Both the position numbers and the translations under genes were made by a program. Source: Enterobacter phage vB_ExiM_F4M1E. Taken from it: a stretch of 64,000 nt of DNA. Positions 1-64,000 of this stretch are shown here, piece after piece. The first letter of the stretch is position 1, and each line of letters opens with the position of its first letter. The DNA lies in sequence record OL744216.1. One strand, 5' to 3'. The notes under the pieces are model-generated. The model worked only from the letters and a program-made list of their open reading frames with translations, searched no databases and was not told the origin of the DNA.

Positions 1-151
1 TCCACACTTTATATCATGTGCATATACAAACATAATCACCCCACGCAGACTTCGTACCAGCCGCATTTTGTGCATTCACGAACGAAAGCGTGAACGCTAC
101 CAGTGGTTACGAACTTGTGTTGACAATTCTGTTGTTTCACGGACTTTACTG

Positions 152-496
152 TCATACCACACCCCTTGGTTTTACCAGTTCCAGATCCGACTGCGGGATG
201 AAATAGAACCCGCTGCGATAGAACCACTCGTACCCATCGCTGCCTTCCTGCACCTCGGCATCGCTCACATAAAACGACTTCCCGTTGAACTTATCACGTA
301 CAAAGTCCCCACGGGTAAAGCCCGGGATACCGCATTTACGGACGTGATAAAGCTCATGACGAACTCCCTCAAACGCCCCACGGAGATCCATAACCTCACG
401 AAGTTCGAACTCCACGTCCTCTTCGTCGTTACCGATCCCGTGGATCTTGGCATCAATCCGGGTCAGCAGGTCCTCTACTGTATCCCAATCTGTCAT
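152..496 (-). CDS. hypothetical protein with HExxH motif (possible Zn-metallopeptidase-like)
   Basis: 114-aa ORF; HELYH motif; 4-nt overlap with upstream gene in leftward block. Confidence 0.45.
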   Translation of the reverse strand: MTDWDTVEDLLTRIDAKIHGIGNDEEDVEFELREVMDLRGAFEGVRHELYHVRKCGIPGFTRGDFVRDKFNGKSFYVSDAEVQEGSDGYEWFYRSGFYFIPQSDLELVKPRGVV

Positions 497-1224
497 CCTT
501 TGTCCTCCAACTCCAGAGGCTTCATACCCAGAGCCTTGATCCCGGTACGCTGGATCAGGCTGTTCAGGGACGCTTCAATCTCTGCGTTGGCACGAGCCAT
601 CACCGTCTCTGAATGCTCAGTGAAGGTATGGAGTGCATAGGCCGTTACTTCTGGCAGCTTGGCATGAATGGTCTGGAACTTCTCCATCGCCGCCTGCAAC
701 TCACCCTTATTGGCTTTACCTTTGGCAATCAACGCCGACAGGGCTTCAAGGCCCTCTGCATGGCGTTTCATCATGATTTTGAGGGATGCCTCAATCTCAC
801 GATTAGCCTGCTCGGTACTGGTGTTCTGCCCATCGATCAGAGGAAGGTTGCCCTGCCCATGAGGGGTAATGTAACGCAAGGTACACGGTACACCATTCCC
901 GCTGTGGGATGCAACCAAACCTGCCCACTGGTAAGCTGTCAGTTCCAGTTCCAGCACACGCCCTCCACGGCTCTGTGGCTGGCTGCGGTAATTAGGAATA
1001 CCGTAGGCCGTCTCTTCATACGCCAGGTCAATACGAAGCGCTATGCGCTCATTATGGACGATGTCTGAACCAAACATCTCAGTATTGCCACCTGACGGAT
1101 GGGTCAGTGTGATTCGACCATATGCCGGGTGTTCCTGAATAATACGATCACAACCTGAACCCGTCATTTCGGAACGGATCGTTGGTCGCTCCTTCGGATA
1201 CGGTTTGCCTTCTTCTCTGCTCAT
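493..1224 (-). CDS. hypothetical protein (243 aa)
   Basis: long ORF, co-directional packing, overlapping stop/start with neighbours. Confidence 0.5.
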   Translation of the reverse strand: MSREEGKPYPKERPTIRSEMTGSGCDRIIQEHPAYGRITLTHPSGGNTEMFGSDIVHNERIALRIDLAYEETAYGIPNYRSQPQSRGGRVLELELTAYQWAGLVASHSGNGVPCTLRYITPHGQGNLPLIDGQNTSTEQANREIEASLKIMMKRHAEGLEALSALIAKGKANKGELQAAMEKFQTIHAKLPEVTAYALHTFTEHSETVMARANAEIEASLNSLIQRTGIKALGMKPLELEDKG

Positions 1225-1445
1225 TTCACCACCTTCACTACATAGCCCGAAGTTTTCTTTGTCTTGCGAACAGAACCACCATCTGTGGTGTACTCAATGC
1301 TCGCCATATTCAAAGCCTTCGAGAAGCCAATAATCTTGCCACGAGACATCCCGTGACGGTTGTACTCAGTAAACACCACTTCATCACCGATTGCAAGTGC
1401 GTTTCCGACAAAATCATTCATTTCCATTCGCTCGCTGCTCCTCAA
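1221..1445 (-). CDS. hypothetical protein (74 aa)
   Basis: ORF with ATGA-type overlap to upstream gene. Confidence 0.4.
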   Translation of the reverse strand: MRSSERMEMNDFVGNALAIGDEVVFTEYNRHGMSRGKIIGFSKALNMASIEYTTDGGSVRKTKKTSGYVVKVVK

Positions 1446-1650
1446 AAAACAGTTCGTCTGCCATGTCGTTTAAGACTTGGGCCAGTTCCCGTGCCTTCTC
1501 CCGAGAAAGGTACATAAACTCCTCTCCGAGGCAACAAGGCCCACCAGTCCGGCGGACAGCCAAAACTATTTGGCGATACCCTCGTGGTTCAACCACCGCC
1601 GTGGTCGAAGAGTATTTATCCTCACGATCACCATCAATATACTTTCTCAT
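1414..1650 (-). CDS. hypothetical protein (78 aa)
   Basis: ORF in operon context; overlaps neighbour by 32 nt. Confidence 0.4.
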   Translation of the reverse strand: MRKYIDGDREDKYSSTTAVVEPRGYRQIVLAVRRTGGPCCLGEEFMYLSREKARELAQVLNDMADELFFEEQRANGNE

Positions 1651-2681
1651 TTCTTCCCCTTACGCTTAAATTTGTTGTGACCCTTACCACGGCGGAGCTT
1701 AGTGTGCTCCCAATCACGTGCTGGTTTCTCGACCTTAGCGATAGCTGCAAGCTCGTTAAGGTTCCACGTATCGAAAGAATGACCAATTACAGCCAACTCT
1801 TCTTTTCGGAACCCGGTAAGTGCAGCGGCGAGAGAAGCACCAATCCCAGTGCCGCCAACTATAGCTACTTTACGCTGCTTGTCAAGAAATTCTTTGGCCT
1901 TTTCCACAGAGATCTCTTCCACCTCTGAAAGGTCGAGATCCTTTTTACGTGCGCCGTACATCCACGCCCACATAACAGGTTTCAAAGCCTGCTTGGTGCC
2001 AAAGTAAACATCCACATTGAACTCCCGGCAGAGCTTCATCAGTTCCCTCATGGTTTCATCGGCAGTGCGGACCAAGATGTTTGCATCTGGGATGGCCTCC
2101 ACAAAGATCGGATGTTTACGAACACCCATGAACTGATAAACCTCGTCAGATCGTTCCAATCGGGCGCGGAGTCGCTTGAACTCTTCCGGGTCCTCCACCA
2201 AGTCCGTGATTTTGAACATCAGCGGATGCTTCGGTTTCGGAACGTCCTGTAAACACATCTCCTCCAGCTTGGCAAAGTCCCCTTCCAATTGGAGGGTGAA
2301 CTCAGTATTCTTGTCGATGGGGCGCATCTTTCCTCCCGGCATCTGCCATTCCATAACCAGACGGGCTGGAATACGGCGTCCTGTTGGGCTGGTCACAACC
2401 TTCAAATCGTGTTTACGGACGAGTTCACGAACCTCTTCCACGACCTTGGCGATTGCCGGATCGTCACCGGAGAAATTAATATCCGGGCGAGCCGCCAGAA
2501 ATTGATCCATATCTACCATTACCGTGCGGGCCTTTTCCATGTCGATTTCAAATCCCTCTGCACGTTGCTTTCTGAGGTTTTTCAAGTGGTCCTTGAAGAA
2601 CGGGTCTTCGATAAAAATACCTTCGTCCAAAGTTACACGGGCTTCTTCGAAAGTCTGACCTTGGGATTTGAAATTGTTCAT
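1647..2681 (-). CDS. hypothetical protein (344 aa) with C-terminal GGTGIGAS glycine-rich loop and Lys-rich tail
   Basis: long ORF; GxGxxG-like motif VAIVGGTGIGAS near C-terminus; function not recognised. Confidence 0.55.
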   Translation of the reverse strand: MNNFKSQGQTFEEARVTLDEGIFIEDPFFKDHLKNLRKQRAEGFEIDMEKARTVMVDMDQFLAARPDINFSGDDPAIAKVVEEVRELVRKHDLKVVTSPTGRRIPARLVMEWQMPGGKMRPIDKNTEFTLQLEGDFAKLEEMCLQDVPKPKHPLMFKITDLVEDPEEFKRLRARLERSDEVYQFMGVRKHPIFVEAIPDANILVRTADETMRELMKLCREFNVDVYFGTKQALKPVMWAWMYGARKKDLDLSEVEEISVEKAKEFLDKQRKVAIVGGTGIGASLAAALTGFRKEELAVIGHSFDTWNLNELAAIAKVEKPARDWEHTKLRRGKGHNKFKRKGKK

Positions 2682-2738
2682 GTTTACTTCCTCATTTGTG
2701 TTGGTATGGGGCCATATTACAGGCCCCGATCTCTACTG

Positions 2739-3002
2739 TCAACCGAATTTTAATACTTCAGTGAAAAACTGGAAGAGAACCTGCGGAAGGATGATGATGA
2801 CGAACAGGCGCACAGGCATCCAGACCGCAGTGTGCCAGGTGAACAGGCCACGGGTAGCCGGGCTGAACAGGTAGCGAATACGACGAGCGGTCGCAAACAC
2901 TTCGTTAACCCAACCATAGATGATCCAGAACACACCAAAGAACAGCACAAAAATCAGAGCTTCCGGTGGGGTTACGGTGAAGAAATTAATTAGCGCTTGC
3001 AT
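2739..3002 (-). CDS. small membrane protein (87 aa)
   Basis: two hydrophobic helices (FVLFFGVFWIIYGW; VRLFVIIILPQVLF). Confidence 0.45.
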   Translation of the reverse strand: MQALINFFTVTPPEALIFVLFFGVFWIIYGWVNEVFATARRIRYLFSPATRGLFTWHTAVWMPVRLFVIIILPQVLFQFFTEVLKFG

Positions 3003-3267
3003 AAGTCTCCCTTAAATCAGATTCACATTGATAGAAATTATATGTCGGGACATAGTACACCCAAGAGTGCAATAAATCCGACCAGAACATCCCTTGCACT
3101 ACAAACTCATGACCCTCTGTCGAAGAGTCCCCGCCACAGATAGCCACTGGCGTACCGCAACGGTATTTCGGCATCCCGAAATTCTTTATCGCCCAACGGT
3201 CATGCTGGCACAAATCTTTACCGAAGTAAAGTCCCAGTGTGTCCAGTTCAACTTCATTAGTACCCAT
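2986..3267 (-). CDS. hypothetical protein (93 aa; start chosen at internal ATG 3267)
   Basis: ORF 2986-3315; internal start preceded by GGGGG RBS avoids 59-nt overlap. Confidence 0.4.
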   Translation of the reverse strand: MGTNEVELDTLGLYFGKDLCQHDRWAIKNFGMPKYRCGTPVAICGGDSSTEGHEFVVQGMFWSDLLHSWVYYVPTYNFYQCESDLRETYASAN

Positions 3268-3529
3268 AATCAACCCCCTCGTCAATCGTGGTGACTGTTC
3301 TCGACTGTTTCCCACTTCTATATTCTGAGGTGACGGTCGCCCCTGGGCAGTAAACCACGTTCAAAGTGCTGGCGTTTTTCCCCTCCATGTAATAGATTTT
3401 ACAACCCTTTTCTGCCAACTCTTTCGGCAGAATGTAGCTGTCTGTGGATTCAGTTGTACTGGCATCACAACCAACCAAGACCCCGGCGGTAAGAACTGCC
3501 GCCACCAACATCCAAATTTTAGCCTTCAT
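3257..3529 (-). CDS. putative lipoprotein (90 aa)
   Basis: signal peptide MKAKIWMLVAAVLTAGVLVGC with lipobox LVGC. Confidence 0.5.
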   Translation of the reverse strand: MKAKIWMLVAAVLTAGVLVGCDASTTESTDSYILPKELAEKGCKIYYMEGKNASTLNVVYCPGATVTSEYRSGKQSRTVTTIDEGVDYGY

Positions 3530-3758
3530 ATTTGCTCTCCAAAGTTAAACGATCGTTCACTTCTTTCTTTTCGACCTTGTAGCCACGGGACTGTAGCAGC
3601 AACACACAGTATTGCTCCAATGTTTCAGAGAACCACCCCATACTTGGGAGTTCGTCCTTGTCAATCACAAAGCCGATAAGGCGTTTGTCCGGCTCGTTGG
3701 TTTTTGGCGCATTGGACAGGCGCAGATTGATACGTTCTGGCTCGTTAATTTTCATCAT
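3519..3758 (-). CDS. hypothetical protein (79 aa)
   Basis: ORF in co-directional array. Confidence 0.4.
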   Translation of the reverse strand: MMKINEPERINLRLSNAPKTNEPDKRLIGFVIDKDELPSMGWFSETLEQYCVLLLQSRGYKVEKKEVNDRLTLESKYEG

Positions 3759-4081
3759 ACCTCCGAGTATGAATAAAAGGCCCTTATAATCACGATCTCC
3801 AGTTTAAGACCGGGATTATCTCTTGTCAATGAATTTTTCTTTCTCTGTGCATTCTCCAAATCACAAAAGACTTGAAATTTTTTATTAATGTCGGGAAGAG
3901 TATCGCACCCTTTTATTTTTACAGCATAGTAAACGTCACCGCCCTTCAGTTGCTGCCCCAGCTTATGCTGGAACCAAGCGTTAAAGTGGTCGGGTGTTGT
4001 GTCAATTGGTTCCGGGAACAGCCTCAGCCACCAACCTTTTAGCATCTTCTTCATCCGTGGCACTCCACGCGATAGTGCCAT
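3755..4081 (-). CDS. hypothetical protein (108 aa)
   Basis: ORF with 4-nt overlap to downstream gene. Confidence 0.45.
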   Translation of the reverse strand: MALSRGVPRMKKMLKGWWLRLFPEPIDTTPDHFNAWFQHKLGQQLKGGDVYYAVKIKGCDTLPDINKKFQVFCDLENAQRKKNSLTRDNPGLKLEIVIIRAFYSYSEV

Positions 4082-4281
4082 TCTTCAGACCAATGGCGTG
4101 TCTCGTCCGAAGAGTACACATACAAAACCGAATTTTTGCTCGTCGAAAAGAACTTCTGGATCGATTTTTCATTTACCGGGGTCCCATCTTCAAGAAAGAA
4201 ACCATCCAGAAGAATTGCCAAGCCTTTTCTGGTCTTGGATACAGAAACGTTGTAACCTTCATCAACGGTGGTGTAGATCAT
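4051..4281 (-). CDS. hypothetical protein (76 aa)
   Basis: ORF in array. Confidence 0.4.
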   Translation of the reverse strand: MIYTTVDEGYNVSVSKTRKGLAILLDGFFLEDGTPVNEKSIQKFFSTSKNSVLYVYSSDETRHWSEEWHYRVECHG

Positions 4282-4808
4282 TATTCGTCATCCTCATTTT
4301 TGTATCGGCTTCCCTTGACATTAAAACCAACATCAGCCAAGGCATGAGCAGGCAGTCTGCCATCATCTGTCCAGAAACTCAAGGACTTTTTCTTCTCTTC
4401 CAATTCCTTATCCATCAGGGCCAATAAGACTGCCGGATTAGTCTTCGGCATAGCCTGCTGGCATTTAGAAAGCGCGGCATTGAACTGGCGGGTAATGATA
4501 TCGATCTGGTCCACCATGTCAAGTTCATCCATCGCTTCTTTACACACACAGCAGTGACCAATGTTTTTGTATTCATCCTGCCCGGTGCGGTGGCTGTACT
4601 GCTTCTTCTGGATAGGGAGCGCCCGGCGACCACAGTAAGCACACGCCCGCATTCGATCACCCTTGCCGAGGGTGGCTGTTGGGCGGAGACCTTCTTTGGT
4701 GCTGTCCCAACCTTTATGGTTTCCATTACGCCCGTACATCCAAGAGAAGAACTTTTGTGCTCTCTCATCGACATGATCTTCGCCTGCGTGTTCTGTGTGT
4801 TCAAACAT
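4281..4808 (-). CDS. Cys-rich putative zinc-binding protein (175 aa)
   Basis: CAYCGRR ... HCCVCKEAMDELD cysteine pairs. Confidence 0.5.
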   Translation of the reverse strand: MFEHTEHAGEDHVDERAQKFFSWMYGRNGNHKGWDSTKEGLRPTATLGKGDRMRACAYCGRRALPIQKKQYSHRTGQDEYKNIGHCCVCKEAMDELDMVDQIDIITRQFNAALSKCQQAMPKTNPAVLLALMDKELEEKKKSLSFWTDDGRLPAHALADVGFNVKGSRYKNEDDE

Positions 4809-5007
4809 TCCCCTCTCCTTTCATAAATTGAGCGAATGCCAACAAGTCCGCCGGAGACATGTGCTTTACATACGCCCCGTACTCACCATACAAGTTCTCC
4901 AAGACTTCCGGGCATTTGCCGGGGTGGAAGCCGAGGTTCTGGAGATTCTCGATAGTGGTGGCGATCAGCAGTAATTTTTTGAAGTCTTCTTCTTTCATTC
5001 TTAACAT
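4801..5007 (-). CDS. hypothetical protein (68 aa)
   Basis: first gene of leftward block next to divergent intergenic region. Confidence 0.4.
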   Translation of the reverse strand: MLRMKEEDFKKLLLIATTIENLQNLGFHPGKCPEVLENLYGEYGAYVKHMSPADLLAFAQFMKGEGNV

Positions 5008-5045
5008 TTATCGTTCCTCGTCTGTGTTTGATGAGAGTAATATAC

Positions 5046-5084
5046 AGGGTCTCGATCGAGAAATCAATACTTGAATCGTATTTT
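5046..5084. repeat. isolated copy of bipartite iteron GGGTCTCGATCGA-N15-ATCGTATT
   Basis: same bipartite motif as the three tandem copies at 16.40-16.58 kb; lies in divergent promoter region. Confidence 0.6.
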
Positions 5085-5130
5085 TGTTCATGCTACCTTA
5101 TTGTTCACTAAACATGAACAGGAGAGCACC

Positions 5131-5694
5131 ATGAACAAAGTCTTATCCCCGGCAGAGCAGCTTGCCATGATGATCAAGCTGGCAGCAACCCACCATATGA
5201 AGCAATTCGATAAGGGTGGTCGCCCTTACGTCCTGCACGTCCTGAAGGTGATGCATTACCTTAAAGACAAGGATGATGACGAACTAAACTGTATCGCAGT
5301 TGGTCACGATCTGATCGAAGACACTCCGGTTCAACAGTGCGACCTGGAACGCTTAGGTATCTCCGATCGTGTCATCGACGGGATCACCCGCTTAACCAAG
5401 GTCCAGTTCCAGTCTCATGATGAATATCTGAAGGATATTCTGAAGAGCCATGACGCCTGCCGTGTTAAGCTGGCTGACCTGCGCCACAACACAGATATCC
5501 GCCGTCTGAAAGGTTTGCGTCAAAAAGACTTGCAGAGAATCCAAAAGTACCATAAAATGCACATGCAGATTAAGGACATGATTGCATGGTACGAAGACAA
5601 CCATTTGAGCATGTTCTCTTTCCCGGGTGATTACTTTGATGCCCGCAACGAGCAGGTAAAATCAATCATGGAGAAAGAATACGATGCGAATTAA
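5131..5694 (+). CDS. HD-domain phosphohydrolase, (p)ppGpp hydrolase-like (SpoT/Mesh1 hydrolase family)
   Basis: H..H, HDLIEDT and later conserved residues typical of RelA/SpoT HD hydrolase; RBS AGGAGAG 6 nt before ATG 5131. Confidence 0.65.
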   Translation: MNKVLSPAEQLAMMIKLAATHHMKQFDKGGRPYVLHVLKVMHYLKDKDDDELNCIAVGHDLIEDTPVQQCDLERLGISDRVIDGITRLTKVQFQSHDEYLKDILKSHDACRVKLADLRHNTDIRRLKGLRQKDLQRIQKYHKMHMQIKDMIAWYEDNHLSMFSFPGDYFDARNEQVKSIMEKEYDAN

Positions 5695-5851
5695 AGTTTT
5701 AGATGCCCCGCTGGGGCATAAGTTTGACCCGGACACTCACTATCGGGTGTTCCGTCCGACAGAACCGGGCAAGGCTTTCGTTGTTGATGATGACTGCGAG
5801 GCTTGCTTCTTGAATGATATGGAGTGGGAGGAGGTGACAAGTGAAATTTGA
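5684..5851 (+). CDS. small hypothetical protein (~55 aa)
   Basis: ATG overlaps stop of the HD gene; RBS-like GAGAAAG; below ORF-track length cutoff. Confidence 0.3.
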   Translation: MRIKVLDAPLGHKFDPDTHYRVFRPTEPGKAFVVDDDCEACFLNDMEWEEVTSEI

Positions 5852-6029
5852 GATCGTAAAAGGTATTAATGAAATCCAGCTATACACTGGGCGAGTCAAT
5901 GCAACCTTCGTATGCCCTCGCAAAAATGAAACGGTTGTGGTCAATGGAAAACGACACTTTGTCAGGGAAGTTGTTCACCAGTACGATCGTATTGAGGATG
6001 TCCTGAAGATTTTTGTGGAGGAAGAATGA
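5841..6029 (+). CDS. hypothetical protein (62 aa, GTG start)
   Basis: GGAGGAGG RBS 6 nt upstream of GTG. Confidence 0.4.
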   Translation: MKFEIVKGINEIQLYTGRVNATFVCPRKNETVVVNGKRHFVREVVHQYDRIEDVLKIFVEEE

Positions 6030-6556
6030 AAAAGACCCTGAGCATTGAACCAGTTGTTTCTACGTACCTCGGTCGCCCCTATGGTATGGGTGACGATTCT
6101 GTACTTGACGATGGTGACTGGCTGGATCTGGAGGATGACAAGCAGTATACGATCACCCGACTCGGATGCCGGATCAACAAGGTGGAACCGTCGGAAACGT
6201 ACTGCATGTATTACTTCCTTCACGCCATGAAGCCTGGCTGGAAGGGTGATTACCAGAAAGGTTGGACGTGGGATTCTTTCTTCACCTGTTCCTGTGGACA
6301 CGGCGGCTGTGCCGGGTATCACGAGAACGTCCGTATCCATCGCAAGAAGGCCACTGTCCGGGTAATGGGTAAGGTATCAGACGGGTACAAGGACGGAGTT
6401 GTCGGGACCGGGCAGGATGTTGTATACTTCGACAAGAAGCAGTGGGACGGTGTACGGGAATATTATCTCGACCTGTTCCGCAAGAACCCGGAAGGTATCT
6501 TCCAGGATAACGAAATGTTCTTCACCGGGCGATTTGGCCTGGCAACATGGGGTTGA
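6026..6556 (+). CDS. hypothetical protein (176 aa)
   Basis: ATGA overlap with upstream gene; several Cys/His (CSCGHGGCAGYH). Confidence 0.5.
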   Translation: MKKTLSIEPVVSTYLGRPYGMGDDSVLDDGDWLDLEDDKQYTITRLGCRINKVEPSETYCMYYFLHAMKPGWKGDYQKGWTWDSFFTCSCGHGGCAGYHENVRIHRKKATVRVMGKVSDGYKDGVVGTGQDVVYFDKKQWDGVREYYLDLFRKNPEGIFQDNEMFFTGRFGLATWG

Positions 6557-7173
6557 GAATGAAGCGTACCAAAGTAATGAACAAAGCGCGATTCCGCAAA
6601 TCCTTTTTGGGCTTTGCTGTCGCGGCTGTTGTAACCTTCACCCTGTCCGGCTGTGAGCAGGCTGACGAAACGGTGAAGCTGTACATGAACTCTGAGCAGT
6701 GTGCCAAAGAAAGTGGCAATACTCTCGAACAGTGCCAAACTGCGGAGAAAGAAGCCCAAAAGGTTGCCGCAGAAACGGCACCGAAGTTTGGGACGTATGC
6801 GGAGTGCTACGAAGAGTTTGGCAGTATGTGTCAGCACAACACAGCGGCTGCTGCCAGCACGGGCGGAGAATCGCCTTGGATGCCCCTGATGATGGGCTAC
6901 ATGCTGGGCAATATGATGGGGTCAAGTAACTCTTATCATGCGGCACCGATGTATCAGAGCCGTTCTGGTAAGTGGGTGGATAACAAGGCCCGGTCTTACG
7001 ATGTGAAGCCGGGCAAATCGTTCAAAGTAACGAAGTCTGCCATTAAGCCAAAGGTTGAGGCACCGCGATCCACTTGGTCCGGTTCCAAATCCAGCTTCTC
7101 CTCGTCAAAGACAACCACCCGTGGCGGGTTCGGTTCCTCTGTGGGGCGTAGTAGCAGTTCTTTTGGTGGATAA
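6547..7173 (+). CDS. putative lipoprotein (start may be 6559 or 6574)
   Basis: signal peptide ...FAVAAVVTFTLSGC with lipobox LSGC; Ser/Gly-rich C-terminus. Confidence 0.55.
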   Translation: MGLRMKRTKVMNKARFRKSFLGFAVAAVVTFTLSGCEQADETVKLYMNSEQCAKESGNTLEQCQTAEKEAQKVAAETAPKFGTYAECYEEFGSMCQHNTAAAASTGGESPWMPLMMGYMLGNMMGSSNSYHAAPMYQSRSGKWVDNKARSYDVKPGKSFKVTKSAIKPKVEAPRSTWSGSKSSFSSSKTTTRGGFGSSVGRSSSSFGG

Positions 7174-7238
7174 AAGTATTGACTTATCAGATGGCCCATA
7201 TATAATGGGCCTTATTGACAACAAAGAGGAGAAATTCA

Positions 7239-8477
7239 ATGCAGCAGACTTACAAACGTACTGACCAGACGATGTTCAAGAAACGTATTTCCATTCGTCA
7301 AATGGAAGATCTGATCCGTCTCGGTGCCCGTATCGGTAAAACCACCTTCTTCTTCGGCGGCGCGGGCCTCGGTAAGTCCCAGAAAGTGTTGCAGATTGCA
7401 AATAGTATGTTCCCCCATCGTGTTGGGGACAATCTTTGTGACGTGCGTCTGTCTGACAAAGAACCACAGGATATCGCAGGTATCCCGGTCCCGGTAACCT
7501 ATTTCGATCCGGTTCAAGGCAAAGAAGTTACCCGTACTGTGTACGCATGTCCGAGTTTCTGGCCTACTGACCCAAACTGGGAAGGTATCGTGTTCTTGGA
7601 TGAACTGCCGAACGCAATGCTGGGCACTCAGCACTCTGCGTATCAGGTCATTCTGGATCACGTTGCAGGTGACCACCGATTCCCGAAAGGCTGTGTGTTC
7701 GTTGGCGCAGGCAACCGTGACACAGACAACGCAGGCACTACCGAGATGCCGGGGCCGCTGGTTAACCGTATGATCATGGCGGAGGTTGAGTACAACTTGG
7801 ATGTTTGGATCGAGGACTATGCTGTTCCGTTCAAACTTCACCCGCACGTGATCGGTTTCCTGAAACAGTTCCCTGAGCATTTTTACACAGGTGACGTAGA
7901 GAAGCGCTCTACCCCTGTGTTTGCATCACCTCGCCAGTGGAAAACTGTTTCTGATATCCTGTACGATTACGAAGTAGAGAAGAACGAGTACATCACTGAG
8001 ATCGCGATCGCGGGTTCTGTCGGTGAAGGTCTGGAAACCGCTGTTCTGGCGTACCATTTACGTGCCGCCGAACTGCCGAAAGTAGAAGACATCTTCTCCG
8101 GTAAAGTTAAGAAGCACGAACTATCTCGTGAGAAGAACGACCTGGTTTACGTACTGGCGCAGACCTGCTTACGTCAACTGGAAAAAGAAGTGATGGATAA
8201 TAACATGAACGATGAAGATTTCATCGAACGTGCCAGCAATTTCCTGAACTTCATGTTCAATAACTACTACAAGGCGAATAAAGATACCATGATCGCACTC
8301 ATGATTGGCATCTTCCGTGCATCCAATACGGATCAGCAGGCGATTCTGAGCATGAACCCGAAACGTACCAAGATGATCCCGGCCCTGCGTAAAAATTGCG
8401 AAGCAGTCATGACTATCGTAATGGAATACCAGACCCGTTACGGTAAAATCATGGAAGATTTCAACGCGAAGGCTTGA
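7239..8477 (+). CDS. MoxR-like AAA+ ATPase (CobS/NorQ-like)
   Basis: Walker A GGAGLGKS, Walker B VFLDELP, sensor/arginine-finger region; RBS AAGAGGAG before ATG 7239. Confidence 0.75.
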   Translation: MQQTYKRTDQTMFKKRISIRQMEDLIRLGARIGKTTFFFGGAGLGKSQKVLQIANSMFPHRVGDNLCDVRLSDKEPQDIAGIPVPVTYFDPVQGKEVTRTVYACPSFWPTDPNWEGIVFLDELPNAMLGTQHSAYQVILDHVAGDHRFPKGCVFVGAGNRDTDNAGTTEMPGPLVNRMIMAEVEYNLDVWIEDYAVPFKLHPHVIGFLKQFPEHFYTGDVEKRSTPVFASPRQWKTVSDILYDYEVEKNEYITEIAIAGSVGEGLETAVLAYHLRAAELPKVEDIFSGKVKKHELSREKNDLVYVLAQTCLRQLEKEVMDNNMNDEDFIERASNFLNFMFNNYYKANKDTMIALMIGIFRASNTDQQAILSMNPKRTKMIPALRKNCEAVMTIVMEYQTRYGKIMEDFNAKA

Positions 8478-8543
8478 CATCACAACCTGAACTGATAAAA
8501 TTGGGTCATCTTTCGAGATGGCCCTTTTTCTTTTGGAGGAAAT

Positions 8544-10100
8544 ATGTTCGACAATATTATGAGTGCCGAGGAGCTTGAACTTGCCAACGCAAATACCGAA
8601 GAGGCAGAGAAACTCCTTGAGGCGGCAAGTCTTCAATTGATGCGCTACAAGCCCTTCTATGGGGTAATGCTGGCATCAATGCCGATCACCCGTGCCACAG
8701 AGACCATCAATACGATGGCTACCAACGGGCGTGACCTGTTTTATTCTCCGGAGTTCGTCGCCGGGATGTGTGACAAGCGCAAGGCGCTGGTAAAACAGCG
8801 TATTGACCAGCAGATCACGGACAAGAAAAAGAACGCAGAGATGAAGTTGATGATCGATGTGTTTTATCGTCGCAAGACTGCCCGTGAGGTGGCCTTGGTG
8901 CTGGAGCACGAATGCGATCACGTCGTTTCTGAGCACATGTACCGTGGGAAAGGATACAACTTCGCGCTGTTCAACATTGCAGCCGACCACCGTATCAATA
9001 CGAACGCTGTTCTCAACCACACGACGAATAATGAGATGGGTACAGCTTGGTTCCCTATGGGTGCCAAAACGGTGTTCGACCCAGACAAAGAATTTGGCTT
9101 CATGAAGTGGGCATACTGTGATTTCCAGTACGCAGATATGTATGCGGAACAGATCTATGAGCTTCTCGTTAAGCAGACCCCTCCCCCTCCGCCGAGCGGT
9201 GGTGGCGGTGGTGCATCGGGAAGCGGAGAGGAAGGTCAAGGTGATTCCGGTGGTCAGGGTAATGGCCCGATGGGTACTGACCAACACCCAAATGCAGACG
9301 GGACCTTCAGTGAGCAGGATGGGGAAGACGATCTGTCCAAAGCAATGGGCACTGACCCGGGGGCTATGAAGCCGCTGACCCAGGATCAAAAGAACTATAA
9401 CGACACGGTAATGCGCCGGGCCATCGAAAACGCTGTTCAGGCAGCGGGCAAGGGAGCGCCAGCAGATGCCCGTAAGTTTGTGGAAGAGGCCGGAAAGCCG
9501 AAGGTTAACTACCTGCGCCTGTTACGTCGGACAATTGAGCGTCTGTTCAAAGACAACGTTTCATACCGCCGTTTAAACCGCCGCAGTTACTCCCTGACGC
9601 GATCTTTACGCCAGGCGGGGTATCTGACCTCTCGACAGACGATCGGCCTTCCTTCGTACACCAAGGCCAAGACAATCCGTGCCCACGTGTTCTTCGACGT
9701 GTCTGGATCGTTCACCGATGATCTTCTGGGGCCGACCAAACGGGAAATCAAGGGGCTGTGCAATCAGTATGAGGACTTTGAGGTCACAATGGCGGCTTGG
9801 TCCACAAAGGTTGGTAACATTTGCACGTACACGAAGAAGAACCTGAAGGAGATTGATAACTATAAGATCAAGACGACTTACGGGACGGATGTGAAGTGCG
9901 TGTTCGAATGTCTTGATGAACTTGACAAAGAGCCGGACCAGATTGTAATCTATACAGATGGTTACTTCTCCGATGTATCTCAGACCAAAAACTGGGCAGA
10001 GAAGTATGGCAAGAAGACTCTGTGGATCATTTTGGGCCGTCATGGGCCGGAATGGACGCCACCGTTTGGAACTGCAATTGACTTTGACAAATACCTGTAA
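8544..10100 (+). CDS. von Willebrand factor A domain protein (CobT-like partner of the MoxR ATPase)
   Basis: MIDAS-like motif FDVSGSF in C-terminal third; Gly/Pro-rich linker; immediately downstream of the AAA+ ATPase. Confidence 0.7.
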   Translation: MFDNIMSAEELELANANTEEAEKLLEAASLQLMRYKPFYGVMLASMPITRATETINTMATNGRDLFYSPEFVAGMCDKRKALVKQRIDQQITDKKKNAEMKLMIDVFYRRKTAREVALVLEHECDHVVSEHMYRGKGYNFALFNIAADHRINTNAVLNHTTNNEMGTAWFPMGAKTVFDPDKEFGFMKWAYCDFQYADMYAEQIYELLVKQTPPPPPSGGGGGASGSGEEGQGDSGGQGNGPMGTDQHPNADGTFSEQDGEDDLSKAMGTDPGAMKPLTQDQKNYNDTVMRRAIENAVQAAGKGAPADARKFVEEAGKPKVNYLRLLRRTIERLFKDNVSYRRLNRRSYSLTRSLRQAGYLTSRQTIGLPSYTKAKTIRAHVFFDVSGSFTDDLLGPTKREIKGLCNQYEDFEVTMAAWSTKVGNICTYTKKNLKEIDNYKIKTTYGTDVKCVFECLDELDKEPDQIVIYTDGYFSDVSQTKNWAEKYGKKTLWIILGRHGPEWTPPFGTAIDFDKYL

Positions 10101-10108
10101 GGAGAATT

Positions 10109-10486
10109 ATGTCACAGTACGGTTATCAATTGGAGTGTGGTCGCCGGGGGGCGACTCTCTCTGTCTTCCGCCTGGATGCATCCGGCGGCGTGGAGTACAC
10201 TTGGAAAGCGATTTTTAACAGCCGGGGCATGGAAGTGGTAAGGTCCACAGGGGAGGGTATTGAAACTCAACTGGCGCACTTTGAGACATTCCTGTACCCA
10301 GATCGTGTTGAAGAGGATGAACTGGCATTCGTGGATCTTCTTTCGATGTCTCCTGTGGAGGAGGATCATGATTTTATCCGGTTGTGTTCCTTCTTGGTTG
10401 CCAAGTGGGCAGCGGGCCACAATGAAGAGATGTTGCACGATGTGATCCGATCCACAATCAAAAGGTGGTCAGAAAAGACAACATGA
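10109..10486 (+). CDS. hypothetical protein (125 aa)
   Basis: RBS AAGGAGAA upstream. Confidence 0.5.
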   Translation: MSQYGYQLECGRRGATLSVFRLDASGGVEYTWKAIFNSRGMEVVRSTGEGIETQLAHFETFLYPDRVEEDELAFVDLLSMSPVEEDHDFIRLCSFLVAKWAAGHNEEMLHDVIRSTIKRWSEKTT

Positions 10487-10645
10487 CCCTATGTGCCCCG
10501 GAAGGCACACAAAACAATAATAGATCTAACACCTTCGCTACGCTCACCCATCCGGGCCTACGGGGTGTTGATCTGATCTTATAATAAAACTTCCCCACTC
10601 ACATTCGTTCGGGGTCAGTTTTATTAAATTTCTTCGAAATTGTCA

Positions 10646-10674
10646 TTGACAACAACATTCCCTTCATGTATCTT
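10646..10674 (+). promoter_or_regulatory. sigma70-like promoter (TTGACA-N17-TATCTT)
   Basis: consensus -35, 17-nt spacer, upstream of gene 10728. Confidence 0.35.
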
Positions 10675-10727
10675 TATGTTTAAGGGAGATTACTCCCACA
10701 CAACAAATAACATGAAGGAGAGACAAT

Positions 10728-10970
10728 ATGAGAGTACGTCAGCATCGTGGTTCATTGGTGGAAAGCCTGAAGACAGTTAAGCAGATCCCTGCCACCAAAG
10801 AAGCATTGGCAGATCACATCAACATGGTGATGGATTTCCCTGTTAAGTTTGGACCTGGCTCCATCAGTCTGATTCATCAGGGTATGGATGATCGAATCGG
10901 TTGGGATACTTATCTCATCACGGTTTCAGGTTTGGGTGTGTTTGGTTATTGTGATGAGGAGGTCAAATGA
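10728..10970 (+). CDS. hypothetical protein (80 aa)
   Basis: RBS AAGGAGAGA upstream. Confidence 0.5.
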   Translation: MRVRQHRGSLVESLKTVKQIPATKEALADHINMVMDFPVKFGPGSISLIHQGMDDRIGWDTYLITVSGLGVFGYCDEEVK

Positions 10971-11059
10971 ACATCCTGTTTGCAGGTATTGTATTGATCC
11001 TCGTTGTGGATTTCTTCTATTCAAAATATCGAAGGAATCCGTATGGAACTTGGGGATAA
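10967..11059 (+). CDS. small membrane peptide (~30 aa)
   Basis: ATGA overlap; hydrophobic FAGIVLILVVDFF. Confidence 0.25.
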   Translation: MNILFAGIVLILVVDFFYSKYRRNPYGTWG

Positions 11060-11165
11060 GATCTCAATAGGTCTTGTGCTCCTTGGTGGATCTATGCTAC
11101 TGTTTGGACTGATCGGAAAGATCATTATGTTCTTCATAACACTCTGTGGAGGTTTCAGTGGGTAA
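11043..11165 (+). CDS. small membrane peptide (~40 aa)
   Basis: two hydrophobic segments; overlaps previous peptide. Confidence 0.25.
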   Translation: MELGDKISIGLVLLGGSMLLFGLIGKIIMFFITLCGGFSG

Positions 11166-11279
11166 TATCAAATGGTGGGCACTAATGCCTGCGGCAAATG
11201 AGAACGAAGGTGGCGACGGGAAACGTGCTGTGGCACAACAGTATTTTTGGTGGCCTTCTAACATTAATCCGGGGGCGTA

Positions 11280-11630
11280 ATGGAAAACATCGTATTTTAT
11301 TCCCTTTGGGCACTGTCCTCAGTTGTCGGGGTATGGCGTATGATCAACCTGATGTCCATGTCAGGTCGCGTGGGTAACGACGATCGTGTGATGGTCCTCT
11401 TCATCCTCACGCCAGCCAGTTTACTGATGACTCCGGTCATACTGGTTGTGGAACTTCTGTTCTGGGCGGGGAAGAAGATTGACAATTTCCGAGAATCTCC
11501 CGGCTACGTGACTTGGAAGATCCAACGTCAGATCCGTAAACGTCGCCGGGGGCCTCTGGTTCGTGTTGTTGAGCATTTGTACAATAAGCGTAAGGAGAGG
11601 GCACGTGAAAAAGACGTATCTGAAGTATAA
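11280..11630 (+). CDS. membrane protein (116 aa)
   Basis: two TM-like helices; basic C-terminus. Confidence 0.45.
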   Translation: MENIVFYSLWALSSVVGVWRMINLMSMSGRVGNDDRVMVLFILTPASLLMTPVILVVELLFWAGKKIDNFRESPGYVTWKIQRQIRKRRRGPLVRVVEHLYNKRKERAREKDVSEV

Positions 11631-11763
11631 ATGGCGCTTCTGGGAGCATACTCTGGTCTTTACTGGGTGGCTCTTCGGATACGGTCATGATGTCTACTAC
11701 GGCGTCAAGGATAGCCGCAACAAGGCATACTTCGCCTATACTTTCCACAAGGAGCGAGTATGA
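11605..11763 (+). CDS. small hypothetical protein (GTG start)
   Basis: AAGGAGAGGG just upstream of GTG; aromatic-rich. Confidence 0.3.
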   Translation: MKKTYLKYKWRFWEHTLVFTGWLFGYGHDVYYGVKDSRNKAYFAYTFHKERV

Positions 11764-12017
11764 AGCTCGGAAGTGTTCAAATCAGTGTGTTGCATGTCTT
11801 GGCAACCCGGGATCGTGGGTGGGTTGACCACCCCTACGGACCAGGGTGGGTTTGGGATAGTGTTGGCGGGACCCGGAGAACCTTGGAAGCCTTGGTTAAA
11901 CGCGGACTGGTTGACAAAGGGGAGTATGTTTCACCAGACACCGGGCATAAGTGTCCCCAGTATAGAATCTCACAGGCCGGAAAGGTATTCCTTCTGGGGC
12001 GTCCCTACGGGAAATAG
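11760..12017 (+). CDS. hypothetical protein (85 aa)
   Basis: ATGA overlap with upstream. Confidence 0.45.
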   Translation: MKLGSVQISVLHVLATRDRGWVDHPYGPGWVWDSVGGTRRTLEALVKRGLVDKGEYVSPDTGHKCPQYRISQAGKVFLLGRPYGK

Positions 12018-12059
12018 TGGGAAGACCCTCCGAGAATCCTATTGATAAAGAGGTAAATA

Positions 12060-12257
12060 ATGGCTAAACTAACTAAACCCCAGCAAAAGTTTCTGCTGGC
12101 TGCACTGGGCGGCGACCACAACCGTGACCTAAAGGGCAAAGTTCAGGACAACCTTGCTTCGCAAGGGCTGATTCGTTATCTTCCGCCGTTTGGCTGGGTT
12201 CTCACTTCAGAAGGTGGGGAAATTGCCCGTGAACTGGAGGCCCGCCGTGCAGATTAA
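12060..12257 (+). CDS. hypothetical protein (65 aa)
   Basis: RBS; possible HTH-like. Confidence 0.45.
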   Translation: MAKLTKPQQKFLLAALGGDHNRDLKGKVQDNLASQGLIRYLPPFGWVLTSEGGEIARELEARRAD

Positions 12258-12786
12258 GCGTTCCACAATCGAAAAGATCCGTATCGAAGACATTCAGGAT
12301 TCACATCGCCTTGACCCGGTTGAGGTTATTGTGGAGAACTTTGAACCCGGCGCAGGCAAGATTACCATCTCTTGCTACGGTCAGGTCTGGACAGGCTTCT
12401 GGGGAAGCATGGGCGGCACAGTGGAGGAGTTCTTCCAGCGTGTCTCTAATGACTACCTGATCGATAAGATGTCTGACTACCGGGCAACGGAGCCGGACCC
12501 AGATAAGGACCCGGAGTATCTGAAGTCTTTGATCCTGAAACACCGCCGTTCCCGAGACATCACCAAAGACCAAGCGAAGCAGGCGTGGTACTACGTTGAT
12601 AGCTACGGGCCGGATCGTAACTCTCTTTGTTACGGCTACGTTCCGGAGGAGTTGCAGGTTATCGAGGGTATGTGTGAACCTTGGTACTTTGACTGGCCTC
12701 AAATTCCAAGCACTAACTACGCATATCTGGAGCGTATTCTTGATCTCGTTCGTGAAGTTATAAAACCCGGAGGAAACAATGAATAA
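12247..12786 (+). CDS. hypothetical protein (GTG start preferred over upstream ATG 12190)
   Basis: GGAGG 8 nt upstream of GTG; avoids 68-nt overlap. Confidence 0.45.
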   Translation: MQIKRSTIEKIRIEDIQDSHRLDPVEVIVENFEPGAGKITISCYGQVWTGFWGSMGGTVEEFFQRVSNDYLIDKMSDYRATEPDPDKDPEYLKSLILKHRRSRDITKDQAKQAWYYVDSYGPDRNSLCYGYVPEELQVIEGMCEPWYFDWPQIPSTNYAYLERILDLVREVIKPGGNNE

Positions 12787-12988
12787 GGTACGCTGTACGT
12801 ATGTCGAAGAGGATATGGAATGCCACTTCACCGTTGGTAAAGAATATGCCTGCAAGGTTGACGAATCGGCAGCAGATCCTAACTCGATGATTGTCATTGG
12901 GGAGGATAAGGAGCCGTGGTACGCCGAACGCTTAGATGACAATAACGTATCTCTGTTGGGCATTTTCGTAAAATTTGAATTTATTTAA
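12779..12988 (+). CDS. hypothetical protein (69 aa)
   Basis: overlapping start; followed by terminator. Confidence 0.4.
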   Translation: MNKVRCTYVEEDMECHFTVGKEYACKVDESAADPNSMIVIGEDKEPWYAERLDDNNVSLLGIFVKFEFI

Positions 12989-12990
12989 TG

Positions 12991-13020
12991 AAAAGGGGTT
13001 GACTTCGGTCAGCCCCTTTT
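12991..13020. terminator. intrinsic terminator (AAAAGGGGTTGAC-TTCG-GTCAGCCCCTTTT)
   Basis: perfect GC stem with A-run and T-run on either side (bidirectional). Confidence 0.7.
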
Positions 13021-13066
13021 GCTATTCTTACCTAATCGAAACGAAACAGACGAAAGGAACAACAAA

Positions 13067-13297
13067 ATGAGCATGAAGAAAAAAGCAAACGACCTGGCAC
13101 GTGTAGCAGTACAGAAAGGCCACATCGAAGCAGTTCGTCGCTTGCAGCAGGCTTTCGAACTTGAACTCCGCGCCGCTGGCGTGAAGGGAGAGGAAGTGAA
13201 CAAGGCTCTCGCAGTTATCAATGCCAACATCGGTTTCTACGAAGACAAGATTGGCGGTGAGTATGACAACGCACTGTTCGAGATGGAGGACCTGTAA
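13067..13297 (+). CDS. hypothetical protein (76 aa)
   Basis: RBS GAAAGGAA before ATG 13067. Confidence 0.5.
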   Translation: MSMKKKANDLARVAVQKGHIEAVRRLQQAFELELRAAGVKGEEVNKALAVINANIGFYEDKIGGEYDNALFEMEDL

Positions 13298-13491
13298 TGG
13301 CTAAAGCAACTGTACGCCTGAGCCAAGGTGCTGAATGGGTGGTTGACAGGATGCCAAACGTTCTGTACCCTCAGTTTCAGAAAGACCTCGAAGAGGCCAT
13401 TACTGCAATAATGCACCAGTATGGCTACGACAACGGGATCGCAATGGCGTTCCATGAATCTACCCCGGTATACGTGGAGAGAAGCAAATGA
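13297..13491 (+). CDS. hypothetical protein (64 aa)
   Basis: ATG overlaps upstream stop. Confidence 0.45.
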   Translation: MAKATVRLSQGAEWVVDRMPNVLYPQFQKDLEEAITAIMHQYGYDNGIAMAFHESTPVYVERSK

Positions 13492-13850
13492 ATATCAAAA
13501 CAATCGTCCCACAATACATGGTTCGCCAGGGTCTTGGTGACTGTGAGTGCCACATCAACGACTCCTGCGACTGTATGCCGGAGTTAGTCCTGACCAAAAA
13601 CGGTCTTGGCGGTCAGGGTGTGGCGTACTGGACATACACCGACGATACTTGCCCGGCGGATATCGACGATGCAGGAAAGGCGTATTGGTGTGAGTTCCTT
13701 GGTCTGCCGGGTTTCTGGGCAATGGGTGAGGACGATGCAGCAGAAACTTTGCTGGCACGTCTTGACTCTATGGGTCAGTGTGCTACAGTTAACTTCCGAA
13801 ACACGAAACAGGCGAGCGAAGTCATCGCCGAACTGGAGAAAAATAAATGA
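13488..13850 (+). CDS. Cys-rich hypothetical protein (120 aa)
   Basis: CECHINDSCDC and CPADIDD motifs. Confidence 0.5.
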   Translation: MNIKTIVPQYMVRQGLGDCECHINDSCDCMPELVLTKNGLGGQGVAYWTYTDDTCPADIDDAGKAYWCEFLGLPGFWAMGEDDAAETLLARLDSMGQCATVNFRNTKQASEVIAELEKNK

Positions 13851-14188
13851 GCATCTTTGAAAATATCCGCACACTCGAAGCATCAGCAGAAATTTGCGTG
13901 AAAGACACCCGTCAGTACATCGCTATGCGAGAAGGTGACGCTGAACGTTGGGAACTGGACGCTTTCATCCCACGCATGGATGACAACTGCTTCCACTTTA
14001 CTGAAGCGGTGGAGAAGCTGAACCTGGACAACCCAGTCAATATGCTTCGTTTCATCAAGGCTATCAAGGCGCTGGGTGCGGTTGAGACACTGGAACGTAT
14101 GCAGGAGAGCGAAGAGTTCTCCACCTTCGTAAACATCCGCCTTGAAGGCTGGGTAAACCGTATCACCTCGGAGGCCACAGATGACTAA
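13847..14188 (+). CDS. hypothetical protein (113 aa)
   Basis: ATGA overlap. Confidence 0.5.
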   Translation: MSIFENIRTLEASAEICVKDTRQYIAMREGDAERWELDAFIPRMDDNCFHFTEAVEKLNLDNPVNMLRFIKAIKALGAVETLERMQESEEFSTFVNIRLEGWVNRITSEATDD

Positions 14189-14408
14189 GTTGATCAGTCA
14201 CAAAGAAGCTGGTAAACTCATCAACCGTGCATATGAGTTGACCCGGGCGCACCCTCAGTTACGTGTGGGCCAGAATCTCTGGAACTACGTTAACGAGGAT
14301 TACCCGGACGTGGCAGCGTTGTTTCATGGTGGGGAGCATGACTTCTTCTATCAGCCAAATGCGGCAGTAGCCGTTGAAACATTCCTTATCTATTACGTGG
14401 AGAAATAA
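14181..14408 (+). CDS. hypothetical protein (75 aa)
   Basis: operon context. Confidence 0.45.
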   Translation: MTKLISHKEAGKLINRAYELTRAHPQLRVGQNLWNYVNEDYPDVAALFHGGEHDFFYQPNAAVAVETFLIYYVEK

Positions 14409-14409
14409 A

Positions 14410-14685
14410 ATGAGCATCGACCTGAAAATCACACGCACTATCAGTACCGGGGTAATGTTCTTCGTCCCCCATGACGAAGACCGTTATGACGAAATTGAAA
14501 CCACGATCCTGAATGAGTTTATCGATCTGGATTGCGGGTCTGTCGCGCTTCACGCCGATGATGCTGAGTTCTGTCAGTATTACCTAACTGCCGACATCGA
14601 GGATGAGGAAGAGTTCCACAAGGTGTGCCAGTGGCTCCTGAAGCGCATGGAAGAACTGGGCACCACACTGGATTTCGTATCATGA
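14410..14685 (+). CDS. hypothetical protein (91 aa)
   Basis: ATG 14410 right after upstream stop. Confidence 0.45.
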   Translation: MSIDLKITRTISTGVMFFVPHDEDRYDEIETTILNEFIDLDCGSVALHADDAEFCQYYLTADIEDEEEFHKVCQWLLKRMEELGTTLDFVS

Positions 14686-14909
14686 CAAAGTACGTTTTCT
14701 TGTCCAACATCATGTACAACAGCATGGCTATCCGCCGGGTTCGTTGGTGGCATAAGCTGTTCGGTCATGCAGGAGAGGTTGTCCTTGATTACGTATATGT
14801 AAATCAGGTTGACAATGAGGACGGGTTCCGCAAGGCGGTCATCTACTTCCGTAATCGGGGCCTGGAGGCCCAAGTTATGGGTATGAAAATGCACGAGGGT
14901 ATCGTATGA
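14682..14909 (+). CDS. hypothetical protein (75 aa)
   Basis: ATGA overlap start at 14682. Confidence 0.45.
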   Translation: MTKYVFLSNIMYNSMAIRRVRWWHKLFGHAGEVVLDYVYVNQVDNEDGFRKAVIYFRNRGLEAQVMGMKMHEGIV

Positions 14910-15178
14910 TCTGCTACGACAAATATGGTAAGATGACGCCAGAGTTTCAGGCTTACCAACAAGAGGCTTGGGACAAGCTGCGGGCCATTGCCGGGCAACT
15001 GACGAAGCAAGCCATTGCCAGTGGTGTTTGTCCCAATGCAATGCGGGATACAATGGTCAAGGCTATCGAGTGCGGATGTGTTGTTGCCTGTGCAGAGGTC
15101 TTCGTTGAAGAGAACAAGAAGGATGTGCCCCAGAAAGGCTCTCCTGAGTGGCACATGGGGTTCGTGAACGGACTTTGA
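14906..15178 (+). CDS. hypothetical protein (90 aa)
   Basis: ATGA overlap. Confidence 0.45.
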   Translation: MICYDKYGKMTPEFQAYQQEAWDKLRAIAGQLTKQAIASGVCPNAMRDTMVKAIECGCVVACAEVFVEENKKDVPQKGSPEWHMGFVNGL

Positions 15179-15236
15179 TAAATCATACCGGGAGAGGCTT
15201 GCGCCTCTCCTGATGCGTTACAGGAGCAAATAGAGC

Positions 15237-16097
15237 ATGTCCTCATTTGATGCGGTTTTCTTACACGGTGTTGCTGACTATTCCAAAGGCACCAGCCCAA
15301 CACCCGAGATCCCGGACTGGAAAAATTTACAGCGCCGCCTGTCCGACGTGGAGAGCACCGCCAGGTCAGAGTGGCAGAATAATGATTCAATAGCATCTGA
15401 CATTAAAGATATCGCCAGCGACTTTGATTTCGACTCCTCGCTTGAGGATTTCGTAATCAGGGCAAATGACAAGATAGATCATCTCCACCAAGGTATCCGC
15501 GATGCCAGCTATGATCTCGATACCAACTGGGACCCTGACGCGATGACCCGTGATCAAATGGTGATTTTTGTCGAGAACCTTAAAGATCACCTCCAAGAAT
15601 ACCTTCCCAACTCCCGGCAAATGAAAGAGGTGGCTATGGGTTGGTATGGTTACAACGTTGCCCGGTTTGTTGAGGAGTATCATCCACTGGGCCAAGTGTG
15701 GCTCTGCTACACCCATGATGACACATACATGGGGGATTTGCACGACTCCAAGTTGGGCGACCTTACCATAAAGGCTTGTGCCAATGGTATCTTGAGATTC
15801 ACGACTCAGTGGGTCCCTGGGTATCTTCACTTTACCAGCGACAATAAGATTGTCATGGGTGAACGTGAAGGTAAAGGCAATATCGTCATTAAGGTGGATG
15901 AGTTCAAGACATACTTCGAAGACTGGAGGCGTCCAACAGAAGAGGAGATAGGCTTGTTTGATGTCCTCCACCCGGGGGCGAACTGGTCCGTATTCCGATA
16001 CTTGCGAGACTACGAAGGGAAGAACTACATCTCAAACAAGAAGGTCATCACCACCATACCGACCAGCAGTTTGATATCGGTGAGCACAGCACTGTGA
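15237..16097 (+). CDS. hypothetical protein (286 aa)
   Basis: long ORF, last gene before origin-like region. Confidence 0.55.
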   Translation: MSSFDAVFLHGVADYSKGTSPTPEIPDWKNLQRRLSDVESTARSEWQNNDSIASDIKDIASDFDFDSSLEDFVIRANDKIDHLHQGIRDASYDLDTNWDPDAMTRDQMVIFVENLKDHLQEYLPNSRQMKEVAMGWYGYNVARFVEEYHPLGQVWLCYTHDDTYMGDLHDSKLGDLTIKACANGILRFTTQWVPGYLHFTSDNKIVMGEREGKGNIVIKVDEFKTYFEDWRRPTEEEIGLFDVLHPGANWSVFRYLRDYEGKNYISNKKVITTIPTSSLISVSTAL

Positions 16098-16099
16098 TA

Positions 16100-16360
16100 T
16101 TTGTGAGCTAAGGACGGCTCAGATTTCAGATCGGTTTTCGATTTGATATTTTCGCCTGATATTTGCGTAGATATTTGAAATCAGATTTCAATTCGAAATT
16201 CAATTTGAGATTTGATTTGGGATGGGGCTGCTGACCGGAACCCAGATCTGATTTCTTTTTCAGATTTACTGACCAGTGTATCAAACCGTCTGACCTGTGG
16301 TCAATACCTAATGCATCATAAATGTTACATTAAGGGACTTATGCACCACTAATGGTACAT
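16100..16360. repeat. AT-rich region with reiterated GATTT/AGATTTC short repeats
   Basis: gatttc, gatattt, agatttga repeated >15 times; no ORF. Confidence 0.6.
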
Positions 16361-16402
16361 ATATGTTACAATGCTGGAGTTATCCTCTATCAGAAAATTT
16401 GA

Positions 16403-16582
16403 GGGTCTCGATCGACTTTTCACTTTGCCAATCGTATTCTCTGCCCGGCGGGCGGGGCCGGAGTCTCGGTACAAAAACCGGGGTCTCGATCGGTTTTTCG
16501 ATTTCCAGATCGTATTCTCGATACAGGTACAGGTCTCGCGCCGGGGTCTCGATCGAAAATTCATTTTCGAAAACGTATTCTC
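16403..16582. repeat. three tandem bipartite iterons GGGTCTCGATCG(A)-N15/16-A(T/A)CGTATTCTC (approx 16403-16441, 16481-16519, 16544-16582) plus degenerate copies
   Basis: direct repeats about 70 bp apart; fourth copy at 5046-5084; adjacent to AT-rich tract. Confidence 0.65.
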
Positions 16583-16617
16583 AAAATCTATACAGAGGTT
16601 CAAATCGAAATGCAAAT

Positions 16618-16722
16618 CGTTATCATTCTCACCTCTACCGGGTCGGAGTGAGAATCGTTCTCATTTGCAAATGCAACTAATAATCATTCGCATTCAGCTT
16701 GTTGAATGATAATCATTTTCAT
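16618..16722. promoter_or_regulatory. cluster of Fur-box-like AATCATTCTCAT-type sites (best: GAATGATAATCATTTTCAT approx 16704-16722)
   Basis: 14/16 match to Fur core AATGATAATCATTATC; near-palindrome GAGAATCGTTCTCAT. Confidence 0.4.
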
Positions 16723-16998
16723 CTCCAGAATAGCGGGCAGGTCCGGTGATTGTCTCCGGGTCAATTCTCCCCGCTATGTGTATAATATAACCCAAGCCCG
16801 GCCCGGTTGCAAGCGTCTTTACAGTTCTTTACAAAACTATTTTAGGCGAACTACCGGCGATCCACCTTCCGACCTGGCCCCGGTGCCCGGTACGTTAGCC
16901 CCGCCTTTTCGCCGTGGGGTGGCGTCTCCTCTCCTGTATGTGTACATTATGCACCAGGCCCGGCGGGCCGTCAATACAAAAATCAAAATAAATTTTTC

Positions 16999-17028
16999 TT
17001 GACCTGCCAGGCAAGCCGGGCCACAATG
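16999..17028 (+). promoter_or_regulatory. promoter P1 (TTGACC-N17/18-CACAAT)
   Basis: first of the promoter array. Confidence 0.4.
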
Positions 17029-17057
17029 CAGGCACACCAACAAAAGGAGATCGACCC

Positions 17058-17390
17058 ATGCAACAGACGAAATATTTTATTGAAGGAACAGCCGCCGCCC
17101 ACGCCGGGCAGATCCGCGCCTGCCGCTACAATAAAGAAGAGAACCGCCGCGAATGGTTCGCCGGGTTCGATAGTGTGGATCGTGGTTTCGCCGTGTTTAA
17201 GATCCTCCCTGGCCCCGGCGCTGTTAAGCTGGCTGACCTGGACCCCGTTTATATTGGTGGCGTTAAACAATGCCAGGATCGCGCCGTTACCCTGCAACAG
17301 ACAGACCGCGCCGGGCGCTATGTCATTTATGATATGGCAACGGGCAAGCCGTACCAGGAAAGCACAAAATTAAATTACAAAAATATTTAA
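17058..17390 (+). CDS. hypothetical early-type protein (110 aa)
   Basis: ORF behind P1 with RBS AAAGGAGA. Confidence 0.5.
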   Translation: MQQTKYFIEGTAAAHAGQIRACRYNKEENRREWFAGFDSVDRGFAVFKILPGPGAVKLADLDPVYIGGVKQCQDRAVTLQQTDRAGRYVIYDMATGKPYQESTKLNYKNI

Positions 17391-17399
17391 AATAATGCT

Positions 17400-17428
17400 T
17401 GACGGGGCCGACGATAGGCCCCATAATT
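17400..17428 (+). promoter_or_regulatory. promoter P2 TTGACG-N17-CATAAT, spacer GGGCC..GGCCC dyad
   Basis: consensus hexamers and 17-nt spacer. Confidence 0.6.
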
Positions 17429-17479
17429 CACCACATAGCGACGCACACCGCGCCGCACTAACAAAGAGAGACCGTCATC

Positions 17480-17917
17480 ATGTTACATTCAATCAATAAA
17501 GAGCAAAAACTGTACGTCCTGAAGTGTGGCAACGGCTTTACCTGCTATGGGTTCGAAGTGCTGGACACAAACGCCCGCAAGGTTAAGCAGTGGTTAGAAT
17601 CTGAAGGTGCAACAGTTGAGGATCTGCCATATCGCAAGGGCACAAAGAAGCATTATAAAGCCTGTCAAGATATGATCGCCGCTGGTTGTGCTTATCATGC
17701 CAGAACGGGCAAACGCTGCCTTGCTGGACTCACCAAACAATTAAAGGGCCTGGAGGGTCGCCGGGTAGAAGTGATCACAATGTACGGCGAAAAGCGCCGC
17801 TTTATTGTGGGTCGCTCTACTGGCTGGATGCCTGCCCACCTGGAGATCGCCCGCGCTAACAGTAGCGGCGGCATGAGTGCAGAGCAGCAATATAAATCTG
17901 TAACCATCGTAAAATAA
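17480..17917 (+). CDS. hypothetical protein (145 aa)
   Basis: RBS AAGAGAGA; behind P2. Confidence 0.5.
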   Translation: MLHSINKEQKLYVLKCGNGFTCYGFEVLDTNARKVKQWLESEGATVEDLPYRKGTKKHYKACQDMIAAGCAYHARTGKRCLAGLTKQLKGLEGRRVEVITMYGEKRRFIVGRSTGWMPAHLEIARANSSGGMSAEQQYKSVTIVK

Positions 17918-17930
17918 TTTAAAAAGAGTA

Positions 17931-17959
17931 TTGACACCGGGGCCACCTGGCCCCATAAT
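17931..17959 (+). promoter_or_regulatory. promoter P3 TTGACA-N17-CATAAT (GGGGCC-ACCT-GGCCCC spacer)
   Basis: consensus. Confidence 0.6.
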
Positions 17960-18008
17960 ACAAACAAGCCCGGCAAATGGTGCCCGGCAAAATCAGAGAG
18001 TAAAGAAA

Positions 18009-18230
18009 ATGGCTAAAGTAACCTATAAAAAATCACGTGGCGTCTCCTCTGTTAACCTGGCGGCGGTTGTAACCCTGCCCGCATACCGTACCCGTGACGA
18101 GGCGCGCGCCGTTGCCAGTAAGATCCGCGCCGCTGGCGTGACTCCGACAACGCCAACCAAAACGGCGGACGGCTGGCGCGTTACCGCAAAGCATAACGGC
18201 GGCACACTTTCCCGCAACACTCACCGCTAA
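18009..18230 (+). CDS. hypothetical basic protein (73 aa)
   Basis: ATG 18009 with RBS AGAGAG; Ala/Arg-rich. Confidence 0.45.
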   Translation: MAKVTYKKSRGVSSVNLAAVVTLPAYRTRDEARAVASKIRAAGVTPTTPTKTADGWRVTAKHNGGTLSRNTHR

Positions 18231-18275
18231 CCAATTGCAGGCCCCGCCGGGGGCCTTTTGTGTGGAGTCAGTACC

Positions 18276-18620
18276 ATGACCAAACAGATCTACCATGTAC
18301 CGATCACGCCGCTTTTCCGTTGTCATATCTTTTATGACTGTAATGATCTTGCGGGGCAATGGATCGGCGATACCGATCAACAATATGATTTCCCGGAATG
18401 GGACGAACTAAACCGCCGTGTAAGCAACGCCGCACACAATGCCGATCCTGATAGCCTGGCGGACGTGGAACACTTCCCCGGCGGGGCCGCTTGCTTTCCT
18501 TATATTGAGATCACCGCGCCAACGTGGGCGCTATGTAAAGCGATGGGCGACGCCGTGATCCGTTGCATCCTGGACAATGGCGGGATCGTCGAACCAAAAG
18601 ACAACGGAATAAATATTTAA
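18276..18620 (+). CDS. hypothetical protein (114 aa)
   Basis: RBS GTGGAG; no own promoter, shares P3 transcript. Confidence 0.45.
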   Translation: MTKQIYHVPITPLFRCHIFYDCNDLAGQWIGDTDQQYDFPEWDELNRRVSNAAHNADPDSLADVEHFPGGAACFPYIEITAPTWALCKAMGDAVIRCILDNGGIVEPKDNGINI

Positions 18621-18639
18621 ATTATTTTCGTTTTAGGGG

Positions 18640-18668
18640 TTGACGCCGCCCGGGGTTACCCTCATAAT
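18640..18668 (+). promoter_or_regulatory. promoter P4 TTGACG-N17-CATAAT
   Basis: consensus. Confidence 0.55.
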
Positions 18669-18720
18669 GTACCACATAGGGCGACGGAATAACCCGCCGC
18701 CAAAACCAAAAGGTAACAGT

Positions 18721-18960
18721 ATGCAAACCGTAATGATTAGCCACCCGGATCACGCTTCAGACTTCTACGCCCCGATCTACGCCCCGCTTGATTGGCAACG
18801 CCAGGGCCTGCAAAAAACCGCCACGGGCTATGGCACAAAGATCCCAACGTCCTATATGTTGGACTATCAAGGCAAGCGCCGTCGGATCTACGTTGACCAG
18901 TACAGCAACAGCGGCCACACTTACATCATGATCAAAGGCGAAAAAATTACGGTCTGCTAA
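18721..18960 (+). CDS. hypothetical protein (79 aa)
   Basis: ATG 18721 with RBS AAAGGT. Confidence 0.45.
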   Translation: MQTVMISHPDHASDFYAPIYAPLDWQRQGLQKTATGYGTKIPTSYMLDYQGKRRRIYVDQYSNSGHTYIMIKGEKITVC

Positions 18961-18969
18961 AAATAATTG

Positions 18970-18998
18970 TTGACCGGGGGCCGGAAAGGCCCCATAAT
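18970..18998 (+). promoter_or_regulatory. promoter P5 TTGACC-N17-CATAAT (GGGGCC..GGCCCC)
   Basis: consensus. Confidence 0.6.
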
Positions 18999-19030
18999 AC
19001 CAGACATACCAAACAAACGAGGCTTTACAA

Positions 19031-19261
19031 ATGAATCTGACTACTATCGGCGCTAACCAAACTATGATCACCCTGGCAAATGGCGCACAGGTTTTCTTTT
19101 CCTACAATACCCCGGTTGCGGCATACCTGCCCGGAGAGGGCTACTTGGTGACCGCCACAAAGCACAGCGCCACCACCTCAAAGCATGTTAATGCTTGGGC
19201 TGGCAAAGGTTGCGAGACCCGCCCACAGGAATTTTTTGATAATCTTATCAAATCCGCTTGA
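19031..19261 (+). CDS. hypothetical protein (76 aa)
   Basis: RBS ACGAGG. Confidence 0.5.
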   Translation: MNLTTIGANQTMITLANGAQVFFSYNTPVAAYLPGEGYLVTATKHSATTSKHVNAWAGKGCETRPQEFFDNLIKSA

Positions 19262-19287
19262 CGCTGGTTTCTGCCGGGGTATATAAT
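19258..19287 (+). promoter_or_regulatory. promoter P6 TTGACG-N18-TATAAT
   Basis: consensus; overlaps stop of previous gene. Confidence 0.55.
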
Positions 19288-19339
19288 CCCCGGCATAGGC
19301 AAGCGAAAGCAAACAACCAAACCGAAAGGATACCAAACG

Positions 19340-19720
19340 ATGAATATTTTCAACACTGTAAACGCCGCCGACATCAAAGAAATTTCCGTAACTGGCAAAC
19401 GTTGGTTTCAGCGTAGCTATGGCAACACGTATCACAGCGTAAGCGTCGCCGCCGTGGTATCACGTGAGACAGCCGAAAACTTGGGGGCTAATCCATCCCC
19501 GGCGGGATCTGGCGACGTGTGGATCGACCTGGGTTATGTTGGGTTCGCTTATGGTTATGATCGCGGGTTCGAACAAACCGCCCTGGCTATCCTGATCGAG
19601 GCTGTAAGCGATGCGCCGCAGGACTGGAAACAAAATTCATACGCTTGCCAGGTGGCAACGGCTTTAAATGTGCCTTACTCCGAAAACGTTTATGATGTTA
19701 GCCGCAAAAAGGATTTATAA
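19340..19720 (+). CDS. hypothetical protein (126 aa)
   Basis: RBS GAAAGGA. Confidence 0.5.
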   Translation: MNIFNTVNAADIKEISVTGKRWFQRSYGNTYHSVSVAAVVSRETAENLGANPSPAGSGDVWIDLGYVGFAYGYDRGFEQTALAILIEAVSDAPQDWKQNSYACQVATALNVPYSENVYDVSRKKDL

Positions 19721-19726
19721 TTTAGG

Positions 19727-19756
19727 TTGACACGGGGCCGGGTTAGGCCCCATAAT
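19727..19756 (+). promoter_or_regulatory. promoter P7 TTGACA-N18-CATAAT (GGGGCC..GGCCCC)
   Basis: consensus. Confidence 0.6.
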
Positions 19757-19788
19757 ACCCACAGACCCAAACAAAAGAGTAAAACGCG

Positions 19789-19998
19789 ATGATTAACGAG
19801 CAGCAAGTAAACGACGTAAAACATGAGGCTTATCAGGTGGCGATCCGTAGTGGTTCCCGCGCCGCCTTCAATCTGGTTGTTGAGTTGTACCCTGAACAGG
19901 CGGAAAATATTTTAATGCAGGTTTCCGTATTACTGGAAGCAACAAAGCACACCAAATTAAGCGCCGGGATCGATAAGCTGGCAAAAAGTTTAAAATAG
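19789..19998 (+). CDS. hypothetical protein (69 aa)
   Basis: RBS AAGAGTAA. Confidence 0.45.
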   Translation: MINEQQVNDVKHEAYQVAIRSGSRAAFNLVVELYPEQAENILMQVSVLLEATKHTKLSAGIDKLAKSLK

Positions 19999-20001
19999 TT
20001 G

Positions 20002-20031
20002 TTGACTCTTACCCCGTCCCGCTGGCATAAT
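20002..20031 (+). promoter_or_regulatory. promoter P8 TTGACT-N18-CATAAT
   Basis: consensus. Confidence 0.5.
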
Positions 20032-20086
20032 AGCGGGACTGATTAAGAGAAACACCACACAAACCAAACTAAAGAGAGTAAACATT

Positions 20087-20476
20087 ATGAACGCTAATTA
20101 TGACTTTTCCCAAATGGTTGTCGCATCCTCTACCGATCTGCGTAACTTCCGCAAAGAAAATAACTTTTACAAGGCCGTTCACCTGGTCGGGCTGGTAGAC
20201 GGGGAGATCAAAGATCTGGCGGAGGTTTCATTCTACGGCACCGGGAAAACCAACACGGCTATTTTGTGGATTCACTCCCCGATCCTGTCTCTCTATGGTT
20301 CAAGCGCTGGCAAGGCTGGCGGCTACGGTTACAACCGTGAGGACGCCGCTTTTCAAAGCGCCTTGCGGGGAATGGGGATCAAAAGTACAGGTTACGAATT
20401 GCCACGTGATTTTTTCCCGGCGCTTGCAAAGCATTTAGGGGTTGATGTATACTCAATCATCGAATCACACGGTTAA
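20087..20476 (+). CDS. hypothetical protein (129 aa)
   Basis: RBS AAGAGAG. Confidence 0.5.
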   Translation: MNANYDFSQMVVASSTDLRNFRKENNFYKAVHLVGLVDGEIKDLAEVSFYGTGKTNTAILWIHSPILSLYGSSAGKAGGYGYNREDAAFQSALRGMGIKSTGYELPRDFFPALAKHLGVDVYSIIESHG

Positions 20477-20481
20477 TATGA

Positions 20482-20796
20482 ATGATAACTATTCTCACAA
20501 TGCTGGGACTTGCGGCGGCGGCGATTTACTGCGTCGCTACTTATAAAGCGTCTGTATGGCGAAAGGGTCAAAAAATGTACGGCTATTTTGAATATGAGTA
20601 CAAAGGGGAGAAGGGATCAAGCCGGGACTATGGCGCGATGTTAGAGATCGATATGGTTGGCGCGATGAACTACCGCCAGGAGTTGGGCGCGGTGATCACG
20701 TATGAAGTTTACAAGTCATCTGAGGATGAGATCGGGCAGATAATTGATCAACGTTACTATATGGAACAGCAACAAAACAAACGCCGGAGAAAATGA
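20482..20796 (+). CDS. membrane-anchored hypothetical protein (104 aa)
   Basis: N-terminal TM helix ITILTMLGLAAAAIYCVA. Confidence 0.45.
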   Translation: MITILTMLGLAAAAIYCVATYKASVWRKGQKMYGYFEYEYKGEKGSSRDYGAMLEIDMVGAMNYRQELGAVITYEVYKSSEDEIGQIIDQRYYMEQQQNKRRRK

Positions 20797-20933
20797 GAAT
20801 GATTCACACTAACGAGAACCGCCAAAAGGCACGACCCCGCGCCCGCCTGTCATATGCTGAAGCCGAGGACCGCCTACAGCGTGAAAAGAGCAACAAACAA
20901 CAGCGCCGCAAAACGCGCTATAACTGGGAGTAA
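20793..20933 (+). CDS. small basic protein starting MRMI (46 aa)
   Basis: ATGA overlap; ATGAGAATGATT start shared with ORFs 25938 and 27043. Confidence 0.3.
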   Translation: MRMIHTNENRQKARPRARLSYAEAEDRLQREKSNKQQRRKTRYNWE

Positions 20934-20975
20934 GCGCCCCGGCAGGGAAACACTAGGCCAAACCGTTTAAACCGC

Positions 20976-21006
20976 ACAGGGGGCCTTACAGGCCCCTTAT
21001 TTTTGA
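20976..21006 (+). terminator. intrinsic terminator (AGGGGGCC-TTACA-GGCCCCTTATTTTTG)
   Basis: GC stem plus T-run. Confidence 0.6.
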
Positions 21007-21009
21007 TCT

Positions 21010-21249
21010 ATGGGGTACACAATGCAAAACCTTTACAGCATGACAGAATTTATCCGCCTCCTGGCGGGCCGTCCGATGGGCTTTACCTGCCTTTACTTGG
21101 TAAACGACGGCAAAGGCTACCGGATAACCTCAAAGTCATTAGCCGCCATTGCAGCGCGGGAAGGGGTGAAGATCTCCACCTCTCAGGCGCTCATTGTTGA
21201 CCCGGCGACCGTGGCGACGATTGAGGCGATCCGAGTCACCGTAAAATAA
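21010..21249 (+). CDS. hypothetical protein (79 aa)
   Basis: ORF after terminator; weak RBS. Confidence 0.4.
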   Translation: MGYTMQNLYSMTEFIRLLAGRPMGFTCLYLVNDGKGYRITSKSLAAIAAREGVKISTSQALIVDPATVATIEAIRVTVK

Positions 21250-21272
21250 TTCAAATATTTTCATTCCGGGGC

Positions 21273-21301
21273 TTGACGCCCGGCCCCGGTTCCCCCATAA
21301 T
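21273..21301 (+). promoter_or_regulatory. promoter P9 TTGACG-N17-CATAAT
   Basis: consensus. Confidence 0.55.
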
Positions 21302-21352
21302 ACACCACATAGCGACGCACACCGCGACGCACCAAACAAAAGAGAGTCCGTA

Positions 21353-21772
21353 ATGTCTACTAAAAATCCTTTCCGCATCAAATCAGGTTTATCCGTTTAC
21401 GCACTGGCTTGCGGCTACGTTCAGCAAATCGACACCGAAGTAACCGGGGAAAGTATCCGGGTACAATTGAGAATGGAACACGGCGCGTTTCACGTGCAGG
21501 CGTACAACTTCACCGAACACGGGCGGATCGAATGGGTAGTAGAGGACATGATCGGCGACGCTCGCACACAATGGCAACGCCTTGTAAATCAGATTTTTGG
21601 CGACACCATAAAGGCGACCAAAAAGGATCGCCGCTATACGGTAAATCGTGAGTATCGCGGGGAGAGTGACCCGGCGTATGTGACCCGCTTTTGTGGGGAG
21701 TATGTAGACTACAGCGACACCGCCGCCGCTGGCTGGATTAAGGCCGCAGAACACAAGGCCGGAAAACTTTAA
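21353..21772 (+). CDS. hypothetical protein (139 aa)
   Basis: RBS AAGAGAG. Confidence 0.5.
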   Translation: MSTKNPFRIKSGLSVYALACGYVQQIDTEVTGESIRVQLRMEHGAFHVQAYNFTEHGRIEWVVEDMIGDARTQWQRLVNQIFGDTIKATKKDRRYTVNREYRGESDPAYVTRFCGEYVDYSDTAAAGWIKAAEHKAGKL

Positions 21773-21780
21773 AATAGTTG

Positions 21781-21810
21781 TTGACGCCGGGCACCGTCCC
21801 GGCTTACAAT
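21781..21810 (+). promoter_or_regulatory. promoter P10 TTGACG-N18-TACAAT (CCGGGCACCGTCCCGG dyad)
   Basis: consensus. Confidence 0.55.
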
Positions 21811-21841
21811 ACCCAAACACAAACAAAAGAGAGTCAACACC

Positions 21842-21994
21842 ATGAAACATTATTTAGTAAACATCCCTGGCGTGGCTGGCCCGCTGAAAGTTTACGGCTA
21901 CGACGAACAGGACGCAAGAAAGCGCCTACGTGATCGGGAAGGGTACGGATCACGCCTCCCACGTGGCACAAAACTTTATTTGCAAAACGCTTGA
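21842..21994 (+). CDS. small hypothetical protein (50 aa)
   Basis: RBS AAGAGAG; stop overlaps next promoter -35. Confidence 0.35.
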   Translation: MKHYLVNIPGVAGPLKVYGYDEQDARKRLRDREGYGSRLPRGTKLYLQNA

Positions 21995-22020
21995 CGTGTG
22001 GTTATGCCGTCGCCTACAAT
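21991..22020 (+). promoter_or_regulatory. promoter P11 TTGACG-N18-TACAAT
   Basis: consensus. Confidence 0.5.
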
Positions 22021-22066
22021 TACGGCATAGACAAACGAAAGCAGACAACCAAACGAGGGTTAAATT

Positions 22067-22360
22067 ATGTTTGAAGTATTCGCCGGAATGTGCTTTTATG
22101 CCGCCGCCGCTTTAAAGCAGTGTGATGATTTTGTTGTGGAGTCCTACGACGATCCGCTGACGTGTGAGATCGTGGCGACCGATTACCGCCAGGACACCCG
22201 CTGGATTAACCCGGCTTGTATTCCATCGCCAGAAGTCGAACCGATGCCAGAAGGCGAAGAGATTCAAGATCCTGCCGTGGCTGTTACCTCGTTTTTTGTG
22301 GATAATCTGGACGCCGCCGCGCTGGTCCAAATGTACGCAAGCCAGGAGGCCGCACAATGA
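22067..22360 (+). CDS. acidic hypothetical protein (97 aa)
   Basis: RBS ACGAGGG. Confidence 0.5.
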   Translation: MFEVFAGMCFYAAAALKQCDDFVVESYDDPLTCEIVATDYRQDTRWINPACIPSPEVEPMPEGEEIQDPAVAVTSFFVDNLDAAALVQMYASQEAAQ

Positions 22361-22500
22361 ACCACAGCCGCAACATTGCAAAGCGCCGCCGCCCTAATTC
22401 CAGCGCCGCCAATGATGAGCGCCGGATCGCTGGTTTCATCGCTTGCGGCTACACCGTACAGCAGGCCCGGCAAATGGTAAAAGCAAAAGGCAGAAAATAA
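22357..22500 (+). CDS. small basic protein (47 aa)
   Basis: ATGA overlap; Arg-rich. Confidence 0.3.
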   Translation: MNHSRNIAKRRRPNSSAANDERRIAGFIACGYTVQQARQMVKAKGRK

Positions 22501-22503
22501 TTG

Positions 22504-22533
22504 TTGACACCGGGCACCGTCCCGGCTTATAAT
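22504..22533 (+). promoter_or_regulatory. promoter P12 TTGACA-N18-TATAAT
   Basis: near-identical to P10 and P13. Confidence 0.6.
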
Positions 22534-22571
22534 TCAGCTACACCAAACAAAACAGGCAAACGAGGCCACAA

Positions 22572-22751
22572 ATGAAATCATCCTTACTTTTCGCCCTGGT
22601 AGACATAGTGATCGGCAATGGTTGCGGTCAACATACCTTCATTGCAAACCGTCCCTATCCGCTCAAATCGTTGCAGGCCGACGCCCGCCTAACCGCCGGG
22701 CAGATCCGCCGCTACTTTCGTGAACCACACCCGGCAAAAACTGCAAAATAA
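22572..22751 (+). CDS. small hypothetical protein (59 aa)
   Basis: RBS ACGAGG. Confidence 0.35.
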   Translation: MKSSLLFALVDIVIGNGCGQHTFIANRPYPLKSLQADARLTAGQIRRYFREPHPAKTAK

Positions 22752-22754
22752 TTG

Positions 22755-22784
22755 TTGACGCCGGGCACCGCCCCGGCTTATAAT
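22755..22784 (+). promoter_or_regulatory. promoter P13 TTGACG-N18-TATAAT
   Basis: consensus. Confidence 0.6.
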
Positions 22785-22814
22785 TACCGAACACAAACAA
22801 ACGAGGCTACAAAA

Positions 22815-23114
22815 ATGCAACAGGCAAACACTCTTTTCATTCTGGCAAACGTAGCGGATCACGTTGTGGCGTCACTGTCCAACGTGGCGGGCACCGTGCA
22901 GATCATTTGCCGCCATATGGATGACACCGCGCCGAACCGCCTACAAATCAACGTAGACCGTAAAGGGGCCGACTTTGTGATCTCTTATGATGCCATTTAC
23001 AACGGGCGGCGCTTTATGCAGGCCAAAAGCGACCCGATCCCGGCTAACTACATTCAGGAGGCGATCGCCGTCCTGGTAAACGACACTATCCCGGCGGGGG
23101 CTATGTTACCATGA
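22815..23114 (+). CDS. hypothetical protein (99 aa)
   Basis: ATG 22815 with RBS ACGAGG. Confidence 0.5.
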   Translation: MQQANTLFILANVADHVVASLSNVAGTVQIICRHMDDTAPNRLQINVDRKGADFVISYDAIYNGRRFMQAKSDPIPANYIQEAIAVLVNDTIPAGAMLP

Positions 23115-23266
23115 ATCCGCATAAACTTTTAATCACCGCCTACCCAAACAAGGCGGATCGCCGTGAAACTTTGGACCGCTTAACCCTGTATTATCAGGAG
23201 GCCGGGCACAGTAAAGCGACGGCCCGCGCCTTGGCTAAAAAACGTTTACGTTTTGGTAAAAATTAG
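23111..23266 (+). CDS. small hypothetical protein (51 aa)
   Basis: ATGA overlap. Confidence 0.3.
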   Translation: MNPHKLLITAYPNKADRRETLDRLTLYYQEAGHSKATARALAKKRLRFGKN

Positions 23267-23267
23267 C

Positions 23268-23296
23268 TTGACGCCCGGCCCGAAAGGGCCGATAAT
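23268..23296 (+). promoter_or_regulatory. promoter P14 TTGACG-N17-GATAAT (GGCCC-GAAA-GGGCC)
   Basis: consensus. Confidence 0.55.
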
Positions 23297-23342
23297 CTCT
23301 CACATAGGGCGGGGAATGGTTCCCCGCATTATCTAAGAGGTT

Positions 23343-23501
23343 ATGAATATGTTTACTTTGATGACTTGGGAACACGAATCAAGCGCCCCTGTCCGCCGGA
23401 CCTTTGAAAACTTATGCGCCGCTTATCGCCTGGCGCAAGGCGGTTACTATAAAGCCCAAATCATCGACGAAAATAATATTGTAATGTACGAATTTAAATG
23501 A
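23343..23501 (+). CDS. small hypothetical protein (52 aa)
   Basis: RBS AAGAGG. Confidence 0.35.
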   Translation: MNMFTLMTWEHESSAPVRRTFENLCAAYRLAQGGYYKAQIIDENNIVMYEFK

Positions 23502-23530
23502 TTGACATCCGGCCCGAAAGGGCCGATAAT
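23502..23530 (+). promoter_or_regulatory. promoter P15 TTGACA-N17-GATAAT
   Basis: consensus. Confidence 0.55.
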
Positions 23531-23566
23531 GACCCCACACCAAACAAAAGAGAGAGAGACCGTAAA

Positions 23567-23773
23567 ATGATTACTATGATTCTTCAAAAGTCCCGCCTGA
23601 TTGATGTTACCGTTACCCTGTCCGCTTGCGGTGACACGTCCCGCCGGGCCGATCATTACCAGGTGACCGCTGTTAGTGATCGCGGCGCTGTCCTGCTGTC
23701 TGAAGTAACAGAGCATTTGCACGAGGCTTTTAAAACCTATTCAAAGTGGAAAGGCGACGAAGAAATAAAATAA
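23567..23773 (+). CDS. hypothetical protein (68 aa)
   Basis: RBS AAGAGAGAGAG. Confidence 0.45.
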   Translation: MITMILQKSRLIDVTVTLSACGDTSRRADHYQVTAVSDRGAVLLSEVTEHLHEAFKTYSKWKGDEEIK

Positions 23774-23781
23774 AAATCCGC

Positions 23782-23811
23782 TTGACGCCGGGGCCACGTT
23801 GGCCCCATAAT
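23782..23811 (+). promoter_or_regulatory. promoter P16 TTGACG-N18-CATAAT
   Basis: consensus. Confidence 0.6.
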
Positions 23812-23845
23812 GCCACCACACCAAACGAATAAAGAGAATCACAAA

Positions 23846-24100
23846 ATGTTAAAATTCATCAAATCACTTTTCACCCGCACCACCCCGGCTTGCAAGTTGC
23901 CACCCCTGGAGGCTAAAGGCGTGATCGCTCGCAAAGTCTCAGAATTGTTTATCATTTCATTGGTTCACAACGGCGGAGACTGTTACGAAATCATCGAAAT
24001 GGGCCGCTACACTAAAACAGGGTCAAGCCGTGTCCGTTACGGTGAACACCGCGCCCGGAATCATTTTGATTCTGTATGCTGTATGGTGGGTGCAAAATAA
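23846..24100 (+). CDS. hypothetical protein (84 aa)
   Basis: RBS AAAGAGAA. Confidence 0.45.
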   Translation: MLKFIKSLFTRTTPACKLPPLEAKGVIARKVSELFIISLVHNGGDCYEIIEMGRYTKTGSSRVRYGEHRARNHFDSVCCMVGAK

Positions 24101-24103
24101 ACC

Positions 24104-24132
24104 TTGACGGGGCCAACGTTAGGCCCCATAAT
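24104..24132 (+). promoter_or_regulatory. promoter P17 TTGACG-N17-CATAAT
   Basis: consensus. Confidence 0.6.
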
Positions 24133-24184
24133 GTAACACATAGGGCGACACAACGCCGCCCACAAACAGAAAAGAGATCGTAAA

Positions 24185-24544
24185 ATGAGCAAATACACCC
24201 CGTGGGAACCAATGTACAAAATCACCCTGTCCGAGTGCAGCAAAAACGAACTGGATGGAATTGTCCGCGCCGCTACTGCCGTGATCCGTGGGCTTAACTT
24301 CAAACGTTTAACCTTCAAAGAAGTAAAACAAATTTTTGAAATGCCGGATCACAAGGCCGCTTCCCGCTTGGGGCTTACTGTAACATCGCAAGGGCTTTAC
24401 AAAGATCACGACCTTAAAGGGCCGCACGTGTGGCTTTTAGCTTGCGCCGTGGGCCGCACCATTGCCGACACTATCAAAGAGATGAAAGCGCTACGCGATG
24501 ACGCAAAAGCCCGCCGGGCCGCGCTGGAAGTGGCACAAAAATAA
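24185..24544 (+). CDS. hypothetical protein (119 aa)
   Basis: RBS AAAGAGA. Confidence 0.5.
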   Translation: MSKYTPWEPMYKITLSECSKNELDGIVRAATAVIRGLNFKRLTFKEVKQIFEMPDHKAASRLGLTVTSQGLYKDHDLKGPHVWLLACAVGRTIADTIKEMKALRDDAKARRAALEVAQK

Positions 24545-24557
24545 TTTAAAAATAAAG

Positions 24558-24587
24558 TTGACGCCGGGAAGCGTTACGGGCTATACT
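24558..24587 (+). promoter_or_regulatory. promoter P18 TTGACG-N18-TATACT
   Basis: consensus. Confidence 0.5.
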
Positions 24588-24635
24588 CTTTTCATCGGGT
24601 CACAACAGACCAAAACAAACAAAGAGAGAAACAAA

Positions 24636-24713
24636 ATGAGCGTAATCTTCCTGGTATCTGTTTTCGTAGCTATCGCATCTTCTACCGCAATTTGTATCAA
24701 ACTGGGATACTAA
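24636..24713 (+). CDS. small hydrophobic peptide (25 aa)
   Basis: RBS AAGAGAGA; single TM helix; leader-like. Confidence 0.3.
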   Translation: MSVIFLVSVFVAIASSTAICIKLGY

Positions 24714-24717
24714 TAAA

Positions 24718-25110
24718 ATGACTACTTTCAACGTTTTAAACTTAAACGCTTTTATCGCGGGTTACATTGAGGCAATGTTTTTTGCAGAGTCCGCCACCGA
24801 TAGCGACGGCGAAGAAATCGAAAGTTTAGCCGGGTATGAGTTAAGCGCTGAAGCCCTGGACGCTGCCCGCATGGATTGCGCCCGCTTTATGGATGTTGCG
24901 CCGCTGTTACTCAAAGGGGCAATGTTGGCAGGGGTTGACTACGACCACACCCAGGCAGGCCGGGATCTATGGTTTAGCCGTCAAGGTCACGGCGTAGGAT
25001 TCTGGGATCGCGGACTTGGGACGATCGGTGATAAACTTCACGACGTGGCGCAGACTTTCGGATCAAAAAATCTGTTTATCAATGATGCTGGATTTATTGA
25101 GGTAGAATAA
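24718..25110 (+). CDS. hypothetical protein (130 aa)
   Basis: ORF in array. Confidence 0.5.
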   Translation: MTTFNVLNLNAFIAGYIEAMFFAESATDSDGEEIESLAGYELSAEALDAARMDCARFMDVAPLLLKGAMLAGVDYDHTQAGRDLWFSRQGHGVGFWDRGLGTIGDKLHDVAQTFGSKNLFINDAGFIEVE

Positions 25111-25571
25111 TGAACCTTACAGATCTGAAGTATTACGATGAATTAACCCCAGCGGCGCAAGCTGAAGCCCGGCGCAACGTTGCCGCCAGTGTGCAGACTC
25201 ACCACGGGCGGGAAATCGGAAAGGCGTTTTTTAAATTCCAGCGGGACCCAAACAAGGCGATCAATGACCCGCTACACATCCGCCGGATCGTCAACGGCGG
25301 CGAAGCGTGGCGCAAGATCCGCCAGGAGGGCGACGCCTATCTAATCCGCTTTATCCGGTCCAATAAAGTGATCTTTACTGATTGCGGTGCGTATGTGGCG
25401 TATGTGGACGCCTTCACAATGTTTATTGATGGGTTGGAATACATACCCACAGCCGAACAGCAAAAGACGCTTAGAACGCCTTACATCGACGTTAACGGGC
25501 GCGGCCCGGCGTTTCATAATTGGCTATACCGTATGCACCACAAAATAAAGTTTTTCATGATCCGGGGTTGA
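25110..25571 (+). CDS. hypothetical protein (153 aa)
   Basis: TAATG overlap with upstream. Confidence 0.5.
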   Translation: MNLTDLKYYDELTPAAQAEARRNVAASVQTHHGREIGKAFFKFQRDPNKAINDPLHIRRIVNGGEAWRKIRQEGDAYLIRFIRSNKVIFTDCGAYVAYVDAFTMFIDGLEYIPTAEQQKTLRTPYIDVNGRGPAFHNWLYRMHHKIKFFMIRG

Positions 25572-25596
25572 CACCCGGCGGAATAGGGCCGATAAT
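25568..25596 (+). promoter_or_regulatory. promoter P19 TTGACA-N17-GATAAT
   Basis: consensus. Confidence 0.5.
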
Positions 25597-25649
25597 GTCT
25601 CTCATAGGGCGGGGAATGGTCCCCGGCCCAATGACCTGGAGTCAGTACA

Positions 25650-25901
25650 ATGGAAATCAAACACGTAATTTCTGCAAACGTCGCCGTTTTAGGTTCTGTA
25701 AGTGAAACCCGTGTGAGTCTCGCTAAATGGTGCGCCGCTCAAACTTTCGGGAGTTACGGCGAAAAGGTAACAGAGGTTAAGCGCTTGCTTTCCTTTGGTA
25801 ACGTGGGCCGCAAGTTGTTAACAGAGGATATCGCCCGCCGGGTTGAGATCCATTATTCACTTGCTCAAATCATCGTAAAAGAGATCGAAAGCGTAATTTA
25901 A
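25650..25901 (+). CDS. hypothetical protein (83 aa)
   Basis: RBS GGAG. Confidence 0.45.
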   Translation: MEIKHVISANVAVLGSVSETRVSLAKWCAAQTFGSYGEKVTEVKRLLSFGNVGRKLLTEDIARRVEIHYSLAQIIVKEIESVI

Positions 25902-25937
25902 CCCGGCCCGGCCCCGCAAGGGGCCAACAGAGGACAA

Positions 25938-26162
25938 ATGAGAATGATTATCAAAAACACTTTGGGCAAAACTGATTTTCTGCGCTCGCTGGAGATCGGC
26001 AAGCCGCAAGCCTGGTATTGTAAAAAGCTGGCGCATGATGAAATGAAAGATTTTACAGCCACGTTAACCCGCGTTAAAATCAGCATTACCCAAAAGAAAG
26101 CGCTTTTAGTGATTGAGGGGCAGATCCCGCAAACCGTGATCATTGTTGAGAGGACCGCATAA
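25938..26162 (+). CDS. hypothetical protein starting MRMI (74 aa)
   Basis: Fur-like ATGAGAATGATTATC spans start codon. Confidence 0.45.
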   Translation: MRMIIKNTLGKTDFLRSLEIGKPQAWYCKKLAHDEMKDFTATLTRVKISITQKKALLVIEGQIPQTVIIVERTA

Positions 26163-26163
26163 A

Positions 26164-26388
26164 ATGGGGGCCAATACTCGCAACCGCTACGGCATAACGC
26201 GCCGTTTCGGGGTCTGCTATATGCTGGCAGATGATCCACAATATCGGGCCTTGCTGGAGGCTTACCAGGTCACCAAACTGGACGCCCAAAAGGGCCGGGC
26301 CGAACACGACGCCCACACCGCCAACATTAAAGCGCTTCACGACTTTTTAGCCGTCGCGGAAAAGCGTCACGACATCCGCCACAATTGA
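26164..26388 (+). CDS. hypothetical protein (74 aa)
   Basis: ATG 26164 2 nt after upstream stop. Confidence 0.45.
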   Translation: MGANTRNRYGITRRFGVCYMLADDPQYRALLEAYQVTKLDAQKGRAEHDAHTANIKALHDFLAVAEKRHDIRHN

Positions 26389-26398
26389 GGGCCGAACC

Positions 26399-26593
26399 AT
26401 GATCACAGCTTCAGAGATCCGCCAAACGTTAGCCGCCTTGCGTTACCTCCACGCCTTACGCCGGGAAAGTGATCCGACTTATGCCGGGTCATGCCTGGCT
26501 AACGATGCCGAAAACGGGATCGCCACACTGAAAGAATTAAATGATCGCATGAGCGACAGCGACCGATCCGACTTTATCGGGGGCGAAATATGA
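26399..26593 (+). CDS. hypothetical protein (64 aa)
   Basis: ORF in array. Confidence 0.4.
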   Translation: MITASEIRQTLAALRYLHALRRESDPTYAGSCLANDAENGIATLKELNDRMSDSDRSDFIGGEI

Positions 26594-26898
26594 TCGCCAT
26601 TACGCCAACCGTTTTAGATTGGTATCGCCAGCAGATCGCGCCGCCGCTGGCTATCTTCAAACAGGCCGAAAGCAAACAGCGCCGGATCTCCATTCATGAG
26701 ATCATTACGCTTAACGCTGGGCAGAAAATGAATGTTTCCCGGTCCCATATGGGCAACACGTTAGCGCTTTTAAGTTTACGCCGCAAGCGTCAACGGTTAA
26801 CCCTGGAATCACTCCGCATGATGGGACAGCCGCACCAGGTCACCGGGGACAGGATCGCCAGGGCATGGAACCGGGCAAACAGTCGAAAGGCTGGATGA
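26590..26898 (+). CDS. hypothetical protein (102 aa)
   Basis: ATGA overlap. Confidence 0.45.
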   Translation: MIAITPTVLDWYRQQIAPPLAIFKQAESKQRRISIHEIITLNAGQKMNVSRSHMGNTLALLSLRRKRQRLTLESLRMMGQPHQVTGDRIARAWNRANSRKAG

Positions 26899-27307
26899 AT
26901 TAACAGTGTTCACAGGGGTTGACTTGTTCGCCCCTTTTTTGTTATCCTTTTGTCATGCGATGGCACCTGATGCAGGGGGAGACAAACACCGGACCTGCCC
27001 GCTATTCAGGGAGGCGGACCGGACCTGGGCCGCGCCGGGCAAATGAGAATGGTTATCATTCCCAACAAAATCAAATACATACTTTAAAACCGTTGTCAAA
27101 TTTATTTCTTACCCCTGTATAAATGTACATGCCCGCCAAACGCTCTAAAACGCGTTTTAAGCCGTTTTGCCCTTCCCCGGTATCCTACACCATAAAAATA
27201 TAGATCGCCCGAAATCGGACTTTCGCACTTTTTGTCCTTGCAAACGTGAAATTTTTATGTTAGGCCTGAAGGGCTGAAAGCCGGGTGTACGTTGACAAAA
27301 CTTTACA

Positions 27308-27336
27308 AAACTCCCTATTGACGCCCGGCCCGTTAT
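27308..27336 (+). promoter_or_regulatory. promoter P20 TTGACG-N17-GATAAT
   Basis: consensus; preceded by CTTTACAAAACT motif also found at 16.82 kb. Confidence 0.55.
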
Positions 27337-27398
27337 CCCTGATAATGTATCTCGTAGGGCGGCAATGATGCGACGGCCCACAAAGAGGGGACAGTAAA

Positions 27399-27638
27399 AT
27401 GAAAGAAATCATGACCTTGGTAAAATCCCGTATGTTACGTGGCGGATTCAACGCATACGCCGACGGCAATATCATTGCCACGGTCGCAAAAGTTACAAAA
27501 AATGATAATGATTCTCAGTTCGCCGGGCAGTATCGGATCTGTTTTACCCGTGGAAAGTTGCAAGGTAAAACGGCATACGCACCAGATTTTCAAGAGCTTA
27601 ATGATCGTATTTGCGCCGTTTTAGATTTTGCAAAATAA
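27399..27638 (+). CDS. hypothetical protein (79 aa)
   Basis: RBS AAGAGGGGA. Confidence 0.5.
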   Translation: MKEIMTLVKSRMLRGGFNAYADGNIIATVAKVTKNDNDSQFAGQYRICFTRGKLQGKTAYAPDFQELNDRICAVLDFAK

Positions 27639-27641
27639 ATG

Positions 27642-27670
27642 TTGACGCTGGGGCCGAAAGGCCCCATAAT
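27642..27670 (+). promoter_or_regulatory. promoter P21 TTGACG-N17-CATAAT (GGGGCC-GAAA-GGCCCC)
   Basis: consensus. Confidence 0.6.
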
Positions 27671-27715
27671 ACCCACTCAAGCAACAAACCACTAAAAACA
27701 CTGGAGACCGTAAAA

Positions 27716-28030
27716 ATGACCAAATCTAAATTTTTCGAAATGCTGGATCGCTACCTGTCAAGCCATAACGAGTGGGCCAAACTGGGCAACGGGTACGACT
27801 CATACAAGGCCGAACAGTTAAAACCTTATGTTTTCCATGAGGACCCGGCGAACCTGGAGAAGTGGAAAGCGAAAGATCCGTCCTATCCTTGGACCGCTCA
27901 CGCTTCAGGCTTTACCCTGGCTGATTGTTGGCATGTTGAGGTAATGCAACATAAAACCGCTGAAGCCGCCGAAAAACAGCACGTAATTTTCACCCGCTGG
28001 ATCGCAGACTATCAAAAGGCCCGCGCTTAA
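27716..28030 (+). CDS. hypothetical protein (104 aa)
   Basis: ATG 27716 with RBS GGAGAC. Confidence 0.5.
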   Translation: MTKSKFFEMLDRYLSSHNEWAKLGNGYDSYKAEQLKPYVFHEDPANLEKWKAKDPSYPWTAHASGFTLADCWHVEVMQHKTAEAAEKQHVIFTRWIADYQKARA

Positions 28031-28275
28031 TGTCCCGGCTTTTTAAAATCAATCTTCCATTGTGGGCCGCTTTAGCGGTCCTCATTGCCTTTTCTGGCGA
28101 TACGGTCAACAATTGGATTTTGTCCGCTGTACTTGGACCCGATCAAATGGTCACAACATTTTTAAACGCTTTCGGCGCTACACTGGCAACGGCCCGCCTT
28201 GCCTATCGTGGCAAATCAATAAACCGTTATGATCTGGCGCTATCACTGCCCGCCCTGGTTACCTGCCTAAACTGA
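28030..28275 (+). CDS. membrane protein (81 aa)
   Basis: two TM helices; TAATG overlap. Confidence 0.45.
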   Translation: MSRLFKINLPLWAALAVLIAFSGDTVNNWILSAVLGPDQMVTTFLNAFGATLATARLAYRGKSINRYDLALSLPALVTCLN

Positions 28276-28278
28276 AGA

Positions 28279-28310
28279 GGCCCGCCACCCCGGCGGGCTT
28301 TTCTTTTGTC
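28279..28310 (+). terminator. intrinsic terminator (GCCCGCC-ACC-CCGGCGGGCTTTTCTTTTG)
   Basis: GC stem plus T-run; ends the rightward block. Confidence 0.7.
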
Positions 28311-28599
28311 CCAAACGTGGCAAGCCTGGAGGCCCGGCCCGGTATCGGTCCGACTCCCCCAGTCAATCCCCTTATCACTTCCATTTGTGGAAATCAACAC
28401 TTAATTTTATTCACTTTAAAGCGCATAATTGAATAAACGAGGAGCTAACCCACTAACCAGGGTTGAGAGTAGCGGCCCGCATAGGGCCTTACAGCGCGTT
28501 TTAGCCCCTATTGACTTCTATCTGCAAACGTGTATCAAGCCGGATCGGTGAATCATCCATTTTCTTTACATAACTTGACACTATTTATTCATTTATCTG

Positions 28600-29225
28600 C
28601 ATAATGCTAGAATGATTCTCATTTACTATCAATAACTTAACTTTTTATTGACTTCTGACAAAACACGGTTTTACGTTCCCACGGATCAAGGGAGGGCGCG
28701 CCGTAGGCGCGACCAATAGAAAACAGGTAACGGATCACCCCCTTTGCTAACTCGCAAAGGATTGTGCTCACGTTCCCACGGTCAAGGGATGACCGCTATC
28801 ACCTGTTTTCTATTGGTCATTACGTAGTAATAAAACCGCTATTGTCAAGGGCTTTTTAGTGCCTACAGGCACAAATACGAATTATTCTCATCTGCATAAA
28901 GATTGGTTTTATCTGCATAAGTACGTAAACAGGCGGACCCGTACAGCGTAGCGGGGGCCGCATAGGCCCTACCGGGCAAGGGCCTTTATTGCTCACAAAA
29001 CAGCCGAAAGCGTAGTATTTGCCTGGCAAAATTCGCTCTTCGTGTCAAGCGAAAAATAATTTTTTTTTCTTTTTGCGTAAACGATAATGATTCTCATCCG
29101 AGAACCATTCTCAAAGGGCTAATGCGAATCATTCTCATTATCATGCCACAAGGTGAGTGAGACTCATTCTCATCCAGGCCAGTGCTGGCGGGCCTCTCCA
29201 CGTGTTGGGAATGATTATCATTCAC
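28600..29225. promoter_or_regulatory. cluster of at least 7 AATCATTCTCAT / ATGAGAATGATT (Fur-box-like) sites, including palindrome GAATGATTATCATTC (approx 29209-29223)
   Basis: approx sites 28609, 28879, 29083, 29100, 29126, 29159, 29208; resembles Fur consensus GATAATGATAATCATTATC. Confidence 0.45.
28700..28820. repeat. 16-bp perfect inverted repeat CCAATAGAAAACAGGT / ACCTGTTTTCTATTGG enclosing an internal hairpin (CCTTTGC-TAACTC-GCAAAGG)
   Basis: read directly from sequence; flanked by duplicated CGTTCCCACGG(A/T)TCAAGGGA. Confidence 0.55.
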
Positions 29226-29809
29226 GTCAGTGCGTATAAGGTGTATTATGTTAAATGGGGAAATGTTGGGGGAGGCACACCACGGCCCGGCTGTCAATAA
29301 GAGAAGTGTAAAGATGGGCAAGATGGTAGACATTTTGTGACTTTGATCGCGTAAAGTTAGGGGCTACCGATCTGGATTCAAGATTGAGAGGGAGAGGCTA
29401 AGTGATTGATTATTAAGGATATTTGGGAAAAATAACAGGTGCCCCTCCCCACCCCTGTTCGCCATGCCTGGCAGCTATATCCACACACTGAGATATTTTT
29501 CTGGTTTCTGGGCAAGAAGGGCCACCCCTGATCGCGTTCTAAAAATTTTGGCGGGAGGGTATTTTGACATAAAAAGAGGGCACAGCGCCTTACAGGTGAG
29601 CCTCTTCAGGCGTCCCTTGATATTTGGGCAATGTGGGAATACAGACGGGTACGTCTCTGTGGGAACAGGTATACCCGGCGGGAGAGGGCCTCCCGGACGG
29701 GGTATGGCGCTCGCAGAGTTATCAACAGGTCTGCCTCTTTAGGCAGTGGGTACAAGACAGGTTAGGCTCTTCAGGTCTACCAGTGTGGGAAACAAAATTG
29801 TGGAGGGAG

Positions 29810-29838
29810 ATACAAAAATACCGCCCGAAGGCGGTTTA
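29810..29838 (-). terminator. intrinsic terminator for leftward block (CCGCC-TTCG-GGCGG then T-run on minus strand)
   Basis: hairpin AAAATACCGCCCGAAGGCGGTTTAT read on the reverse strand. Confidence 0.55.
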
Positions 29839-30273
29839 TGGTTGGTATGGATCGTGGTAGTAATCCAGGTGGGACAGAGAGTTTCTGAGCACGGTCATAT
29901 GGATACCTGTCCATTCCGACTGTGTGGTGGGGTAATTGGCAACCCAATCCTGAAGACGTGCTTTCAGGACCGGATACTCAACACCGACCTTACCGTGTTT
30001 GGTTCGACACATCACAATACTGTGGCACAGTTGTCGATAGGCGGTCTCCCGCTCCAACCTGGCGACATACTCCTCGTTGCCTCTCTTCATACGGGCAATC
30101 TCCGCATTGAGTTTACGGCGCTCCCGGAGGTCAGCGCTCCACAGGTGAGCCACGGTAGGCGCAGTTTGGATGTAAGTGATGTGCCTCTTTGGCGTGGGTC
30201 CGTACATAGGTGTTCCTCTTTGGTATGTTTTGGAATATGTGGGGAGTATACGGGAGTTTTGGGAAGAGGTCAA
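29836..30273 (-). CDS. hypothetical protein (145 aa)
   Basis: last gene of leftward block. Confidence 0.45.
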   Translation of the reverse strand: MTSSQNSRILPTYSKTYQRGTPMYGPTPKRHITYIQTAPTVAHLWSADLRERRKLNAEIARMKRGNEEYVARLERETAYRQLCHSIVMCRTKHGKVGVEYPVLKARLQDWVANYPTTQSEWTGIHMTVLRNSLSHLDYYHDPYQP

Positions 30274-30289
30274 GGGCCTTTCGGCCCTT

Positions 30290-30625
30290 TTATACGATTT
30301 CGAAGGATTTTCGGAACAGGTTCATGTGGTCATTGAGGAATACCCATGTGGCACTGTCTCCCTGCTCATAATCGTCGTTGTACACAACCACGACATCATA
30401 TGGTGGGAATTTCTCAGCGTATGTGGTGGTCCGGAACCTGTAGACCTGCCCAACCTGGAATCCATGCCCGTTGTGCTCAAGGCACCGGGCAACCCCGAAC
30501 TCCGGCACCGGGAAGTAGAGTTGCCTCCACTCGGGCCTCCTGGGCCGGGCCTTCAGGTTCCACCGGGTAGCAAGTTTGCACGGGATTCGACTCATAGGTA
30601 GTCCTCTAAAATTTGGAGATACCAT
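30290..30625 (-). CDS. hypothetical protein (111 aa; alt start 30595)
   Basis: ORF in array. Confidence 0.45.
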   Translation of the reverse strand: MVSPNFRGLPMSRIPCKLATRWNLKARPRRPEWRQLYFPVPEFGVARCLEHNGHGFQVGQVYRFRTTTYAEKFPPYDVVVVYNDDYEQGDSATWVFLNDHMNLFRKSFEIV

Positions 30626-30849
30626 CCAGACAGGTCCGGGCGTAACGGGTTTATTGGGCCATCATCGTGGATAAGGTAGATGACACCATCTGTGCCCTCG
30701 AAGATACGTAGGCCACAGTCTACCGCCAGATAGCGGATCTCCTTTTGGGTGTACCCATATTGTGGATAGAGCACACCAGTTTTTGGGCAGACCTCCTTAC
30801 TCATTGGATTCGGCCCCCGCCTGATAAGCGTCCCACAAATCCTCGACAT
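30592..30849 (-). CDS. hypothetical protein (85 aa; alt start 30806)
   Basis: ORF in array. Confidence 0.4.
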   Translation of the reverse strand: MSRICGTLIRRGPNPMSKEVCPKTGVLYPQYGYTQKEIRYLAVDCGLRIFEGTDGVIYLIHDDGPINPLRPDLSGWYLQILEDYL

Positions 30850-31036
30850 ACTGCTTGTCCGGGTGGTCAGACGGCTCGTACCCGGTAAGGTCCTCGAAGA
30901 AGTCGTTGAACTTGTCTCGCAGGGTCCGGGGCGACCAATCAGGAACCCCGGTATAGTCTAAATCATAAGACATAAAAACTCCTATAGGTTTCGGAAACCG
31001 TTGATGACGTGATCTCCCAATGCCCCGCCAACCCAC
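30797..31036 (-). CDS. hypothetical protein (79 aa)
   Basis: ORF in array. Confidence 0.4.
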   Translation of the reverse strand: MGWRGIGRSRHQRFPKPIGVFMSYDLDYTGVPDWSPRTLRDKFNDFFEDLTGYEPSDHPDKQYVEDLWDAYQAGAESNE

Positions 31037-31302
31037 AGTCGATAGAGGTTGTGCTCTCGACGCAGGACCTTTCCGTACACCGACATTCCCGGTTTGAACT
31101 CGTCGTACTTGTAGCCGTCCTCATCCTGATACCAGACACGGATAGTCAGACCCTTTTCCCAGCAGCGGTCCAAGAGGGCCATCTGGTAGGTATGAACATC
31201 ATTGAGGCCCTCCTTGAAGATGAGGTAATCGGTATACGAAAACGACGAATGCACGTTGAACCGGGTCGGCGCATCCGACGGATGAAAGTTTACAATATTC
31301 AC
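30982..31302 (-). CDS. hypothetical protein (106 aa)
   Basis: ORF in array. Confidence 0.45.
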   Translation of the reverse strand: MNIVNFHPSDAPTRFNVHSSFSYTDYLIFKEGLNDVHTYQMALLDRCWEKGLTIRVWYQDEDGYKYDEFKPGMSVYGKVLRREHNLYRLWVGGALGDHVINGFRNL

Positions 31303-31338
31303 AGGAACTCCTTAGTTATCAACAGGTTCGCCACATTT

Positions 31339-31530
31339 CTACAACACCGACGGGGGTGTGTAGTCGCATTCCAGCAAGGCCAAAAGCTGGTTCAGCTTCA
31401 GGTGCCCAGTGATTACGTGTTTCTCTTCCGACAAATCTTCTTTTGAAGTCAGGAAGACAACGGTGATCGGCAGCGAACGCTCACAGGACTGATAGAAGTG
31501 AGTCAGCACTTTGTCATTTCTCATCAGCAA
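31339..31530 (-). CDS. hypothetical protein (63 aa)
   Basis: ORF in array. Confidence 0.35.
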   Translation of the reverse strand: MLMRNDKVLTHFYQSCERSLPITVVFLTSKEDLSEEKHVITGHLKLNQLLALLECDYTPPSVL

Positions 31531-31730
31531 TCCCCCAGACGACGCATGAAGCTGGCTACATCATCTTCGTCCGCCGGGCGGACCGTGCAGGTCACCGGAA
31601 GGCTGCGGTTCCAGAAGCGAGCCGCCAGTGCCGCCGTGCGGTGGTTAAATGACAGCAACATAACGTCGCCATTACTGTCAACAACCACGTGGGGTAAGTT
31701 GAAAGTTTCTTCGCTTGGTGTGTAACTCAT
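31524..31730 (-). CDS. hypothetical protein (68 aa)
   Basis: ORF in array. Confidence 0.4.
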   Translation of the reverse strand: MSYTPSEETFNLPHVVVDSNGDVMLLSFNHRTAALAARFWNRSLPVTCTVRPADEDDVASFMRRLGDC

Positions 31731-31939
31731 TGTTTATCCTCCAATTCCGCCAATCGGGCGGTGTCTCGTGCGATACGTTCTTTGAGCAGGGCAATCTCCC
31801 GATCGCGGTGCTCCTCGTCTGTTGCCAGAGGGTACTCCACAACCAGTCCGGTAGACAGGATCTTCAGTTCGGTACGGTGCCCGTTAGCGTAGTGAATGAT
31901 GCGGGTCCCAGCCTTGTACATCTTCTCTAAATCCTTCAT
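31727..31939 (-). CDS. hypothetical protein (70 aa; start at MKDLEK)
   Basis: GGAGGG RBS 3 nt before internal ATG; coiled-coil C-terminus. Confidence 0.45.
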   Translation of the reverse strand: MKDLEKMYKAGTRIIHYANGHRTELKILSTGLVVEYPLATDEEHRDREIALLKERIARDTARLAELEDKQ

Positions 31940-32073
31940 AGACCCTCCACAATGGTGCAGTACCCGGCGAAGATGAAGATCGACGCCAGCAGTGCCCAAG
32001 ACAGCCATGCGTACCACGCAGGCCACAGCAGGTAGTCGCAGTTTTCCCATGCGGCGTTAGGGTTGTCTTTCAT
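31936..32073 (-). CDS. small membrane protein (45 aa)
   Basis: RBS GGAGAGAGGAA; Trp-rich TM helix; ATGA overlaps both neighbours. Confidence 0.35.
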   Translation of the reverse strand: MKDNPNAAWENCDYLLWPAWYAWLSWALLASIFIFAGYCTIVEGL

Positions 32074-32255
32074 TCTTGTATTCCTCTCTCCTCCGCTTCC
32101 CGCAGAAGCTCTGCCAGTACGCTTTCCGGACCACCGTCTGACCCCTTACGCTGCCAAGTAACGCTCACCTTAGTAAGCTGGATGTACAGGCAAAGTTGTT
32201 CGTCAGACAGGGCCTTGATCCTTCCCTTCAGTAGTTCCAGTTCTTCGTTTGTCAT
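32070..32255 (-). CDS. hypothetical protein (61 aa)
   Basis: ORF after internal promoter. Confidence 0.4.
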   Translation of the reverse strand: MTNEELELLKGRIKALSDEQLCLYIQLTKVSVTWQRKGSDGGPESVLAELLREAEERGIQE

Positions 32256-32274
32256 AGTTGCTCCCCTCTTCAGT

Positions 32275-32310
32275 CAATATGCTCAATATACACCCATATG
32301 TTTATGCTGT
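32275..32310 (-). promoter_or_regulatory. possible internal promoter (TTTACA-N17-TATATT on minus strand)
   Basis: read on reverse strand in 120-nt gap upstream of gene 32070-32255. Confidence 0.3.
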
Positions 32311-32359
32311 AAACATGTTTTGAGGTATTTGTCGAAAAAAGTGCATTTCTTAAACATAA

Positions 32360-32390
32360 AAACCGCCCGAAGGCGGCTTATTTGCGGAAG
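32360..32390 (-). terminator. intrinsic terminator (GCCGCC-TTCG-GGCGGTTTTTAT on minus strand)
   Basis: abuts stop codon of gene 32378-32590. Confidence 0.55.
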
Positions 32391-32590
32391 ATTTCCACCT
32401 TTGTCGGGATGTAGTGGCCCGGCGGGTTCAGCGGGTGTCGGTAGCAGTCGAAGTCCTCCGGGTTGTCGTTCGACTTCAGGATCGCTTCACGAACAAACGG
32501 CAGGCTGCTGAACATGCCCCAGTCCACGTCAGTCTGCCCCATCTCTTCTCGCATACTGACGTGGAACAACTGGTAAACGTATGCTTTCAT
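32378..32590 (-). CDS. hypothetical protein (70 aa; start at MKAYVYQ)
   Basis: GGGGAGTG RBS before internal ATG. Confidence 0.45.
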   Translation of the reverse strand: MKAYVYQLFHVSMREEMGQTDVDWGMFSSLPFVREAILKSNDNPEDFDCYRHPLNPPGHYIPTKVEIFRK

Positions 32591-32591
32591 A

Positions 32592-33062
32592 TCACTCCCC
32601 GTATTTCGCTTTGAGGCGGGCCAACTGGGCGCGTTCCTCGATCTCCCGACGTTCAGCCGCCTGCTGCTCTGCCTTCTCTGCACGAAGGCGCTGTGCCTCC
32701 CGATGGTCTACCAAACGAGCGTCGTACTTGCGCTTGGCGATGATCTCAGCATCCTCCAGCATCAACTGACGTTCGGCAGAATATTTCTCGTAGTCTTCGT
32801 CAGAGATTTCATCCACCGCATAAGAAGACCCGAAGTAGCCGTTAATGCCCAGAGTTATGTCCGCCCCGGCGGTAAACTCGTAGTCCTTGTTCAGGCTACG
32901 ATCCTGGGCCACAGTGTCCAGATAGATGGCATGGGCCAGTAACTCAATTGCCTGTTCCCGAGACTGAGTTGACTGAAGAGTCATGTCACTGTCAGTGCGG
33001 CCTTCACAGTAGCCGCCACGGTAGACGGCATCGTTTTCACGGTAAGAAATAATTGTGTACAT
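32592..33062 (-). CDS. hypothetical protein with Glu/Arg-rich coiled-coil C-terminus (156 aa)
   Basis: GGAGGT RBS before ATG 33062. Confidence 0.5.
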   Translation of the reverse strand: MYTIISYRENDAVYRGGYCEGRTDSDMTLQSTQSREQAIELLAHAIYLDTVAQDRSLNKDYEFTAGADITLGINGYFGSSYAVDEISDEDYEKYSAERQLMLEDAEIIAKRKYDARLVDHREAQRLRAEKAEQQAAERREIEERAQLARLKAKYGE

Positions 33063-33063
33063 A

Positions 33064-33339
33064 TTAACCTCCGCAGTATTTGTTAACTGGTTCACCGTTG
33101 ATGTCCAAATCGGTGATTACGTGTTGAGGGCCAGTATAGTCCTCTGCCAGTTTCTTTGCAACCCTTTTCGCCTCTTCCAAGGTTTCAAAATCCTTGATGT
33201 CTGGGTCGCCATGGGCATAATTCTGTTGAACGTACTGCCAGAAAGGCCACCAGAATCCACGATTATACTTCACCCGGAAATACTCAACCACCCGCCCGTT
33301 GGCGAAGGTCTTCACGTTCTTCTCGATCAGGATCTTCAT
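33064..33339 (-). CDS. hypothetical protein (91 aa; start at MKILIEK)
   Basis: GGGAGAC RBS before internal ATG. Confidence 0.45.
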   Translation of the reverse strand: MKILIEKNVKTFANGRVVEYFRVKYNRGFWWPFWQYVQQNYAHGDPDIKDFETLEEAKRVAKKLAEDYTGPQHVITDLDINGEPVNKYCGG

Positions 33340-33474
33340 TTCTGTCTCCCACGTGTAAATATTTTGAAGTTTTGTGCAGAAAAGTCCCGGAATTTTGACT
33401 TTTACGTGCAAAAACGGCACATTTTTACCCGATTTGTGCAGAGTACATGAAAATAGGGTTGAAATCAACCCTTT

Positions 33475-33690
33475 TCACAGTTTTATGCCTGTCTTGGCCT
33501 GCCAAGAGACCTGGAGGTTGATCTGCTCGATTACGTACTCCAATTGTTCCGGAAATAGCATCGAGAAGAAATCCCTCTCCTCTGGGTCGTCGAGGAAGTC
33601 CGGCTCCATGTCTTCGATGTACTGAACCACCTCTTCCATCGCCAAAAAGGCCACTTTGAAACCTTTGTATTGCAATTCTACCAGCTTCAT
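33475..33690 (-). CDS. hypothetical acidic protein (71 aa)
   Basis: ORF in array. Confidence 0.4.
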   Translation of the reverse strand: MKLVELQYKGFKVAFLAMEEVVQYIEDMEPDFLDDPEERDFFSMLFPEQLEYVIEQINLQVSWQAKTGIKL

Positions 33691-33974
33691 ACCGCCACAA
33701 ACCCATCTTCGTTCATAAGCACGTGATTCGGTGCCCAGAAGTTGTGCCGGGACTCAAGCCACAGGTAGAACCGCCGCTTACTTGACAGCGGATGCGGATC
33801 TGTCTCGTAGGAAACGAGGGCCGTTCGGCCCTTATTCTTCCCACGCAGAATACGCACACGCTGATCCTTTTTCCACTGGCACGGCACCCGTGGAGAGTCG
33901 TAGCATTTAGGCAGACATTCCATGATATGGCCCCTTTCCGCAGAACTTTTCCCAGAGTGCAGAGTCAACACCAT
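33687..33974 (-). CDS. hypothetical protein (95 aa)
   Basis: ORF in array. Confidence 0.4.
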   Translation of the reverse strand: MVLTLHSGKSSAERGHIMECLPKCYDSPRVPCQWKKDQRVRILRGKNKGRTALVSYETDPHPLSSKRRFYLWLESRHNFWAPNHVLMNEDGFVAV

Positions 33975-34419
33975 GCAGGCCCGGCAGCAGTTCCGTGATT
34001 TGTGATGTAATGCCGGGGTACAGAAACTCCAGCATCTCCAGTTCTTCGTTCTGAATGTCTCGGCAATCCATGAAGAACTCTGTCATCTTTATCGGCGGTT
34101 GCCACACCTTCCCGATCCTGCGTTTCAGGAATACATCACCACCCGGCATAGCCATCCATGTGATTCTGTCCAGCTTCCCCGTTGTGGAAATACTGAAGTG
34201 TGTTGGGACCGATGTGACTGTGCCACCCAAGTACGGACCAACATCGAAGCGGAACTTAATGGCAGGTTTGCCGACGTTCTGCACGACACGGTTATCCTTG
34301 CGGTAGCCTCCATTGCCTGTAAAGATCAGATTCCCGACGTATTTACGCCGGGTGAGGTCTCTCCATGTCCACTCCTTAAACAGCTTGTGCAGAGTGGTTT
34401 TAGTCATCCGTGGAATCAT
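33907..34419 (-). CDS. hypothetical protein (170 aa; start at MIPRMTK)
   Basis: GGAGGAAA RBS before internal ATG. Confidence 0.45.
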   Translation of the reverse strand: MIPRMTKTTLHKLFKEWTWRDLTRRKYVGNLIFTGNGGYRKDNRVVQNVGKPAIKFRFDVGPYLGGTVTSVPTHFSISTTGKLDRITWMAMPGGDVFLKRRIGKVWQPPIKMTEFFMDCRDIQNEELEMLEFLYPGITSQITELLPGLHGVDSALWEKFCGKGPYHGMSA

Positions 34420-34630
34420 CACTTTCCTCCGGCAGGATCTCAAATTTTGCCACACCCAGCACCACCACGTGACCCAGCGACAGGACCCCGGTCCACGGAG
34501 ATCCGTCACGCTTAGGGCGGGTCCCTTCAACGTCGCAGAAGCCGTTTTTAAGCTCGGTTGAAGTGAAAACCTGCCCCTTTGGAAACACTTTGTTGAAGTC
34601 CGTGATCACGTTCGTACATTTCAGCTTCAC
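34400..34630 (-). CDS. hypothetical protein (76 aa, GTG start inside upstream gene)
   Basis: 82-nt overlap with 34548-34880; uncertain. Confidence 0.25.
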   Translation of the reverse strand: MKLKCTNVITDFNKVFPKGQVFTSTELKNGFCDVEGTRPKRDGSPWTGVLSLGHVVVLGVAKFEILPEESDDSTDD

Positions 34631-34880
34631 GATTCATCTCCTCATATTCAATAGCCACGGCTTTCTGCCACTCTTTTACGTGCGGGGTCAGTGCCTCTGC
34701 CACAAGGCAGGCCCGCTGACGCAGAACTTCAGAAAACTTACCGGAGTTCTGTGTTTCCTGCGTGATGGCAGACACCTCAATGTCCAAGCCTTTGCTGACA
34801 AAACCTTTGTAGTACATGTCGTGCGCCTGCACGGCGATGGCCTCCCAAAGGTGCCAGTGCATATCTTCTACTTGCATCAA
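34548..34880 (-). CDS. hypothetical protein (110 aa)
   Basis: ORF in array. Confidence 0.45.
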   Translation of the reverse strand: MMQVEDMHWHLWEAIAVQAHDMYYKGFVSKGLDIEVSAITQETQNSGKFSEVLRQRACLVAEALTPHVKEWQKAVAIEYEEMNREAEMYERDHGLQQSVSKGAGFHFNRA

Positions 34881-35110
34881 TAAACCCTCCTTCCGGTTTC
34901 CAAAGACATTTCGATCGCCTCGATATCGTGAGAGGCGGCAGTTAGCTCCGCAGAGTGCTCAACACGCTGCCACGGGGTGTACTCGTCAGTGTAGACATTT
35001 ACCTTGCTTGCCTTGCCGAGCCAATCTTTTAAGAGCAAAAGCTCCAGTTTCAACTGCTGGCGCTCGTAATTATCCAGCACCTTCCCATCAGGGATATTAC
35101 TGTTCGACAT
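34877..35110 (-). CDS. hypothetical protein (77 aa)
   Basis: ORF in array. Confidence 0.4.
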   Translation of the reverse strand: MSNSNIPDGKVLDNYERQQLKLELLLLKDWLGKASKVNVYTDEYTPWQRVEHSAELTAASHDIEAIEMSLETGRRVY

Positions 35111-35204
35111 AACCCTCCCGTATCCCCTTCAGAGGATAATCAATGACTTATCCCCTCCGGGGGATAACCTACACAACCAGTATACACGAGCAGACTCAGA
35201 TTGC

Positions 35205-35233
35205 AAGCAATAAAAAACCGCCCGAAGGCGGTT
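35205..35233 (-). terminator. intrinsic terminator after RCC1-like gene (CCGCC-TTCG-GGCGGTTTTTT on minus strand)
   Basis: hairpin plus 6-T run. Confidence 0.65.
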
Positions 35234-36402
35234 TAAATAACAAGGCTTGTGTCCAAAGGCACATAGGTATCAACCCTTGTCCCTCCCACACCGGGAAGAG
35301 TTCCTGCTGTCCCTCCTGAGTCCTGCCCTGTTCCGTAGAGGTTTCCGTCAATCAGCAGGTAAGATACTGAGTAATTTGATCTCATGGAGTGATAATCACC
35401 CTGTAAGGTGCTCGAAGGCATCGCCGTAAAAGAGTACCTCTGTGCCTGGGAAGGTCCCGTCCCTTGACTTTGACCACTGTTTGTCCCTGTGTAGTAAAGC
35501 ACCCCTGTGACCGGATGGGTTACCCTTGCCGAGTAAAGACCTGTATAAATTACAGGCACGCCCTTGCTCCGATCGGATATGTTCTGCCACACCGCCGTCG
35601 GGTTTCGGTAACTTGCATCACCAGTGGAACCTGTCCCCAGACTTCCTCCAAAGTGACGACCTTGGACATAAGTGGCATAAACAGACCCTGTATCCACAAT
35701 CATAAAGACCCCAGTGTGTCCCGGGAAGAAGTCTTTTGTGATGAGGGATTGCAGTGCCCATGTACTAACTGCACCGCTGATAGACCCAGCCTGTCCGTAG
35801 TCAGACGACCCTGCCACATAAAAATGGCCACTTTTTCTGAGGAGGTAGGAGGTATCTGTGGAACCTTGGTCAAATGCAATTTTCTCAACGTCAGTGAAGT
35901 CATTCCTCATGGTCAGGGTTCTGACTTGATCGGCATTACCTTGTCCCAAACCTCCACTGTTATTCCTTCCACACATGGCGTACTGCCCATCTGTAAAGAC
36001 CACAGCAAGAGACCTGAACCCCAGAGAAACCTCTTTGATAGACAACCCTTCCGGATAGGTCATGTACTCAGAGACATCAGTCAGCCCTTGTATAACGGAG
36101 CCAAGGGCAGTGGGGAACATCTCGTTTGAACCCACGAACATCCACCTGCCGTCCTTCATCCTCATCAGCACTTGACGGTGAGCCATCCAAAAGTCTTCAA
36201 CCCCTCCGGCGAGGAGGGTCCAAGTCTTGACAGCACCTCCAGTACCGCTGATATACAGGTCACCAATAACGTACAAATTGCCAGAATTTGCAAGTGCCCC
36301 TATTCCTGTCGAGGATGTCCCGATCTTTAGGATATTCCCCCCGGGGACAGGAGTTTTACCCCCTGCCAGCATAAGTTCAATCATGTCATCCTCCGATATC
36401 AA
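35233..36402 (-). CDS. RCC1-like repeat (beta-propeller) protein, paralog A
   Basis: repeated G-x-N/S-x-x-G-Q-L/A-G blades (GRNNSGGLGQG, SSDYGQAGS); N-terminus MIELMLAGGKTPVPG shared with paralog B. Confidence 0.55.
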   Translation of the reverse strand: MISEDDMIELMLAGGKTPVPGGNILKIGTSSTGIGALANSGNLYVIGDLYISGTGGAVKTWTLLAGGVEDFWMAHRQVLMRMKDGRWMFVGSNEMFPTALGSVIQGLTDVSEYMTYPEGLSIKEVSLGFRSLAVVFTDGQYAMCGRNNSGGLGQGNADQVRTLTMRNDFTDVEKIAFDQGSTDTSYLLRKSGHFYVAGSSDYGQAGSISGAVSTWALQSLITKDFFPGHTGVFMIVDTGSVYATYVQGRHFGGSLGTGSTGDASYRNPTAVWQNISDRSKGVPVIYTGLYSARVTHPVTGVLYYTGTNSGQSQGTGPSQAQRYSFTAMPSSTLQGDYHSMRSNYSVSYLLIDGNLYGTGQDSGGTAGTLPGVGGTRVDTYVPLDTSLVI

Positions 36403-37562
36403 ACCAGCGCAGACGTATCAAGTTCTTGGAACTCCCTGAGTTGCCCGGGAGGATGTCCCGGCAGAAGGCCGTCAGAAGTATTACCTGCCCCGTACAGCCG
36501 CCCATCGTCAATATAATACGACTGGTAGAAAGACCCACGAGAGCACGTCCAGTTTTTTGTTGGGTTCTGGGTTGCAACAGGCATCTCTGTGAATACCCCT
36601 AAGTATGCCCCGGAGTTCCAGTTTGGTGCTCCGTTTGCCGCAGAGTTATTCCCTGTGTGGTTCCAGAGACCATTTGTACCCCACACTTTTGCCATATACA
36701 CCCCCATCACAAACGGGGAATCTTCAATCGCCACAGAAGGTGCCGCCACTAAGGCCGATTGGGGGTACGCCGAGTTCGATCCGTTACCCCTTCCGATTGA
36801 CCCTTGCGACTGGAATCCGTTGGACCAGATCTGGTGGTAATTCGGTATTGTTGCGTGACGACGACGGACAAAGAGGGCTTGGTTACCGCCAATAATTTCC
36901 GCATTCAGTGTGTGGGTGACAGTCGATATGAATGTCAGGGCGGTATTGTTGGCAAGAGTCCCTCCAAGCTGACCTTGGCTCCCGTTTCCCCATCCCCCAA
37001 CCCTGCCATCCTCCAGCAACACATAAGTAGTATCGATGGTGGAATAATCCAGTGCAAACTGAACTATTGGAGATGGCCCATTTATCGCGCTCCAATAGTT
37101 CTTCCCTGTGGAGGTTGAGCCGAGACCACATCCACCGTTGGAGTTCAAACCCCGAAGCCTGAGCATACCAGAAGTGTATAGAACACCAATGGTCGTATGT
37201 GAGATGTCCCACTGTTTAATTTCCAGCGCCCCGAGGATCTCCATTAGGCTTGTTACATCCGTTGGGGTGTACAGGTTTGTCGCCAAGGAGGCAAAATAGT
37301 TATTGACCCCCACGAACATCCACCTGTCAAAGGAAGTCCTCCACAGGATGGCCCTGTAACCACATCGGAAATCGGCGACACCTGTTGCCAAAAGCGTCCA
37401 CTCAGTGACTTTGGCTCCGGTCCCGCTGGTGTACAGGTTAGAGATTGTGTACATGTTCCCCGTGTCTGTCAGGGCAACAATCCCGCCATCCACTGTGCCA
37501 ATCTTGGCTATTTTCCCCGGCGGTGCCGGGACCTTACCCCCGGTCATCATCAATTCGATCAT
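36399..37562 (-). CDS. RCC1-like repeat (beta-propeller) protein, paralog B
   Basis: GNGSQGQLGG-type blades; same N-terminal motif; ATGA overlap with paralog A. Confidence 0.55.
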   Translation of the reverse strand: MIELMMTGGKVPAPPGKIAKIGTVDGGIVALTDTGNMYTISNLYTSGTGAKVTEWTLLATGVADFRCGYRAILWRTSFDRWMFVGVNNYFASLATNLYTPTDVTSLMEILGALEIKQWDISHTTIGVLYTSGMLRLRGLNSNGGCGLGSTSTGKNYWSAINGPSPIVQFALDYSTIDTTYVLLEDGRVGGWGNGSQGQLGGTLANNTALTFISTVTHTLNAEIIGGNQALFVRRRHATIPNYHQIWSNGFQSQGSIGRGNGSNSAYPQSALVAAPSVAIEDSPFVMGVYMAKVWGTNGLWNHTGNNSAANGAPNWNSGAYLGVFTEMPVATQNPTKNWTCSRGSFYQSYYIDDGRLYGAGNTSDGLLPGHPPGQLREFQELDTSALV

Positions 37563-37613
37563 AAATCCTCCTGTGAAAAGGTAATTTTATCACACATCCC
37601 TGTGAAATTCACC

Positions 37614-37784
37614 TTACAGGGGTGCAATATCTGACTCAGGCACTTCCTGAATCACAGGTCGCCCACCGATATTTACCTCAACATACCAGTTCTCTGTATC
37701 AATAACCGCAGAAAGAGTCTTCCCGGTCAGACCTTCAAATGGGCCGGAGATGAATCGGATTTGTTGATATTCACTAAGTGACAT
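37614..37784 (-). CDS. small KOW-domain-like protein (56 aa, NusG C-terminal-like)
   Basis: FISGPFEGLTGKT...VEVNIGGRPV pattern; RBS GAGGAAG; 58-nt overlap with upstream gene lowers confidence. Confidence 0.3.
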   Translation of the reverse strand: MSLSEYQQIRFISGPFEGLTGKTLSAVIDTENWYVEVNIGGRPVIQEVPESDIAPL

Positions 37785-38227
37785 TTATCTTCCTCGTTAA
37801 TAAACAAAGACATATCTGTCTTAAAGTCGTATTCTCTACGCCAAAAGACAGCCATAGTTTCGATGATTTGCGTCCCGTACATCGTACTGATGAACGAAAT
37901 ATCACCGTAGGTTAATTCCTTGCCAACAGGCAAGGAATCATAGAAGTGCCTCGGGACCGGAGACCAGAACTCAATACCCTTCCAGAAGAACTGGGCCTTT
38001 TGGTGCGTTCTCTCGTCGAAGGCATATTTATCCCAAGCATCTCTCCCTGCCATCCCGTCTCTTCCAGTCATGCCCATAGGGCCAGTTGGGCCGGGAGGTC
38101 CGGGTCTGGTAGCAATCTCAGCGGCAGCTATGTCCCGGATGCCAGTAAAGATCTCCCCTATGGTAACTTTGTACCCCTCCTTGTTAAGCACCTCAGAAAG
38201 GGCATCACAAAGATTAAAGTTATCCAA
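37727..38227 (-). CDS. collagen-like (Gly-X-Y) repeat protein, member of paralog family
   Basis: PGPPGPTGPMGMTGRDGMAGRD triplets. Confidence 0.5.
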   Translation of the reverse strand: MDNFNLCDALSEVLNKEGYKVTIGEIFTGIRDIAAAEIATRPGPPGPTGPMGMTGRDGMAGRDAWDKYAFDERTHQKAQFFWKGIEFWSPVPRHFYDSLPVGKELTYGDISFISTMYGTQIIETMAVFWRREYDFKTDMSLFINEEDKCHLVNINKSDSSPAHLKV

Positions 38228-38423
38228 AGATCATCCCCCCGAAGAAGAATACCAATGTATAATAGATTGGAAGCCCCACCAGTATGAATCCGAAGAGGCC
38301 CAAGAGTCCTACGATCACACTCTCCGCCTTATCGAGGCTCCAATAGATCGTAAAAACCAACCCAAAGCCGGGGATTACCCCGCCAAAAACCCACATGTAC
38401 ACCATCATCAACGTAGGCATCAT
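38220..38423 (-). CDS. small membrane protein (67 aa)
   Basis: three hydrophobic helices. Confidence 0.45.
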   Translation of the reverse strand: MMPTLMMVYMWVFGGVIPGFGLVFTIYWSLDKAESVIVGLLGLFGFILVGLPIYYTLVFFFGGMIFG

Positions 38424-38758
38424 TTAATCCCCTTCACGCCATCAAGTCGGTCGATCTCCTCACGTACCGCATCTGCGTAGTCCTTGTCAACAGTGACGAC
38501 GATCACCTCGGTGGTTTGGATCTTCTTCCATCGACGGAAGAACGTTGCCAAGGACAGGTCATGACGACTTGACGGGAAGTCGTCGTCGGTCTTGTACACA
38601 TAGCCTGATTCTACCTTCACCACAGCATCATCTGCCGGGTTGTCGTAGTCTTCCTGCTCAACGCCGTCGAACGTGATCAGAACGTCATCATGGTAATGAC
38701 CTTTCCAGTATTCTTCGTCGTTGTAAAACTGTTTCCAGAGGGCACCTTGTACTTTCAT
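38420..38758 (-). CDS. hypothetical protein (112 aa; start at MKVQG)
   Basis: GGAGAA RBS before internal ATG. Confidence 0.45.
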   Translation of the reverse strand: MKVQGALWKQFYNDEEYWKGHYHDDVLITFDGVEQEDYDNPADDAVVKVESGYVYKTDDDFPSSRHDLSLATFFRRWKKIQTTEVIVVTVDKDYADAVREEIDRLDGVKGIK

Positions 38759-38893
38759 TTGAGTTCTCCGATAAAGTTTGCGACGGGAATGCCCGTCAGG
38801 ATTCACCAGTCCGATTCTGAGAGGTTTTCTGGCAGAAGATGATAAATCACCTTACCTCGGTGCAAAACCTCTTAGAATGCGTTACAGAGCGTT

Positions 38894-39100
38894 TTACGGA
38901 ACCTGTGTGCAACTAGCATTGGGACTGCCTTGCATCAATCGGCAGATCATTGTCTTTTCAGATGTCTTCGTGACGATGTAATCCGGACAGGCAATGATCG
39001 TTGCACCACCACCGTGGTCATGTATGGTACACTTATTCAGGTCCTTTTCCGCATTGACCCCGAAGGCCAGAACTGCCAACAAAATAATCAACTTTTTCAT
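38894..39100 (-). CDS. small secreted Cys-containing protein (68 aa)
   Basis: signal peptide MKKLIILLAVLAFGVNA; 4 Cys. Confidence 0.45.
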   Translation of the reverse strand: MKKLIILLAVLAFGVNAEKDLNKCTIHDHGGGATIIACPDYIVTKTSEKTMICRLMQGSPNASCTQVP

Positions 39101-39149
39101 AGCTTTTTACCCAACATGCATCCGATCCAAAAACAACACCCGATCCAAA

Positions 39150-39464
39150 CTACTGAGAAGATTGCTGCTGCGATGTACGGTCCAACCATTCATCATACTC
39201 CTTCTGCAAACCATCAAGGGTTGAGTTCACGATAAGAGGCTCTCCCTCCACCGGATCAATAACATACAGAGCGCCGGATACGTTGTCAACCTCTTCCATC
39301 ATCTTTTTGATTTCCGGGCGGTTGAAAACATCATACGGCAAGCCGTGGTAGGCTGTCTGCAACATTGTTTTGCAGTCTCGCGCCCAACCTGTATGCCAAG
39401 CATCCCCGTTTTGATCCACAATAAACATCTGGACAGTGACGAATTTACTCATCAGTTTTCCCAC
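39150..39464 (-). CDS. hypothetical protein (104 aa)
   Basis: ORF in array. Confidence 0.45.
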   Translation of the reverse strand: MGKLMSKFVTVQMFIVDQNGDAWHTGWARDCKTMLQTAYHGLPYDVFNRPEIKKMMEEVDNVSGALYVIDPVEGEPLIVNSTLDGLQKEYDEWLDRTSQQQSSQ

Positions 39465-39712
39465 CCAATCTTTTTGGATTCAACAACTTCCATGTTTTTA
39501 TAGTTCACAATCTGGTATCCTCCCAGAACCGTCCCGTGATCCGCAACCATCGCACGGGCTTGGTTCAGTGATAGAGCCATACCGATGAAGTCGTTGAACC
39601 CACCCGCCGGGTAGTACGTATCAAACGCAAACACCAAGAACATCCCAACCTCGTTGTGGTTAGCCGCTGCGGTAAGTGCTTGCGGGGTGATTTCTTTAGT
39701 CATTTCGAGCAT
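39452..39712 (-). CDS. hypothetical protein (86 aa)
   Basis: ORF in array. Confidence 0.45.
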   Translation of the reverse strand: MLEMTKEITPQALTAAANHNEVGMFLVFAFDTYYPAGGFNDFIGMALSLNQARAMVADHGTVLGGYQIVNYKNMEVVESKKIGWEN

Positions 39713-39715
39713 AAT

Positions 39716-40015
39716 TTAGTCCTCGTCCCAGTTAATCTTGCTGGCCCGGTGGCAAATTAACAACCGGGTCGCCTCTGTTTGTTTACCTTCGCCCAAGAGT
39801 GTATTGTAATCTCGGCTGAACTGCAAGTCTTTTATGACCTCTTCCAACTTTGGTTGCAGGACTTCCATCAGGATGTCCGCCTTTTCGGGATACAACGTCT
39901 CAAAAAGGTTCCACCCTGCGTCGGTGTCTTCCTCCCCCTCGCTGAAGAACTCCTCTCGGAGTTCAGGAGACATGGCATGAACCAGGAGAGAAGAGTATCT
40001 GGTGTATTTTCCCAT
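39716..40015 (-). CDS. hypothetical protein (99 aa)
   Basis: ORF in array. Confidence 0.45.
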   Translation of the reverse strand: MGKYTRYSSLLVHAMSPELREEFFSEGEEDTDAGWNLFETLYPEKADILMEVLQPKLEEVIKDLQFSRDYNTLLGEGKQTEATRLLICHRASKINWDED

Positions 40016-40188
40016 CAGCTACGCGCCTTGTGCAAAAGGCCGATGATAAAAGCGCCAACAAGGCCAAAGAACAGGCCGTTAACTACTGCCTGTGGCGTCG
40101 TCATTTGGCCCAAATACGCACCAAGCCCGCCAATCAGGGATACCATGCCAATGATAAATGCTTTCTCTGCGGTGGATACCTTTTTCAT
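40015..40188 (-). CDS. small two-TM membrane protein (57 aa)
   Basis: RBS AGGAGATAGAG; ATGA overlap; below ORF-track cutoff. Confidence 0.4.
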   Translation of the reverse strand: MKKVSTAEKAFIIGMVSLIGGLGAYLGQMTTPQAVVNGLFFGLVGAFIIGLLHKARS

Positions 40189-40242
40189 CTCTATCTCCTG
40201 TTTTGTTTGATAGGACCCATCATACAGGGTCCTGAGTGGATG

Positions 40243-40701
40243 TCAATCGTTTTCGAAAGCATTTAATGCCTGAAGTTCTTTCCAGGCTGTCATCCATGCC
40301 TGCTTGATCCGAGAATGCTCTTTAGGGTGTGCGATCTCCAACAAACGAAGCTCATCCCGGGTAATATTTCGCTCATCCTCAAAAAACTCCATAGCCTCGT
40401 CAGAAAGGTAAGCCGTAAAGACGATCTCTTTGAACTTTATCGTCCTGTTCCTCGACGTCGGAGGATCTACGATGACTTGGGTTCCAGTTGTTGTGATAGT
40501 TGGGGACGGAGTTTTCATCAAGTCCCTCATGATCTTTTCCCACTCCCTCGCCTTAATGTCCGAAGGGGGAGGTGTCCACGGTTGATGGATATTCGGAGAT
40601 GTGTGCCCGTCCCCAACTCTCCACGGCCCTCCGATCCCAATTGTTCCATTACCCATCAATGAAGAATTGATTTGGTCCTTCAGGTTCTTAGATTCACTCA
40701 T
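40243..40701 (-). CDS. paralog family member (Gly-rich N-terminus, conserved acidic C-terminal module)
   Basis: C-terminal ITRDELRLLEI...W..W module shared with 4 neighbours. Confidence 0.5.
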   Translation of the reverse strand: MSESKNLKDQINSSLMGNGTIGIGGPWRVGDGHTSPNIHQPWTPPPSDIKAREWEKIMRDLMKTPSPTITTTGTQVIVDPPTSRNRTIKFKEIVFTAYLSDEAMEFFEDERNITRDELRLLEIAHPKEHSRIKQAWMTAWKELQALNAFEND

Positions 40702-41098
40702 CTGGCATCATCTCCCCAAGTTCAAATGCCCGGTATGCCCGGCGATTGTTCCACTCTTCCGCCCACGACTCTCGGATCGATTTCCACTCTTGCTCATCCA
40801 CCATCTTGATAAATGCCAGTTCATCACCATTAAGCTCTGTAGCATCCTCAATCATGGCGAAGGTTTCTGGTTTCAACCGGACCTTAAATGGAAGCCCGGC
40901 ATACGATAAAACATAAAGCTCCGTGTGGACACCCATAGGGCCGGGGGTCCCGGACACCCCTGCATCCCCTCTTGGACCCGACGTCCCATTTACCCTTGTC
41001 ACAACCCCTGTTGTCGCATCGTAGCGAAGGTGACCCGCCTGTAATTCCCGACGAATCCTATCCGCTGCGCTGGGGCTAATATTTCGCTTTTGGCCCAT
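40694..41098 (-). CDS. paralog family member with collagen-like tract (start at MGQKRNI)
   Basis: GTSGPRGDAGVSGTPGPMG; C-terminal LNGDELAFIKM module; GGAGAAA RBS. Confidence 0.5.
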   Translation of the reverse strand: MGQKRNISPSAADRIRRELQAGHLRYDATTGVVTRVNGTSGPRGDAGVSGTPGPMGVHTELYVLSYAGLPFKVRLKPETFAMIEDATELNGDELAFIKMVDEQEWKSIRESWAEEWNNRRAYRAFELGEMMPDE

Positions 41099-41549
41099 TA
41101 TATTTCTCCAGTAAAAGACGATCAGCTTCATCCAAAGCCCCGGCAAACAGGGGCACCATCGGGGCAAGATCTGCGTACAAGACCTCGAACATTGCCACCT
41201 CTCCTTCGTCCACATTATGGGTGTCCAAGAAGATTTCTTCGATCGATAATCGCTCCGTGTCGTTCCGTCCAAAGGCATGATAAACCAAACGATCACCTTT
41301 CTCCGGGCAGGTTCTCCATTGGAGAAGGCCACTCATACTCTTGGTCCACAGCCGGAGATCTCCGTTCTTCATCTCGTGACGCATGGTAAACTCACGGTTG
41401 GTATTAGGTCCGGTAGGAACCTCCAAGGTCAATCCCCGGAACTTACCTTCCAGCCTGGTTACGATCTGCCTTCTAACCGGATCGCCCATAACCGCCTTCC
41501 AACTCCAGTCTCGTGCCAGTCTTTCTATCACATCTTTGATTTCACTCAT
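41076..41549 (-). CDS. paralog family member (157 aa)
   Basis: C-terminal VDEGEVAMFEV module. Confidence 0.5.
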   Translation of the reverse strand: MSEIKDVIERLARDWSWKAVMGDPVRRQIVTRLEGKFRGLTLEVPTGPNTNREFTMRHEMKNGDLRLWTKSMSGLLQWRTCPEKGDRLVYHAFGRNDTERLSIEEIFLDTHNVDEGEVAMFEVLYADLAPMVPLFAGALDEADRLLLEKYNGPKAKY

Positions 41550-41551
41550 TA

Positions 41552-42067
41552 TCAGTCCTTCAGTGGGAAAAATACAGACAGGGTATTAGAACCCGCCGCC
41601 TTATCGAGTTTCCGGATAACACCGAAGAACTCTCGGTTCATATCTATCAACATCTGCTCGTCACCATAAAGCATCTGGAACATATCCAACTCTTCAAATG
41701 TCGGACGCCAAGGATCGTTAAACATCTCCGACATGTGGGTTTTCAATCCTGCCCCGTTATCGTAGATGCAGGAGTTCCCCGTTACTGTTAAACGAGACCG
41801 GGATAGCATCAGCCCGGGAATCTCCAGGCTCACCAATTCACCGGACGCTGGGTCGATATTCGCCTTTACCATCTTCTCGATATCCCAAGAGGAATCAGTC
41901 TTGGTCTTCAGGTAGAACGATGCTCGGCTATCGACATCTATTCCGCGCTCCACCCGGTACTCCAAGAACTTGAAGAAAATCTGGTGCTTCAGCCAGTGGC
42001 TCCAGCCGATCCACCTGGCACCCTGTCCAAATACCTCACGGGTTATCTCCTCTGATGTCTTTCGCAT
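41552..42067 (-). CDS. paralog family member (171 aa; start at MRKTSEE)
   Basis: C-terminal FEELDMFQMLYGDEQMLIDM module; GGAGAG RBS. Confidence 0.5.
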   Translation of the reverse strand: MRKTSEEITREVFGQGARWIGWSHWLKHQIFFKFLEYRVERGIDVDSRASFYLKTKTDSSWDIEKMVKANIDPASGELVSLEIPGLMLSRSRLTVTGNSCIYDNGAGLKTHMSEMFNDPWRPTFEELDMFQMLYGDEQMLIDMNREFFGVIRKLDKAAGSNTLSVFFPLKD

Positions 42068-42461
42068 ATTTGTCTCTCCACTCATTTAGCTCGTTGCTCG
42101 CCAACTGCTTCGCCCTGAGATCTGACCACAGGTCCTCAAATGCCTTGTAATCTTCAGGGTATGTTGTCTCGAATATCGCCAAATCATCCATGTCCAGATT
42201 ATCGGGGTCGGGGAACAATTCAGTGATATCGTGTTCAGACCACAGTGTAACCTCAACACCCTTGTAAGTCAACGTGTATTGATTCTTCCTTACGAAAGGT
42301 CCCTGTGGGCCAGTCATAGACCCCAACCCATTCCATTGCCTGCCGTCCCATGAGTACAGGTCTGACCCGACAATATAAGTGTCCCCGGCTGAAACCGCCT
42401 GCGGGGGACAGGGGAGTTCATGGACCCCGGACAAATAACCTTTTATCACCAACCCGTTCAT
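42036..42461 (-). CDS. paralog family member with short Gly-X-Y tract (141 aa)
   Basis: GSMTGPQGP; C-terminal LDMDDLAIFET module. Confidence 0.5.
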   Translation of the reverse strand: MNGLVIKGYLSGVHELPCPPQAVSAGDTYIVGSDLYSWDGRQWNGLGSMTGPQGPFVRKNQYTLTYKGVEVTLWSEHDITELFPDPDNLDMDDLAIFETTYPEDYKAFEDLWSDLRAKQLASNELNEWRDKYAKDIRGDNP

Positions 42462-42508
42462 ACCACCCCCAAAAAGAAAGGCCGATCGCCTTTCGACGAT
42501 CGACCCGA

Positions 42509-42952
42509 TTATCCAAAGAACAGCACGATGACTGTGACAATGGTGTAGACAACAGCCCCGGCAATCAGAATCATGCCGAATGGCTTGCGTGTGAAACGCC
42601 GCAGGCGGGCAAACAAGGAGTTCCTTTTCTTATGCTCCACAACAAAATTATTGCAGAGTGTCAGGAAAGCATTGATCTCCCCAGCATGTCCCGTCATAGC
42701 GAATGGAGTGTGCTTCAACTCTCCGGGGTTCGGGACTGCAATCGGACCGGAAGGTGTTTCTACCACCATACCGTGCTGATTTACCCGGTAAGTAACCCCT
42801 CGGACCTTATCTTCAAGGACGTATGCCCTGAATCCCCAAGTGTCCGCCTTGGCCCTGCGGATTGACCCGCACGAGTATTCCAAGCGATCGCCTCGGATCA
42901 GGTCGAGGTTACCCTCTACCATCGGAAGTTGACGAACGTATGCGTAAAACAT
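42509..42952 (-). CDS. hypothetical protein with C-terminal TM anchor (147 aa)
   Basis: C-terminus GMILIAGAVVYTIVTVIVLFFG. Confidence 0.45.
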   Translation of the reverse strand: MFYAYVRQLPMVEGNLDLIRGDRLEYSCGSIRRAKADTWGFRAYVLEDKVRGVTYRVNQHGMVVETPSGPIAVPNPGELKHTPFAMTGHAGEINAFLTLCNNFVVEHKKRNSLFARLRRFTRKPFGMILIAGAVVYTIVTVIVLFFG

Positions 42953-43157
42953 AGTCTTCCTCCCGTTGTAAGATTCCGCACACTCATTTTATCATGTTAT
43001 GCAAAAATACAACAGGAGACTCTTGGCAAAGTTAGCATGTTGTCATTTTACACAACAATTTCTCCGTTTCACATTTAAATTGCTAAAATACATTTTAATA
43101 CATCGAAAATGCCTATCGTCGGGATCTGGTCAATAGGCATAACCTTACAGTGAATTT

Positions 43158-43751
43158 TTAGTCAAAAGTGCTTTCGCATTTTTGTTGGAATCTCTCCAGT
43201 GCGATCGACGTCCTTGGTTCTGCCAATCCGGTGCCGTAAACATAGGAATTTCCCCGTAGGGTTTTACGAACTCCGTATGACCCGAGTTCCAAATCTTCGT
43301 ACATCACATCGAACCCATCTGGAGTTTCAACCACTGATGTGGGCAAGGCATAAAATTCCATCAGGAACTTCTTCATCTTCGTTGCGATCCACAGTGCATC
43401 GGTACGGGTATAAAAGTTTCTTTCGTCACTGAGCTTGATCAGTTCCAGCTTGAGGAACACAGGGAGATGTGTCTCATCAAGGATCGGCTCATCCCGGTAA
43501 CAAGGGGTCAAAGCCATCCAACGGCCCGGCTTCAGTTTACCTTCTTTCTCTAACTGGAGGAAAGACTGCTCCGCAGATGCCACGACGGTATCATCACCTG
43601 CACCATACAATCGGCTGTCGTGTACGCCCGGCGGGCAGGTGTGAGACATTACATCTGGGTCCACAAGTGCCGGGACCTTCTTGGTCTCGAACCAAAGACC
43701 CCACCAATTGGTGGCGTCCTTGATTAATTGCAGATTCATAGGATATTTCAT
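43158..43751 (-). CDS. hypothetical protein (197 aa)
   Basis: long ORF after AT-rich 200-nt intergenic region. Confidence 0.5.
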   Translation of the reverse strand: MKYPMNLQLIKDATNWWGLWFETKKVPALVDPDVMSHTCPPGVHDSRLYGAGDDTVVASAEQSFLQLEKEGKLKPGRWMALTPCYRDEPILDETHLPVFLKLELIKLSDERNFYTRTDALWIATKMKKFLMEFYALPTSVVETPDGFDVMYEDLELGSYGVRKTLRGNSYVYGTGLAEPRTSIALERFQQKCESTFD

Positions 43752-43752
43752 A

Positions 43753-44013
43753 TCACCCCCGATATCCGTTTTTGAATGCCCGCTGGGTAATCCCGGAGAA
43801 CTTCTTTAGGTCCTCCATCTTAAAGCCGGGGTAGTTTTCTTCCAAGAAGCCCTGCATGGCCCCATAGAGATCAGACATCTCGACAAGAATCATGACGTGG
43901 CTACCCTGACGGTGTGCATCCAGCAGTTCCTCGACCTCCTCTTGAATCTTGCCGAGAGATCCGAAACGGCGTTTTTCTATTTTATCCAAGTGATAACCTG
44001 GTTTATTTTCCAC
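43753..44013 (-). CDS. hypothetical protein (86 aa)
   Basis: ORF in array. Confidence 0.45.
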   Translation of the reverse strand: MENKPGYHLDKIEKRRFGSLGKIQEEVEELLDAHRQGSHVMILVEMSDLYGAMQGFLEENYPGFKMEDLKKFSGITQRAFKNGYRG

Positions 44014-44025
44014 AATGTGCCCTCC

Positions 44026-44517
44026 TCACGGACAACAGCGGTCTGACCCGCCGCAGTAATATGACCAGTTCTTACCGTCATAGTAATTTACTGATCCGAC
44101 TCTTTCACATCTCTCGCAGCGTTCCTCTCTTACGTAGTAGTCGATGCTGCACGAGTGTGGTCTGTTGAAAGCCTCGATTAGGTCAAAGCATAAGGTTCTT
44201 AACCACTGCATCTGATTATGGTCACAAACCTCCAGCAAGTCAATCTCTTCTTTTCTCGGACGGGCAGGATCTTCGAAATATGGTGTCACAACCGACCCGA
44301 GTGCGAGACTGGTTACCTCACCATCCACCACGTTGTACACAATATCCTCTATGTGGCGGACAGTAACTTCTTCGATTACTTCCTTGCAGGCTTTTCCACC
44401 AATGCTTACTTTCCCATTCCGGATGTTGTCCTCAATCCAACGAATCACCGGGAATTTCTCCCGGTGTGTTTTCATTGACAACAGGTAAGCCATTCTTCCG
44501 TTGTTCATTGTTACCAT
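44026..44517 (-). CDS. Cys-rich hypothetical protein (163 aa)
   Basis: CERCERVGS...CGGSDRCC cysteine clusters. Confidence 0.45.
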   Translation of the reverse strand: MVTMNNGRMAYLLSMKTHREKFPVIRWIEDNIRNGKVSIGGKACKEVIEEVTVRHIEDIVYNVVDGEVTSLALGSVVTPYFEDPARPRKEEIDLLEVCDHNQMQWLRTLCFDLIEAFNRPHSCSIDYYVREERCERCERVGSVNYYDGKNWSYYCGGSDRCCP

Positions 44518-45629
44518 ACGGAATCCTGAACTTTGAGGATCAGTTCTTCAGCCAAGCGTTTGTTGCTGTTCTTTGGCAACTTACTCTCATGGTACAGAAC
44601 TTCACGAATCAGTTTATCCTTGTCTTCCGCCCACTCAACGATATCCTCATAGCTGTGGGTTCCGTTACGGATGCCGAGCAGTTCCTCTGCGTCCGGACGG
44701 CGAACGATAACCTGACCAGTTTCCAAGATTTCCTGTCCCATACGGAGAAGGCGCACCAAGTGCATGGCATGTTTGGTGTCGTAACCGAACTTCTCTTCCA
44801 GTTCGTGCCGGGCGGCGTTACGGTTCTTCACCCACTGCCAGTAGTTGTGATGCTTATCCTTTGCCACCATATGGTCCTGCCGCAGATACTTCACGATGAA
44901 CAGCGGCGGTTGCTTCTTCACAGATTCCGGGATCTCGTCGTACTGCAATTTACGGATCGATCCATCCGGGTTGAACATTGGGCCAACATCTTCCCGATGG
45001 TCTGGAACGACACCGTAGATGTCTGCACCGAATGGCACCAGTGTGCAAACGCCTTCCATGTTGTTCAGCTTACGCATGAAGTCTTCGTGCTTCAACACCT
45101 TCACGTCGAGGTAGCTCTGGACCAAACGGAAGAACTCCAGTTGGGTAGGCTTGGCCTCCGGCATCGGGTTATTGATGTGCTTGTTGTGACCACGAATACG
45201 TTTCAACTGGGCCATTGCATAACCGCCGAAGCGGTAGGCTACGTTTTTGTTCAGCAACTCCGGCAGGAAAGATTTGAGGTAGTCCCACGCCGGGTGCTTG
45301 TACAGGGTTGCCTGATCATCGGTGAAGCCAAGCTCGATGATGTTGGGATTCATGTCGCAGAACAATTCCATGAAGTTGTTCAGTTCATAAACCTTACCAT
45401 CCTCTTCGTCCTCAATCCCCATTTCACGGAGAGTGCGGAACGGTGCCCGGATGACTCCCGGGCGGGCAACGATAATGCCACGGATATCGGTATCGCTAGT
45501 CGGAGTCGCCGTCCCATACGCATGAGATCCGGCGAGACATAACATCAGCACCTTCGACACGTCTTTGTGACTTTCCAGTTTCTCGACGATGCTTTTTACC
45601 CTTCCATTTGTCACAATGGTATTTTCCAT
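44511..45629 (-). CDS. Pol-beta superfamily nucleotidyltransferase (possibly RlaP-like RNA-repair-associated NTase; start at MENTIV)
   Basis: hGS-x9-13-DxD signature AGSHAYGTATPTSDTDIRG; GGAGGA RBS; possible Rx4H (RNAARH) in C-terminal helical part. Confidence 0.55.
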   Translation of the reverse strand: MENTIVTNGRVKSIVEKLESHKDVSKVLMLCLAGSHAYGTATPTSDTDIRGIIVARPGVIRAPFRTLREMGIEDEEDGKVYELNNFMELFCDMNPNIIELGFTDDQATLYKHPAWDYLKSFLPELLNKNVAYRFGGYAMAQLKRIRGHNKHINNPMPEAKPTQLEFFRLVQSYLDVKVLKHEDFMRKLNNMEGVCTLVPFGADIYGVVPDHREDVGPMFNPDGSIRKLQYDEIPESVKKQPPLFIVKYLRQDHMVAKDKHHNYWQWVKNRNAARHELEEKFGYDTKHAMHLVRLLRMGQEILETGQVIVRRPDAEELLGIRNGTHSYEDIVEWAEDKDKLIREVLYHESKLPKNSNKRLAEELILKVQDSVW

Positions 45630-45726
45630 TAATCCTCCAGTCGTGCAAATCACAGAGACCAACCCACCCGGGCTTCTTCACCCGGATGAAATTGTTGCAG
45701 TTCGTACAGTCTTTGGTTAGAGACAT
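45496..45726 (-). CDS. possible zinc-ribbon protein (76 aa); overlaps NTase N-terminus in another frame
   Basis: CTNCNN...CDLHDW...HCDKW pattern; 134-nt overlap makes it doubtful. Confidence 0.2.
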   Translation of the reverse strand: MSLTKDCTNCNNFIRVKKPGWVGLCDLHDWRINGKYHCDKWKGKKHRRETGKSQRRVEGADVMSRRISCVWDGDSD

Positions 45727-46118
45727 TTTACCCCGTAGACAATTAGCGCGATCACCATCCCACTTGTGTAGATTGCACCGAAGACATGTTGACCGTAAGT
45801 GAACGTTTTGGTCTTACCTGCATTGGCGATCCCCAGAATGTATCCCACGATGATCGATGCCCAGTGAACAATCAGGATGCCAAGGCTCAGTGCGCCAGGA
45901 GACCAAATGTACAGCGAGTACGAAAGGTACGCTGCAAAGATACCCATCAAGGTCTTAAAGAGAAGAGACCCGGCACCCAGCGTCCGCTGTTCGAACTTCA
46001 ATGCTTCCGGCTTAATGCTTTCTAAGAAGAGCATCAGACCCAAGCTGATTACATTCAGGCTCGCGCCCAAGCAGAAGATTACCATAAGAACGATGTACTG
46101 CCAAGTTGGTGCCAACAT
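45717..46118 (-). CDS. integral membrane protein (133 aa)
   Basis: four hydrophobic helices. Confidence 0.45.
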   Translation of the reverse strand: MLAPTWQYIVLMVIFCLGASLNVISLGLMLFLESIKPEALKFEQRTLGAGSLLFKTLMGIFAAYLSYSLYIWSPGALSLGILIVHWASIIVGYILGIANAGKTKTFTYGQHVFGAIYTSGMVIALIVYGVKCL

Positions 46119-46519
46119 TATAATTGCTCCTCATAAATATCAGTGATGAGGTCAGAGACCTCGAAAGGTTCTAACTCTTCGACGTTAATCAGGCGTTTCA
46201 GGCGCTCAATAACGAAGTCCTTCTTCACAAACACATCCGACAGGTGTGCAATGTCCTGCTTCCCACGCATCCCGCTGACCAACTGCTTGTACCGGATGTG
46301 CTCATAATACTCTTCCCGGGTGATGTCTGTCAACATGTTTCCATCTTCCAGTCGCAGAAAGACGATGCCGTGGTCCCAGTCGAATCCGCTGTGGGCAGAG
46401 TCTACACCGACACGTGGTGTTCCGCCAATGGTCACGAAACCTTTGTCGATCTGTACCGCCACTTTGTCTTCCGGGTTGCATTTCTGCAACTGCTCAATCA
46501 ACTCTTTAACTTTTATCAT
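46118..46519 (-). CDS. hypothetical protein (133 aa)
   Basis: ORF in array. Confidence 0.45.
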   Translation of the reverse strand: MIKVKELIEQLQKCNPEDKVAVQIDKGFVTIGGTPRVGVDSAHSGFDWDHGIVFLRLEDGNMLTDITREEYYEHIRYKQLVSGMRGKQDIAHLSDVFVKKDFVIERLKRLINVEELEPFEVSDLITDIYEEQL

Positions 46520-46815
46520 TTGCCAACCTTACAGAAATGTGCCAAGGCCAAGCCGATCAGGGACAGAACTGCCGCTGCCAAGATGAACGGTAAAAAGAAC
46601 GGCAGTATTGTCAGCAGTACCGGGGTGATGAAGCCAAGAACGGCACCAACCAACGATCCCAGCATGGCCCCATTTTCACGATTGTAACTCGGTTCCCCGG
46701 CAAGGGCCAAGAGTACCACCCCCAACCATACCAAGACGCCGATTATCGCCCATACCCACCCGATCATCACGACACTACCGATGGCGTTCGAGGCCGCAAC
46801 CATTAAATCAAACAT
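46516..46815 (-). CDS. integral membrane protein (99 aa)
   Basis: three TM helices. Confidence 0.45.
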   Translation of the reverse strand: MFDLMVAASNAIGSVVMIGWVWAIIGVLVWLGVVLLALAGEPSYNRENGAMLGSLVGAVLGFITPVLLTILPFFLPFILAAAVLSLIGLALAHFCKVGK

Positions 46816-46816
46816 A

Positions 46817-47272
46817 TTAACCCCTTTTAAGATGGAACTTTTTCAGTTCGACGATGAAATTACGTTCTGTTTCCGTAAAGTCTACCCAGCGGCAGTAATC
46901 GCCCTCGGCAAAGTACCCCGCCGGGGCCTTCCCGTCCTCATCCAACTTCACGTCGTAGAAGTGATCCGGGAGAACAAAGGCCACTGCGGTCAGCGCTCCG
47001 TTCAGTGCATCCTCTTCCTCGTGGAAGTAGGCATAAGGGATGGAATTTGGAATCTTGTCCGCAAATTCATACATACGCTGCTGGTATCCACCATCCAGTA
47101 CGATGAAGGTTTTGTCCTTTTTGAGCCATTGCTCAATCATCTTCATCTTCGGATTGTCCCGAGGCTCATCCCAATATTCAGCCATCAGTTCGCAAGCTGC
47201 GTGTCCGGCCTGGATACCCGATTGGATACCCATGATATACTGATTCACCAAGAAATACATGCGGGTCTTCAC
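46817..47272 (-). CDS. hypothetical protein (151 aa)
   Basis: ORF in array. Confidence 0.5.
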   Translation of the reverse strand: MKTRMYFLVNQYIMGIQSGIQAGHAACELMAEYWDEPRDNPKMKMIEQWLKKDKTFIVLDGGYQQRMYEFADKIPNSIPYAYFHEEEDALNGALTAVAFVLPDHFYDVKLDEDGKAPAGYFAEGDYCRWVDFTETERNFIVELKKFHLKRG

Positions 47273-47592
47273 TCTTTACCTCCGAAAATTTTACGGGCCA
47301 ATTCCTCATTGCCGATTGTGTGGTTCCAAATCCAGCAGACGATTTCGATAATCCAAGCCACAACATAAAACAGAATCAGCAGGCCCCAACCTAGAGGCCA
47401 CAACACCGCCATCAGGACCCATCCAAGCATCAGTAGGCTCCAGTCCACATTTTTGTGGTTCAGCGGATCAAGCAGATTCCCGTCAAATTTACGAGGCATC
47501 TGGATATACCACCCACGCTGGCGGAGTTTGATGCCTAAAAACCAAAGCACGGCACTAATACAGACGCCAAGTAGGTAAATTTGAATCGTCAT
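47269..47592 (-). CDS. membrane protein (107 aa)
   Basis: Trp-rich TM helices. Confidence 0.45.
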   Translation of the reverse strand: MTIQIYLLGVCISAVLWFLGIKLRQRGWYIQMPRKFDGNLLDPLNHKNVDWSLLMLGWVLMAVLWPLGWGLLILFYVVAWIIEIVCWIWNHTIGNEELARKIFGGKE

Positions 47593-48874
47593 ATCCTTCC
47601 TCCTCTCTTAATTTTTTGATTTCTGCCTTAACCCGGGTCAGGGCACGGGCGACGTATTTAACTTTCATCGCTCGGATCTCAGAAGAGATTAATTCACGAC
47701 GACCTGCCAATCTCGTGGAGATCTCTTTACTCTTTTCGGAGATTTCCAGTCGATTCTTGTGCAACTCAACAGCACAGGCCCATAATACATGAGGCTGGTC
47801 GTAGATGTCAAACATTTTCTCCGGCCCACGGCCCCGTGCGTCGCACATACAAGCCTCGATGAACTTCAGTGCGAACTGATTTTCCTGCGGTTTGTGCGCC
47901 TTGATGCGTTCAATCAGGTCGAATACCTTGCGGGGCTTCAGGTCCATGATCCGGTGCAGTCGTGTGTGGTCGGCACAAACGCGATGGGCGAGGTCTGCCC
48001 ATTTGTTTGGTACGCCAAAGCGATCACTCAGTTGTGCAACGAACCCAAGGCCAAACTCTTCGTGTCCGTGCAGGTTCCCGTACTCAAAATACTGGACCTT
48101 TCCCAAGTCGTGACACAGGACTGCCCATTTCACCTCCGGTGATGACATGATGCGCTGGGCATAGTCCAAACACAGCAGCGTGTGAACGTATGCATCACCC
48201 TCGGGATGGTGGGCTTTCGGCTGCAATGCACCTCTCAGGTTTGCCACCTCCGGCATTTCCCCAAGATTGCAGAGCATGTCGATCATTAATGATGGTCGGT
48301 TATCATTACTCTGGTCCTCGAAGCATTTGCGGATCTCTGCCATCTTACGCTCTTTCGGCAGCGCTGCCAAGGTCGCCTTTGCACTCTCGCAAATGAACAT
48401 CGTTGAGTGGTCCACGACGAACTTCCCTCCGAAACGGGCCAAGAAGCGGGCCAGTCGGTAGATGCGGAGAGGGTCTTCACGCATCGCTGCCGCTGACACG
48501 TTCCGAAGCACACCCTTTTGTATATCACGGATACCACCGTATGGGTCGATGTATTCCCCGGTCTCCAGATCCTTTGCGATCGCGTTGATTGTCAGGTCCC
48601 GACGGGCCAAGTCCTCTTCGATGGTCACATCCGGGCTGAACATCACTTCGAAATCGTGGTATCCGTCCCCGGTGGAGCGCTCCTTGCGGGCCAAGGCGTA
48701 CTCTTCCTTGGTCTCCGGGTGCAGGTACACAGGGAAAGCCGCACCGTGAGGCATACCGAACCCGAGGGACAGCATTTCTTCATGGGTTGAGCCAACAACC
48801 ACGTAGTCACGGTCTTTGCTCGGAACACCCATCAGTTCATCGCGGACCGCTCCGCCGACCAGATAGATTTTCAT
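47555..48874 (-). CDS. cca: CCA-adding tRNA nucleotidyltransferase with HD domain
   Basis: N-terminal MKIYLVGGAVRDELMG...DRDYVV head motif; HDLGK HD motif. Confidence 0.8.
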   Translation of the reverse strand: MKIYLVGGAVRDELMGVPSKDRDYVVVGSTHEEMLSLGFGMPHGAAFPVYLHPETKEEYALARKERSTGDGYHDFEVMFSPDVTIEEDLARRDLTINAIAKDLETGEYIDPYGGIRDIQKGVLRNVSAAAMREDPLRIYRLARFLARFGGKFVVDHSTMFICESAKATLAALPKERKMAEIRKCFEDQSNDNRPSLMIDMLCNLGEMPEVANLRGALQPKAHHPEGDAYVHTLLCLDYAQRIMSSPEVKWAVLCHDLGKVQYFEYGNLHGHEEFGLGFVAQLSDRFGVPNKWADLAHRVCADHTRLHRIMDLKPRKVFDLIERIKAHKPQENQFALKFIEACMCDARGRGPEKMFDIYDQPHVLWACAVELHKNRLEISEKSKEISTRLAGRRELISSEIRAMKVKYVARALTRVKAEIKKLREEEGYDDSNLPTWRLY

Positions 48875-49092
48875 TTTTTGATGTTCCCTTCCCAGTTGTA
48901 CAGATAATCATCGAAGGTCTCTTCACAATCGGCAGAGACCACCACTTCCGTATCATCACCCCAGTTGGTGACTCCAGACTCAACAACCTTCAGATGCTTT
49001 GCACCCCACGAAGGGTTGTACACATCATCGAAAAACTTGCCCGGCACCGTGCCGCCCTCAAACAAATAGGTTCTTTCTACGTATCCGCTCAC
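48871..49092 (-). CDS. hypothetical protein (73 aa)
   Basis: ATGA overlap. Confidence 0.4.
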   Translation of the reverse strand: MSGYVERTYLFEGGTVPGKFFDDVYNPSWGAKHLKVVESGVTNWGDDTEVVVSADCEETFDDYLYNWEGNIKK

Positions 49093-49421
49093 ACTCTTTC
49101 TCCTCGTAAGTTTACAGACCAGCGATCAATATCCTTCTCCCAGTCCATCGTTCGTTTCTGGGTCTCTTTCTCACCACGCAGGTATCTTATGATATTCAGC
49201 GGGTGCTTGTCAACAAAAGAAACGTCGCTGAACGGATCATGCTCACCACGGAGCATGTTCTCGAAGCGGGTGAACTCGTTTTCCGCCTTCGGCTCGATAG
49301 TCATGACGTCAAAATCGCCATGTGGGCGAGAAGGATCATGAGGATACACAATCATTTCGTACCCGGACAGGGTTTTTGCTTTCTTTGTAAACACCGGACG
49401 GTAAAAAATGTCGTATTTCAT
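49089..49421 (-). CDS. hypothetical protein (110 aa; start at MKYDIF)
   Basis: GAGGAG RBS 6 nt before ATG. Confidence 0.45.
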   Translation of the reverse strand: MKYDIFYRPVFTKKAKTLSGYEMIVYPHDPSRPHGDFDVMTIEPKAENEFTRFENMLRGEHDPFSDVSFVDKHPLNIIRYLRGEKETQKRTMDWEKDIDRWSVNLRGERV

Positions 49422-49467
49422 GGTCATCTCCTCTTCAATGATGGTCATTATACACAGACCTGAACGC

Positions 49468-49508
49468 AATGCAATAAAAAAGGCCACCCGAAGGTGACCT
49501 TTTTGTTA
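49468..49508. terminator. bidirectional intrinsic terminator (AAAAAAGGCCACCCGAAGGTGACCTTTTTTG)
   Basis: hairpin with A-run and T-run on both sides. Confidence 0.6.
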
Positions 49509-50018
49509 TTTTGGAGAAACCCAGTAGAAAGGCTTCTCCAGATTCAGCTTTTTCTTCGGGTCCCAGATGAAAAATGCGTACCCGGCACCGTCTGTCTTAC
49601 CGTCATCTGTGAATGATGGCCTTTTGGACAGCGTAATCAGGTTGTCAAGAGGGTACTGTTTCCAGAACTCCTCTCGACGCATACTCTCCAAGAACCCCAA
49701 GCGAAGCAGCATGATTACGACATCGGCATCCTTGTGAGCCTTCTCCACGAACTCCTGCGCCAGTGAGTACGGGGGGTTGGTGATAATGCAATCCACACGA
49801 TCATAAGAGGTATTAAGATAATCAACACCTTCTCGGATCTCTCCCCACGCCGAACCAATCGGCAGTTCGTTGTAAAAGCGCCCGGAGGCGCGGCATGGCT
49901 CCATGTAGGTCCAGCCCTTTCGGATTGGAATCAGGTCGAACAGACATTTAACAGCCCATTCCGGGGTTTCGTACACGTCGAAAGCCTTACGTTCGCCCTT
50001 TGGCTTCAATGCCGCCAT
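49506..50018 (-). CDS. DNA N6-adenine methyltransferase (small Dam-like)
   Basis: motif IV CIITNPPY; size typical of phage Dam family. Confidence 0.6.
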   Translation of the reverse strand: MAALKPKGERKAFDVYETPEWAVKCLFDLIPIRKGWTYMEPCRASGRFYNELPIGSAWGEIREGVDYLNTSYDRVDCIITNPPYSLAQEFVEKAHKDADVVIMLLRLGFLESMRREEFWKQYPLDNLITLSKRPSFTDDGKTDGAGYAFFIWDPKKKLNLEKPFYWVSPK

Positions 50019-51031
50019 TAATCTTCCTCTCCAACATAGAACTGACTGCCTGCCAAGATCTCTTCAATCAAGCACTCCAGTGCCTGCTGACGAGTATTCT
50101 GTGAAGGGTCGAGGTCAATACCAAAGGCAACTCCGATCTCCTCGATCTCGTCCATATTGTACTCATCGAAATCTTTCGGGCACAAGGTGCTCAGGCGGAA
50201 CACTTTTTTGTAACCGTCGTCCAGAGTGATGTCGAACTCGTCTCCCTGCGGGAAGTCTTCCGCTGACTTCACTTTTGTTTCTGGGAACGGCATGGATACA
50301 ACCTCCGTGGTTGGCTTACCTTGCCCTTTGACCACCAAATCCCACCACTCTTTTGGTGATAAATCACCACGTGCCTCTTCACAAGTGGTTGCGCCATATC
50401 CCACCAACCCTCCGTCGGGGGTCTTCATCAAAACCCCAGGCTTTCCATTATCATTGACAATGGCGATTTCAGGTTGATTAGGTGCAGCCTTCTCCAGCCT
50501 TTCACGCATCTCTTCTGCGGTCAGGTAGATTTCCCCTGCACGTTCGAACAACTCAGCCAGTTCAATAGGTGTCAGGACCTCAGCCATCATCCCGTAGAAC
50601 TTCTCTTTGAAGAGACGTTCATAAAACTTGCTACGGGCGATCACGTGGGCACTATCACCACCAGACCCCAACTGAACGTTGTGGAACATGAAATAACAAC
50701 CGTCTTCGCAAATACGCTCGTCACCTGCCAGGAAGATCGTGGTTGCTGCACTGGCGCACTCACCGATAGCACGAGTAATGATCTTCGCCTTGCTGTCACG
50801 GAAAGCAGCGAGGTACATGTCGGCAATGTCTACGCGCCCGCCCGGGGACGTAATCAGGATTTCAATAACATCCTCTTCCTCTGCGGTCCGAATCATGTCC
50901 AAACCCTCGAAGTGGTTTCGCGGATCGTTGTCCAGTTCGGTCACATAGAGACGCCAGTCACGGCGCTCTTGAGGGGTACACCACAGATTACCACGGTAAG
51001 TCTGGTCAACGGTATCAAATTGCTCTTCCAT
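50018..51031 (-). CDS. ClpP-like serine protease (S14 family) with C-terminal extension
   Basis: ILITSPGG active-site Ser motif and downstream FMFHNVQ His region. Confidence 0.5.
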   Translation of the reverse strand: MEEQFDTVDQTYRGNLWCTPQERRDWRLYVTELDNDPRNHFEGLDMIRTAEEEDVIEILITSPGGRVDIADMYLAAFRDSKAKIITRAIGECASAATTIFLAGDERICEDGCYFMFHNVQLGSGGDSAHVIARSKFYERLFKEKFYGMMAEVLTPIELAELFERAGEIYLTAEEMRERLEKAAPNQPEIAIVNDNGKPGVLMKTPDGGLVGYGATTCEEARGDLSPKEWWDLVVKGQGKPTTEVVSMPFPETKVKSAEDFPQGDEFDITLDDGYKKVFRLSTLCPKDFDEYNMDEIEEIGVAFGIDLDPSQNTRQQALECLIEEILAGSQFYVGEED

Positions 51032-51507
51032 CAGGCCCCCTTGTTCAGTTCAGTACGGACACGAATGTGGTTCTGGAGAATCCACTCGATAACCTGCGAG
51101 CGGTCAGAGTCCACGATCACTTCATGGTGACGCTTAAACATATCGAGAATCTTCTGTGCCTCTACGGCGTATCGCGCCGCCCGGTCGATAAACAGCAAAC
51201 GATCCTTTGCTTCGCTGGTCACCGGACAGAGTTCACTCGGGACCTCAATGTCCGACAGGTGGTCAACAATTTCCTGGCGTTCAGAGAACATCAGGTTCAC
51301 CTCTTGGTCGATCGGCATAGAGAGGTTGAACAGTTTGTACCAAAAGCCTGTTTTAACATTCTGCTTACGGATGGCGATGATCTCTTCCTTCATATTGAGA
51401 AAGAGGAGTTCTGCCAGATCCTCAAGGCGTTCGGCATCCACCGCGCCACAGTTTTTAAGCTCCATCAGCTTACGATGTTCAACCGTAGCGAAAATACCCT
51501 TATCCAT
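51031..51507 (-). CDS. hypothetical protein (158 aa; start at MDKGIF)
   Basis: AAGGGAGAG RBS before internal ATG. Confidence 0.45.
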   Translation of the reverse strand: MDKGIFATVEHRKLMELKNCGAVDAERLEDLAELLFLNMKEEIIAIRKQNVKTGFWYKLFNLSMPIDQEVNLMFSERQEIVDHLSDIEVPSELCPVTSEAKDRLLFIDRAARYAVEAQKILDMFKRHHEVIVDSDRSQVIEWILQNHIRVRTELNKGA

Positions 51508-51517
51508 AAACTCTCCC

Positions 51518-51832
51518 TTAGATACCGACGAGGTAGTGAAATTTTCCGTCATCTGACGTAATTTTGTCAATAACGTAGTACCACTCATTGATACCTCGCT
51601 TAACAGGAATGCTTACCCGGTCTCCCGGTGACAACTGCACGTCCGACACGTGCTCAATCGCCTCTCGGAAATAACGCCAGAACGTCATCTCCTTGAAAGC
51701 ACAGATCCGCTTGTTGGACCCATCCACTGTCCAAAGCGCTTGGTTGGCCCACTGGCCCACTGACCACTTTCCGGTCTTCTTATCCTTACCCAGTGCAAAA
51801 GCACTGTTAAGGTTATTACGATTTAATGCCAC
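51518..51832 (-). CDS. hypothetical protein (104 aa, GTG start)
   Basis: GGAGGAAAAAC before GTG. Confidence 0.4.
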   Translation of the reverse strand: MALNRNNLNSAFALGKDKKTGKWSVGQWANQALWTVDGSNKRICAFKEMTFWRYFREAIEHVSDVQLSPGDRVSIPVKRGINEWYYVIDKITSDDGKFHYLVGI

Positions 51833-52412
51833 GTTTTTCCTCCATACTTACCAAAAACTTCTCAAGGACTTCGTGGTTTTTATCGTGCAGAAGGTTCAAG
51901 GTACGAATACCCTGCTTCTTCGCAAGATTGACCGCCGTCGCCGTTCCACCTTTCGGGTCTCCCTTTTTGGTTTCGAGGGCGTAATATAGCACAAACTTGC
52001 TCTGGTTCAAGTAAGCATTTCCGAGATCGGCACCGAACAACTGGTGTACGTTCCGTTCATGGAGCTTGCGAGCACCTTGGGATAACCTCTCCCACCCACC
52101 ATGCACTTCCTTCACCCAATCCCAACGCATCTCTGCGTGTTCCGGGAACTGTCTGTCCACAGCGTCCAAAGTGATGTCCCACGTATTGACAAGGCCATCA
52201 CCACCTGTGAAACCTCTCCAAGGGATGAAGATCTCACATTTTGCACCTTCAAATCTCTGCGCTCCACGTTGGAACGCCGCATCTGCCCCGGCAGCTTTAC
52301 CGGAACGCAAAACAAATCCCATGCGGGCCAGTCGGTAAGCGGCGTCCTCCATGACGCCTACGACTTCAGCCGGGGTTTCACGGGAACCAATCCCGGTGTA
52401 TGCCGTCATCAT
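51816..52412 (-). CDS. Rossmann-fold SLOG/DprA-like domain protein (198 aa)
   Basis: TGIGSRETP...SGKAAGADAAFQRGA resembles Smf/DprA/LOG fold motifs; weak. Confidence 0.4.
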   Translation of the reverse strand: MMTAYTGIGSRETPAEVVGVMEDAAYRLARMGFVLRSGKAAGADAAFQRGAQRFEGAKCEIFIPWRGFTGGDGLVNTWDITLDAVDRQFPEHAEMRWDWVKEVHGGWERLSQGARKLHERNVHQLFGADLGNAYLNQSKFVLYYALETKKGDPKGGTATAVNLAKKQGIRTLNLLHDKNHEVLEKFLVSMEEKRGIKS

Positions 52413-53158
52413 TACTCCTGATTTAAGTCACGCTCCCGCGCCTTAACAACTGCCTTACAGAACGGGCTACGGACGATATCGTCACTGGAACCTTCAACAA
52501 ACTCTGCCAGATGGAAGAGATTGTGACGATCGATAAACTCAATCGCCCAGTCCAGCCCGGATTCACGGCCCTTCATGTCGTTCTGAGTGATATCTCCCAG
52601 GCAGAACATTTTGGAACCCTCACCCAGTCGTGTCATGATCGTGTATGCAGTCTCTTCGTCCGTGTTCTGGAACTCGTCGATGATAACCACAGAATCCTCA
52701 AAGGATCGACCACGCACGTACTCCAGAGGAACGAACTCAATGTTCTTGTTGTTCAACTGGGTCTCGTAGTAGTTCGCTCCGTAGCGATCCTTGACCACCT
52801 GAACCAGCGCCGCGAGGTACGGTTCAAATTTCTCTCGGATATCGCCCGGCAGCAGGCCCAAACTGTTACCCATACCCACGGTCGGGCGGGACAGGACGAT
52901 CTTTTTAATCTTCCCAGATTTGAGCCAGTCAATGACGGTACTCATCACAACGAAAGTCTTACCAGTGCCAGCGGGGCCGTTGACAAACACGGCATCCTTC
53001 TGGTTTACCGCACTCAAAAGGCTTTTCTGGAAGTGGGTACGGGTTTGGATAGCCTTAGCCAGTTCCACCTCTTCCTTGGCGCGTGGTGTTACCACACGCT
53101 CACGGCTTGCCTTCTTCTCACGGCGAGATTGACGCTCTTGACGATTGTTATGACGCAT
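52412..53158 (-). CDS. phoH: PhoH-like ATPase
   Basis: Walker A VFVNGPAGTGKTF; Walker B VVIIDEFQN; typical size. Confidence 0.8.
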   Translation of the reverse strand: MRHNNRQERQSRREKKASRERVVTPRAKEEVELAKAIQTRTHFQKSLLSAVNQKDAVFVNGPAGTGKTFVVMSTVIDWLKSGKIKKIVLSRPTVGMGNSLGLLPGDIREKFEPYLAALVQVVKDRYGANYYETQLNNKNIEFVPLEYVRGRSFEDSVVIIDEFQNTDEETAYTIMTRLGEGSKMFCLGDITQNDMKGRESGLDWAIEFIDRHNLFHLAEFVEGSSDDIVRSPFCKAVVKARERDLNQE

Positions 53159-53173
53159 AGTACCTCCTAACGA

Positions 53174-53557
53174 TTAGGGATATTGCTTAAATGGAAGCTG
53201 GAAGTGTGGACCATCCTTAAAGGTGGTCCAGTCACCGCCCCACTCAAGCGGTACGCCGAGTTCCTTCGCTGCTGCCTTCATGGCATCCGCCAGAGGATAG
53301 TAATACTTCCAATCCCAACTGACTTTGCCATCAACCAGGGGCCAAAGATCCACTGCGTGGCCTGTCAAGTGACGACTGTTCATCGTCTTGCTCTTGCCCT
53401 CGGCAACGTACTTACGCTGGGTTTCGATGGTCCGAAGACCCTCCCCAACGGTGAAGTCCCGGTCTACCTTAGTCAGTGCGAGTTTGACAACCTTAACGAG
53501 GTCCGGGTGGACCCCTTTCAGGCGCTCAAGGCTACGTTTGCCCAGTACAAATGCCAT
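53174..53557 (-). CDS. endolysin, L-alanyl-D-glutamate peptidase (M15/VanY-like)
   Basis: 127 aa; zinc-ligand pattern SRHLTGHAVDL typical of T5-type Lys. Confidence 0.65.
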   Translation of the reverse strand: MAFVLGKRSLERLKGVHPDLVKVVKLALTKVDRDFTVGEGLRTIETQRKYVAEGKSKTMNSRHLTGHAVDLWPLVDGKVSWDWKYYYPLADAMKAAAKELGVPLEWGGDWTTFKDGPHFQLPFKQYP

Positions 53558-53565
53558 ATTACTCC

Positions 53566-53979
53566 TTATTGCAGGGTTGGCTTACTTACGACGCCATAAA
53601 GAAGCTCCTGCTGCACTTCCTCAAGCGCCGGGATGATCTGGAGATTCATCTCCGAGATCGCATCCTGATACAGAAGATCAGAATGATATTGCTTCAGATA
53701 AACCGGGTTCAGCGCCGCCAAATGCTCGGTGAAGATGTTCCGCAGTTTATTGTGATAATCTTCCCCGGCAAGAAGATTGACCAGCTTTTCTTGGTCACGA
53801 ATGCGGCGAACATCATCTGCCGTCTTGTCTTCGATATCCTGAAGAAACTCCAGCGTCTCCTCAGCCACCTCAAGCTGCGGGTCGATATTCATTGCCGCCA
53901 GTCGGTCCGCCACGATGTGTACCAGATCCAGATGCGCTGCGTCCGGAGAAACTACGGTATTCTCAGCCAGTTCACTCAT
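53566..53979 (-). CDS. hypothetical protein (137 aa; start at MSELAEN)
   Basis: AAGGAGAAG RBS before internal ATG. Confidence 0.45.
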   Translation of the reverse strand: MSELAENTVVSPDAAHLDLVHIVADRLAAMNIDPQLEVAEETLEFLQDIEDKTADDVRRIRDQEKLVNLLAGEDYHNKLRNIFTEHLAALNPVYLKQYHSDLLYQDAISEMNLQIIPALEEVQQELLYGVVSKPTLQ

Positions 53980-53989
53980 TCCCTTCTCC

Positions 53990-54277
53990 TTACAGTTCGC
54001 CAATGTCGAAATCGCCAGCTTTAACGACTTCTTTTTCAGACTCAAAATGAGCCACTAACTCAGTGTACCCGCCGATGTAACGATCGTCAAGGAAAATCTG
54101 CGGCACTGTGGCAGCAGGTCGCCCCGTCGCATCTTTCACCCAAGCGTTCATTTGCATGAAGAACACTTCGTCCTCCAGAACATCCTTGTACGTGAACTCC
54201 AACAGTTTGGACTGAAGCAGTTCCTTGGCCCGCACACAGTACGGGCAGTTTTCCTTACCGAACACTGTAAAGTACAT
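53990..54277 (-). CDS. glutaredoxin (NrdH/Grx-like redoxin)
   Basis: CPYC active site; GGAGGT RBS; adjacent to nrdAB. Confidence 0.65.
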   Translation of the reverse strand: MYFTVFGKENCPYCVRAKELLQSKLLEFTYKDVLEDEVFFMQMNAWVKDATGRPAATVPQIFLDDRYIGGYTELVAHFESEKEVVKAGDFDIGEL

Positions 54278-54501
54278 CAAACCTCCACAAACATAGCCAA
54301 CACAGGCGACTTCGGATTAAAGTAATCTACGTGCGCCTCCAGCGGGCCGTGGTTCTCAAAAGTTCCCAGCGTGTGGGGGATGCCGTCATCGTCGTAGACC
54401 AAGTTCAGGTCTTTGCTGTATTTGTACACAGATCCCGGCTTAAACGGGTTATCCATGCTCTTTGCTGCTACTTTGCAATACACATCCTGCAAATCTTCCA
54501 T
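54277..54501 (-). CDS. hypothetical protein (74 aa)
   Basis: ATGA overlap. Confidence 0.4.
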   Translation of the reverse strand: MEDLQDVYCKVAAKSMDNPFKPGSVYKYSKDLNLVYDDDGIPHTLGTFENHGPLEAHVDYFNPKSPVLAMFVEV

Positions 54502-54722
54502 TATTCCTCCACGATTTCGAAAGTTGCCACAATTGCGCTGTCTTCATCGCAACAAGCGGCACGGACCGTAACCCCATCCGGCTCCAATTCCCAGTTGTGG
54601 TCAGTTTCGTCGATAGAGTCGTTGTCGGCGACACCATATTCCAAATCTGCACCGTAAACCTTGCCGACGGTGAAGAATTTTCCGTACCCATTACCAACGG
54701 TCTTGCATTTCAGCTTTGCCAT
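54501..54722 (-). CDS. hypothetical protein (73 aa)
   Basis: ORF between grx and nrdB. Confidence 0.4.
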   Translation of the reverse strand: MAKLKCKTVGNGYGKFFTVGKVYGADLEYGVADNDSIDETDHNWELEPDGVTVRAACCDEDSAIVATFEIVEE

Positions 54723-54731
54723 AAAACCCCC

Positions 54732-55829
54732 TTACAGGTCCATATTGAAGTCGGACGCACTCATTGAAGAATCAACCTGGCCGGACAGATACTGACCGTT
54801 CTCGGTTTCCTGTGGTGTTACTTGCACGTTCCCGGTATTCAGGTGACTGTTGATCCAAGGAATTGGGTTCTTGGTCGGCTTACCGATCAGTTCACCCAGA
54901 CCAACCGCTCGCATACGCTGGTCGGTGATGTAGTCGATGTAACCGTCCAGCATACCTTTGTTCAGGCCGATCATCGAACCGTCTTTGAACAGGAAGCTGC
55001 CCCAGTCTTTCTCCTGCACCGATGCGTCGATAAAGCCCTGTCGTGCCTCTTCGTAGCAATCTTCTGCCACACGTGCAAACAGGTCACCTTCGTTACCGTT
55101 CTGCATTTCTTTCAGCATATACTGAGTTCCGGACAAATGCAAGGCTTCATCACGAGCAATCAGTTCAATAATGTTGGTGTTACCCAGCATTACGCCGCGC
55201 TCACCGAAAGCGAAGGAGCAGGCGAAGCTCACGTAGAAACGGATCGCTTCCAGTGCATTGATGTTGTGCAGGCACAGATACAGCGCACGAGCGTGTTTGT
55301 ACGGATCAACCGGAAGGTTCAGGGCCTTACGGCAGTTCAGTTCGTACAGGTCATCATACATCTTCGTCACCGCCTCGGCGCGGGCGATAATCTCCGGCGA
55401 CTTCATGATATCGTCAAAGACGATCGAGGGGTCTGCCAGGATGTTGCGGATGATATGGGTGTATGAGCGGGAGTGGATTGTCTCACTGAACGCCCAAGTT
55501 TCAACCCATGTCTCCAGGGTGGTGTCGGACACGATCGGCAGAAGGACTGCGTTCGGCCCACGGCCCTGTACAGAATCCAGAAGGATCTGGTACTTCAGGT
55601 TACTGATGAAGATGTGCTTCTCGTGATCCGGCAGGTTCATGTAGTCGATTCGGTCACGAGTGACGTTCACCTCTTCAGGACGCCAGAAGAACGCCAGTTG
55701 CTTCTCAATCAGCTTCTCGAACTTGGCATGTTTCTGCTGGTCATAACGAGAAACGTTCGGTGTCTCGCCGAGGAACATCGGCTGAGTCAGGAAGTCGAAT
55801 TTGTTCTGGTTGAAAGTGCTGTAAGACAT
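54732..55829 (-). CDS. nrdB: ribonucleotide reductase class Ia small subunit
   Basis: ferritin-like di-iron motifs, C-terminal tail; AGGAGAAAACA RBS before ATG 55829. Confidence 0.85.
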
Positions 55830-55899
55830 TGTTTTCTCCTTTTCTCTAAACTTGTGGTCCATTATACAGATGCCGGACCAAGTGTCAACACCCTAAGAC

Positions 55900-55930
55900 A
55901 GAAAAACCGCCCCGAAGGGCGGTTTACTAT
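55900..55930 (-). terminator. hairpin between nrdA and nrdB (CCGCCC-TTCG-GGGCGGTTTTTCTG on minus strand)
   Basis: GC stem plus T-run; terminator or attenuator. Confidence 0.5.
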
Positions 55931-56105
55931 TTCAGGATTCTCTGCATATCCCGGTATATCGCCCGGTGATCCCTACAGGAGCACAAGTTTACACGATACC
56001 CGTTGTTGAGGACATCCTTTTTCATCCTTGCGTCGTAATCCTTGGTCCAACTAATCATCCGCCAGCGGCGGTAGATGAACCACCATAACACAGTCATACG
56101 GCCCC

Positions 56106-58364
56106 TTACAGTTTGCAAGCACCGCCGCCGCAACCATCATCATCCTGATCGTTGCCGTCTTTGGTCTCTTGGTAGTACAGAGTCTTCAGTCCATGCTTAT
56201 ACGCCCACATGATGTCTCGCAGCACGACCTTAATCGGCAGCTTACCGCCCGGGAAATCCCAAGGCTTGTAGAAGGTGTTCGCCGACGCAGCTTGGTCGAT
56301 GAACTTCTGCATGATTGCCACGAGGCCCAAGTAAGGGAGCGGAGAATCCATGTCCCACTTGTACTCGTAGACCACGCTCGGGTCTTCTACCCCCGGCACC
56401 AACACTGGTAGCATCCCAGCGGAGGATTTCTTGAAGGAAATCGCATCACGAGGAGGCTCGAACCCGTTGGTGGAGTTGGTGATTTGGCTGGAGGTCTCAC
56501 AAGGCATCATCGTGGACAGCGTAGAGTTACGCAGGCCATGAAGCGCGATGTCGAGGCGCAGCTTTTCCCAATCCATCTTCAGTTCCGCAGTGTGGAGGGC
56601 ATCCACTTCCTTCTTGTAACGGTCGATCGGCAGAATGCCTTGAGAATACGTGGTCTCGTGGAAGAGATCACATTTACCCAGTTCTTTCGCCAGGTCAACC
56701 GACGCTTCCAGCAGGTAATACTGGAATGCTTCAGCCAGTTCGTGAACAGCGTTTGCTGCACGAGGATCGCTGTACTTCAGCCCGCGCTTCGCCAGGTAGT
56801 ACGCCAAGTTGGTCCAGCCGATACCCAGTGTACGGCGCAGTTTAGTCTTCTCCGCTGCCAGTACCGGATAGTTCTGGTAGTCCAGCAGACGATCCAGAGC
56901 ACGAACCAGTGTACGGACAGGCTCACGCATGTCTTCCAGCTTCTCAATCTTACCAAGGTTAATGGCAGACAGAGTACACAGGGCCACTTCACCCGGATCT
57001 TTCGGGTCGTTAATGTCATTGATCGGGTGCGTCGGCAGCGCGATCTCCATGCACAGGTTGGACTGTTTCACCGGGGCCTGTTTAGGGTCAAACGGGCTGT
57101 TGGTGTTGCAGTGGTCAACGTGCTGAACATAAATACGACCAGTTTGTGAACGCTCCTGCCCAAAGACAGAGAATGCGTCCGCCGCAGAGATAGACTTCTT
57201 CGCCACGGAAGGATCTGCTTCCAGTTCCTCGTAAAGCTGTTGGAATTTCTCCTGGTCAGAGAAGAAATACTCATACAGCTTACCACCTGCCACGTTAGGA
57301 TGGAACAACGTGATGTTTTTGCCATGCTGAAGGCGAGTGTACAGCAGCTTGTTGATCTGGAGGCCATAGTCCACATGGCGAGCACGAGTGCTCTCGGTGC
57401 CACGGTTGTTCTTCAGAACGATCAGGCTCTCAAAATCCCAGTGCCACATCGGGTAGAAATAGTTAGCCGATGCCTTACGGACGCCGCCCTGAGAGGTCCA
57501 CCCAAGAGACTCTTGGTACATACGGACAATCGGGACGGTGCCTGCGTGTTTAACCTCGCCACCACGAATGGCTGCATCCTGACCACGAATCATACCGAAG
57601 TTCAGGCCGATCCCTGCACGTTGCGCCGCATACTTACCTTGTGCGGTGTTGGCATTAAAGATCTGGTTGATATCGTCACCAGACTCGATCAGTACGCAAG
57701 AGCTAAACTGACGGGTCGGGGTACGAACACCTGCCATGATCGGTGTCGGTAAGGACACCTTCATCAGGGACACGTTCTCGTACAGATCAACAATTCGATC
57801 CAGACGGGTCTTTTTATCTTCCTTAGACAAGAGGCCCATAGCGATCAACATCAGCGCCATCTGAGGAGATTCGTAAATCTCCCCGGTAACACGGTTCTTG
57901 ACCAGATACTTGTCTTCGTACTGGCGCATGGCGGCATAGGTGTAATCGAAGTCGCGGTCGTGAACGATCTTATCATTCAGGAAAGCAATCTCATCACGGG
58001 TGTAATCGTCCAGCAGATGACGATCGTACTTGCCGTTGCCCACGTTAAGATAAATCTGATGGAACAGGTCGAACGGCTGGAAATCACCATATGCCTCTTT
58101 ACGGATCTTGAACAGCAGCAGTCGTGCAGCAGCGTACTGATAATCCGGGTTCTGAACACTAATCAGGTCAGATGCGGCCTTGATCAGTGTTTCGTGAATG
58201 GCCTTTGTTGTTACGCCATCGAACATTTGGATCTGGGCTTTCATAAGGATCTCTGATGCACACACATCGAGACCTTCACATGCCCACTCTACCACACGGT
58301 TAGCCTTCTCGGCATCGAACTTCTCTGTCGAACCGGAATTTTTTACAACATTAATGCTGGTCAA
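56106..58364 (-). CDS. nrdA: ribonucleotide reductase class Ia large subunit (TTG start)
   Basis: N-terminal ATP-cone, catalytic Cys region, C-terminal CGGGACKL tail; AAGGAG RBS 6 nt before TTG. Confidence 0.9.
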   Translation of the reverse strand: MTSINVVKNSGSTEKFDAEKANRVVEWACEGLDVCASEILMKAQIQMFDGVTTKAIHETLIKAASDLISVQNPDYQYAAARLLLFKIRKEAYGDFQPFDLFHQIYLNVGNGKYDRHLLDDYTRDEIAFLNDKIVHDRDFDYTYAAMRQYEDKYLVKNRVTGEIYESPQMALMLIAMGLLSKEDKKTRLDRIVDLYENVSLMKVSLPTPIMAGVRTPTRQFSSCVLIESGDDINQIFNANTAQGKYAAQRAGIGLNFGMIRGQDAAIRGGEVKHAGTVPIVRMYQESLGWTSQGGVRKASANYFYPMWHWDFESLIVLKNNRGTESTRARHVDYGLQINKLLYTRLQHGKNITLFHPNVAGGKLYEYFFSDQEKFQQLYEELEADPSVAKKSISAADAFSVFGQERSQTGRIYVQHVDHCNTNSPFDPKQAPVKQSNLCMEIALPTHPINDINDPKDPGEVALCTLSAINLGKIEKLEDMREPVRTLVRALDRLLDYQNYPVLAAEKTKLRRTLGIGWTNLAYYLAKRGLKYSDPRAANAVHELAEAFQYYLLEASVDLAKELGKCDLFHETTYSQGILPIDRYKKEVDALHTAELKMDWEKLRLDIALHGLRNSTLSTMMPCETSSQITNSTNGFEPPRDAISFKKSSAGMLPVLVPGVEDPSVVYEYKWDMDSPLPYLGLVAIMQKFIDQAASANTFYKPWDFPGGKLPIKVVLRDIMWAYKHGLKTLYYQETKDGNDQDDDGCGGGACKL

Positions 58365-58382
58365 GCGGATCTCCTTATTGAA

Positions 58383-58613
58383 TTACTTAGCTTCAGGCTT
58401 TTTGACTTCGTACTGCTCAACATCTTCCTCGGAAGCCGCACCGAGGCGGATTGTTTTACCGGAGTACGGGTCGTGGTACGTGTCGTCGTAACCCATCGAC
58501 TCATCACACAGGTCGTTGAACTGCAACCAGCCAATATACTCGGCTTTGCTTTGGAAGCCACGTTTGAACCACTTAGTCTGCTCATCCGGAACAGCATTGT
58601 TTTTCTTCGCCAT
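58383..58613 (-). CDS. hypothetical protein (76 aa)
   Basis: ORF upstream of nrdA. Confidence 0.4.
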   Translation of the reverse strand: MAKKNNAVPDEQTKWFKRGFQSKAEYIGWLQFNDLCDESMGYDDTYHDPYSGKTIRLGAASEEDVEQYEVKKPEAK

Positions 58614-58615
58614 GA

Positions 58616-59110
58616 TTATGCTCCTTTCACCAGGTTGAAAATGTCATCCATGTCATCGAACTCTGGCAAGTCCATGACGATCACGTCGCTACGATCCTCG
58701 CGTTTGGTATACTTGCGGGTGTTGACCTTTTCCACAGATGGGATGTCGAACGCCAGAGAGTTCACCAGTGCAGCGCCGACGGCACTGTTCACGTCGAGGA
58801 CATCTACTTTATCATAAATTCCCACGAACGGGAAGTCACGTTCATCACGCAGACGACCTGAGAAAATGGTTGTCGTGCGGAACATGTAAGGCTTATCAGC
58901 ACATCGGACATTTACGCCGTCCATGCGATCAATCTTGCATGGGACGTACAGACCAGTCTCTTCATTCAGGACAGAGACCTCAAATCCAATCAGGTGCAAC
59001 ACTTGGCGAAGGGTTTCCTTTTTCTTCATGTCCTTTCCAAGAAACTTTGCACACTCGACGATGAAATCCAGAGTCACAGAGCCATATTTAATATTTTTAC
59101 CGAAAGCCAT
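58616..59110 (-). CDS. hypothetical protein (164 aa; start at MAFGKN)
   Basis: GAGGAG RBS before internal ATG. Confidence 0.45.
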   Translation of the reverse strand: MAFGKNIKYGSVTLDFIVECAKFLGKDMKKKETLRQVLHLIGFEVSVLNEETGLYVPCKIDRMDGVNVRCADKPYMFRTTTIFSGRLRDERDFPFVGIYDKVDVLDVNSAVGAALVNSLAFDIPSVEKVNTRKYTKREDRSDVIVMDLPEFDDMDDIFNLVKGA

Positions 59111-59191
59111 TTTACATCTCCTCGTACACAAATTCCGGGGCCAATGCCCCGGTCATAACAGAATAGGGTAAGGTTACTTCTTTGTCAAACT

Positions 59192-60205
59192 TTATTTTGC
59201 AACATGGCCCGGAATTAACTGACGGTGCTGGATGAACCCCTTGAAGTTACCCGACCAGAAGTTACCGTCACGATCAACATGAGTGATCCCCTCTTCCCAT
59301 GTCTCAACGCACCAGAAGACGTTTACTTGCTGCTGTCCATACTCGACGTCATCCCAAGTCTCTTCGATCTCTCGCGCCTGATGTTCGAAAGGAGAAGCAT
59401 GGACCTTCTTCCCAGCAACCAGTCGGGTGTAGATGTCCAGTGCCTTGTCCTTGGTACTGTCCAGACGGCGGTAGCTCACCTGACCACAGCAAGAGGCAGA
59501 GATACGCAGAGCCTCTTCCTCGGTCAGCATTACCGGGCGATCATTTTCGTCCAGAACGCAGTAACCTTCGAAGATGTGTGCGTCGCCCTCCGGCCCGAAA
59601 CCGTACACGTGGTCAACATACGGTGTGTGCCATACGCCCGGCTGGAGTAACTCCGGCTCCGAGTTTTCCATCGCCTCTTTCATGAGATTTGCCAGCACTT
59701 CGATCGTAGGGTCTGCATCCGCATCGACACGAAGCCACAGGAAGTTTTCCATTTCCGTTGCGGTCATGACCGTCTTCATCATCTGGAACGGTTCGATCAG
59801 GCGATTGGCGATCTGTTTGTGATAGCCCGCCTCTTCAAAGCTCAAAGCCATGTCACAAGCCCGACGGGCGGCAATGGCCCATGCGGCACGTCCAGTCACT
59901 TTACGGCATAATCCGGAGACATCAACCATACCATCATGCTCGGCCCCCTTGTCCTGCATACCCGGCTGGTTTGAACCGAATCGAACGGGCATTGCCATGT
60001 TGGTACGGATCAACTCAACCATCTTTTTGATCGGCACGGCGCGGGATGACATCGCGTTTCGGCTGAACAGTCGGTGAGTCATAAACTCGCTGTGGATGAT
60101 ACGGGGGTACGTCAGTTCAAACGTCGTGATACGCCCGCCGCGCTGGCCCACCGAGTCTGCGATAATCTGAACTTCGATGTTGCCTTTGCTAAATACCTGA
60201 CCCAT
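59192..60205 (-). CDS. thyX: flavin-dependent thymidylate synthase-like (ThyX family), unusually long (337 aa)
   Basis: HSEFMTHRLFSRNAMSSRA resembles ThyX RHRx7S motif; nucleotide-metabolism neighbourhood. Confidence 0.5.
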   Translation of the reverse strand: MGQVFSKGNIEVQIIADSVGQRGGRITTFELTYPRIIHSEFMTHRLFSRNAMSSRAVPIKKMVELIRTNMAMPVRFGSNQPGMQDKGAEHDGMVDVSGLCRKVTGRAAWAIAARRACDMALSFEEAGYHKQIANRLIEPFQMMKTVMTATEMENFLWLRVDADADPTIEVLANLMKEAMENSEPELLQPGVWHTPYVDHVYGFGPEGDAHIFEGYCVLDENDRPVMLTEEEALRISASCCGQVSYRRLDSTKDKALDIYTRLVAGKKVHASPFEHQAREIEETWDDVEYGQQQVNVFWCVETWEEGITHVDRDGNFWSGNFKGFIQHRQLIPGHVAK

Positions 60206-60220
60206 TAAAATCTCCTCTAA

Positions 60221-60442
60221 TTACTTCAACTTACGCAATCGGTAAGGACCAACAATATTGTGCCGGACAGCAAGGTAGATGTCAAACATTTCCTTACACA
60301 TGTCCTGAGTTACTCGGAAAGAGGTGAGGAGGTCTCCCTCCTCAGATCTCACCTCAACATGTTCGCCATAGCGAACGATGTATCGACCTTTCCCGCACCG
60401 CATTACAGGGTTTCCAGCAGCCACTCGGCGATCACGTTCCAA
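60221..60442 (-). CDS. hypothetical protein (73 aa)
   Basis: ORF in array. Confidence 0.4.
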   Translation of the reverse strand: MERDRRVAAGNPVMRCGKGRYIVRYGEHVEVRSEEGDLLTSFRVTQDMCKEMFDIYLAVRHNIVGPYRLRKLK

Positions 60443-61014
60443 TCACTGGATACCAAATCGTATTGGGTACGAGGGGCTTCTTCCTGAGTGAACGGGGTGT
60501 CAAATTTTACCTTGATCACCTCATCCGGGAACTGGTTCAGGAACTGGTGACGATCGTCGATGATTACGCCACCAGCCACGCCTGCTTTTACTTTTGTCGC
60601 ATAAAACCCGCTGCCGTCAGAACCACCGTCCAGATCCAAAAATGGGCACTGGCGCTTCAGGAAGCGTACTTTGCTGCTGAAGTGGCCCTTCTTGCAGTAA
60701 GATACGAACCGAATCGGGTGACCTGCCTCATGGAGGCGACGGACGGCATCAACTGCCCCCGGCAAAGGCTTCAATTTGTCGTAAAGATGCGGATCTTCCC
60801 AGAACTCATAAGGTTCAATGGCTTCCTTGCAGCGATTAGGGAAATACTTGGACAGGTTGTAATTATACAACCCATTCTCGTAACGATCGCGCTGCATAGC
60901 GTCGCTATCTGGGTCACACTGATACACATCCGTCATCCAGTCAAGCCAAGGCCAGCCAGAATCAACAAAGGTCAGGTCCACATCGATCAGGATCGGGGTC
61001 TTAGTGAATGACAT
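60403..61014 (-). CDS. HAD-superfamily 5'(3')-deoxyribonucleotidase-like (start at MSFTK)
   Basis: DxDxT motif LIDVDLTFVD; AAGGGAG RBS. Confidence 0.5.
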   Translation of the reverse strand: MSFTKTPILIDVDLTFVDSGWPWLDWMTDVYQCDPDSDAMQRDRYENGLYNYNLSKYFPNRCKEAIEPYEFWEDPHLYDKLKPLPGAVDAVRRLHEAGHPIRFVSYCKKGHFSSKVRFLKRQCPFLDLDGGSDGSGFYATKVKAGVAGGVIIDDRHQFLNQFPDEVIKVKFDTPFTQEEAPRTQYDLVSSDWNVIAEWLLETL

Positions 61015-61660
61015 ACAGGTCGCTCCCTTTACAGTCTTGCACAAACTCACAAATCTTACGGACCGTTCCGTTAAGATCGCCTTCTTCGTTCAGAATATCA
61101 GTCTCGTACATCCGGAGATGTTCAGGAAACTCTTTCGCATAGATATATCGGCGAGAATCCCCATCGAAGTTGTACTCCGTACCATCTTTCTTGAGTCGGT
61201 GGATTCGGACAAGGAAATAATTGTCCGGTCCGACCACATTCACAACCGGAATGGACTCCTCCAGGAACCCTCCGTCGCTAACCACAACTACCAGTTGCAC
61301 ATCTGCCGGGGTTTCATCCTTCAGTTTTTGCAACTTGGCGGCGAAAGCCTTGCCAAACACATCGTTGCCGAAGGTTGGCTTCATGATATTCTCAGAGCAG
61401 TGGATCATCCAGTCACGAGGACTGACGTTCACTCCGTTGATCTGGAGATACGGGCACGGCTTCTCTTTGTACTCACGCTCATACAGGGCGAACCACAGCT
61501 TACGGCTCAGGCCGGATGCCCGGATGGCGATATCGAACAGAAGCTCCTTGAACTCCATGTGGACGACCTCAAACCCCGGGGTGTTGATGTAACTGTGGAG
61601 ACCTTCGCACAATGCATCTTTGCCAGCGCCCGCTGGGGCGTTCAAATTAATCAGGATCAT
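61001..61660 (-). CDS. deoxynucleoside monophosphate kinase-like
   Basis: P-loop NAPAGAGKD at N-terminus, T4 gp1-like size. Confidence 0.5.
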   Translation of the reverse strand: MILINLNAPAGAGKDALCEGLHSYINTPGFEVVHMEFKELLFDIAIRASGLSRKLWFALYEREYKEKPCPYLQINGVNVSPRDWMIHCSENIMKPTFGNDVFGKAFAAKLQKLKDETPADVQLVVVVSDGGFLEESIPVVNVVGPDNYFLVRIHRLKKDGTEYNFDGDSRRYIYAKEFPEHLRMYETDILNEEGDLNGTVRKICEFVQDCKGSDLYVIH

Positions 61661-61965
61661 TAGTTCTCAAACTCCTCTCTGTACCAAGATGGCTTTTTAG
61701 CCAAATAACCATTAATCCGCTCAAGTTCATCAAGGACCGCACGGGCCTTTCCTTCACTGGTGAATTTTCGGATTGTTTTCCAACCCTTCCTGTGAAGAGG
61801 ACTACCAACATAAGGTTCACTTTCCACATACCGGAACTCCTGAACCTTATACTTAAAGAAGTAGGAAGTTGGGTCATAGAAGACACGATACTTGAACTGG
61901 TCCCCATTTTCCCTGTGCGCCTGCTTCTTGTCAAGCGCAGCTTTCATCTCTGCCGTAATAAACAT
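61660..61965 (-). CDS. hypothetical protein (101 aa)
   Basis: ATGA overlap. Confidence 0.4.
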   Translation of the reverse strand: MFITAEMKAALDKKQAHRENGDQFKYRVFYDPTSYFFKYKVQEFRYVESEPYVGSPLHRKGWKTIRKFTSEGKARAVLDELERINGYLAKKPSWYREEFEN

Positions 61966-61985
61966 GATCGTTTCTCCCTTTCCAA

Positions 61986-62015
61986 AAAGAAAACCGCCCC
62001 GAAGGGCGGCTTTGA
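61986..62015 (-). terminator. intrinsic terminator after exonuclease gene (CCGCCC-TTCG-GGGCGGTTTTCTTTTTG on minus strand)
   Basis: hairpin plus T-run. Confidence 0.6.
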
Positions 62016-63098
62016 TTACAGAATGTTCGCCAGCGTTTTCTTCATCGCTGCCTTCTCACGAACGTTCTGGCGGTCACGGGCACAAGACCCGCATTCCTGA
62101 CAACGGTACACCTTGAATTTGGACAGGAATGTGTGGGCAGATTTGCCTTTTTCTTCCACCAAATCGTCGGAACCGCAGCGTACACATCGCATCACAGACT
62201 GATCCGGGTGGAACAGGGCAATGTTAGGGTGCTTACGCATAAACGGACGAACGGTCAGGTACAGTTCCTCCAGTGTCGGGATATCCCCGATGTTGTACTC
62301 TTCCATTTCGTCGAATGCCGTAGGATCACCTTCCACACAGCGACGCCACAGACCGAATCCTTCGTGAGACAACTTACGGCTGTCCAGTTCGAAGTAGTTA
62401 CACGCCGCTTCCAGTGCATTGGAAGGCAGAGAGAACGACTCCTTCAGTGCCGCCAGTGTGTCGATCGTGATGTATGGGCTTGGCGGTTGCATACCGTAAT
62501 ATGCGAAACGCTGGTTGGCCCAACCACGGTCGAAACGGGCGTTGTGTGCAATGAAGATATCACACTCGTCAAGGACTTGCCAGAGATCCTGAATCAGTTT
62601 TTTATCCGATTGATGATCTCGTGCAAACTCTTCCGGGTAGTCGGTCAGTTTACGACTGAAGATGGACGGGTTGTGCAGCCACTTCCCGGCGAACGTCAGC
62701 ATGTACGGCTCTTGAATAACCTGCTTCGGCGCGATGAATTGCTTGAAGCGACCAAACGAATAGGCGATGCTCGGAGATGTCTCGACATCACCAAGGAACA
62801 CTTTGGCACCCGGGTTATTTTCCTTCACCTTTTCAATGAAGGTCTTCTGGATCTCGGCGACAGTCTTGCCGCTATTGACCTGTTGCTGCATGAAATCCGC
62901 ATACTCGTCCGGAGTTGGGATGCTATCGATCAGTTCCTGAACAGTGTCCAGATTACGTGCTTCCAGTTCACGCTTCAGCATGTTGCGTACAGTTGACTCT
63001 TGAGATTCCTTGCCCAGTTGACGGGCCACCTCACGTTGGGACAACCCACCCTTCATCAGAGCCATAACCTGTTCAACAGTAAAAGTCACATTAGCCAA
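62016..63098 (-). CDS. DnaQ-like 3'-5' exonuclease with N-terminal HTH and C-terminal zinc ribbon
   Basis: DEDD motifs (FLGDVETS, FIAHNARFD); CVRCGS...CQECGSC ribbon. Confidence 0.65.
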   Translation of the reverse strand: MANVTFTVEQVMALMKGGLSQREVARQLGKESQESTVRNMLKRELEARNLDTVQELIDSIPTPDEYADFMQQQVNSGKTVAEIQKTFIEKVKENNPGAKVFLGDVETSPSIAYSFGRFKQFIAPKQVIQEPYMLTFAGKWLHNPSIFSRKLTDYPEEFARDHQSDKKLIQDLWQVLDECDIFIAHNARFDRGWANQRFAYYGMQPPSPYITIDTLAALKESFSLPSNALEAACNYFELDSRKLSHEGFGLWRRCVEGDPTAFDEMEEYNIGDIPTLEELYLTVRPFMRKHPNIALFHPDQSVMRCVRCGSDDLVEEKGKSAHTFLSKFKVYRCQECGSCARDRQNVREKAAMKKTLANIL

Positions 63099-63112
63099 AA
63101 TTAATCTCCCGA

Positions 63113-63346
63113 TTACTTACAAAATTCGATAATGTCTACCACGGCGAAGTCACGAACATCGTCTTTATCGACATCGTGCGCCTTGATGAACCACTGAGCG
63201 CCTTTATGGTACTCACTTTCCCCGTACCAGAACATTGGGGCACCCTTGATGGTTCGATAACCGCATTCACCTCTCCAGTTACGGTAGAAGAACCGAATGT
63301 TCGGGGCATCCAACCCCGCATACAGACTTCGATCGATCTTACTCAT
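63113..63346 (-). CDS. hypothetical protein (77 aa; start at MSKIDR)
   Basis: GGAGGAAG RBS. Confidence 0.4.
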   Translation of the reverse strand: MSKIDRSLYAGLDAPNIRFFYRNWRGECGYRTIKGAPMFWYGESEYHKGAQWFIKAHDVDKDDVRDFAVVDIIEFCK

Positions 63347-63908
63347 AAAGATAGTCTTCCTCCAATTTCCGGACAAACTCAGTGACGTAGATGGTGATCA
63401 TTACGCCCTTGTCCAGGTTCTCGTCAATAACGATACCGAAGTTCAGGTAGGCGTTACGGGCGATAGTTTCCTTTGTCCACCTCTTGAGTGACTTCTTCAA
63501 GTCGGCGACAATCTCTCCGTGGAACTTATGGTGGAGATAGTCCCTTTCAAGATAGTCTGCCAGTCTACGCAGAGTTTCACTCATTGTCAACCCTGTTTTT
63601 CCTTCCATGTGCTTAGACCACAACTTCTGGACTCCGCCCTCGAAAAGATTAAGAGTTGACCCAATGACCCCACGGCATTTTCCGTCGTAATGGTCATGGT
63701 CCAAACATGGGTCTGTCATCGGCTCCCGCAGGATAGCACAAAGGCCACCCTGCTCCAAAAGGAGTTGATCCCTATAGGCCGCAATACTCTTCGACCCAGA
63801 CACCCACTTATCCTTGCTCAAAGGTACACGAATCGGCGTTGTAGCCTTCACTTTAGCAGTGAAGCTGGGCTTCCTCGATCGCCTTCTTCTCCCTGTCCGT
63901 ATTGCCAC
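63339..63908 (-). CDS. endonuclease VII-like (T4 gp49 family) with C-terminal extension; GTG start
   Basis: C..C...CLDHDHYDGKCRGVI matches Endo VII zinc/HNH-like core; GGAGGG RBS before GTG. Confidence 0.5.
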   Translation of the reverse strand: MAIRTGRRRRSRKPSFTAKVKATTPIRVPLSKDKWVSGSKSIAAYRDQLLLEQGGLCAILREPMTDPCLDHDHYDGKCRGVIGSTLNLFEGGVQKLWSKHMEGKTGLTMSETLRRLADYLERDYLHHKFHGEIVADLKKSLKRWTKETIARNAYLNFGIVIDENLDKGVMITIYVTEFVRKLEEDYLYE

Positions 63909-64000
63909 TAATACCCTCCATCGTCAGAGCGAAAAGGAACTCCTCCCGGGTCGGGTTTTTGAAGTCCTCAAAATATCCCAGCATGGTCCGGCGGAATAGC
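63853..64000 (-). CDS. 3' end of an upstream gene truncated by the window edge
   Basis: open frame running off the window, stop near 63853. Confidence 0.25.
   Translation of the reverse strand, partial: LFRRTMLGYFEDFKNPTREEFLFALTMEGISGNTDREKKAIEEAQLHC

Follow-up and report, generated by a model that had tools for sequence, protein, structure and literature searches.

A promoter-dense island of small genes in a Certrevirus-type myovirus and its likeness to PeSL cassettes

The window analysed here, 64,000 nucleotides of Enterobacter phage vB_ExiM_F4M1E (OL744216.1), contains between positions 16999 and 28310 an island of about 35 small open reading frames and 22 promoter modules, all on the plus strand, of which 82% is coding. 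What kind of region needs so many promoters for such small genes, and how are its units built? It is likely to be the early "hyperplastic" region of a virulent phage, a myovirus of the Certrevirus type, and to be composed of cassettes of the PeSL (promoter-early stem-loop) type.

Promoter modules and the genes behind them

A scan for TTGACA-N16-18-TATAAT with at least 10 of 12 matches detects 21 sigma70 sites on the plus strand of the island, against a mean of 0.8 +/- 0.9 over 200 dinucleotide shuffles, none of which exceeded 4; its minus strand has no match. This is the number given in the initial annotation, which had placed 21 promoters in 11 kb, and it accounts for 21 of the 24 plus-strand matches in the window. 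Twenty of them, together with two weaker matches at 16999 and 26919 (9/12) whose context is right, precede a ribosome-binding site and an ATG. The match at 26052 lies inside an ORF, lacks the common flanks and was rejected as a cassette promoter. The consensus of these flanks reads AaAAtaa..TTGACg ... cATAAT; in the leader, A accounts for 42% of the bases, C for 28% and T for 10%. The distance from -35 to ATG is 59-85 nt, somewhat above the 50-80 nt first estimated. The claim that stop codons frequently overlap the next -35 box holds for the stops of g6 (19261), g14 (21994) and g26 (25571), which lie inside the -35 of P6, P11 and P19, respectively; most other upstream stops finish 1-24 nt 5' of it.

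The ORFs encode 25-153 amino acids. The picture of some 20 cassettes with a promoter for nearly every ORF fits 22 of them, whereas the other 13 of 35 have none of their own and are co-transcribed in groups of two to five. P1 (16999-17027, TTGACC-N17-CACAAT, 9/12) drives g1 (17058-17390, 110 aa), P2 (17399-17427, TTGACG-N17-CATAAT) g2 (17480-17917, 145 aa) and P3 (17931-17959, TTGACA-N17-CATAAT) g3 (18009-18230, 73 aa). Directly 3' of terminators and with no visible promoter are g4 (18276-18620) and g12 (21010/21022-21249). P4 (18640-18668, TTGACG-N17-CATAAT) is followed by g5 (18721-18960), P5 (18970-18998, TTGACC-N17-CATAAT) by g6 (19031-19261), P6 (19258-19287, TTGACG-N18-TATAAT) by g7 (19340-19720) and P7 (19727-19756, TTGACA-N18-CATAAT) by g8 (19789-19998). 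The first group, g9 (20087-20476), g10 (20482-20796) and g11 (20793-20933), depends on P8 (20002-20031, TTGACT-N18-CATAAT). P9 (21273-21301, TTGACG-N17-CATAAT) drives g13 (21353-21772), P10 (21781-21810, TTGACG-N18-TACAAT) g14 (21842-21994), and P11 (21991-22020, TTGACG-N18-TACAAT) both g15 (22067-22360) and g16 (22357-22500). P12 (22504-22533, TTGACA-N18-TATAAT), a 12/12 match, precedes g17 (22572-22751); P13 (22755-22784, TTGACG-N18-TATAAT) serves g18 (22815-23114) and g19 (23111-23266).

Single genes again stand behind P14 (23268-23296, TTGACG-N17-GATAAT; g20, 23343-23501), P15 (23502-23530, TTGACA-N17-GATAAT; g21, 23567-23773), P16 (23782-23811, TTGACG-N18-CATAAT; g22, 23846-24100) and P17 (24104-24132, TTGACG-N17-CATAAT; g23, 24185-24544). 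P18 (24558-24587, TTGACG-N18-TATACT) drives g24 (24636-24713), g25 (24718-25110) and g26 (25110-25571), and P19 (25568-25596, TTGACA-N17-GATAAT) the group g27 (25650-25901), g28 (25938-26162), g29 (26164-26388), g30 (26399-26593) and g31 (26590-26898). Beyond P20, which is treated below, P21 (27318-27346, TTGACG-N17-GATAAT) drives g33 (27399-27638) and P22 (27642-27670, TTGACG-N17-CATAAT) the pair g34 (27716-28030) and g35 (28030-28275).

The ORFs have conserved counterparts in related phages, a point on which the initial annotation had made its reading depend. Twenty-nine of the 35 match PHROG families with E values of 1e-25 to 1e-79, all of unknown function; they include g1 (PHROG 12835), g2 (10759), g3 (13378), g34 (13296), g35 (20190) and, among g4-g11, every member except g11. 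The lack of recognisable domains noted earlier is borne out, since Pfam returned a single DUF (DUF7170 in g20, E 2.6e-19), neither NCBIfam nor PDB gave any sequence match, and no ORF of the island gave a functional lead. The g25 protein (PHROG 1915) has 139 homologue clusters, none of them named, and an AF2 model of pLDDT 92.8 for which no solved fold relative was found. Weak HTH-like matches were seen for g23 and for g31 (ParB-HTH, E 0.023), the model of the latter being all-helical and of low confidence (pLDDT 57). The products of g11 (46 aa) and g16 (47 aa) are basic. By our reading of the sequences, g10 has an N-terminal TM helix, g17 a probable lipoprotein signal, and g35 would be a membrane protein. 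The hydrophobic 25-aa peptide of g24, MSVIFLVSVFVAIASSTAICIKLGY, is kept in eight relatives with synonymous nucleotide changes, and the feature tables of CR3, CR9 and KaOmega list no CDS at its position; g24 encodes a conserved, unannotated membrane peptide.

Relatives and homology breakpoints

The window shares 80-92% nucleotide identity, in mosaic pieces, with the Certrevirus phages POP17/18, KaOmega, CR3/8/9, phiTE, CB7 and P7_Pc, the nearest relatives being POP17/18, Enterobacter phage SS-2025 and KaOmega. Judged by this identity, the source phage belongs to Certrevirus, a genus of the Vequintavirinae, and is a virulent myovirus, in agreement with the virulent nature proposed for it at the outset. 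The layout of the island is real, and for Certrevirus it has already been published, which the initial annotation had missed, as it had the hairpins and the likeness to PeSLs described below. Buttimer et al. (2020, Antibiotics 9:352; PMC7344957) described, in congeneric but distinct phages, the motif AAAA-N3-TGTTGAC-N19-TATAAT with an UP element, which the genomes of CB7, CR3, CR8 and CR9 contain 13-21 times each and which is concentrated in a putative early region with many short hypothetical ORFs. Genus, locus and motif are the same as here, the phage of the window being another one with a piecewise identity of 88-92%, and each of eight relatives that we compared has 16-25 such promoters. 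These authors hold that host RNA polymerase transcribes the motif promoters early and possibly at middle times; CB7 encodes no phage RNA polymerase (PMC7344957). Hairpins, PeSLs, cassette shuffling and mosaicism are not mentioned in that paper. For Certrevirus, the GC hairpins of the promoters, the placement of upstream stop codons within the AT-rich UP element or next to it, and the clustering of mosaic breakpoints in promoter modules appear to be unreported.

Of 39 distinct clusters of homology breakpoints among the eight relatives, 20 fall within promoter modules, whose share of the bases is 20% (binomial P = 1e-5). This enrichment overstates promoter specificity, since BLAST alignments are prone to run on wherever promoter sequence is repeated, and cassettes are expected to be exchanged at gene boundaries in any case. 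The remaining clusters lie mostly at gene boundaries.

The pre-early and early host-takeover regions of other virulent coliphages (T5 first-step-transfer genes, T4 early ORFans, T7 class I genes) likewise place many small genes of unknown function under strong promoters of the host type. Those genes are switched on as soon as the DNA enters the cell, and their products are often toxic or counter host defences. The likeness is one of analogy: neither sequences nor families are related, and nothing points to a two-step DNA transfer, as in T5, for the island phage. A literature search turned up neither a transcriptome nor 5'-end data from any member of the Vequintavirinae. The near-consensus sigma70 boxes and UP elements are most naturally read as targets of the unmodified host RNA polymerase, which would imply early expression. 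As to the early host-takeover or anti-defence region first proposed, the host-type promoters with UP elements are present, while the early timing and the role, the latter suggested by position and variability, stay inferential.

Stem-loops within the modules

Most modules carry a short GC-rich hairpin. In the spacer it takes the form GGGCC/GGCCC in P2 and P17 (loop N7), P3 (N4), P5 and P16 (N5), P7 (N6) and P22 (GAAA), GGCCC-GAAA-GGGCC in P14 and P15, and CCGGG-N6-CCCGG in P10 and P12, extended to GCCGGG-N6-CCCGGC in P13. Elsewhere it encloses the -10 box, as in P6 (8 bp, TGCCGGGG/CCCCGGCA), P8 (GTCCCGCT/AGCGGGAC) and P11 (TATGCCGT/ACGGCATA), or the -35 box, as in P9 (CCGGGGC/GCCCCGG) and P19 (CCGGG/CCCGG). 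P4 has a leader of the CATAGGGCG-hairpin type, P14 a second hairpin in its leader (GCGGGGAA/TTCCCCGC, read by eye) and P18 a weak hairpin only.

Pooling the window with the eight relatives gave 130 distinct promoters, 78 of which (60%) have a perfect spacer stem of at least 5 bp, in the three orientations GGGCC, CCGGG and GGCCC, compared with 4% of shuffles matched in composition. Folding z-scores average -2.0. Where the hairpin encloses the -10 box, it is 95% paired, versus 32-48% in slid controls, and both-sided (compensatory) changes occur at three pairs. The pairing is under selection. These hairpins are not canonical intrinsic terminators since just 0-3 U follow within the next 8 nt. By analogy with PeSLs, they may nevertheless attenuate read-through transcription.

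PeSLs were described in T4-like phages (Arbiol et al. 2010, PMC2839356; Comeau et al. 2014, PMC4122927), and the anatomy of the island matches them closely. Both comprise an AT-rich region with the upstream stop codon, near-consensus sigma70 -35 and -10 boxes, a GC stem-loop that mostly sits in the spacer or overlaps the -10, and then SD and ATG; both are clustered in regions of small non-essential ORFans and sited at indel or replacement junctions between related phages. The lineages differ, the island belonging to a GC-richer (about 50%) Vequintavirinae genome, and its stems, mostly 5-bp GGGCC/GGCCC without U tracts, are unlike those of T4-type PeSLs. Promoter and terminator activity and mini-circle formation have been shown experimentally for some T4-type PeSLs (PMC2839356, PMC4122927), whereas the promoters of the island modules are predicted ones.

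The preferred model is as follows. Each module comprises an AT-rich UP element, usually overlapping the 3' end and stop of the preceding ORF, followed by a near-consensus -35 (TTGACG), a GC-rich spacer of 17-18 nt with a 5-6-bp hairpin (or an 8-9-bp hairpin enclosing the -10 or -35), a -10 of the form C/G/T-ATAAT, a C/A-rich and presumably unstructured leader of about 30-50 nt and a GAGAG/GAGG ribosome-binding site before the ATG. At injection, about 22 promoters would be fired simultaneously by unmodified host sigma70 RNA polymerase, and some 35 small accessory proteins would be highly expressed irrespective of position; they would presumably take over the host, counter its defences or act on membranes. 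The hairpins would form in read-through RNA and attenuate or insulate transcription from upstream modules, or stabilise processed ends. The repeated modules, 60-130 nt long, could serve as homology patches through which related phages swap, gain or lose cassettes, leaving the expression of neighbouring genes undisturbed.

An improbable alternative is that the hairpin repeats are primarily recombination sites, of an integron-like or site-specific cassette platform, and resemble promoters only secondarily. The breakpoints clustering in modules and the short GC inverted repeats that change sequence yet keep pairing would fit such a role, and Arbiol et al. (PMC2839356) speculated that a protein might target a GGGG...CCCC stem. 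Yet what is conserved is what a promoter needs and a recombination site does not, namely the hexamers and the 17-18 nt between them, the UP element and a fixed distance to SD and ATG, whereas the stems are just 5-9 bp long and vary in placement relative to the hexamers. Furthermore, no recombinase was recognised among the island ORFs, the family libraries having given no functional match, and comparable -10 boxes flanked by hairpins are found at solitary promoters in other parts of the window.

Slightly less credible still is that the spacer dyads are DNA operators at which a dimeric phage repressor silences the early promoters when early gives way to middle expression. The HTH-like matches of g31 and g23 would offer candidates, though the g31 model is of low confidence. 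However, stems differ within one genome (GGGCC, GGCCC, CCGGG, TATGCCGTC, GTCCCGCT), loops are anywhere between 3 and 11 nt long and the stems sit at varying distances from the hexamers, so that one protein could not read all the dyads. In addition, the wobbles of the -10-enclosing hairpin are G-U in the plus-strand sense only, which points to RNA or single-stranded pairing.

That base composition or chance alone produced the motif density, or that the ORFs are not genes, might be argued from the false positives of consensus scans and from very short ORFs without known domains, but is already refuted by the excess over shuffles, the complete strand bias, common flanks reaching well past the hexamers, the PHROG matches and a 25-aa peptide that drifts synonymously only.

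Terminators and a conserved non-coding element

The three intrinsic terminators claimed for the island are confirmed as strong ones: T1 (18239-18256; 7-bp GC stem, -15.6 kcal/mol, T-rich tail), T2 (20978-20998; 9-bp stem, -15.8 kcal/mol, ATTTTTG tail) and T3 (28276-28302; 11-bp stem, -21.2 kcal/mol), which closes the island. An apparently corresponding position to T2 carries a terminator annotation in phage P7_Pc. To these a fourth, weak one is added at 26914-26935. It overlaps P20 (26914-26948, TTGACT-N18-TATCCT, 9/12), whose -35 lies in the loop of the weak terminator hairpin, followed by T6. P20 is kept across Vequintavirinae and Stephanstirmvirinae and runs into a conserved non-coding element (26936-27065) with the core GGAGACAAACACCGGACCTGCCCGCTATTC and then a second ACCGGACCTG repeat. 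The 55-aa ORF g32 (26955-27122) is probably no gene, because its reading frame is not conserved.

Conservation of the non-coding element spans subfamilies. It also holds a Fur-box-like palindrome at 27044, after the second repeat, and arrays of such palindromes flank the island.

Layout of the promoter array

The island (16999-28310, plus strand) is densely packed with sigma70-type promoters that have UP elements and all lie on one strand. A consensus scan detected 45 promoter-like sites in 15-30 kb, as compared with 17 +/- 3.8 in shuffled sequences. At a score of at least 10/12, 21 of the 24 plus-strand sites in the 64-kb window fall within 17.4-27.7 kb. The island itself holds 21 such sites on the plus strand, where 200 shuffles that preserve dinucleotides gave 0.8 +/- 0.9 (maximum 4); its minus strand holds no sigma70 site at this threshold. 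The core of the initial annotation, an island of promoters and small ORFs, is thus confirmed. Near-consensus -35 and -10 boxes at 17-18-nt spacing are found in modules scoring 10-12/12 (20 cases) or 9/12 (two cases, at 16999 and 26919, both on the plus strand and placed in module context). An ATG with a GAGAG/GAGG-type ribosome-binding site lies 59-85 nt downstream of 20 of the 21 strict sites and of both 9/12 sites; the promoter-like site at 26052 is intragenic and without the common flanks.

Thirty-five plus-strand ORFs of 25-153 aa were called, and the island is 82% coding. The previous figure of about 20 cassettes therefore undercounts the genes. The claim that nearly every ORF has its own promoter holds for 22 of them but is overstated, since the other 13 are co-transcribed without one. 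The three intrinsic terminators were found at 18239-18256, 20978-20998 and 28276-28302, with T-rich tails and energies of -15.6 to -21.2 kcal/mol; a weak fourth lies at 26914-26935. Overlap of a stop codon with the next -35 box, presented as frequent, occurs in three of the 21 modules analysed (at 19261, 21994 and 25571), whereas in 16 the stop ends 1-24 nt ahead of the -35. Two genes without their own promoter, g4 (18276) and g12 (21010/21022), start 12-20 nt past strong intrinsic terminators. Their expression would need either terminator read-through or a promoter type outside the sigma70 scan.

Leading leftwards from the island are two further promoters with this architecture, at 16974-16946 (minus strand, TTGACG-N17-CATAAT) and at 16812-16784 (minus strand, TTGCAA-N17-TATATT). 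Both face the repeat-rich non-coding region at 16.1-16.9 kb, and behind the first of them there is no ORF that begins with a start codon. A role in transcription into an origin-like region, or in production of a small RNA, is possible.

Module anatomy and promoter-embedded hairpins

Similarity among the aligned promoters extends well past the two hexamers. The 22 copies share the consensus AaAAtaa..TTGACg ... cATAAT, in which an UP-like element (AaAAtaa) precedes the -35 and positions -10 to -5 before the -35 are 81-95% A+T. The typical -35 is TTGACG and the typical -10 is C/G/T-ATAAT, with a spacer of 75% G+C between them. The leader is rich in A (42%) and C (28%), with only 10% T, and is followed by the SD and ATG; GAGAG, GAGG or GGAG is located 5-10 nt ahead of the ATG in 21 of 21 modules analysed (promoter module P20 was left out).

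The hairpins embedded in these modules are selected for pairing. Among 130 distinct promoters pooled from the window and eight relatives, 60% carry a stem of 5 bp or more, perfectly paired and entirely within the 17-18-nt spacer, versus 4% of composition-matched shuffles. The spacer stems are of the types GGGCC...GGCCC (50), CCGGG(A)... (19) and GGCCC...GGGCC (7), with loops of 3-7 nt. Many of the other promoters have stems of 7-9 bp around the -10, such as TATGCCGTC-ccTACAAT-GACGGCATA and TGCCGGGG-taTATAAT-CCCCGGCA, or of 5-7 bp around the -35. In an alignment of 18 copies from two related promoter families, pairing in the helix around the -10 reaches 95%, as compared with 32-48% when the partner is slid as a control. 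Three pairs of this helix show changes on both sides (GC to UA, CG to GC), and where only one side has changed the result is a G-U wobble in the plus-strand sense. The 21 window modules analysed have a mean folding z-score of -2.0.

The module hairpins are not canonical intrinsic terminators, because no U tract lies behind the stems, only 0-3 U being present in the following 8 nt. N4-type hairpin promoters, which are served by a virion RNA polymerase and have no sigma70 hexamers, were also ruled out: canonical -35 and -10 boxes are present, the island hairpins vary in position and sequence, and the relative CB7 has no RNA polymerase gene (PMC7344957). Inverted repeats flanking the -10, for example GGGGCC-tgTAATAT-GGCCCC, also occur at isolated sigma70-like promoters outside the island, at 2742 (minus), 7179 (plus), 40246 (minus) and 55888 (minus). 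It seems, then, that this hairpin-around-the--10 design is genome-wide in the phage.

Relatives, PeSL cassettes and mosaicism

Sequence comparison assigns the window to the genus Certrevirus, subfamily Vequintavirinae, and makes the phage an rV5-like myovirus. Collinear BLAST chains join the island region to CR3, CR9, CB7, phiTE, KaOmega, P7_Pc and POP17. In a megablast search 73 GenBank phage records match the island. The best matches include Pectobacterium phages POP17 and POP18 (88% identity, 81% covered), Klebsiella phage KaOmega (92% identity), Enterobacter phage SS-2025, Cronobacter phages CR3, CR8, CR9 and PBES02, and Pectobacterium phages phiTE, CB7 and P7_Pc; in every case the alignment is split into several pieces. 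One island ORF has a counterpart of 97% identity on a contig of 150 kb from an Enterobacter hormaechei assembly, so that the phage is probably a Certrevirus with Enterobacter as its host. The window has no tRNAs. A pseudo-ToxI link, checked since phiTE is a close relative, was set aside.

Promoters of this kind have been described in the genus. Buttimer et al. (2020) reported a putative promoter, AAAA-N3-TGTTGAC-N19-TATAAT, with -10, -35 and UP elements, present 13 times in CB7, 21 in CR3, 21 in CR8 and 13 in CR9, concentrated among short hypothetical ORFs, and inferred early expression by the host RNA polymerase (PMC7344957). The island is syntenic with the short-ORF block of these four phages and has the same consensus with UP element, in 22 copies. 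The core observation of the initial annotation was thus already published for the genus, and our finding is mainly confirmatory. Its interpretation is reasonable, not new for the genus, and unproven in its functional part. To this we add three points: hairpins that lie within the promoters and show compensatory changes, an anatomy of PeSL type in a phage that is not T4-like, and the clustering of breakpoints; Buttimer et al. make no mention of hairpins, PeSLs or shuffling (PMC7344957). A literature search for Vequintavirinae transcriptomes found none.

Promoter-early stem-loop (PeSL) cassettes were defined in T4-like phages (Arbiol et al. 2010, PMC2839356; Comeau et al. 2014, PMC4122927). They comprise an AT-rich region with an upstream stop, near-consensus sigma70 boxes, an SD with ATG, and a stable GC stem-loop that mostly lies between the -35 and -10 or overlaps the -10, and they cluster in hyperplastic ORFan regions and at indel junctions. 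Experiments in those studies gave evidence that PeSL promoters are strong, that one stem-loop acts as a terminator and that recombination between PeSLs produces mini-circles (PMC2839356, PMC4122927). The island modules likewise have near-consensus sigma70 boxes at 17-18-nt spacing, an AT-rich UP region with a stop codon in or beside it, a GC stem-loop in the spacer or enclosing the -10 or -35, and an SD and ATG at the 3' end. They too are associated with small variable ORFs and with breakpoints, alignments extending into the repeated promoters. Judged on those features that a sequence can display, the modules correspond to PeSLs in all but taxonomy: the phage is a Certrevirus, not T4-like. The island would thus work like a PeSL array, yet outside the group where PeSLs were defined. 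Strong intrinsic termination is not predicted for the island stems. In the portion of the literature that could be searched, no paper applying the PeSL concept to rV5-like phages was found. PeSL-like modules would extend this mode of modular gene exchange from T4-like to rV5-like phages, and are putative ready-made parts for strong, insulated promoters.

The island shows cassette-wise mosaicism with junctions in the modules. In comparisons with the eight relatives, each of which has 16-25 plus-strand promoters of the island type by the same scan, BLASTN chains stop at recurrent positions, and 96 chain ends collapse into 39 breakpoint clusters. Twenty of the 39 fall in promoter modules, taken as 30 nt before the -35 through the ATG and making up 20% of the island (binomial P = 1e-5), it being understood that alignments naturally extend into repeated promoter sequence and that cassette swaps are expected at gene boundaries anyway. 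The remaining clusters are mostly at promoter-less gene junctions and a few are intragenic.

We propose that the host RNA polymerase would fire every module as soon as the DNA is injected, and that accessory proteins would thereby be made at a high level. In transcripts that read through from upstream, the hairpins would fold and serve in attenuation, insulation or stabilisation. The repeated modules could act as homology patches for the gain, loss and exchange of cassettes. A reading of the modules as recombination sites first would share the breakpoint clustering and is less well supported. The same applies to their being repressor operators: selection keeps the pairing but not the sequence, so that a structure in the nucleic acid is favoured over an operator for a protein. 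That the array is a chance artefact is also less well supported, 21 sites being observed, all on the plus strand, versus 0.8 expected.

Gene content and the flanking elements

The description of the gene content as entirely uncharacterised holds. The single Pfam family in the island is DUF7170 (g20), with sub-threshold matches to SPOR, GYD, RWP-RK and ParB-HTH. PHROG families were matched by 29 of the 35 ORFs (E 1e-25 to 1e-79), all of them of 'unknown function', and in annotated relatives nearly all products of the region are labelled 'hypothetical protein'. An NCBIfam search of the island ORFs gave nothing meaningful, PDB sequence searches with the island proteins gave no match, and all-against-all BLASTP revealed no paralogues among the 35 proteins. 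A Pfam scan of 63 homologues of g25 (24718-25110, PHROG 1915) found no family. The AF2 model of g31 has a pLDDT of 57, too poor for a fold search to be worthwhile. Host-takeover and anti-defence functions are usually found among early accessory genes, and such a role is plausible for the island proteins. The island is a compact catalogue of about 35 conserved, uncharacterised, putative early phage proteins, including a widespread family with a confident predicted fold and no solved relative.

The catalogue also includes an apparently unannotated 25-aa membrane peptide. This hydrophobic peptide, MSVIFLVSVFVAIASSTAICIKLGY (24636-24713), has its own promoter and is kept in all eight relatives examined, with nucleotide differences that are mostly synonymous, indicating that its gene is a real micro-gene. 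The feature tables of CR3, CR9 and KaOmega have no CDS at this position. The island's most widely conserved coding piece is the g30/g31 junction (26562-26720), 160 nt shared at 84% identity by practically every rV5-like coliphage of the genus Vequintavirus. It also matches several records of 137-143 kb labelled as Campylobacter phages, which look like mislabelled rV5-like genomes.

Within 26898-27398, where there is no convincing gene, lies a non-coding element (26936-27065, plus strand). About 120 nt of it (26936-27054) are shared, at 76-98% identity, by phages of Certrevirus, Seunavirus and Vequintavirus and even by members of the Stephanstirmvirinae. Usually nothing is annotated there in relatives, and the reading frame is not conserved. 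Its 30-nt core, GGAGACAANCACCGGACCTGCCCGCTATTC, has a second copy on the opposite strand at 16728-16757 (minus), and both cores are downstream of a sigma70-like promoter (26919, plus, and 16812, minus). In Klebsiella phages the two ACCGGACCTG repeats of the element, 30 nt apart, both read ACCGAACCTG, a joint change suggesting that this DNA binds a protein. RNAalifold gave -8 kcal/mol and no covariation, which does not support a structured RNA. No Rfam family reaches its gathering score anywhere in the window, and a lenient Rfam search of 26880-27340 returned a chance match only.

The region also has a palindrome of 15 bp, TGAGAAT-N-ATTCTCA, that is very similar to the Fur box of E. coli. At a score of at least 11/14 it occurs 15 times in the window, versus 2.7 expected in shuffles, and all copies lie in 16.65-29.2 kb. 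Three form an array at 29-bp spacing directly left of the island (16649-16721), and five lie within 140 bp directly right of it (29082-29220), with further right-hand sites at 28607 and 28876. Others overlap the starts of genes g10, g11 and g28 (20483, 20794 and 25939, respectively), and single sites are found at 27044 and 27503. The flanking arrays are kept in all Certrevirus relatives examined whose sequences include the flanks. A literature search for Fur boxes in the genomes of lytic phages found nothing. The palindromes and the non-coding element are as much a part of the neighbouring 'iteron' region as of the island.

Taken together, these features admit a broader proposal, which we consider rather unlikely as a whole: that PeSL-type cassettes with pairing-selected hairpins are a general, convergent platform of large virulent phages, here arranged as a regulated array. 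Such phages may express and exchange accessory genes via these cassettes, whose hairpins would be functional RNA or ssDNA elements that insulate transcription and mark recombination joints. The array may be one regulated unit, bracketed by the palindrome arrays and the two opposite-strand copies of the element, one of them within the island and close to its right-hand border. These brackets could couple early-gene expression or an adjacent origin to a DNA-binding protein of host or phage, for example Fur, in which case expression or origin would be tied to iron status.

Directly left of the left-hand palindrome array, at 16400-16590, three units of about 60 nt, GGTCTCGATCG...TTTTC...CGTATTCTC, can be read by eye; these are the 'iterons' of the initial annotation.

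Follow-up and report, generated by a model that had tools for sequence, protein, structure and literature searches.

The G+C-rich dyads in the early promoters of Enterobacter phage vB_ExiM_F4M1E (OL744216.1) are probably terminator-type RNA hairpins nested in strong host-type promoters, forming PeSL-type cassettes that bracket each small early gene. The window, i.e. the entire 64,000-nucleotide stretch analysed, represents the early-gene region of an rV5-like myovirus belonging to Certrevirus. From 16999 to 27670 the + strand has 21 sigma70-type promoters of the form TTGACN-17/18-NANA(A/C)T, every one of them placed in a gap between small genes, and across the window 25 matches to TTGAC-N16-20-AYAAT were counted where 1.8 are expected. 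The -10 hexamer is CATAAT in ten promoters and GATAAT in four, in agreement with an earlier note on this DNA which described these as the usual forms; the others are TATAAT (three), TACAAT (two), CACAAT (one) and TATACT (one).

Twelve of the 21 promoters (17399, 17931, 18970, 19727, 21781, 22504, 22755, 23268, 23502, 23782, 24104 and 27642) contain a spacer dyad, defined as a perfect dyad of at least 5 bp with a loop of 3-8 nt lying from the last -35 base through the first -10 base. The earlier note had reported GC-rich spacer dyads in at least 12 promoters, and this stands: 2000 composition-preserving shuffles of the spacers gave 1.47 ± 1.15 promoters with a dyad (maximum 7) against the 12 observed, which are not independent as the promoters are paralogous repeats. 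Its three example dyads were located at 17939-17954, 23277-23290 and 21787-21802/22510-22525. The arms of the twelve G+C dyads are 5-7 bp long and fall into the stem families GGGGCC (seven), (G)CCGGG (three) and CGGCCC (two). In most cases the 3' arm reaches as far as the first -10 base, and the CATAAT and GATAAT hexamers arise because the hexamer starts with the base that closes the stem. GGGGCC-N3-8-GGCCCC occurs nine times in the window compared to 0.02 expected, eight times inside promoters and once as the canonical terminator at 20980.

The promoters of the GGGGCC family, all on the + strand, are TTGACG-17-CATAAT at 17399..17427 (hairpin 17404-17422, GGGGCC-gacgata-GGCCCC; RNA MFE -14.4 kcal/mol, z -2.8), TTGACA-17-CATAAT at 17931..17959 (17939-17954, GGGGCC-acct-GGCCCC), TTGACC-17-CATAAT at 18970..18998 (18977-18993, GGGGCC-ggaaa-GGCCCC; z -3.45), TTGACA-18-CATAAT at 19727..19756 (19734-19751, GGGGCC-gggtta-GGCCCC), TTGACG-18-CATAAT at 23782..23811 (23790-23806, GGGGCCA-cgt-TGGCCCC), TTGACG-17-CATAAT at 24104..24132 (24109-24127, GGGGCC-aacgtta-GGCCCC) and TTGACG-17-CATAAT at 27642..27670 (27649-27666, TGGGGCC-gaaa-GGCCCCA). 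The (G)CCGGG stems, also on the + strand, occur in TTGACG-18-TACAAT at 21781..21810 (21786-21803, GCCGGG-caccgt-CCCGGC), TTGACA-18-TATAAT at 22504..22533 (22510-22525, CCGGG-caccgt-CCCGG, followed by CTTATAATT) and TTGACG-18-TATAAT at 22755..22784 (22760-22777, GCCGGG-caccgc-CCCGGC, followed by TTATAATT), the last two of which pass a simple terminator rule. Two + strand copies of CGGCCC-gaaa-GGGCCG flank the cassette gene 23343-23501, on the left in TTGACG-17-GATAAT at 23268..23296 (23276-23291) and on the right in TTGACA-17-GATAAT at 23502..23530 (23510-23525).

The proposed location of the dyad between -35 and -10 is correct for these twelve promoters but not for three in which a dyad of 7-8 bp encloses the -10 and two in which it encloses the -35, all on the + strand. 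The first three are TTGACG-18-TATAAT at 19258..19295 (8-bp hairpin 19272-19295, TGCCGGGG-tatataat-CCCCGGCA; z -3.8), whose hairpin has compensatory variants in orthologues, TTGACT-18-CATAAT at 20002..20039 (8-bp hairpin 20016-20039, GTCCCGCT-ggcataat-AGCGGGAC; z -4.95) and TTGACG-18-TACAAT at 21991..22029 (8-bp hairpin 22003-22029, TATGCCGT-cgcctacaatt-ACGGCATA). The -35 is enclosed in TTGACG-17-CATAAT at 21273-21301 (element 21266..21301; 7-bp hairpin 21266-21289, CCGGGGC-ttgacgcccg-GCCCCGG) and in TTGACA-17-GATAAT at 25568-25596 (element 25562..25596; 5-bp hairpin 25562-25578, CCGGG-gttgaca-CCCGG), the latter being weak and not in the MFE structure. At 19258 and 21991 (TGA in both) and at 25568, the -35 contains the stop codon of the preceding gene.

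Altogether, 17 of the 21 promoters have a G+C hairpin with a stem of 5 bp or more, and no dyad of this length was found in the other four, also on the + strand. These are TTGACC-17-CACAAT at 16999..17027, the first of the array, with no co-directional gene upstream and only a weak mismatched dyad; TTGACG-17-CATAAT at 18640..18668 (z -0.55); TTGACG-18-TATACT at 24558..24587, with only the 4-bp dyad ACGC-cgggaa-GCGT (z +0.3); and TTGACG-17-GATAAT at 27318..27346, without a GC dyad and preceded by a 400-bp non-coding stretch. We count these four against the hairpin model, three of them standing behind a gene read in the same direction (closely at 18640 and 24558, and beyond the non-coding stretch at 27318). 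The divergent promoter TTGACG-17-CATAAT at 16946..16974 (-) is also counted against it, having a 5-bp spacer dyad (16957-16969, GGCCC-gcc-GGGCC) with no known transcription into it.

Related elements occur outside promoters and beyond the flagged range. Canonical intrinsic terminators on the + strand were found at 18239..18256 (AGGCCCC-gccg-GGGGCCT, then TTTGTGT), at 20980..20996 (GGGGCCT-tac-AGGCCCC, then TTATTTTTG), where the stem is the same as in the spacer dyads, and at 28280..28298 (GCCCGCC-acccc-GGCGGGC, then TTTTCTTTT), where the + strand early array ends. A free-standing intergenic hairpin with a GNRA loop (GGCCCC-gcaa-GGGGCC) lies at 25910..25925 (+). Elements of the same type were observed at 2708..2742 (-), upstream of gene 2681..1647 (TTGACA-17-TAATAT, with GGGGCC-tgtaatat-GGCCCC around the -10), and at 7179..7211 (+) (TTGACT-16-TATAAT, with GGCCCAT-atata-ATGGGCC overlapping the -10).

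When folded as RNA, most dyad-bearing promoters include the hairpin in their MFE structure, z ranging from -1.4 to -5; the exceptions are 22504 (z -0.76), 24104 (z -0.56) and 25568 (z +0.73, dyad outside the MFE structure), and the four dyad-free promoters have a z of about 0. Among the promoter instances of 13 related genomes, no hairpin ends more than 3 nt beyond the predicted +1. The dyad lies upstream of the cassette's own +1 and is therefore present only in transcripts begun at an upstream cassette. The U-tract of an intrinsic terminator is missing after nearly all promoter hairpins: the 8 nt following the hairpin contain on average 2.5 T for spacer hairpins and 0.8 T for those around the -10, with five or more T in only 1%. 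Hairpins of the type GCCGGG-caccgY-CCCGGC followed by TTATAATT pass the simple terminator rule.

These observations are consistent with the following model. Each cassette would begin with an A/T-rich tract holding the upstream stop codon, followed by the -35 TTGAC(N), the G+C-rich dyad, the -10 (N)ATAAT, a start site near CA|TAG, a CA-rich leader with a ribosome-binding site of the AAAGAGAG type and the ATG of the next gene. In duplex DNA both hexamers would recruit host sigma70 RNA polymerase, as their consensus matches suggest, whereas in read-through RNA the dyad would fold into a hairpin of 5-9 bp (about -12 to -15 kcal/mol). Most likely, this hairpin would attenuate or stop read-through and/or block 3'-exonucleases, thereby protecting the upstream 3' end; termination or attenuation is inferred from one RB49 reporter experiment. 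This would leave each cassette under its own promoter and keep the downstream promoter free of occlusion. The hairpin may be nested inside the promoter because the intergenic gaps are only 70-100 nt, and the -12 base would be given up to close the stem, resulting in CATAAT or GATAAT.

The earlier note reasoned that a conserved spacer dyad implies a second function, and comparison of the 13 genomes supports this. A hairpin was found in 180 of 231 promoter instances (spacer 129, around the -10 32, around the -35 13, other overlaps 6), and judging from the alignments the dyad is maintained by compensatory change. There are 35 distinct spacer hairpins with 10 distinct 5' arms, and one stem carries 18 different loops of 3-7 nt; loops reach 11 nt in the non-spacer classes. 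In the fixed-geometry alignment all cells (100%) pair, and in three of the six pairs both partners have changed. The score for covariation, 0.394 compared to 0.093 in shuffles, was reached by 0 of 500, although with few stem families it depends on a handful of independent events. Among orthologues, CG/TA, GC/TA and GC/CG exchanges are seen in the hairpins around the -10. We note that the two arms could also be kept complementary by gene conversion between the repeats.

The variability of the arms bears on the idea of the earlier note that the dyad is an operator by which one dimeric regulator, a host or phage early protein, switches all cassettes together. Several features fit an operator: the dyad is symmetrical, sits in the promoter core and recurs at most early promoters, and the GGGGCC/GGCCCC arm is very common. 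However, a single dimeric regulator needs half-sites fixed in sequence, spacing and position, and the ten arms, the loops of 3-11 nt that leave the half-site distance unfixed and the three positions relative to the hexamers make this reading highly improbable. Furthermore, a canonical terminator uses the same dyad as its stem, and no recognisable DNA-binding domain was found in the ten largest early proteins apart from one sub-threshold ParB-HTH match (17.6 bits, cut-off 22.6). PHROG matches of these proteins are only to families of unknown function, and none of their Pfam matches is above the gathering cut-off (three are faint and sub-threshold). GAGAAT-N-ATTCTC, a separate palindrome in the early region, keeps a constant spacing, as an operator would, and looks the more operator-like of the two.

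The second candidate of the earlier note, a DNA-level cruciform or twist element in which an extruded or stiffened spacer makes firing dependent on supercoiling, fits poorly with the strand asymmetry of the dyads. Internal non-Watson-Crick pairs are G·T in seven cases, A·C in one and other in four, a small count of events that are not fully independent, and G·T in four out of four in the class around the -10. Three types of GNRA tetraloop are seen in the sense orientation and none in the antisense orientation, purines outnumber pyrimidines in the loops (103 to 54), and the - strand promoter at 30273 (TTGACC-17-TATACT, 30245..30289) has a GAAA loop in its own sense orientation (AAGGGCC-gaaa-GGCCCTT, directly upstream of the -35). 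The G·T mispairs, sense-only GNRA loops and purine-rich loops point to sense-strand RNA rather than duplex DNA, where a cruciform requires pairing on both strands. Short hairpins of 5-7 bp do extrude at the early promoters of phage N4, the dyads here lie in or across the promoter core, and G+C-rich spacers are unusual for strong promoters. On the other hand, loops of 7-11 nt with stems of 5-6 bp make poor cruciforms, and a dyad that may surround either hexamer or lie in the spacer offers RNA polymerase no consistent geometry, so that we regard this explanation as distinctly improbable.

At the level of junctions, the cassette (about 60-100 bp in about 20 copies) is also shown to provide recombination homology for the insertion, deletion and swapping of gene cassettes. 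Out of 62 homology-breakpoint clusters, 30 fall in promoter-bearing intergenic gaps, which make up 16.7% of the sequence (random expectation 11.6 ± 3.1). Enrichment of breakpoints between genes is expected under any model of mosaic evolution. In PcCB7V and CB7, a single chimeric promoter corresponds to the two identical cores that flank gene 23343-23501 in the window, and DU_PP_I is without gene 21353-21772, the crossover lying in the common leader AACAAAAGAGAGTC. Such indel junctions within the elements, the few stem families with near-identical cores repeated within and between genomes, and an RB49 crossover mapped to the loop itself (PMC2839356) would suit a dyad with no regulatory role that travels with a recurring recombination unit and is homogenised by gene conversion or by the spreading of cassettes, or that acts as a recombination hot spot. 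We consider this unlikely, as the loops vary freely in sequence and length while pairing persists, pairing is perfect across different stem sequences, the mispairs are RNA-compatible G·T, and the unrelated RB49 and scattered IMG/VR contigs share the design with other stems.

A role in RNA might be limited to protection of 3' ends, the hairpin putatively blocking 3'-to-5' exonucleases (PNPase, RNase II) without stopping RNA polymerase; endonucleolytic cleavage in the A/U-rich -10 would then leave an upstream mRNA segment stabilised as by REP-type hairpins. The lack of U-tracts, the stability of the G+C stems with GNRA loops, the 25910-25925 hairpin between two genes with neither T-run nor promoter, and the 5' stem-loop with which some leaders open, suggesting mRNAs built for stability, agree with this. 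We nevertheless find protection alone doubtful, since a spacer-type RB49 stem-loop, PeSL211/210, is reported to have reduced lacZ expression to the same extent as rrnB T1 (Arbiol et al. 2010, PMC2839356), which indicates polarity and not only stabilisation. We located this element in the RB49 sequence, where its spacer hairpin TTGACAGGGGATcacgtATCCCCTATACT likewise has no U-tract.

Finally, hairpins that may attenuate read-through from within a promoter match the architecture of the PeSLs (promoter-early stem-loops) of RB49/phi1, where the stem-loops were described as 'most commonly between the -35 and -10 or overlapping the -10' (Arbiol et al. 2010, PMC2839356). Strong promoter activity has been demonstrated experimentally for only one RB49 PeSL (PeSL206/205). 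As at the PeSLs of RB49/phi1, homology breakpoints and two gene-cassette indels are found at the elements described here. The PeSL design, already described in T4-like phages, is observed here in an unrelated phage genus.

A search for TTGAC-N16-20-AYAAT returned 25 sites in the window against 1.8 expected. Twenty-one + strand promoters of the form TTGACN-17/18-NATAAT, scoring 9-12 of 12, were found at 16999-27670, each in an intergenic gap, and are named here by their start coordinates. Twelve of them contain a perfect dyad of 5-7 bp in the spacer, compared with 1.47 +/- 1.15 (maximum 7) in 2000 composition-preserving shuffles of the same spacers, which bears out the claim of an earlier note on this DNA that at least 12 promoters carry such a dyad. 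The location given there, between -35 and -10, holds for these twelve but not for three promoters (19258, 20002 and 21991) in which a 7-8 bp dyad surrounds the -10 element, for two (21273 and 25568) in which the dyad surrounds the -35 element, or for the four (16999, 18640, 24558 and 27318) that lack a dyad of at least 5 bp. The twelve spacer dyads belong to paralogous promoters and fall into three stem families. The exact dyad GGGGCC-N3-8-GGCCCC occurs nine times in the window against 0.02 expected, with seven copies in + strand promoter spacers, one in a terminator (20980) and one in a - strand promoter at 2714-2742, where it encloses the -10 element.

As the earlier note had also observed, the -10 element is usually CATAAT (ten promoters) or GATAAT (four promoters). 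The 3' end of the stem usually coincides with the first base of this hexamer, so that the base is C (GGGGCC...GGCCCC|ATAAT) or G (CGGCCC...GGGCCG|ATAAT) instead of T because the stem ends there. Stems ending two bases earlier (GCCGGG...CCCGGC-TT) are followed by TATAAT or TACAAT. Upstream of the -35 element an A/T-rich tract (e.g., aaaaTAAttgTTGAC) holds the stop codon of the upstream gene, 0-15 nt before the -35, and downstream follows a leader, 35-70 nt long, with AAAGAGAG or ACGAGG at its end and then the ATG of the next gene. The upstream TGA of promoters 19258, 21991 and 25568 was found inside the -35 element itself (T-TGA-CG; 19259-19261, 21992-21994 and 25569-25571), a sign of the tight packing of the cassettes. 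In several cassettes the leader is long and opens, directly behind the conserved CATAG start motif, with a G+C stem-loop of its own (23309-23327, 25610-25625, 24143-24161 and 18680-18705; e.g., GCGGGGAA-tgg-TTCCCCGC), which may be a 5' stabiliser hairpin; other leaders are short and CA-rich. One 12-nt unit (CACACAGCGACG-like) is present in about 2.2 copies in the leaders of two separate cassettes (17432-17458 and 21306-21332).

The stretch at 17400-27670 resembles the early-gene regions of Certrevirus, a genus of rV5-like myoviruses in the Vequintavirinae, with 83-92% identity in mosaic pieces; the matching phages include Enterobacter SS-2025, Pectobacterium POP17, phiTE and CB7, Cronobacter CR3, CR8 and CR9, and Klebsiella KaOmega. 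Approximately 34 small genes (25-153 aa) lie on its + strand. The ten largest early proteins have PHROG matches only to families of unknown function, and no Pfam domain above the gathering cut-off, DNA-binding or other, was found among them; one, encoded at 26590-26898, has a sub-threshold ParB-HTH match. Homologues of three early proteins were found in rV5 by tblastn. The whole window gave no match in tRNA scans or in Rfam at gathering thresholds, and a tandem-repeat search found only short repeats of 9-23 nt. A region of about 420 bp at 26899-27317 contains no convincing gene and has no Rfam match; it is 85-93% conserved in relatives and includes a weaker promoter-like site at 26919-26948 (TTGACT-18-TATCCT) and one GAGAAT-N-ATTATC site.

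The homologous regions of 12 relatives were fetched and scanned for promoters, which gave 231 promoter instances in 13 genomes. The hairpin lies in the spacer in 129 of these, around the -10 in 32, around the -35 in 13 and in some other overlap in 6, and a hairpin of at least 5 bp is missing in 51. Its 3' end was never observed more than 3 nt beyond the predicted start site, which places it upstream of +1 throughout these sequences. The spacer class comprises 35 distinct hairpins with 10 different 5' arms, and further arms occur in the other classes. The single stem GGGGCC/GGCCCC bears 18 different loops of 3-7 nt, and loops elsewhere reach 11-12 nt. When 15 distinct promoters that share a 17-nt spacer and a 4-nt loop were aligned without gaps, all cells were paired. 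Both sides vary in three of the six pairs, and covariation scored 0.394, a value that none of 500 shuffles reached (0.093 after shuffling). Compensatory exchanges among orthologues were also found in the hairpins around the -10 (e.g., TGCCGGGG/CCCCGGCA, TGCCGGGT/ACCCGGCA and TATGTGGGG/CCCCACATA), where pairs were counted from anchored arms as the MAFFT alignment had the inner stem out of register.

Since arms, loops and positions vary while the pairs compensate, what is conserved is the pairing, with no fixed sequence, spacing or position. This speaks against one of the two functions proposed in the earlier note, an operator through which a dimeric DNA-binding regulator would act on the promoters. 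An inverted repeat at a promoter is the form that such an operator would take, but no single half-site was found, the spacing of the half-sites is not fixed and the dyad occupies three position classes relative to the promoter; we regard this function as extremely improbable. A role of the GGCC and CCGG in the stems as restriction or methylation sites was considered and set aside, as such sites are present in any G+C palindrome.

A second, unrelated palindrome, GA(G/T)AAT-N-ATT(C/A)TC, was found in the course of the analysis. This 6-1-6 inverted repeat resembles the E. coli Fur box (GATAATGATAATCATTATC), and 16 matches to AATGAGAATGATTATC with at most three mismatches were found against 0.56 expected. 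The copies cluster in two long non-coding regions flanking the early array (16618-16723 and 28608-29222), and others occur at 20795-20807, 25940-25952, 27045-27057 and 27504-27516. Some copies overlap the start codons of genes 20793 and 25938, which have no promoter (ATGAGAATGATT, encoding MRMI), and an ORF start at 27046. Conserved at matching positions, the palindrome has 4-7 copies in each locus of the Certrevirus relatives (11 of 11). As its spacing is fixed, it looks like a true operator, for host Fur or a phage repressor, or like iterons, and is a candidate for either.

The other function proposed in the earlier note was a cruciform-prone DNA element affecting supercoiling-dependent firing. 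Three features of the dyads differ between the strands. The non-Watson-Crick pairs inside otherwise good stems are seven G·T and one A·C, and those in the class around the -10 are G·T in four of four cases. A G·U pair is tolerated in sense-strand RNA and the complementary strand of a cruciform would have A·C at the same place, so that this asymmetry favours RNA. GNRA tetraloops (GAAA, GGAA and GCAA) were found in three stem contexts, all of them on the sense strand and none on the antisense strand, and the - strand promoter at 30273 has a GAAA loop in its own sense orientation. The sense-strand loops are also purine-rich (103 against 54). These asymmetries point to sense-strand RNA, although with low numbers and partly dependent events they are suggestive only; we consider the cruciform very unlikely. 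In RNA folding the hairpin is the dominant predicted structure, with minimum free energies of -12 to -27 kcal/mol. The folding z-scores are -1.4 to -5 for most dyad promoters, with the exception of 22504 (-0.76), 24104 (-0.56) and 25568 (+0.73), and close to 0 for the four dyad-less promoters.

The same stems were also found in terminators. At 20980-20996, GGGGCCT-tac-AGGCCCC followed by TTATTTTTG forms a canonical terminator, and similar stems form terminators at 18239 and 28280. An intergenic hairpin with a GCAA loop at 25910-25925 has neither a promoter nor a T-run. The promoter-embedded hairpins share with Rho-independent terminators a G+C-rich hairpin of at least five pairs at the 3' end of a gene, and their stem is identical to that of the true terminator at 20980-20996. 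However, 99% of them lack a U-tract, taken as about five or more U in the 8 nt directly after the stem, and have the A/U-rich -10 (AUAAU) instead. The mean number of T in these 8 nt is 2.5 for the spacer class and 0.8 for the class around the -10, and 1% reach five. The exceptions in the window are the hairpins at 22510-22525 and 22760-22777 (GCCGGG-caccgY-CCCGGC followed by TTATAATT), which are the only two that a simple terminator scan recognises, and the identification of the promoter dyads as canonical terminators was dropped. Near-identical hairpins of the form (AAA)CCGCC(C)-cgaa-(G)GGCGG(TTT) occur downstream of - strand genes at 29820-29835, 32363-32376, 35215-35234, 55904-55925 and 61994-62009; read on the - strand they have a UUCG loop followed by a T-run and are thus canonical terminators with the tetraloop in sense orientation.

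We favour, as reasonably probable, a reading in which the hairpin folds in RNA that reads through from the upstream cassette. There it would attenuate the read-through RNA and/or shield the RNA 3' end, so that each cassette would be insulated and the downstream promoter would not be occluded, and its nesting inside the promoter would serve compaction. Protection of the 3' end with no termination at all is unlikely. It would liken the hairpins to REP-type and other 3' stabiliser hairpins, which are stable, intergenic and without a U-tract and could block 3' exonucleases; REP elements, however, lie outside promoters and have their own consensus, and no sequence similarity to the hairpins here was seen. 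A more speculative and doubtful extension of attenuation is a sigma-dependent terminator in which the -10 hexamer replaces the U-tract, so that a 29-bp sequence would be both a strong promoter and a U-tract-less terminator. An upstream polymerase still carrying sigma70 would pause as sigma re-binds the non-template -10, the hairpin, which ends exactly at -12, would form during the pause, and the transcript would be released over the weak AUAAU hybrid. If this were true, its occurrence in T4-like phages, in Certrevirus and on scattered contigs would mean either convergence or a mobile regulatory module spread between phage families.

Promoter-early stem-loops (PeSLs), known from the T4-like phages RB49 and phi1, are sites of cassette shuffling. 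Homology breakpoints were located by megablast of 16000-29000 against 12 relatives. Of 62 breakpoint clusters, 30 fall in the promoter-bearing intergenic gaps (16.7% of the sequence), compared with 11.6 +/- 3.1 for random placement. A single promoter is present in PcCB7V and CB7, matching 23268 in its upstream flank and 23502 in its downstream flank, where the window has two identical cores (CCGGCCCGAAAGGGCCGATAAT) on either side of an extra gene (23343-23501). Likewise, DU_PP_I lacks the gene at 21353-21772, with the crossover in a shared leader (AACAAAAGAGAGTC). Indel junctions thus lie within the elements in the genomes compared. The breakpoints are consistent with shuffling of the PeSL type but are not proof of it, as any mosaic model predicts intergenic enrichment. 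The same junctions would fit a recombination module devoid of regulatory function, which we consider rather improbable.

The hairpin is new for this lineage, in which only the promoter consensus had been reported: the CB7 paper describes AAAA(N3)TGTTGAC(N17)TATAAT as concentrated in the early region genus-wide (PMC7344957), and a hairpin or palindrome at early promoters is not mentioned in the CB7, rV5 or phiTE papers. It is not general in the subfamily, as the scan of rV5 (genus Vequintavirus) found mostly A/T-rich spacers without dyads and only three PeSL-like elements. SSBI34 is intermediate, with compensated stems that include GGGGCG/CGCCCC and GGCCCC/GGGGCC. In IMG/VR, the exact motif was found mainly on contigs of Certrevirus-genome size. 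Single copies of the exact composite motif (e.g., TTGACAATGGGGCCgcaaGGCCCCATAAT) also occur amid ordinary dyad-less promoters on three IMG/VR contigs without nucleotide similarity to the window (L014 5530-5558, L018 1650-1678 and L022 3223-3252).

For annotation, these observations suggest that G+C dyads in phage early promoters probably mark transcription-unit boundaries and are not operators. The element would also offer synthetic biology a compact natural part, an insulator and a promoter in one, and the mechanistic question is sharpened to how a U-tract-less hairpin ending exactly at the -10 lowers read-through.

Short G+C hairpins at phage early promoters are also known from phage N4, in which hairpins of 5-7 bp are read by the virion RNA polymerase. 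The N4 hairpin is the promoter itself, with a fixed 3-nt loop and a fixed register, and is recognised by the phage RNA polymerase on extruded DNA. The promoters in the window have a sigma70 consensus, their loops and register vary, and no RNA polymerase gene was found in the genus by the authors of the CB7 study (PMC7344957); an N4-type hairpin promoter was therefore rejected.

The closest likeness is to the PeSLs of T4-like phages (Arbiol et al. 2010, PMC2839356; Comeau et al. 2014, PMC4122927). These combine a near-perfect sigma70 promoter, an A/T-rich upstream tract with the upstream stop codon, and a Shine-Dalgarno sequence and start codon on the 3' side (PMC2839356, PMC4122927) with a G-run/C-run stem-loop, mostly between -35 and -10 or over the -10, in five position classes (PMC2839356). 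They occur preferentially with ORFans in hyperplastic regions, where inter-PeSL recombination shuffles the cassettes (PMC2839356, PMC4122927). Every PeSL feature that can be read from a sequence is found here: the near-consensus sigma70 promoter, stop-codon tract, stem-loop, ribosome-binding site and ATG, the clustering of small ORFans in a hyperplastic region with mosaic homology to relatives, and cassette indels with junctions in the elements. Our scan of RB49 identified PeSL211/210 (aaaaaagttgTTGACAGGGGATcacgtATCCCCTATACTacacac) as a spacer hairpin without a U-tract and with the same architecture as the window elements; its stem-loop cut lacZ expression as much as rrnB T1 (PMC2839356). Two further PeSL traits are the lowering of transcription that arrives from upstream, shown only for RB49 PeSL211/210, and mini-circles, which arise by recombination between flanking elements.

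In direct comparison (TTGACAGGGGATCaccGATCCCCTATAAT vs TTGACACCGGGGCCacctGGCCCCATAAT), the stems here are GGGGCC, CGGCCC and GCCGGG whereas that of RB49 is GGGGATC. In RB49 the A of TTGACA pairs with the T of TATAAT to close the stem, which keeps the -10 consensus, whereas the stem here closes with G-C or C-G at the cost of the -12 T. RB49 PeSLs and Certrevirus cassettes (L013 against the window) share GTTG directly before TTGAC and a ACACACATACC-like CA-rich start region, which could reflect convergence on one RNA polymerase optimum or exchange of a regulatory module. When the early proteins were compared by tblastn with 49 kb of RB49, no shared genes were found, and there is thus no evidence of cassette exchange with this phage. 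The PeSLs of PST/T4 and nt-1/KVP40 also combine promoter and terminator in one motif and lie at indel junctions of variable regions, but there the stem-loop, of mixed A/T and G/C composition (A3-4G3-loop-C3T3-4), directly precedes the promoter (PMC4122927), a layout seen in the window only at the - strand promoter 30273. The phage studied here is a Certrevirus, outside the T4 group, and the PeSL design, in which a terminator-like hairpin sits between or across the two hexamers of a strong host-type promoter, is thereby extended to an unrelated myovirus lineage. It looks like a general solution to fitting into a phage early region many small genes that are expressed independently and can be exchanged freely. 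On these comparisons the feature is real and conserved, and is best filed as PeSL-type composite promoter-hairpin cassettes outside the T4 group.
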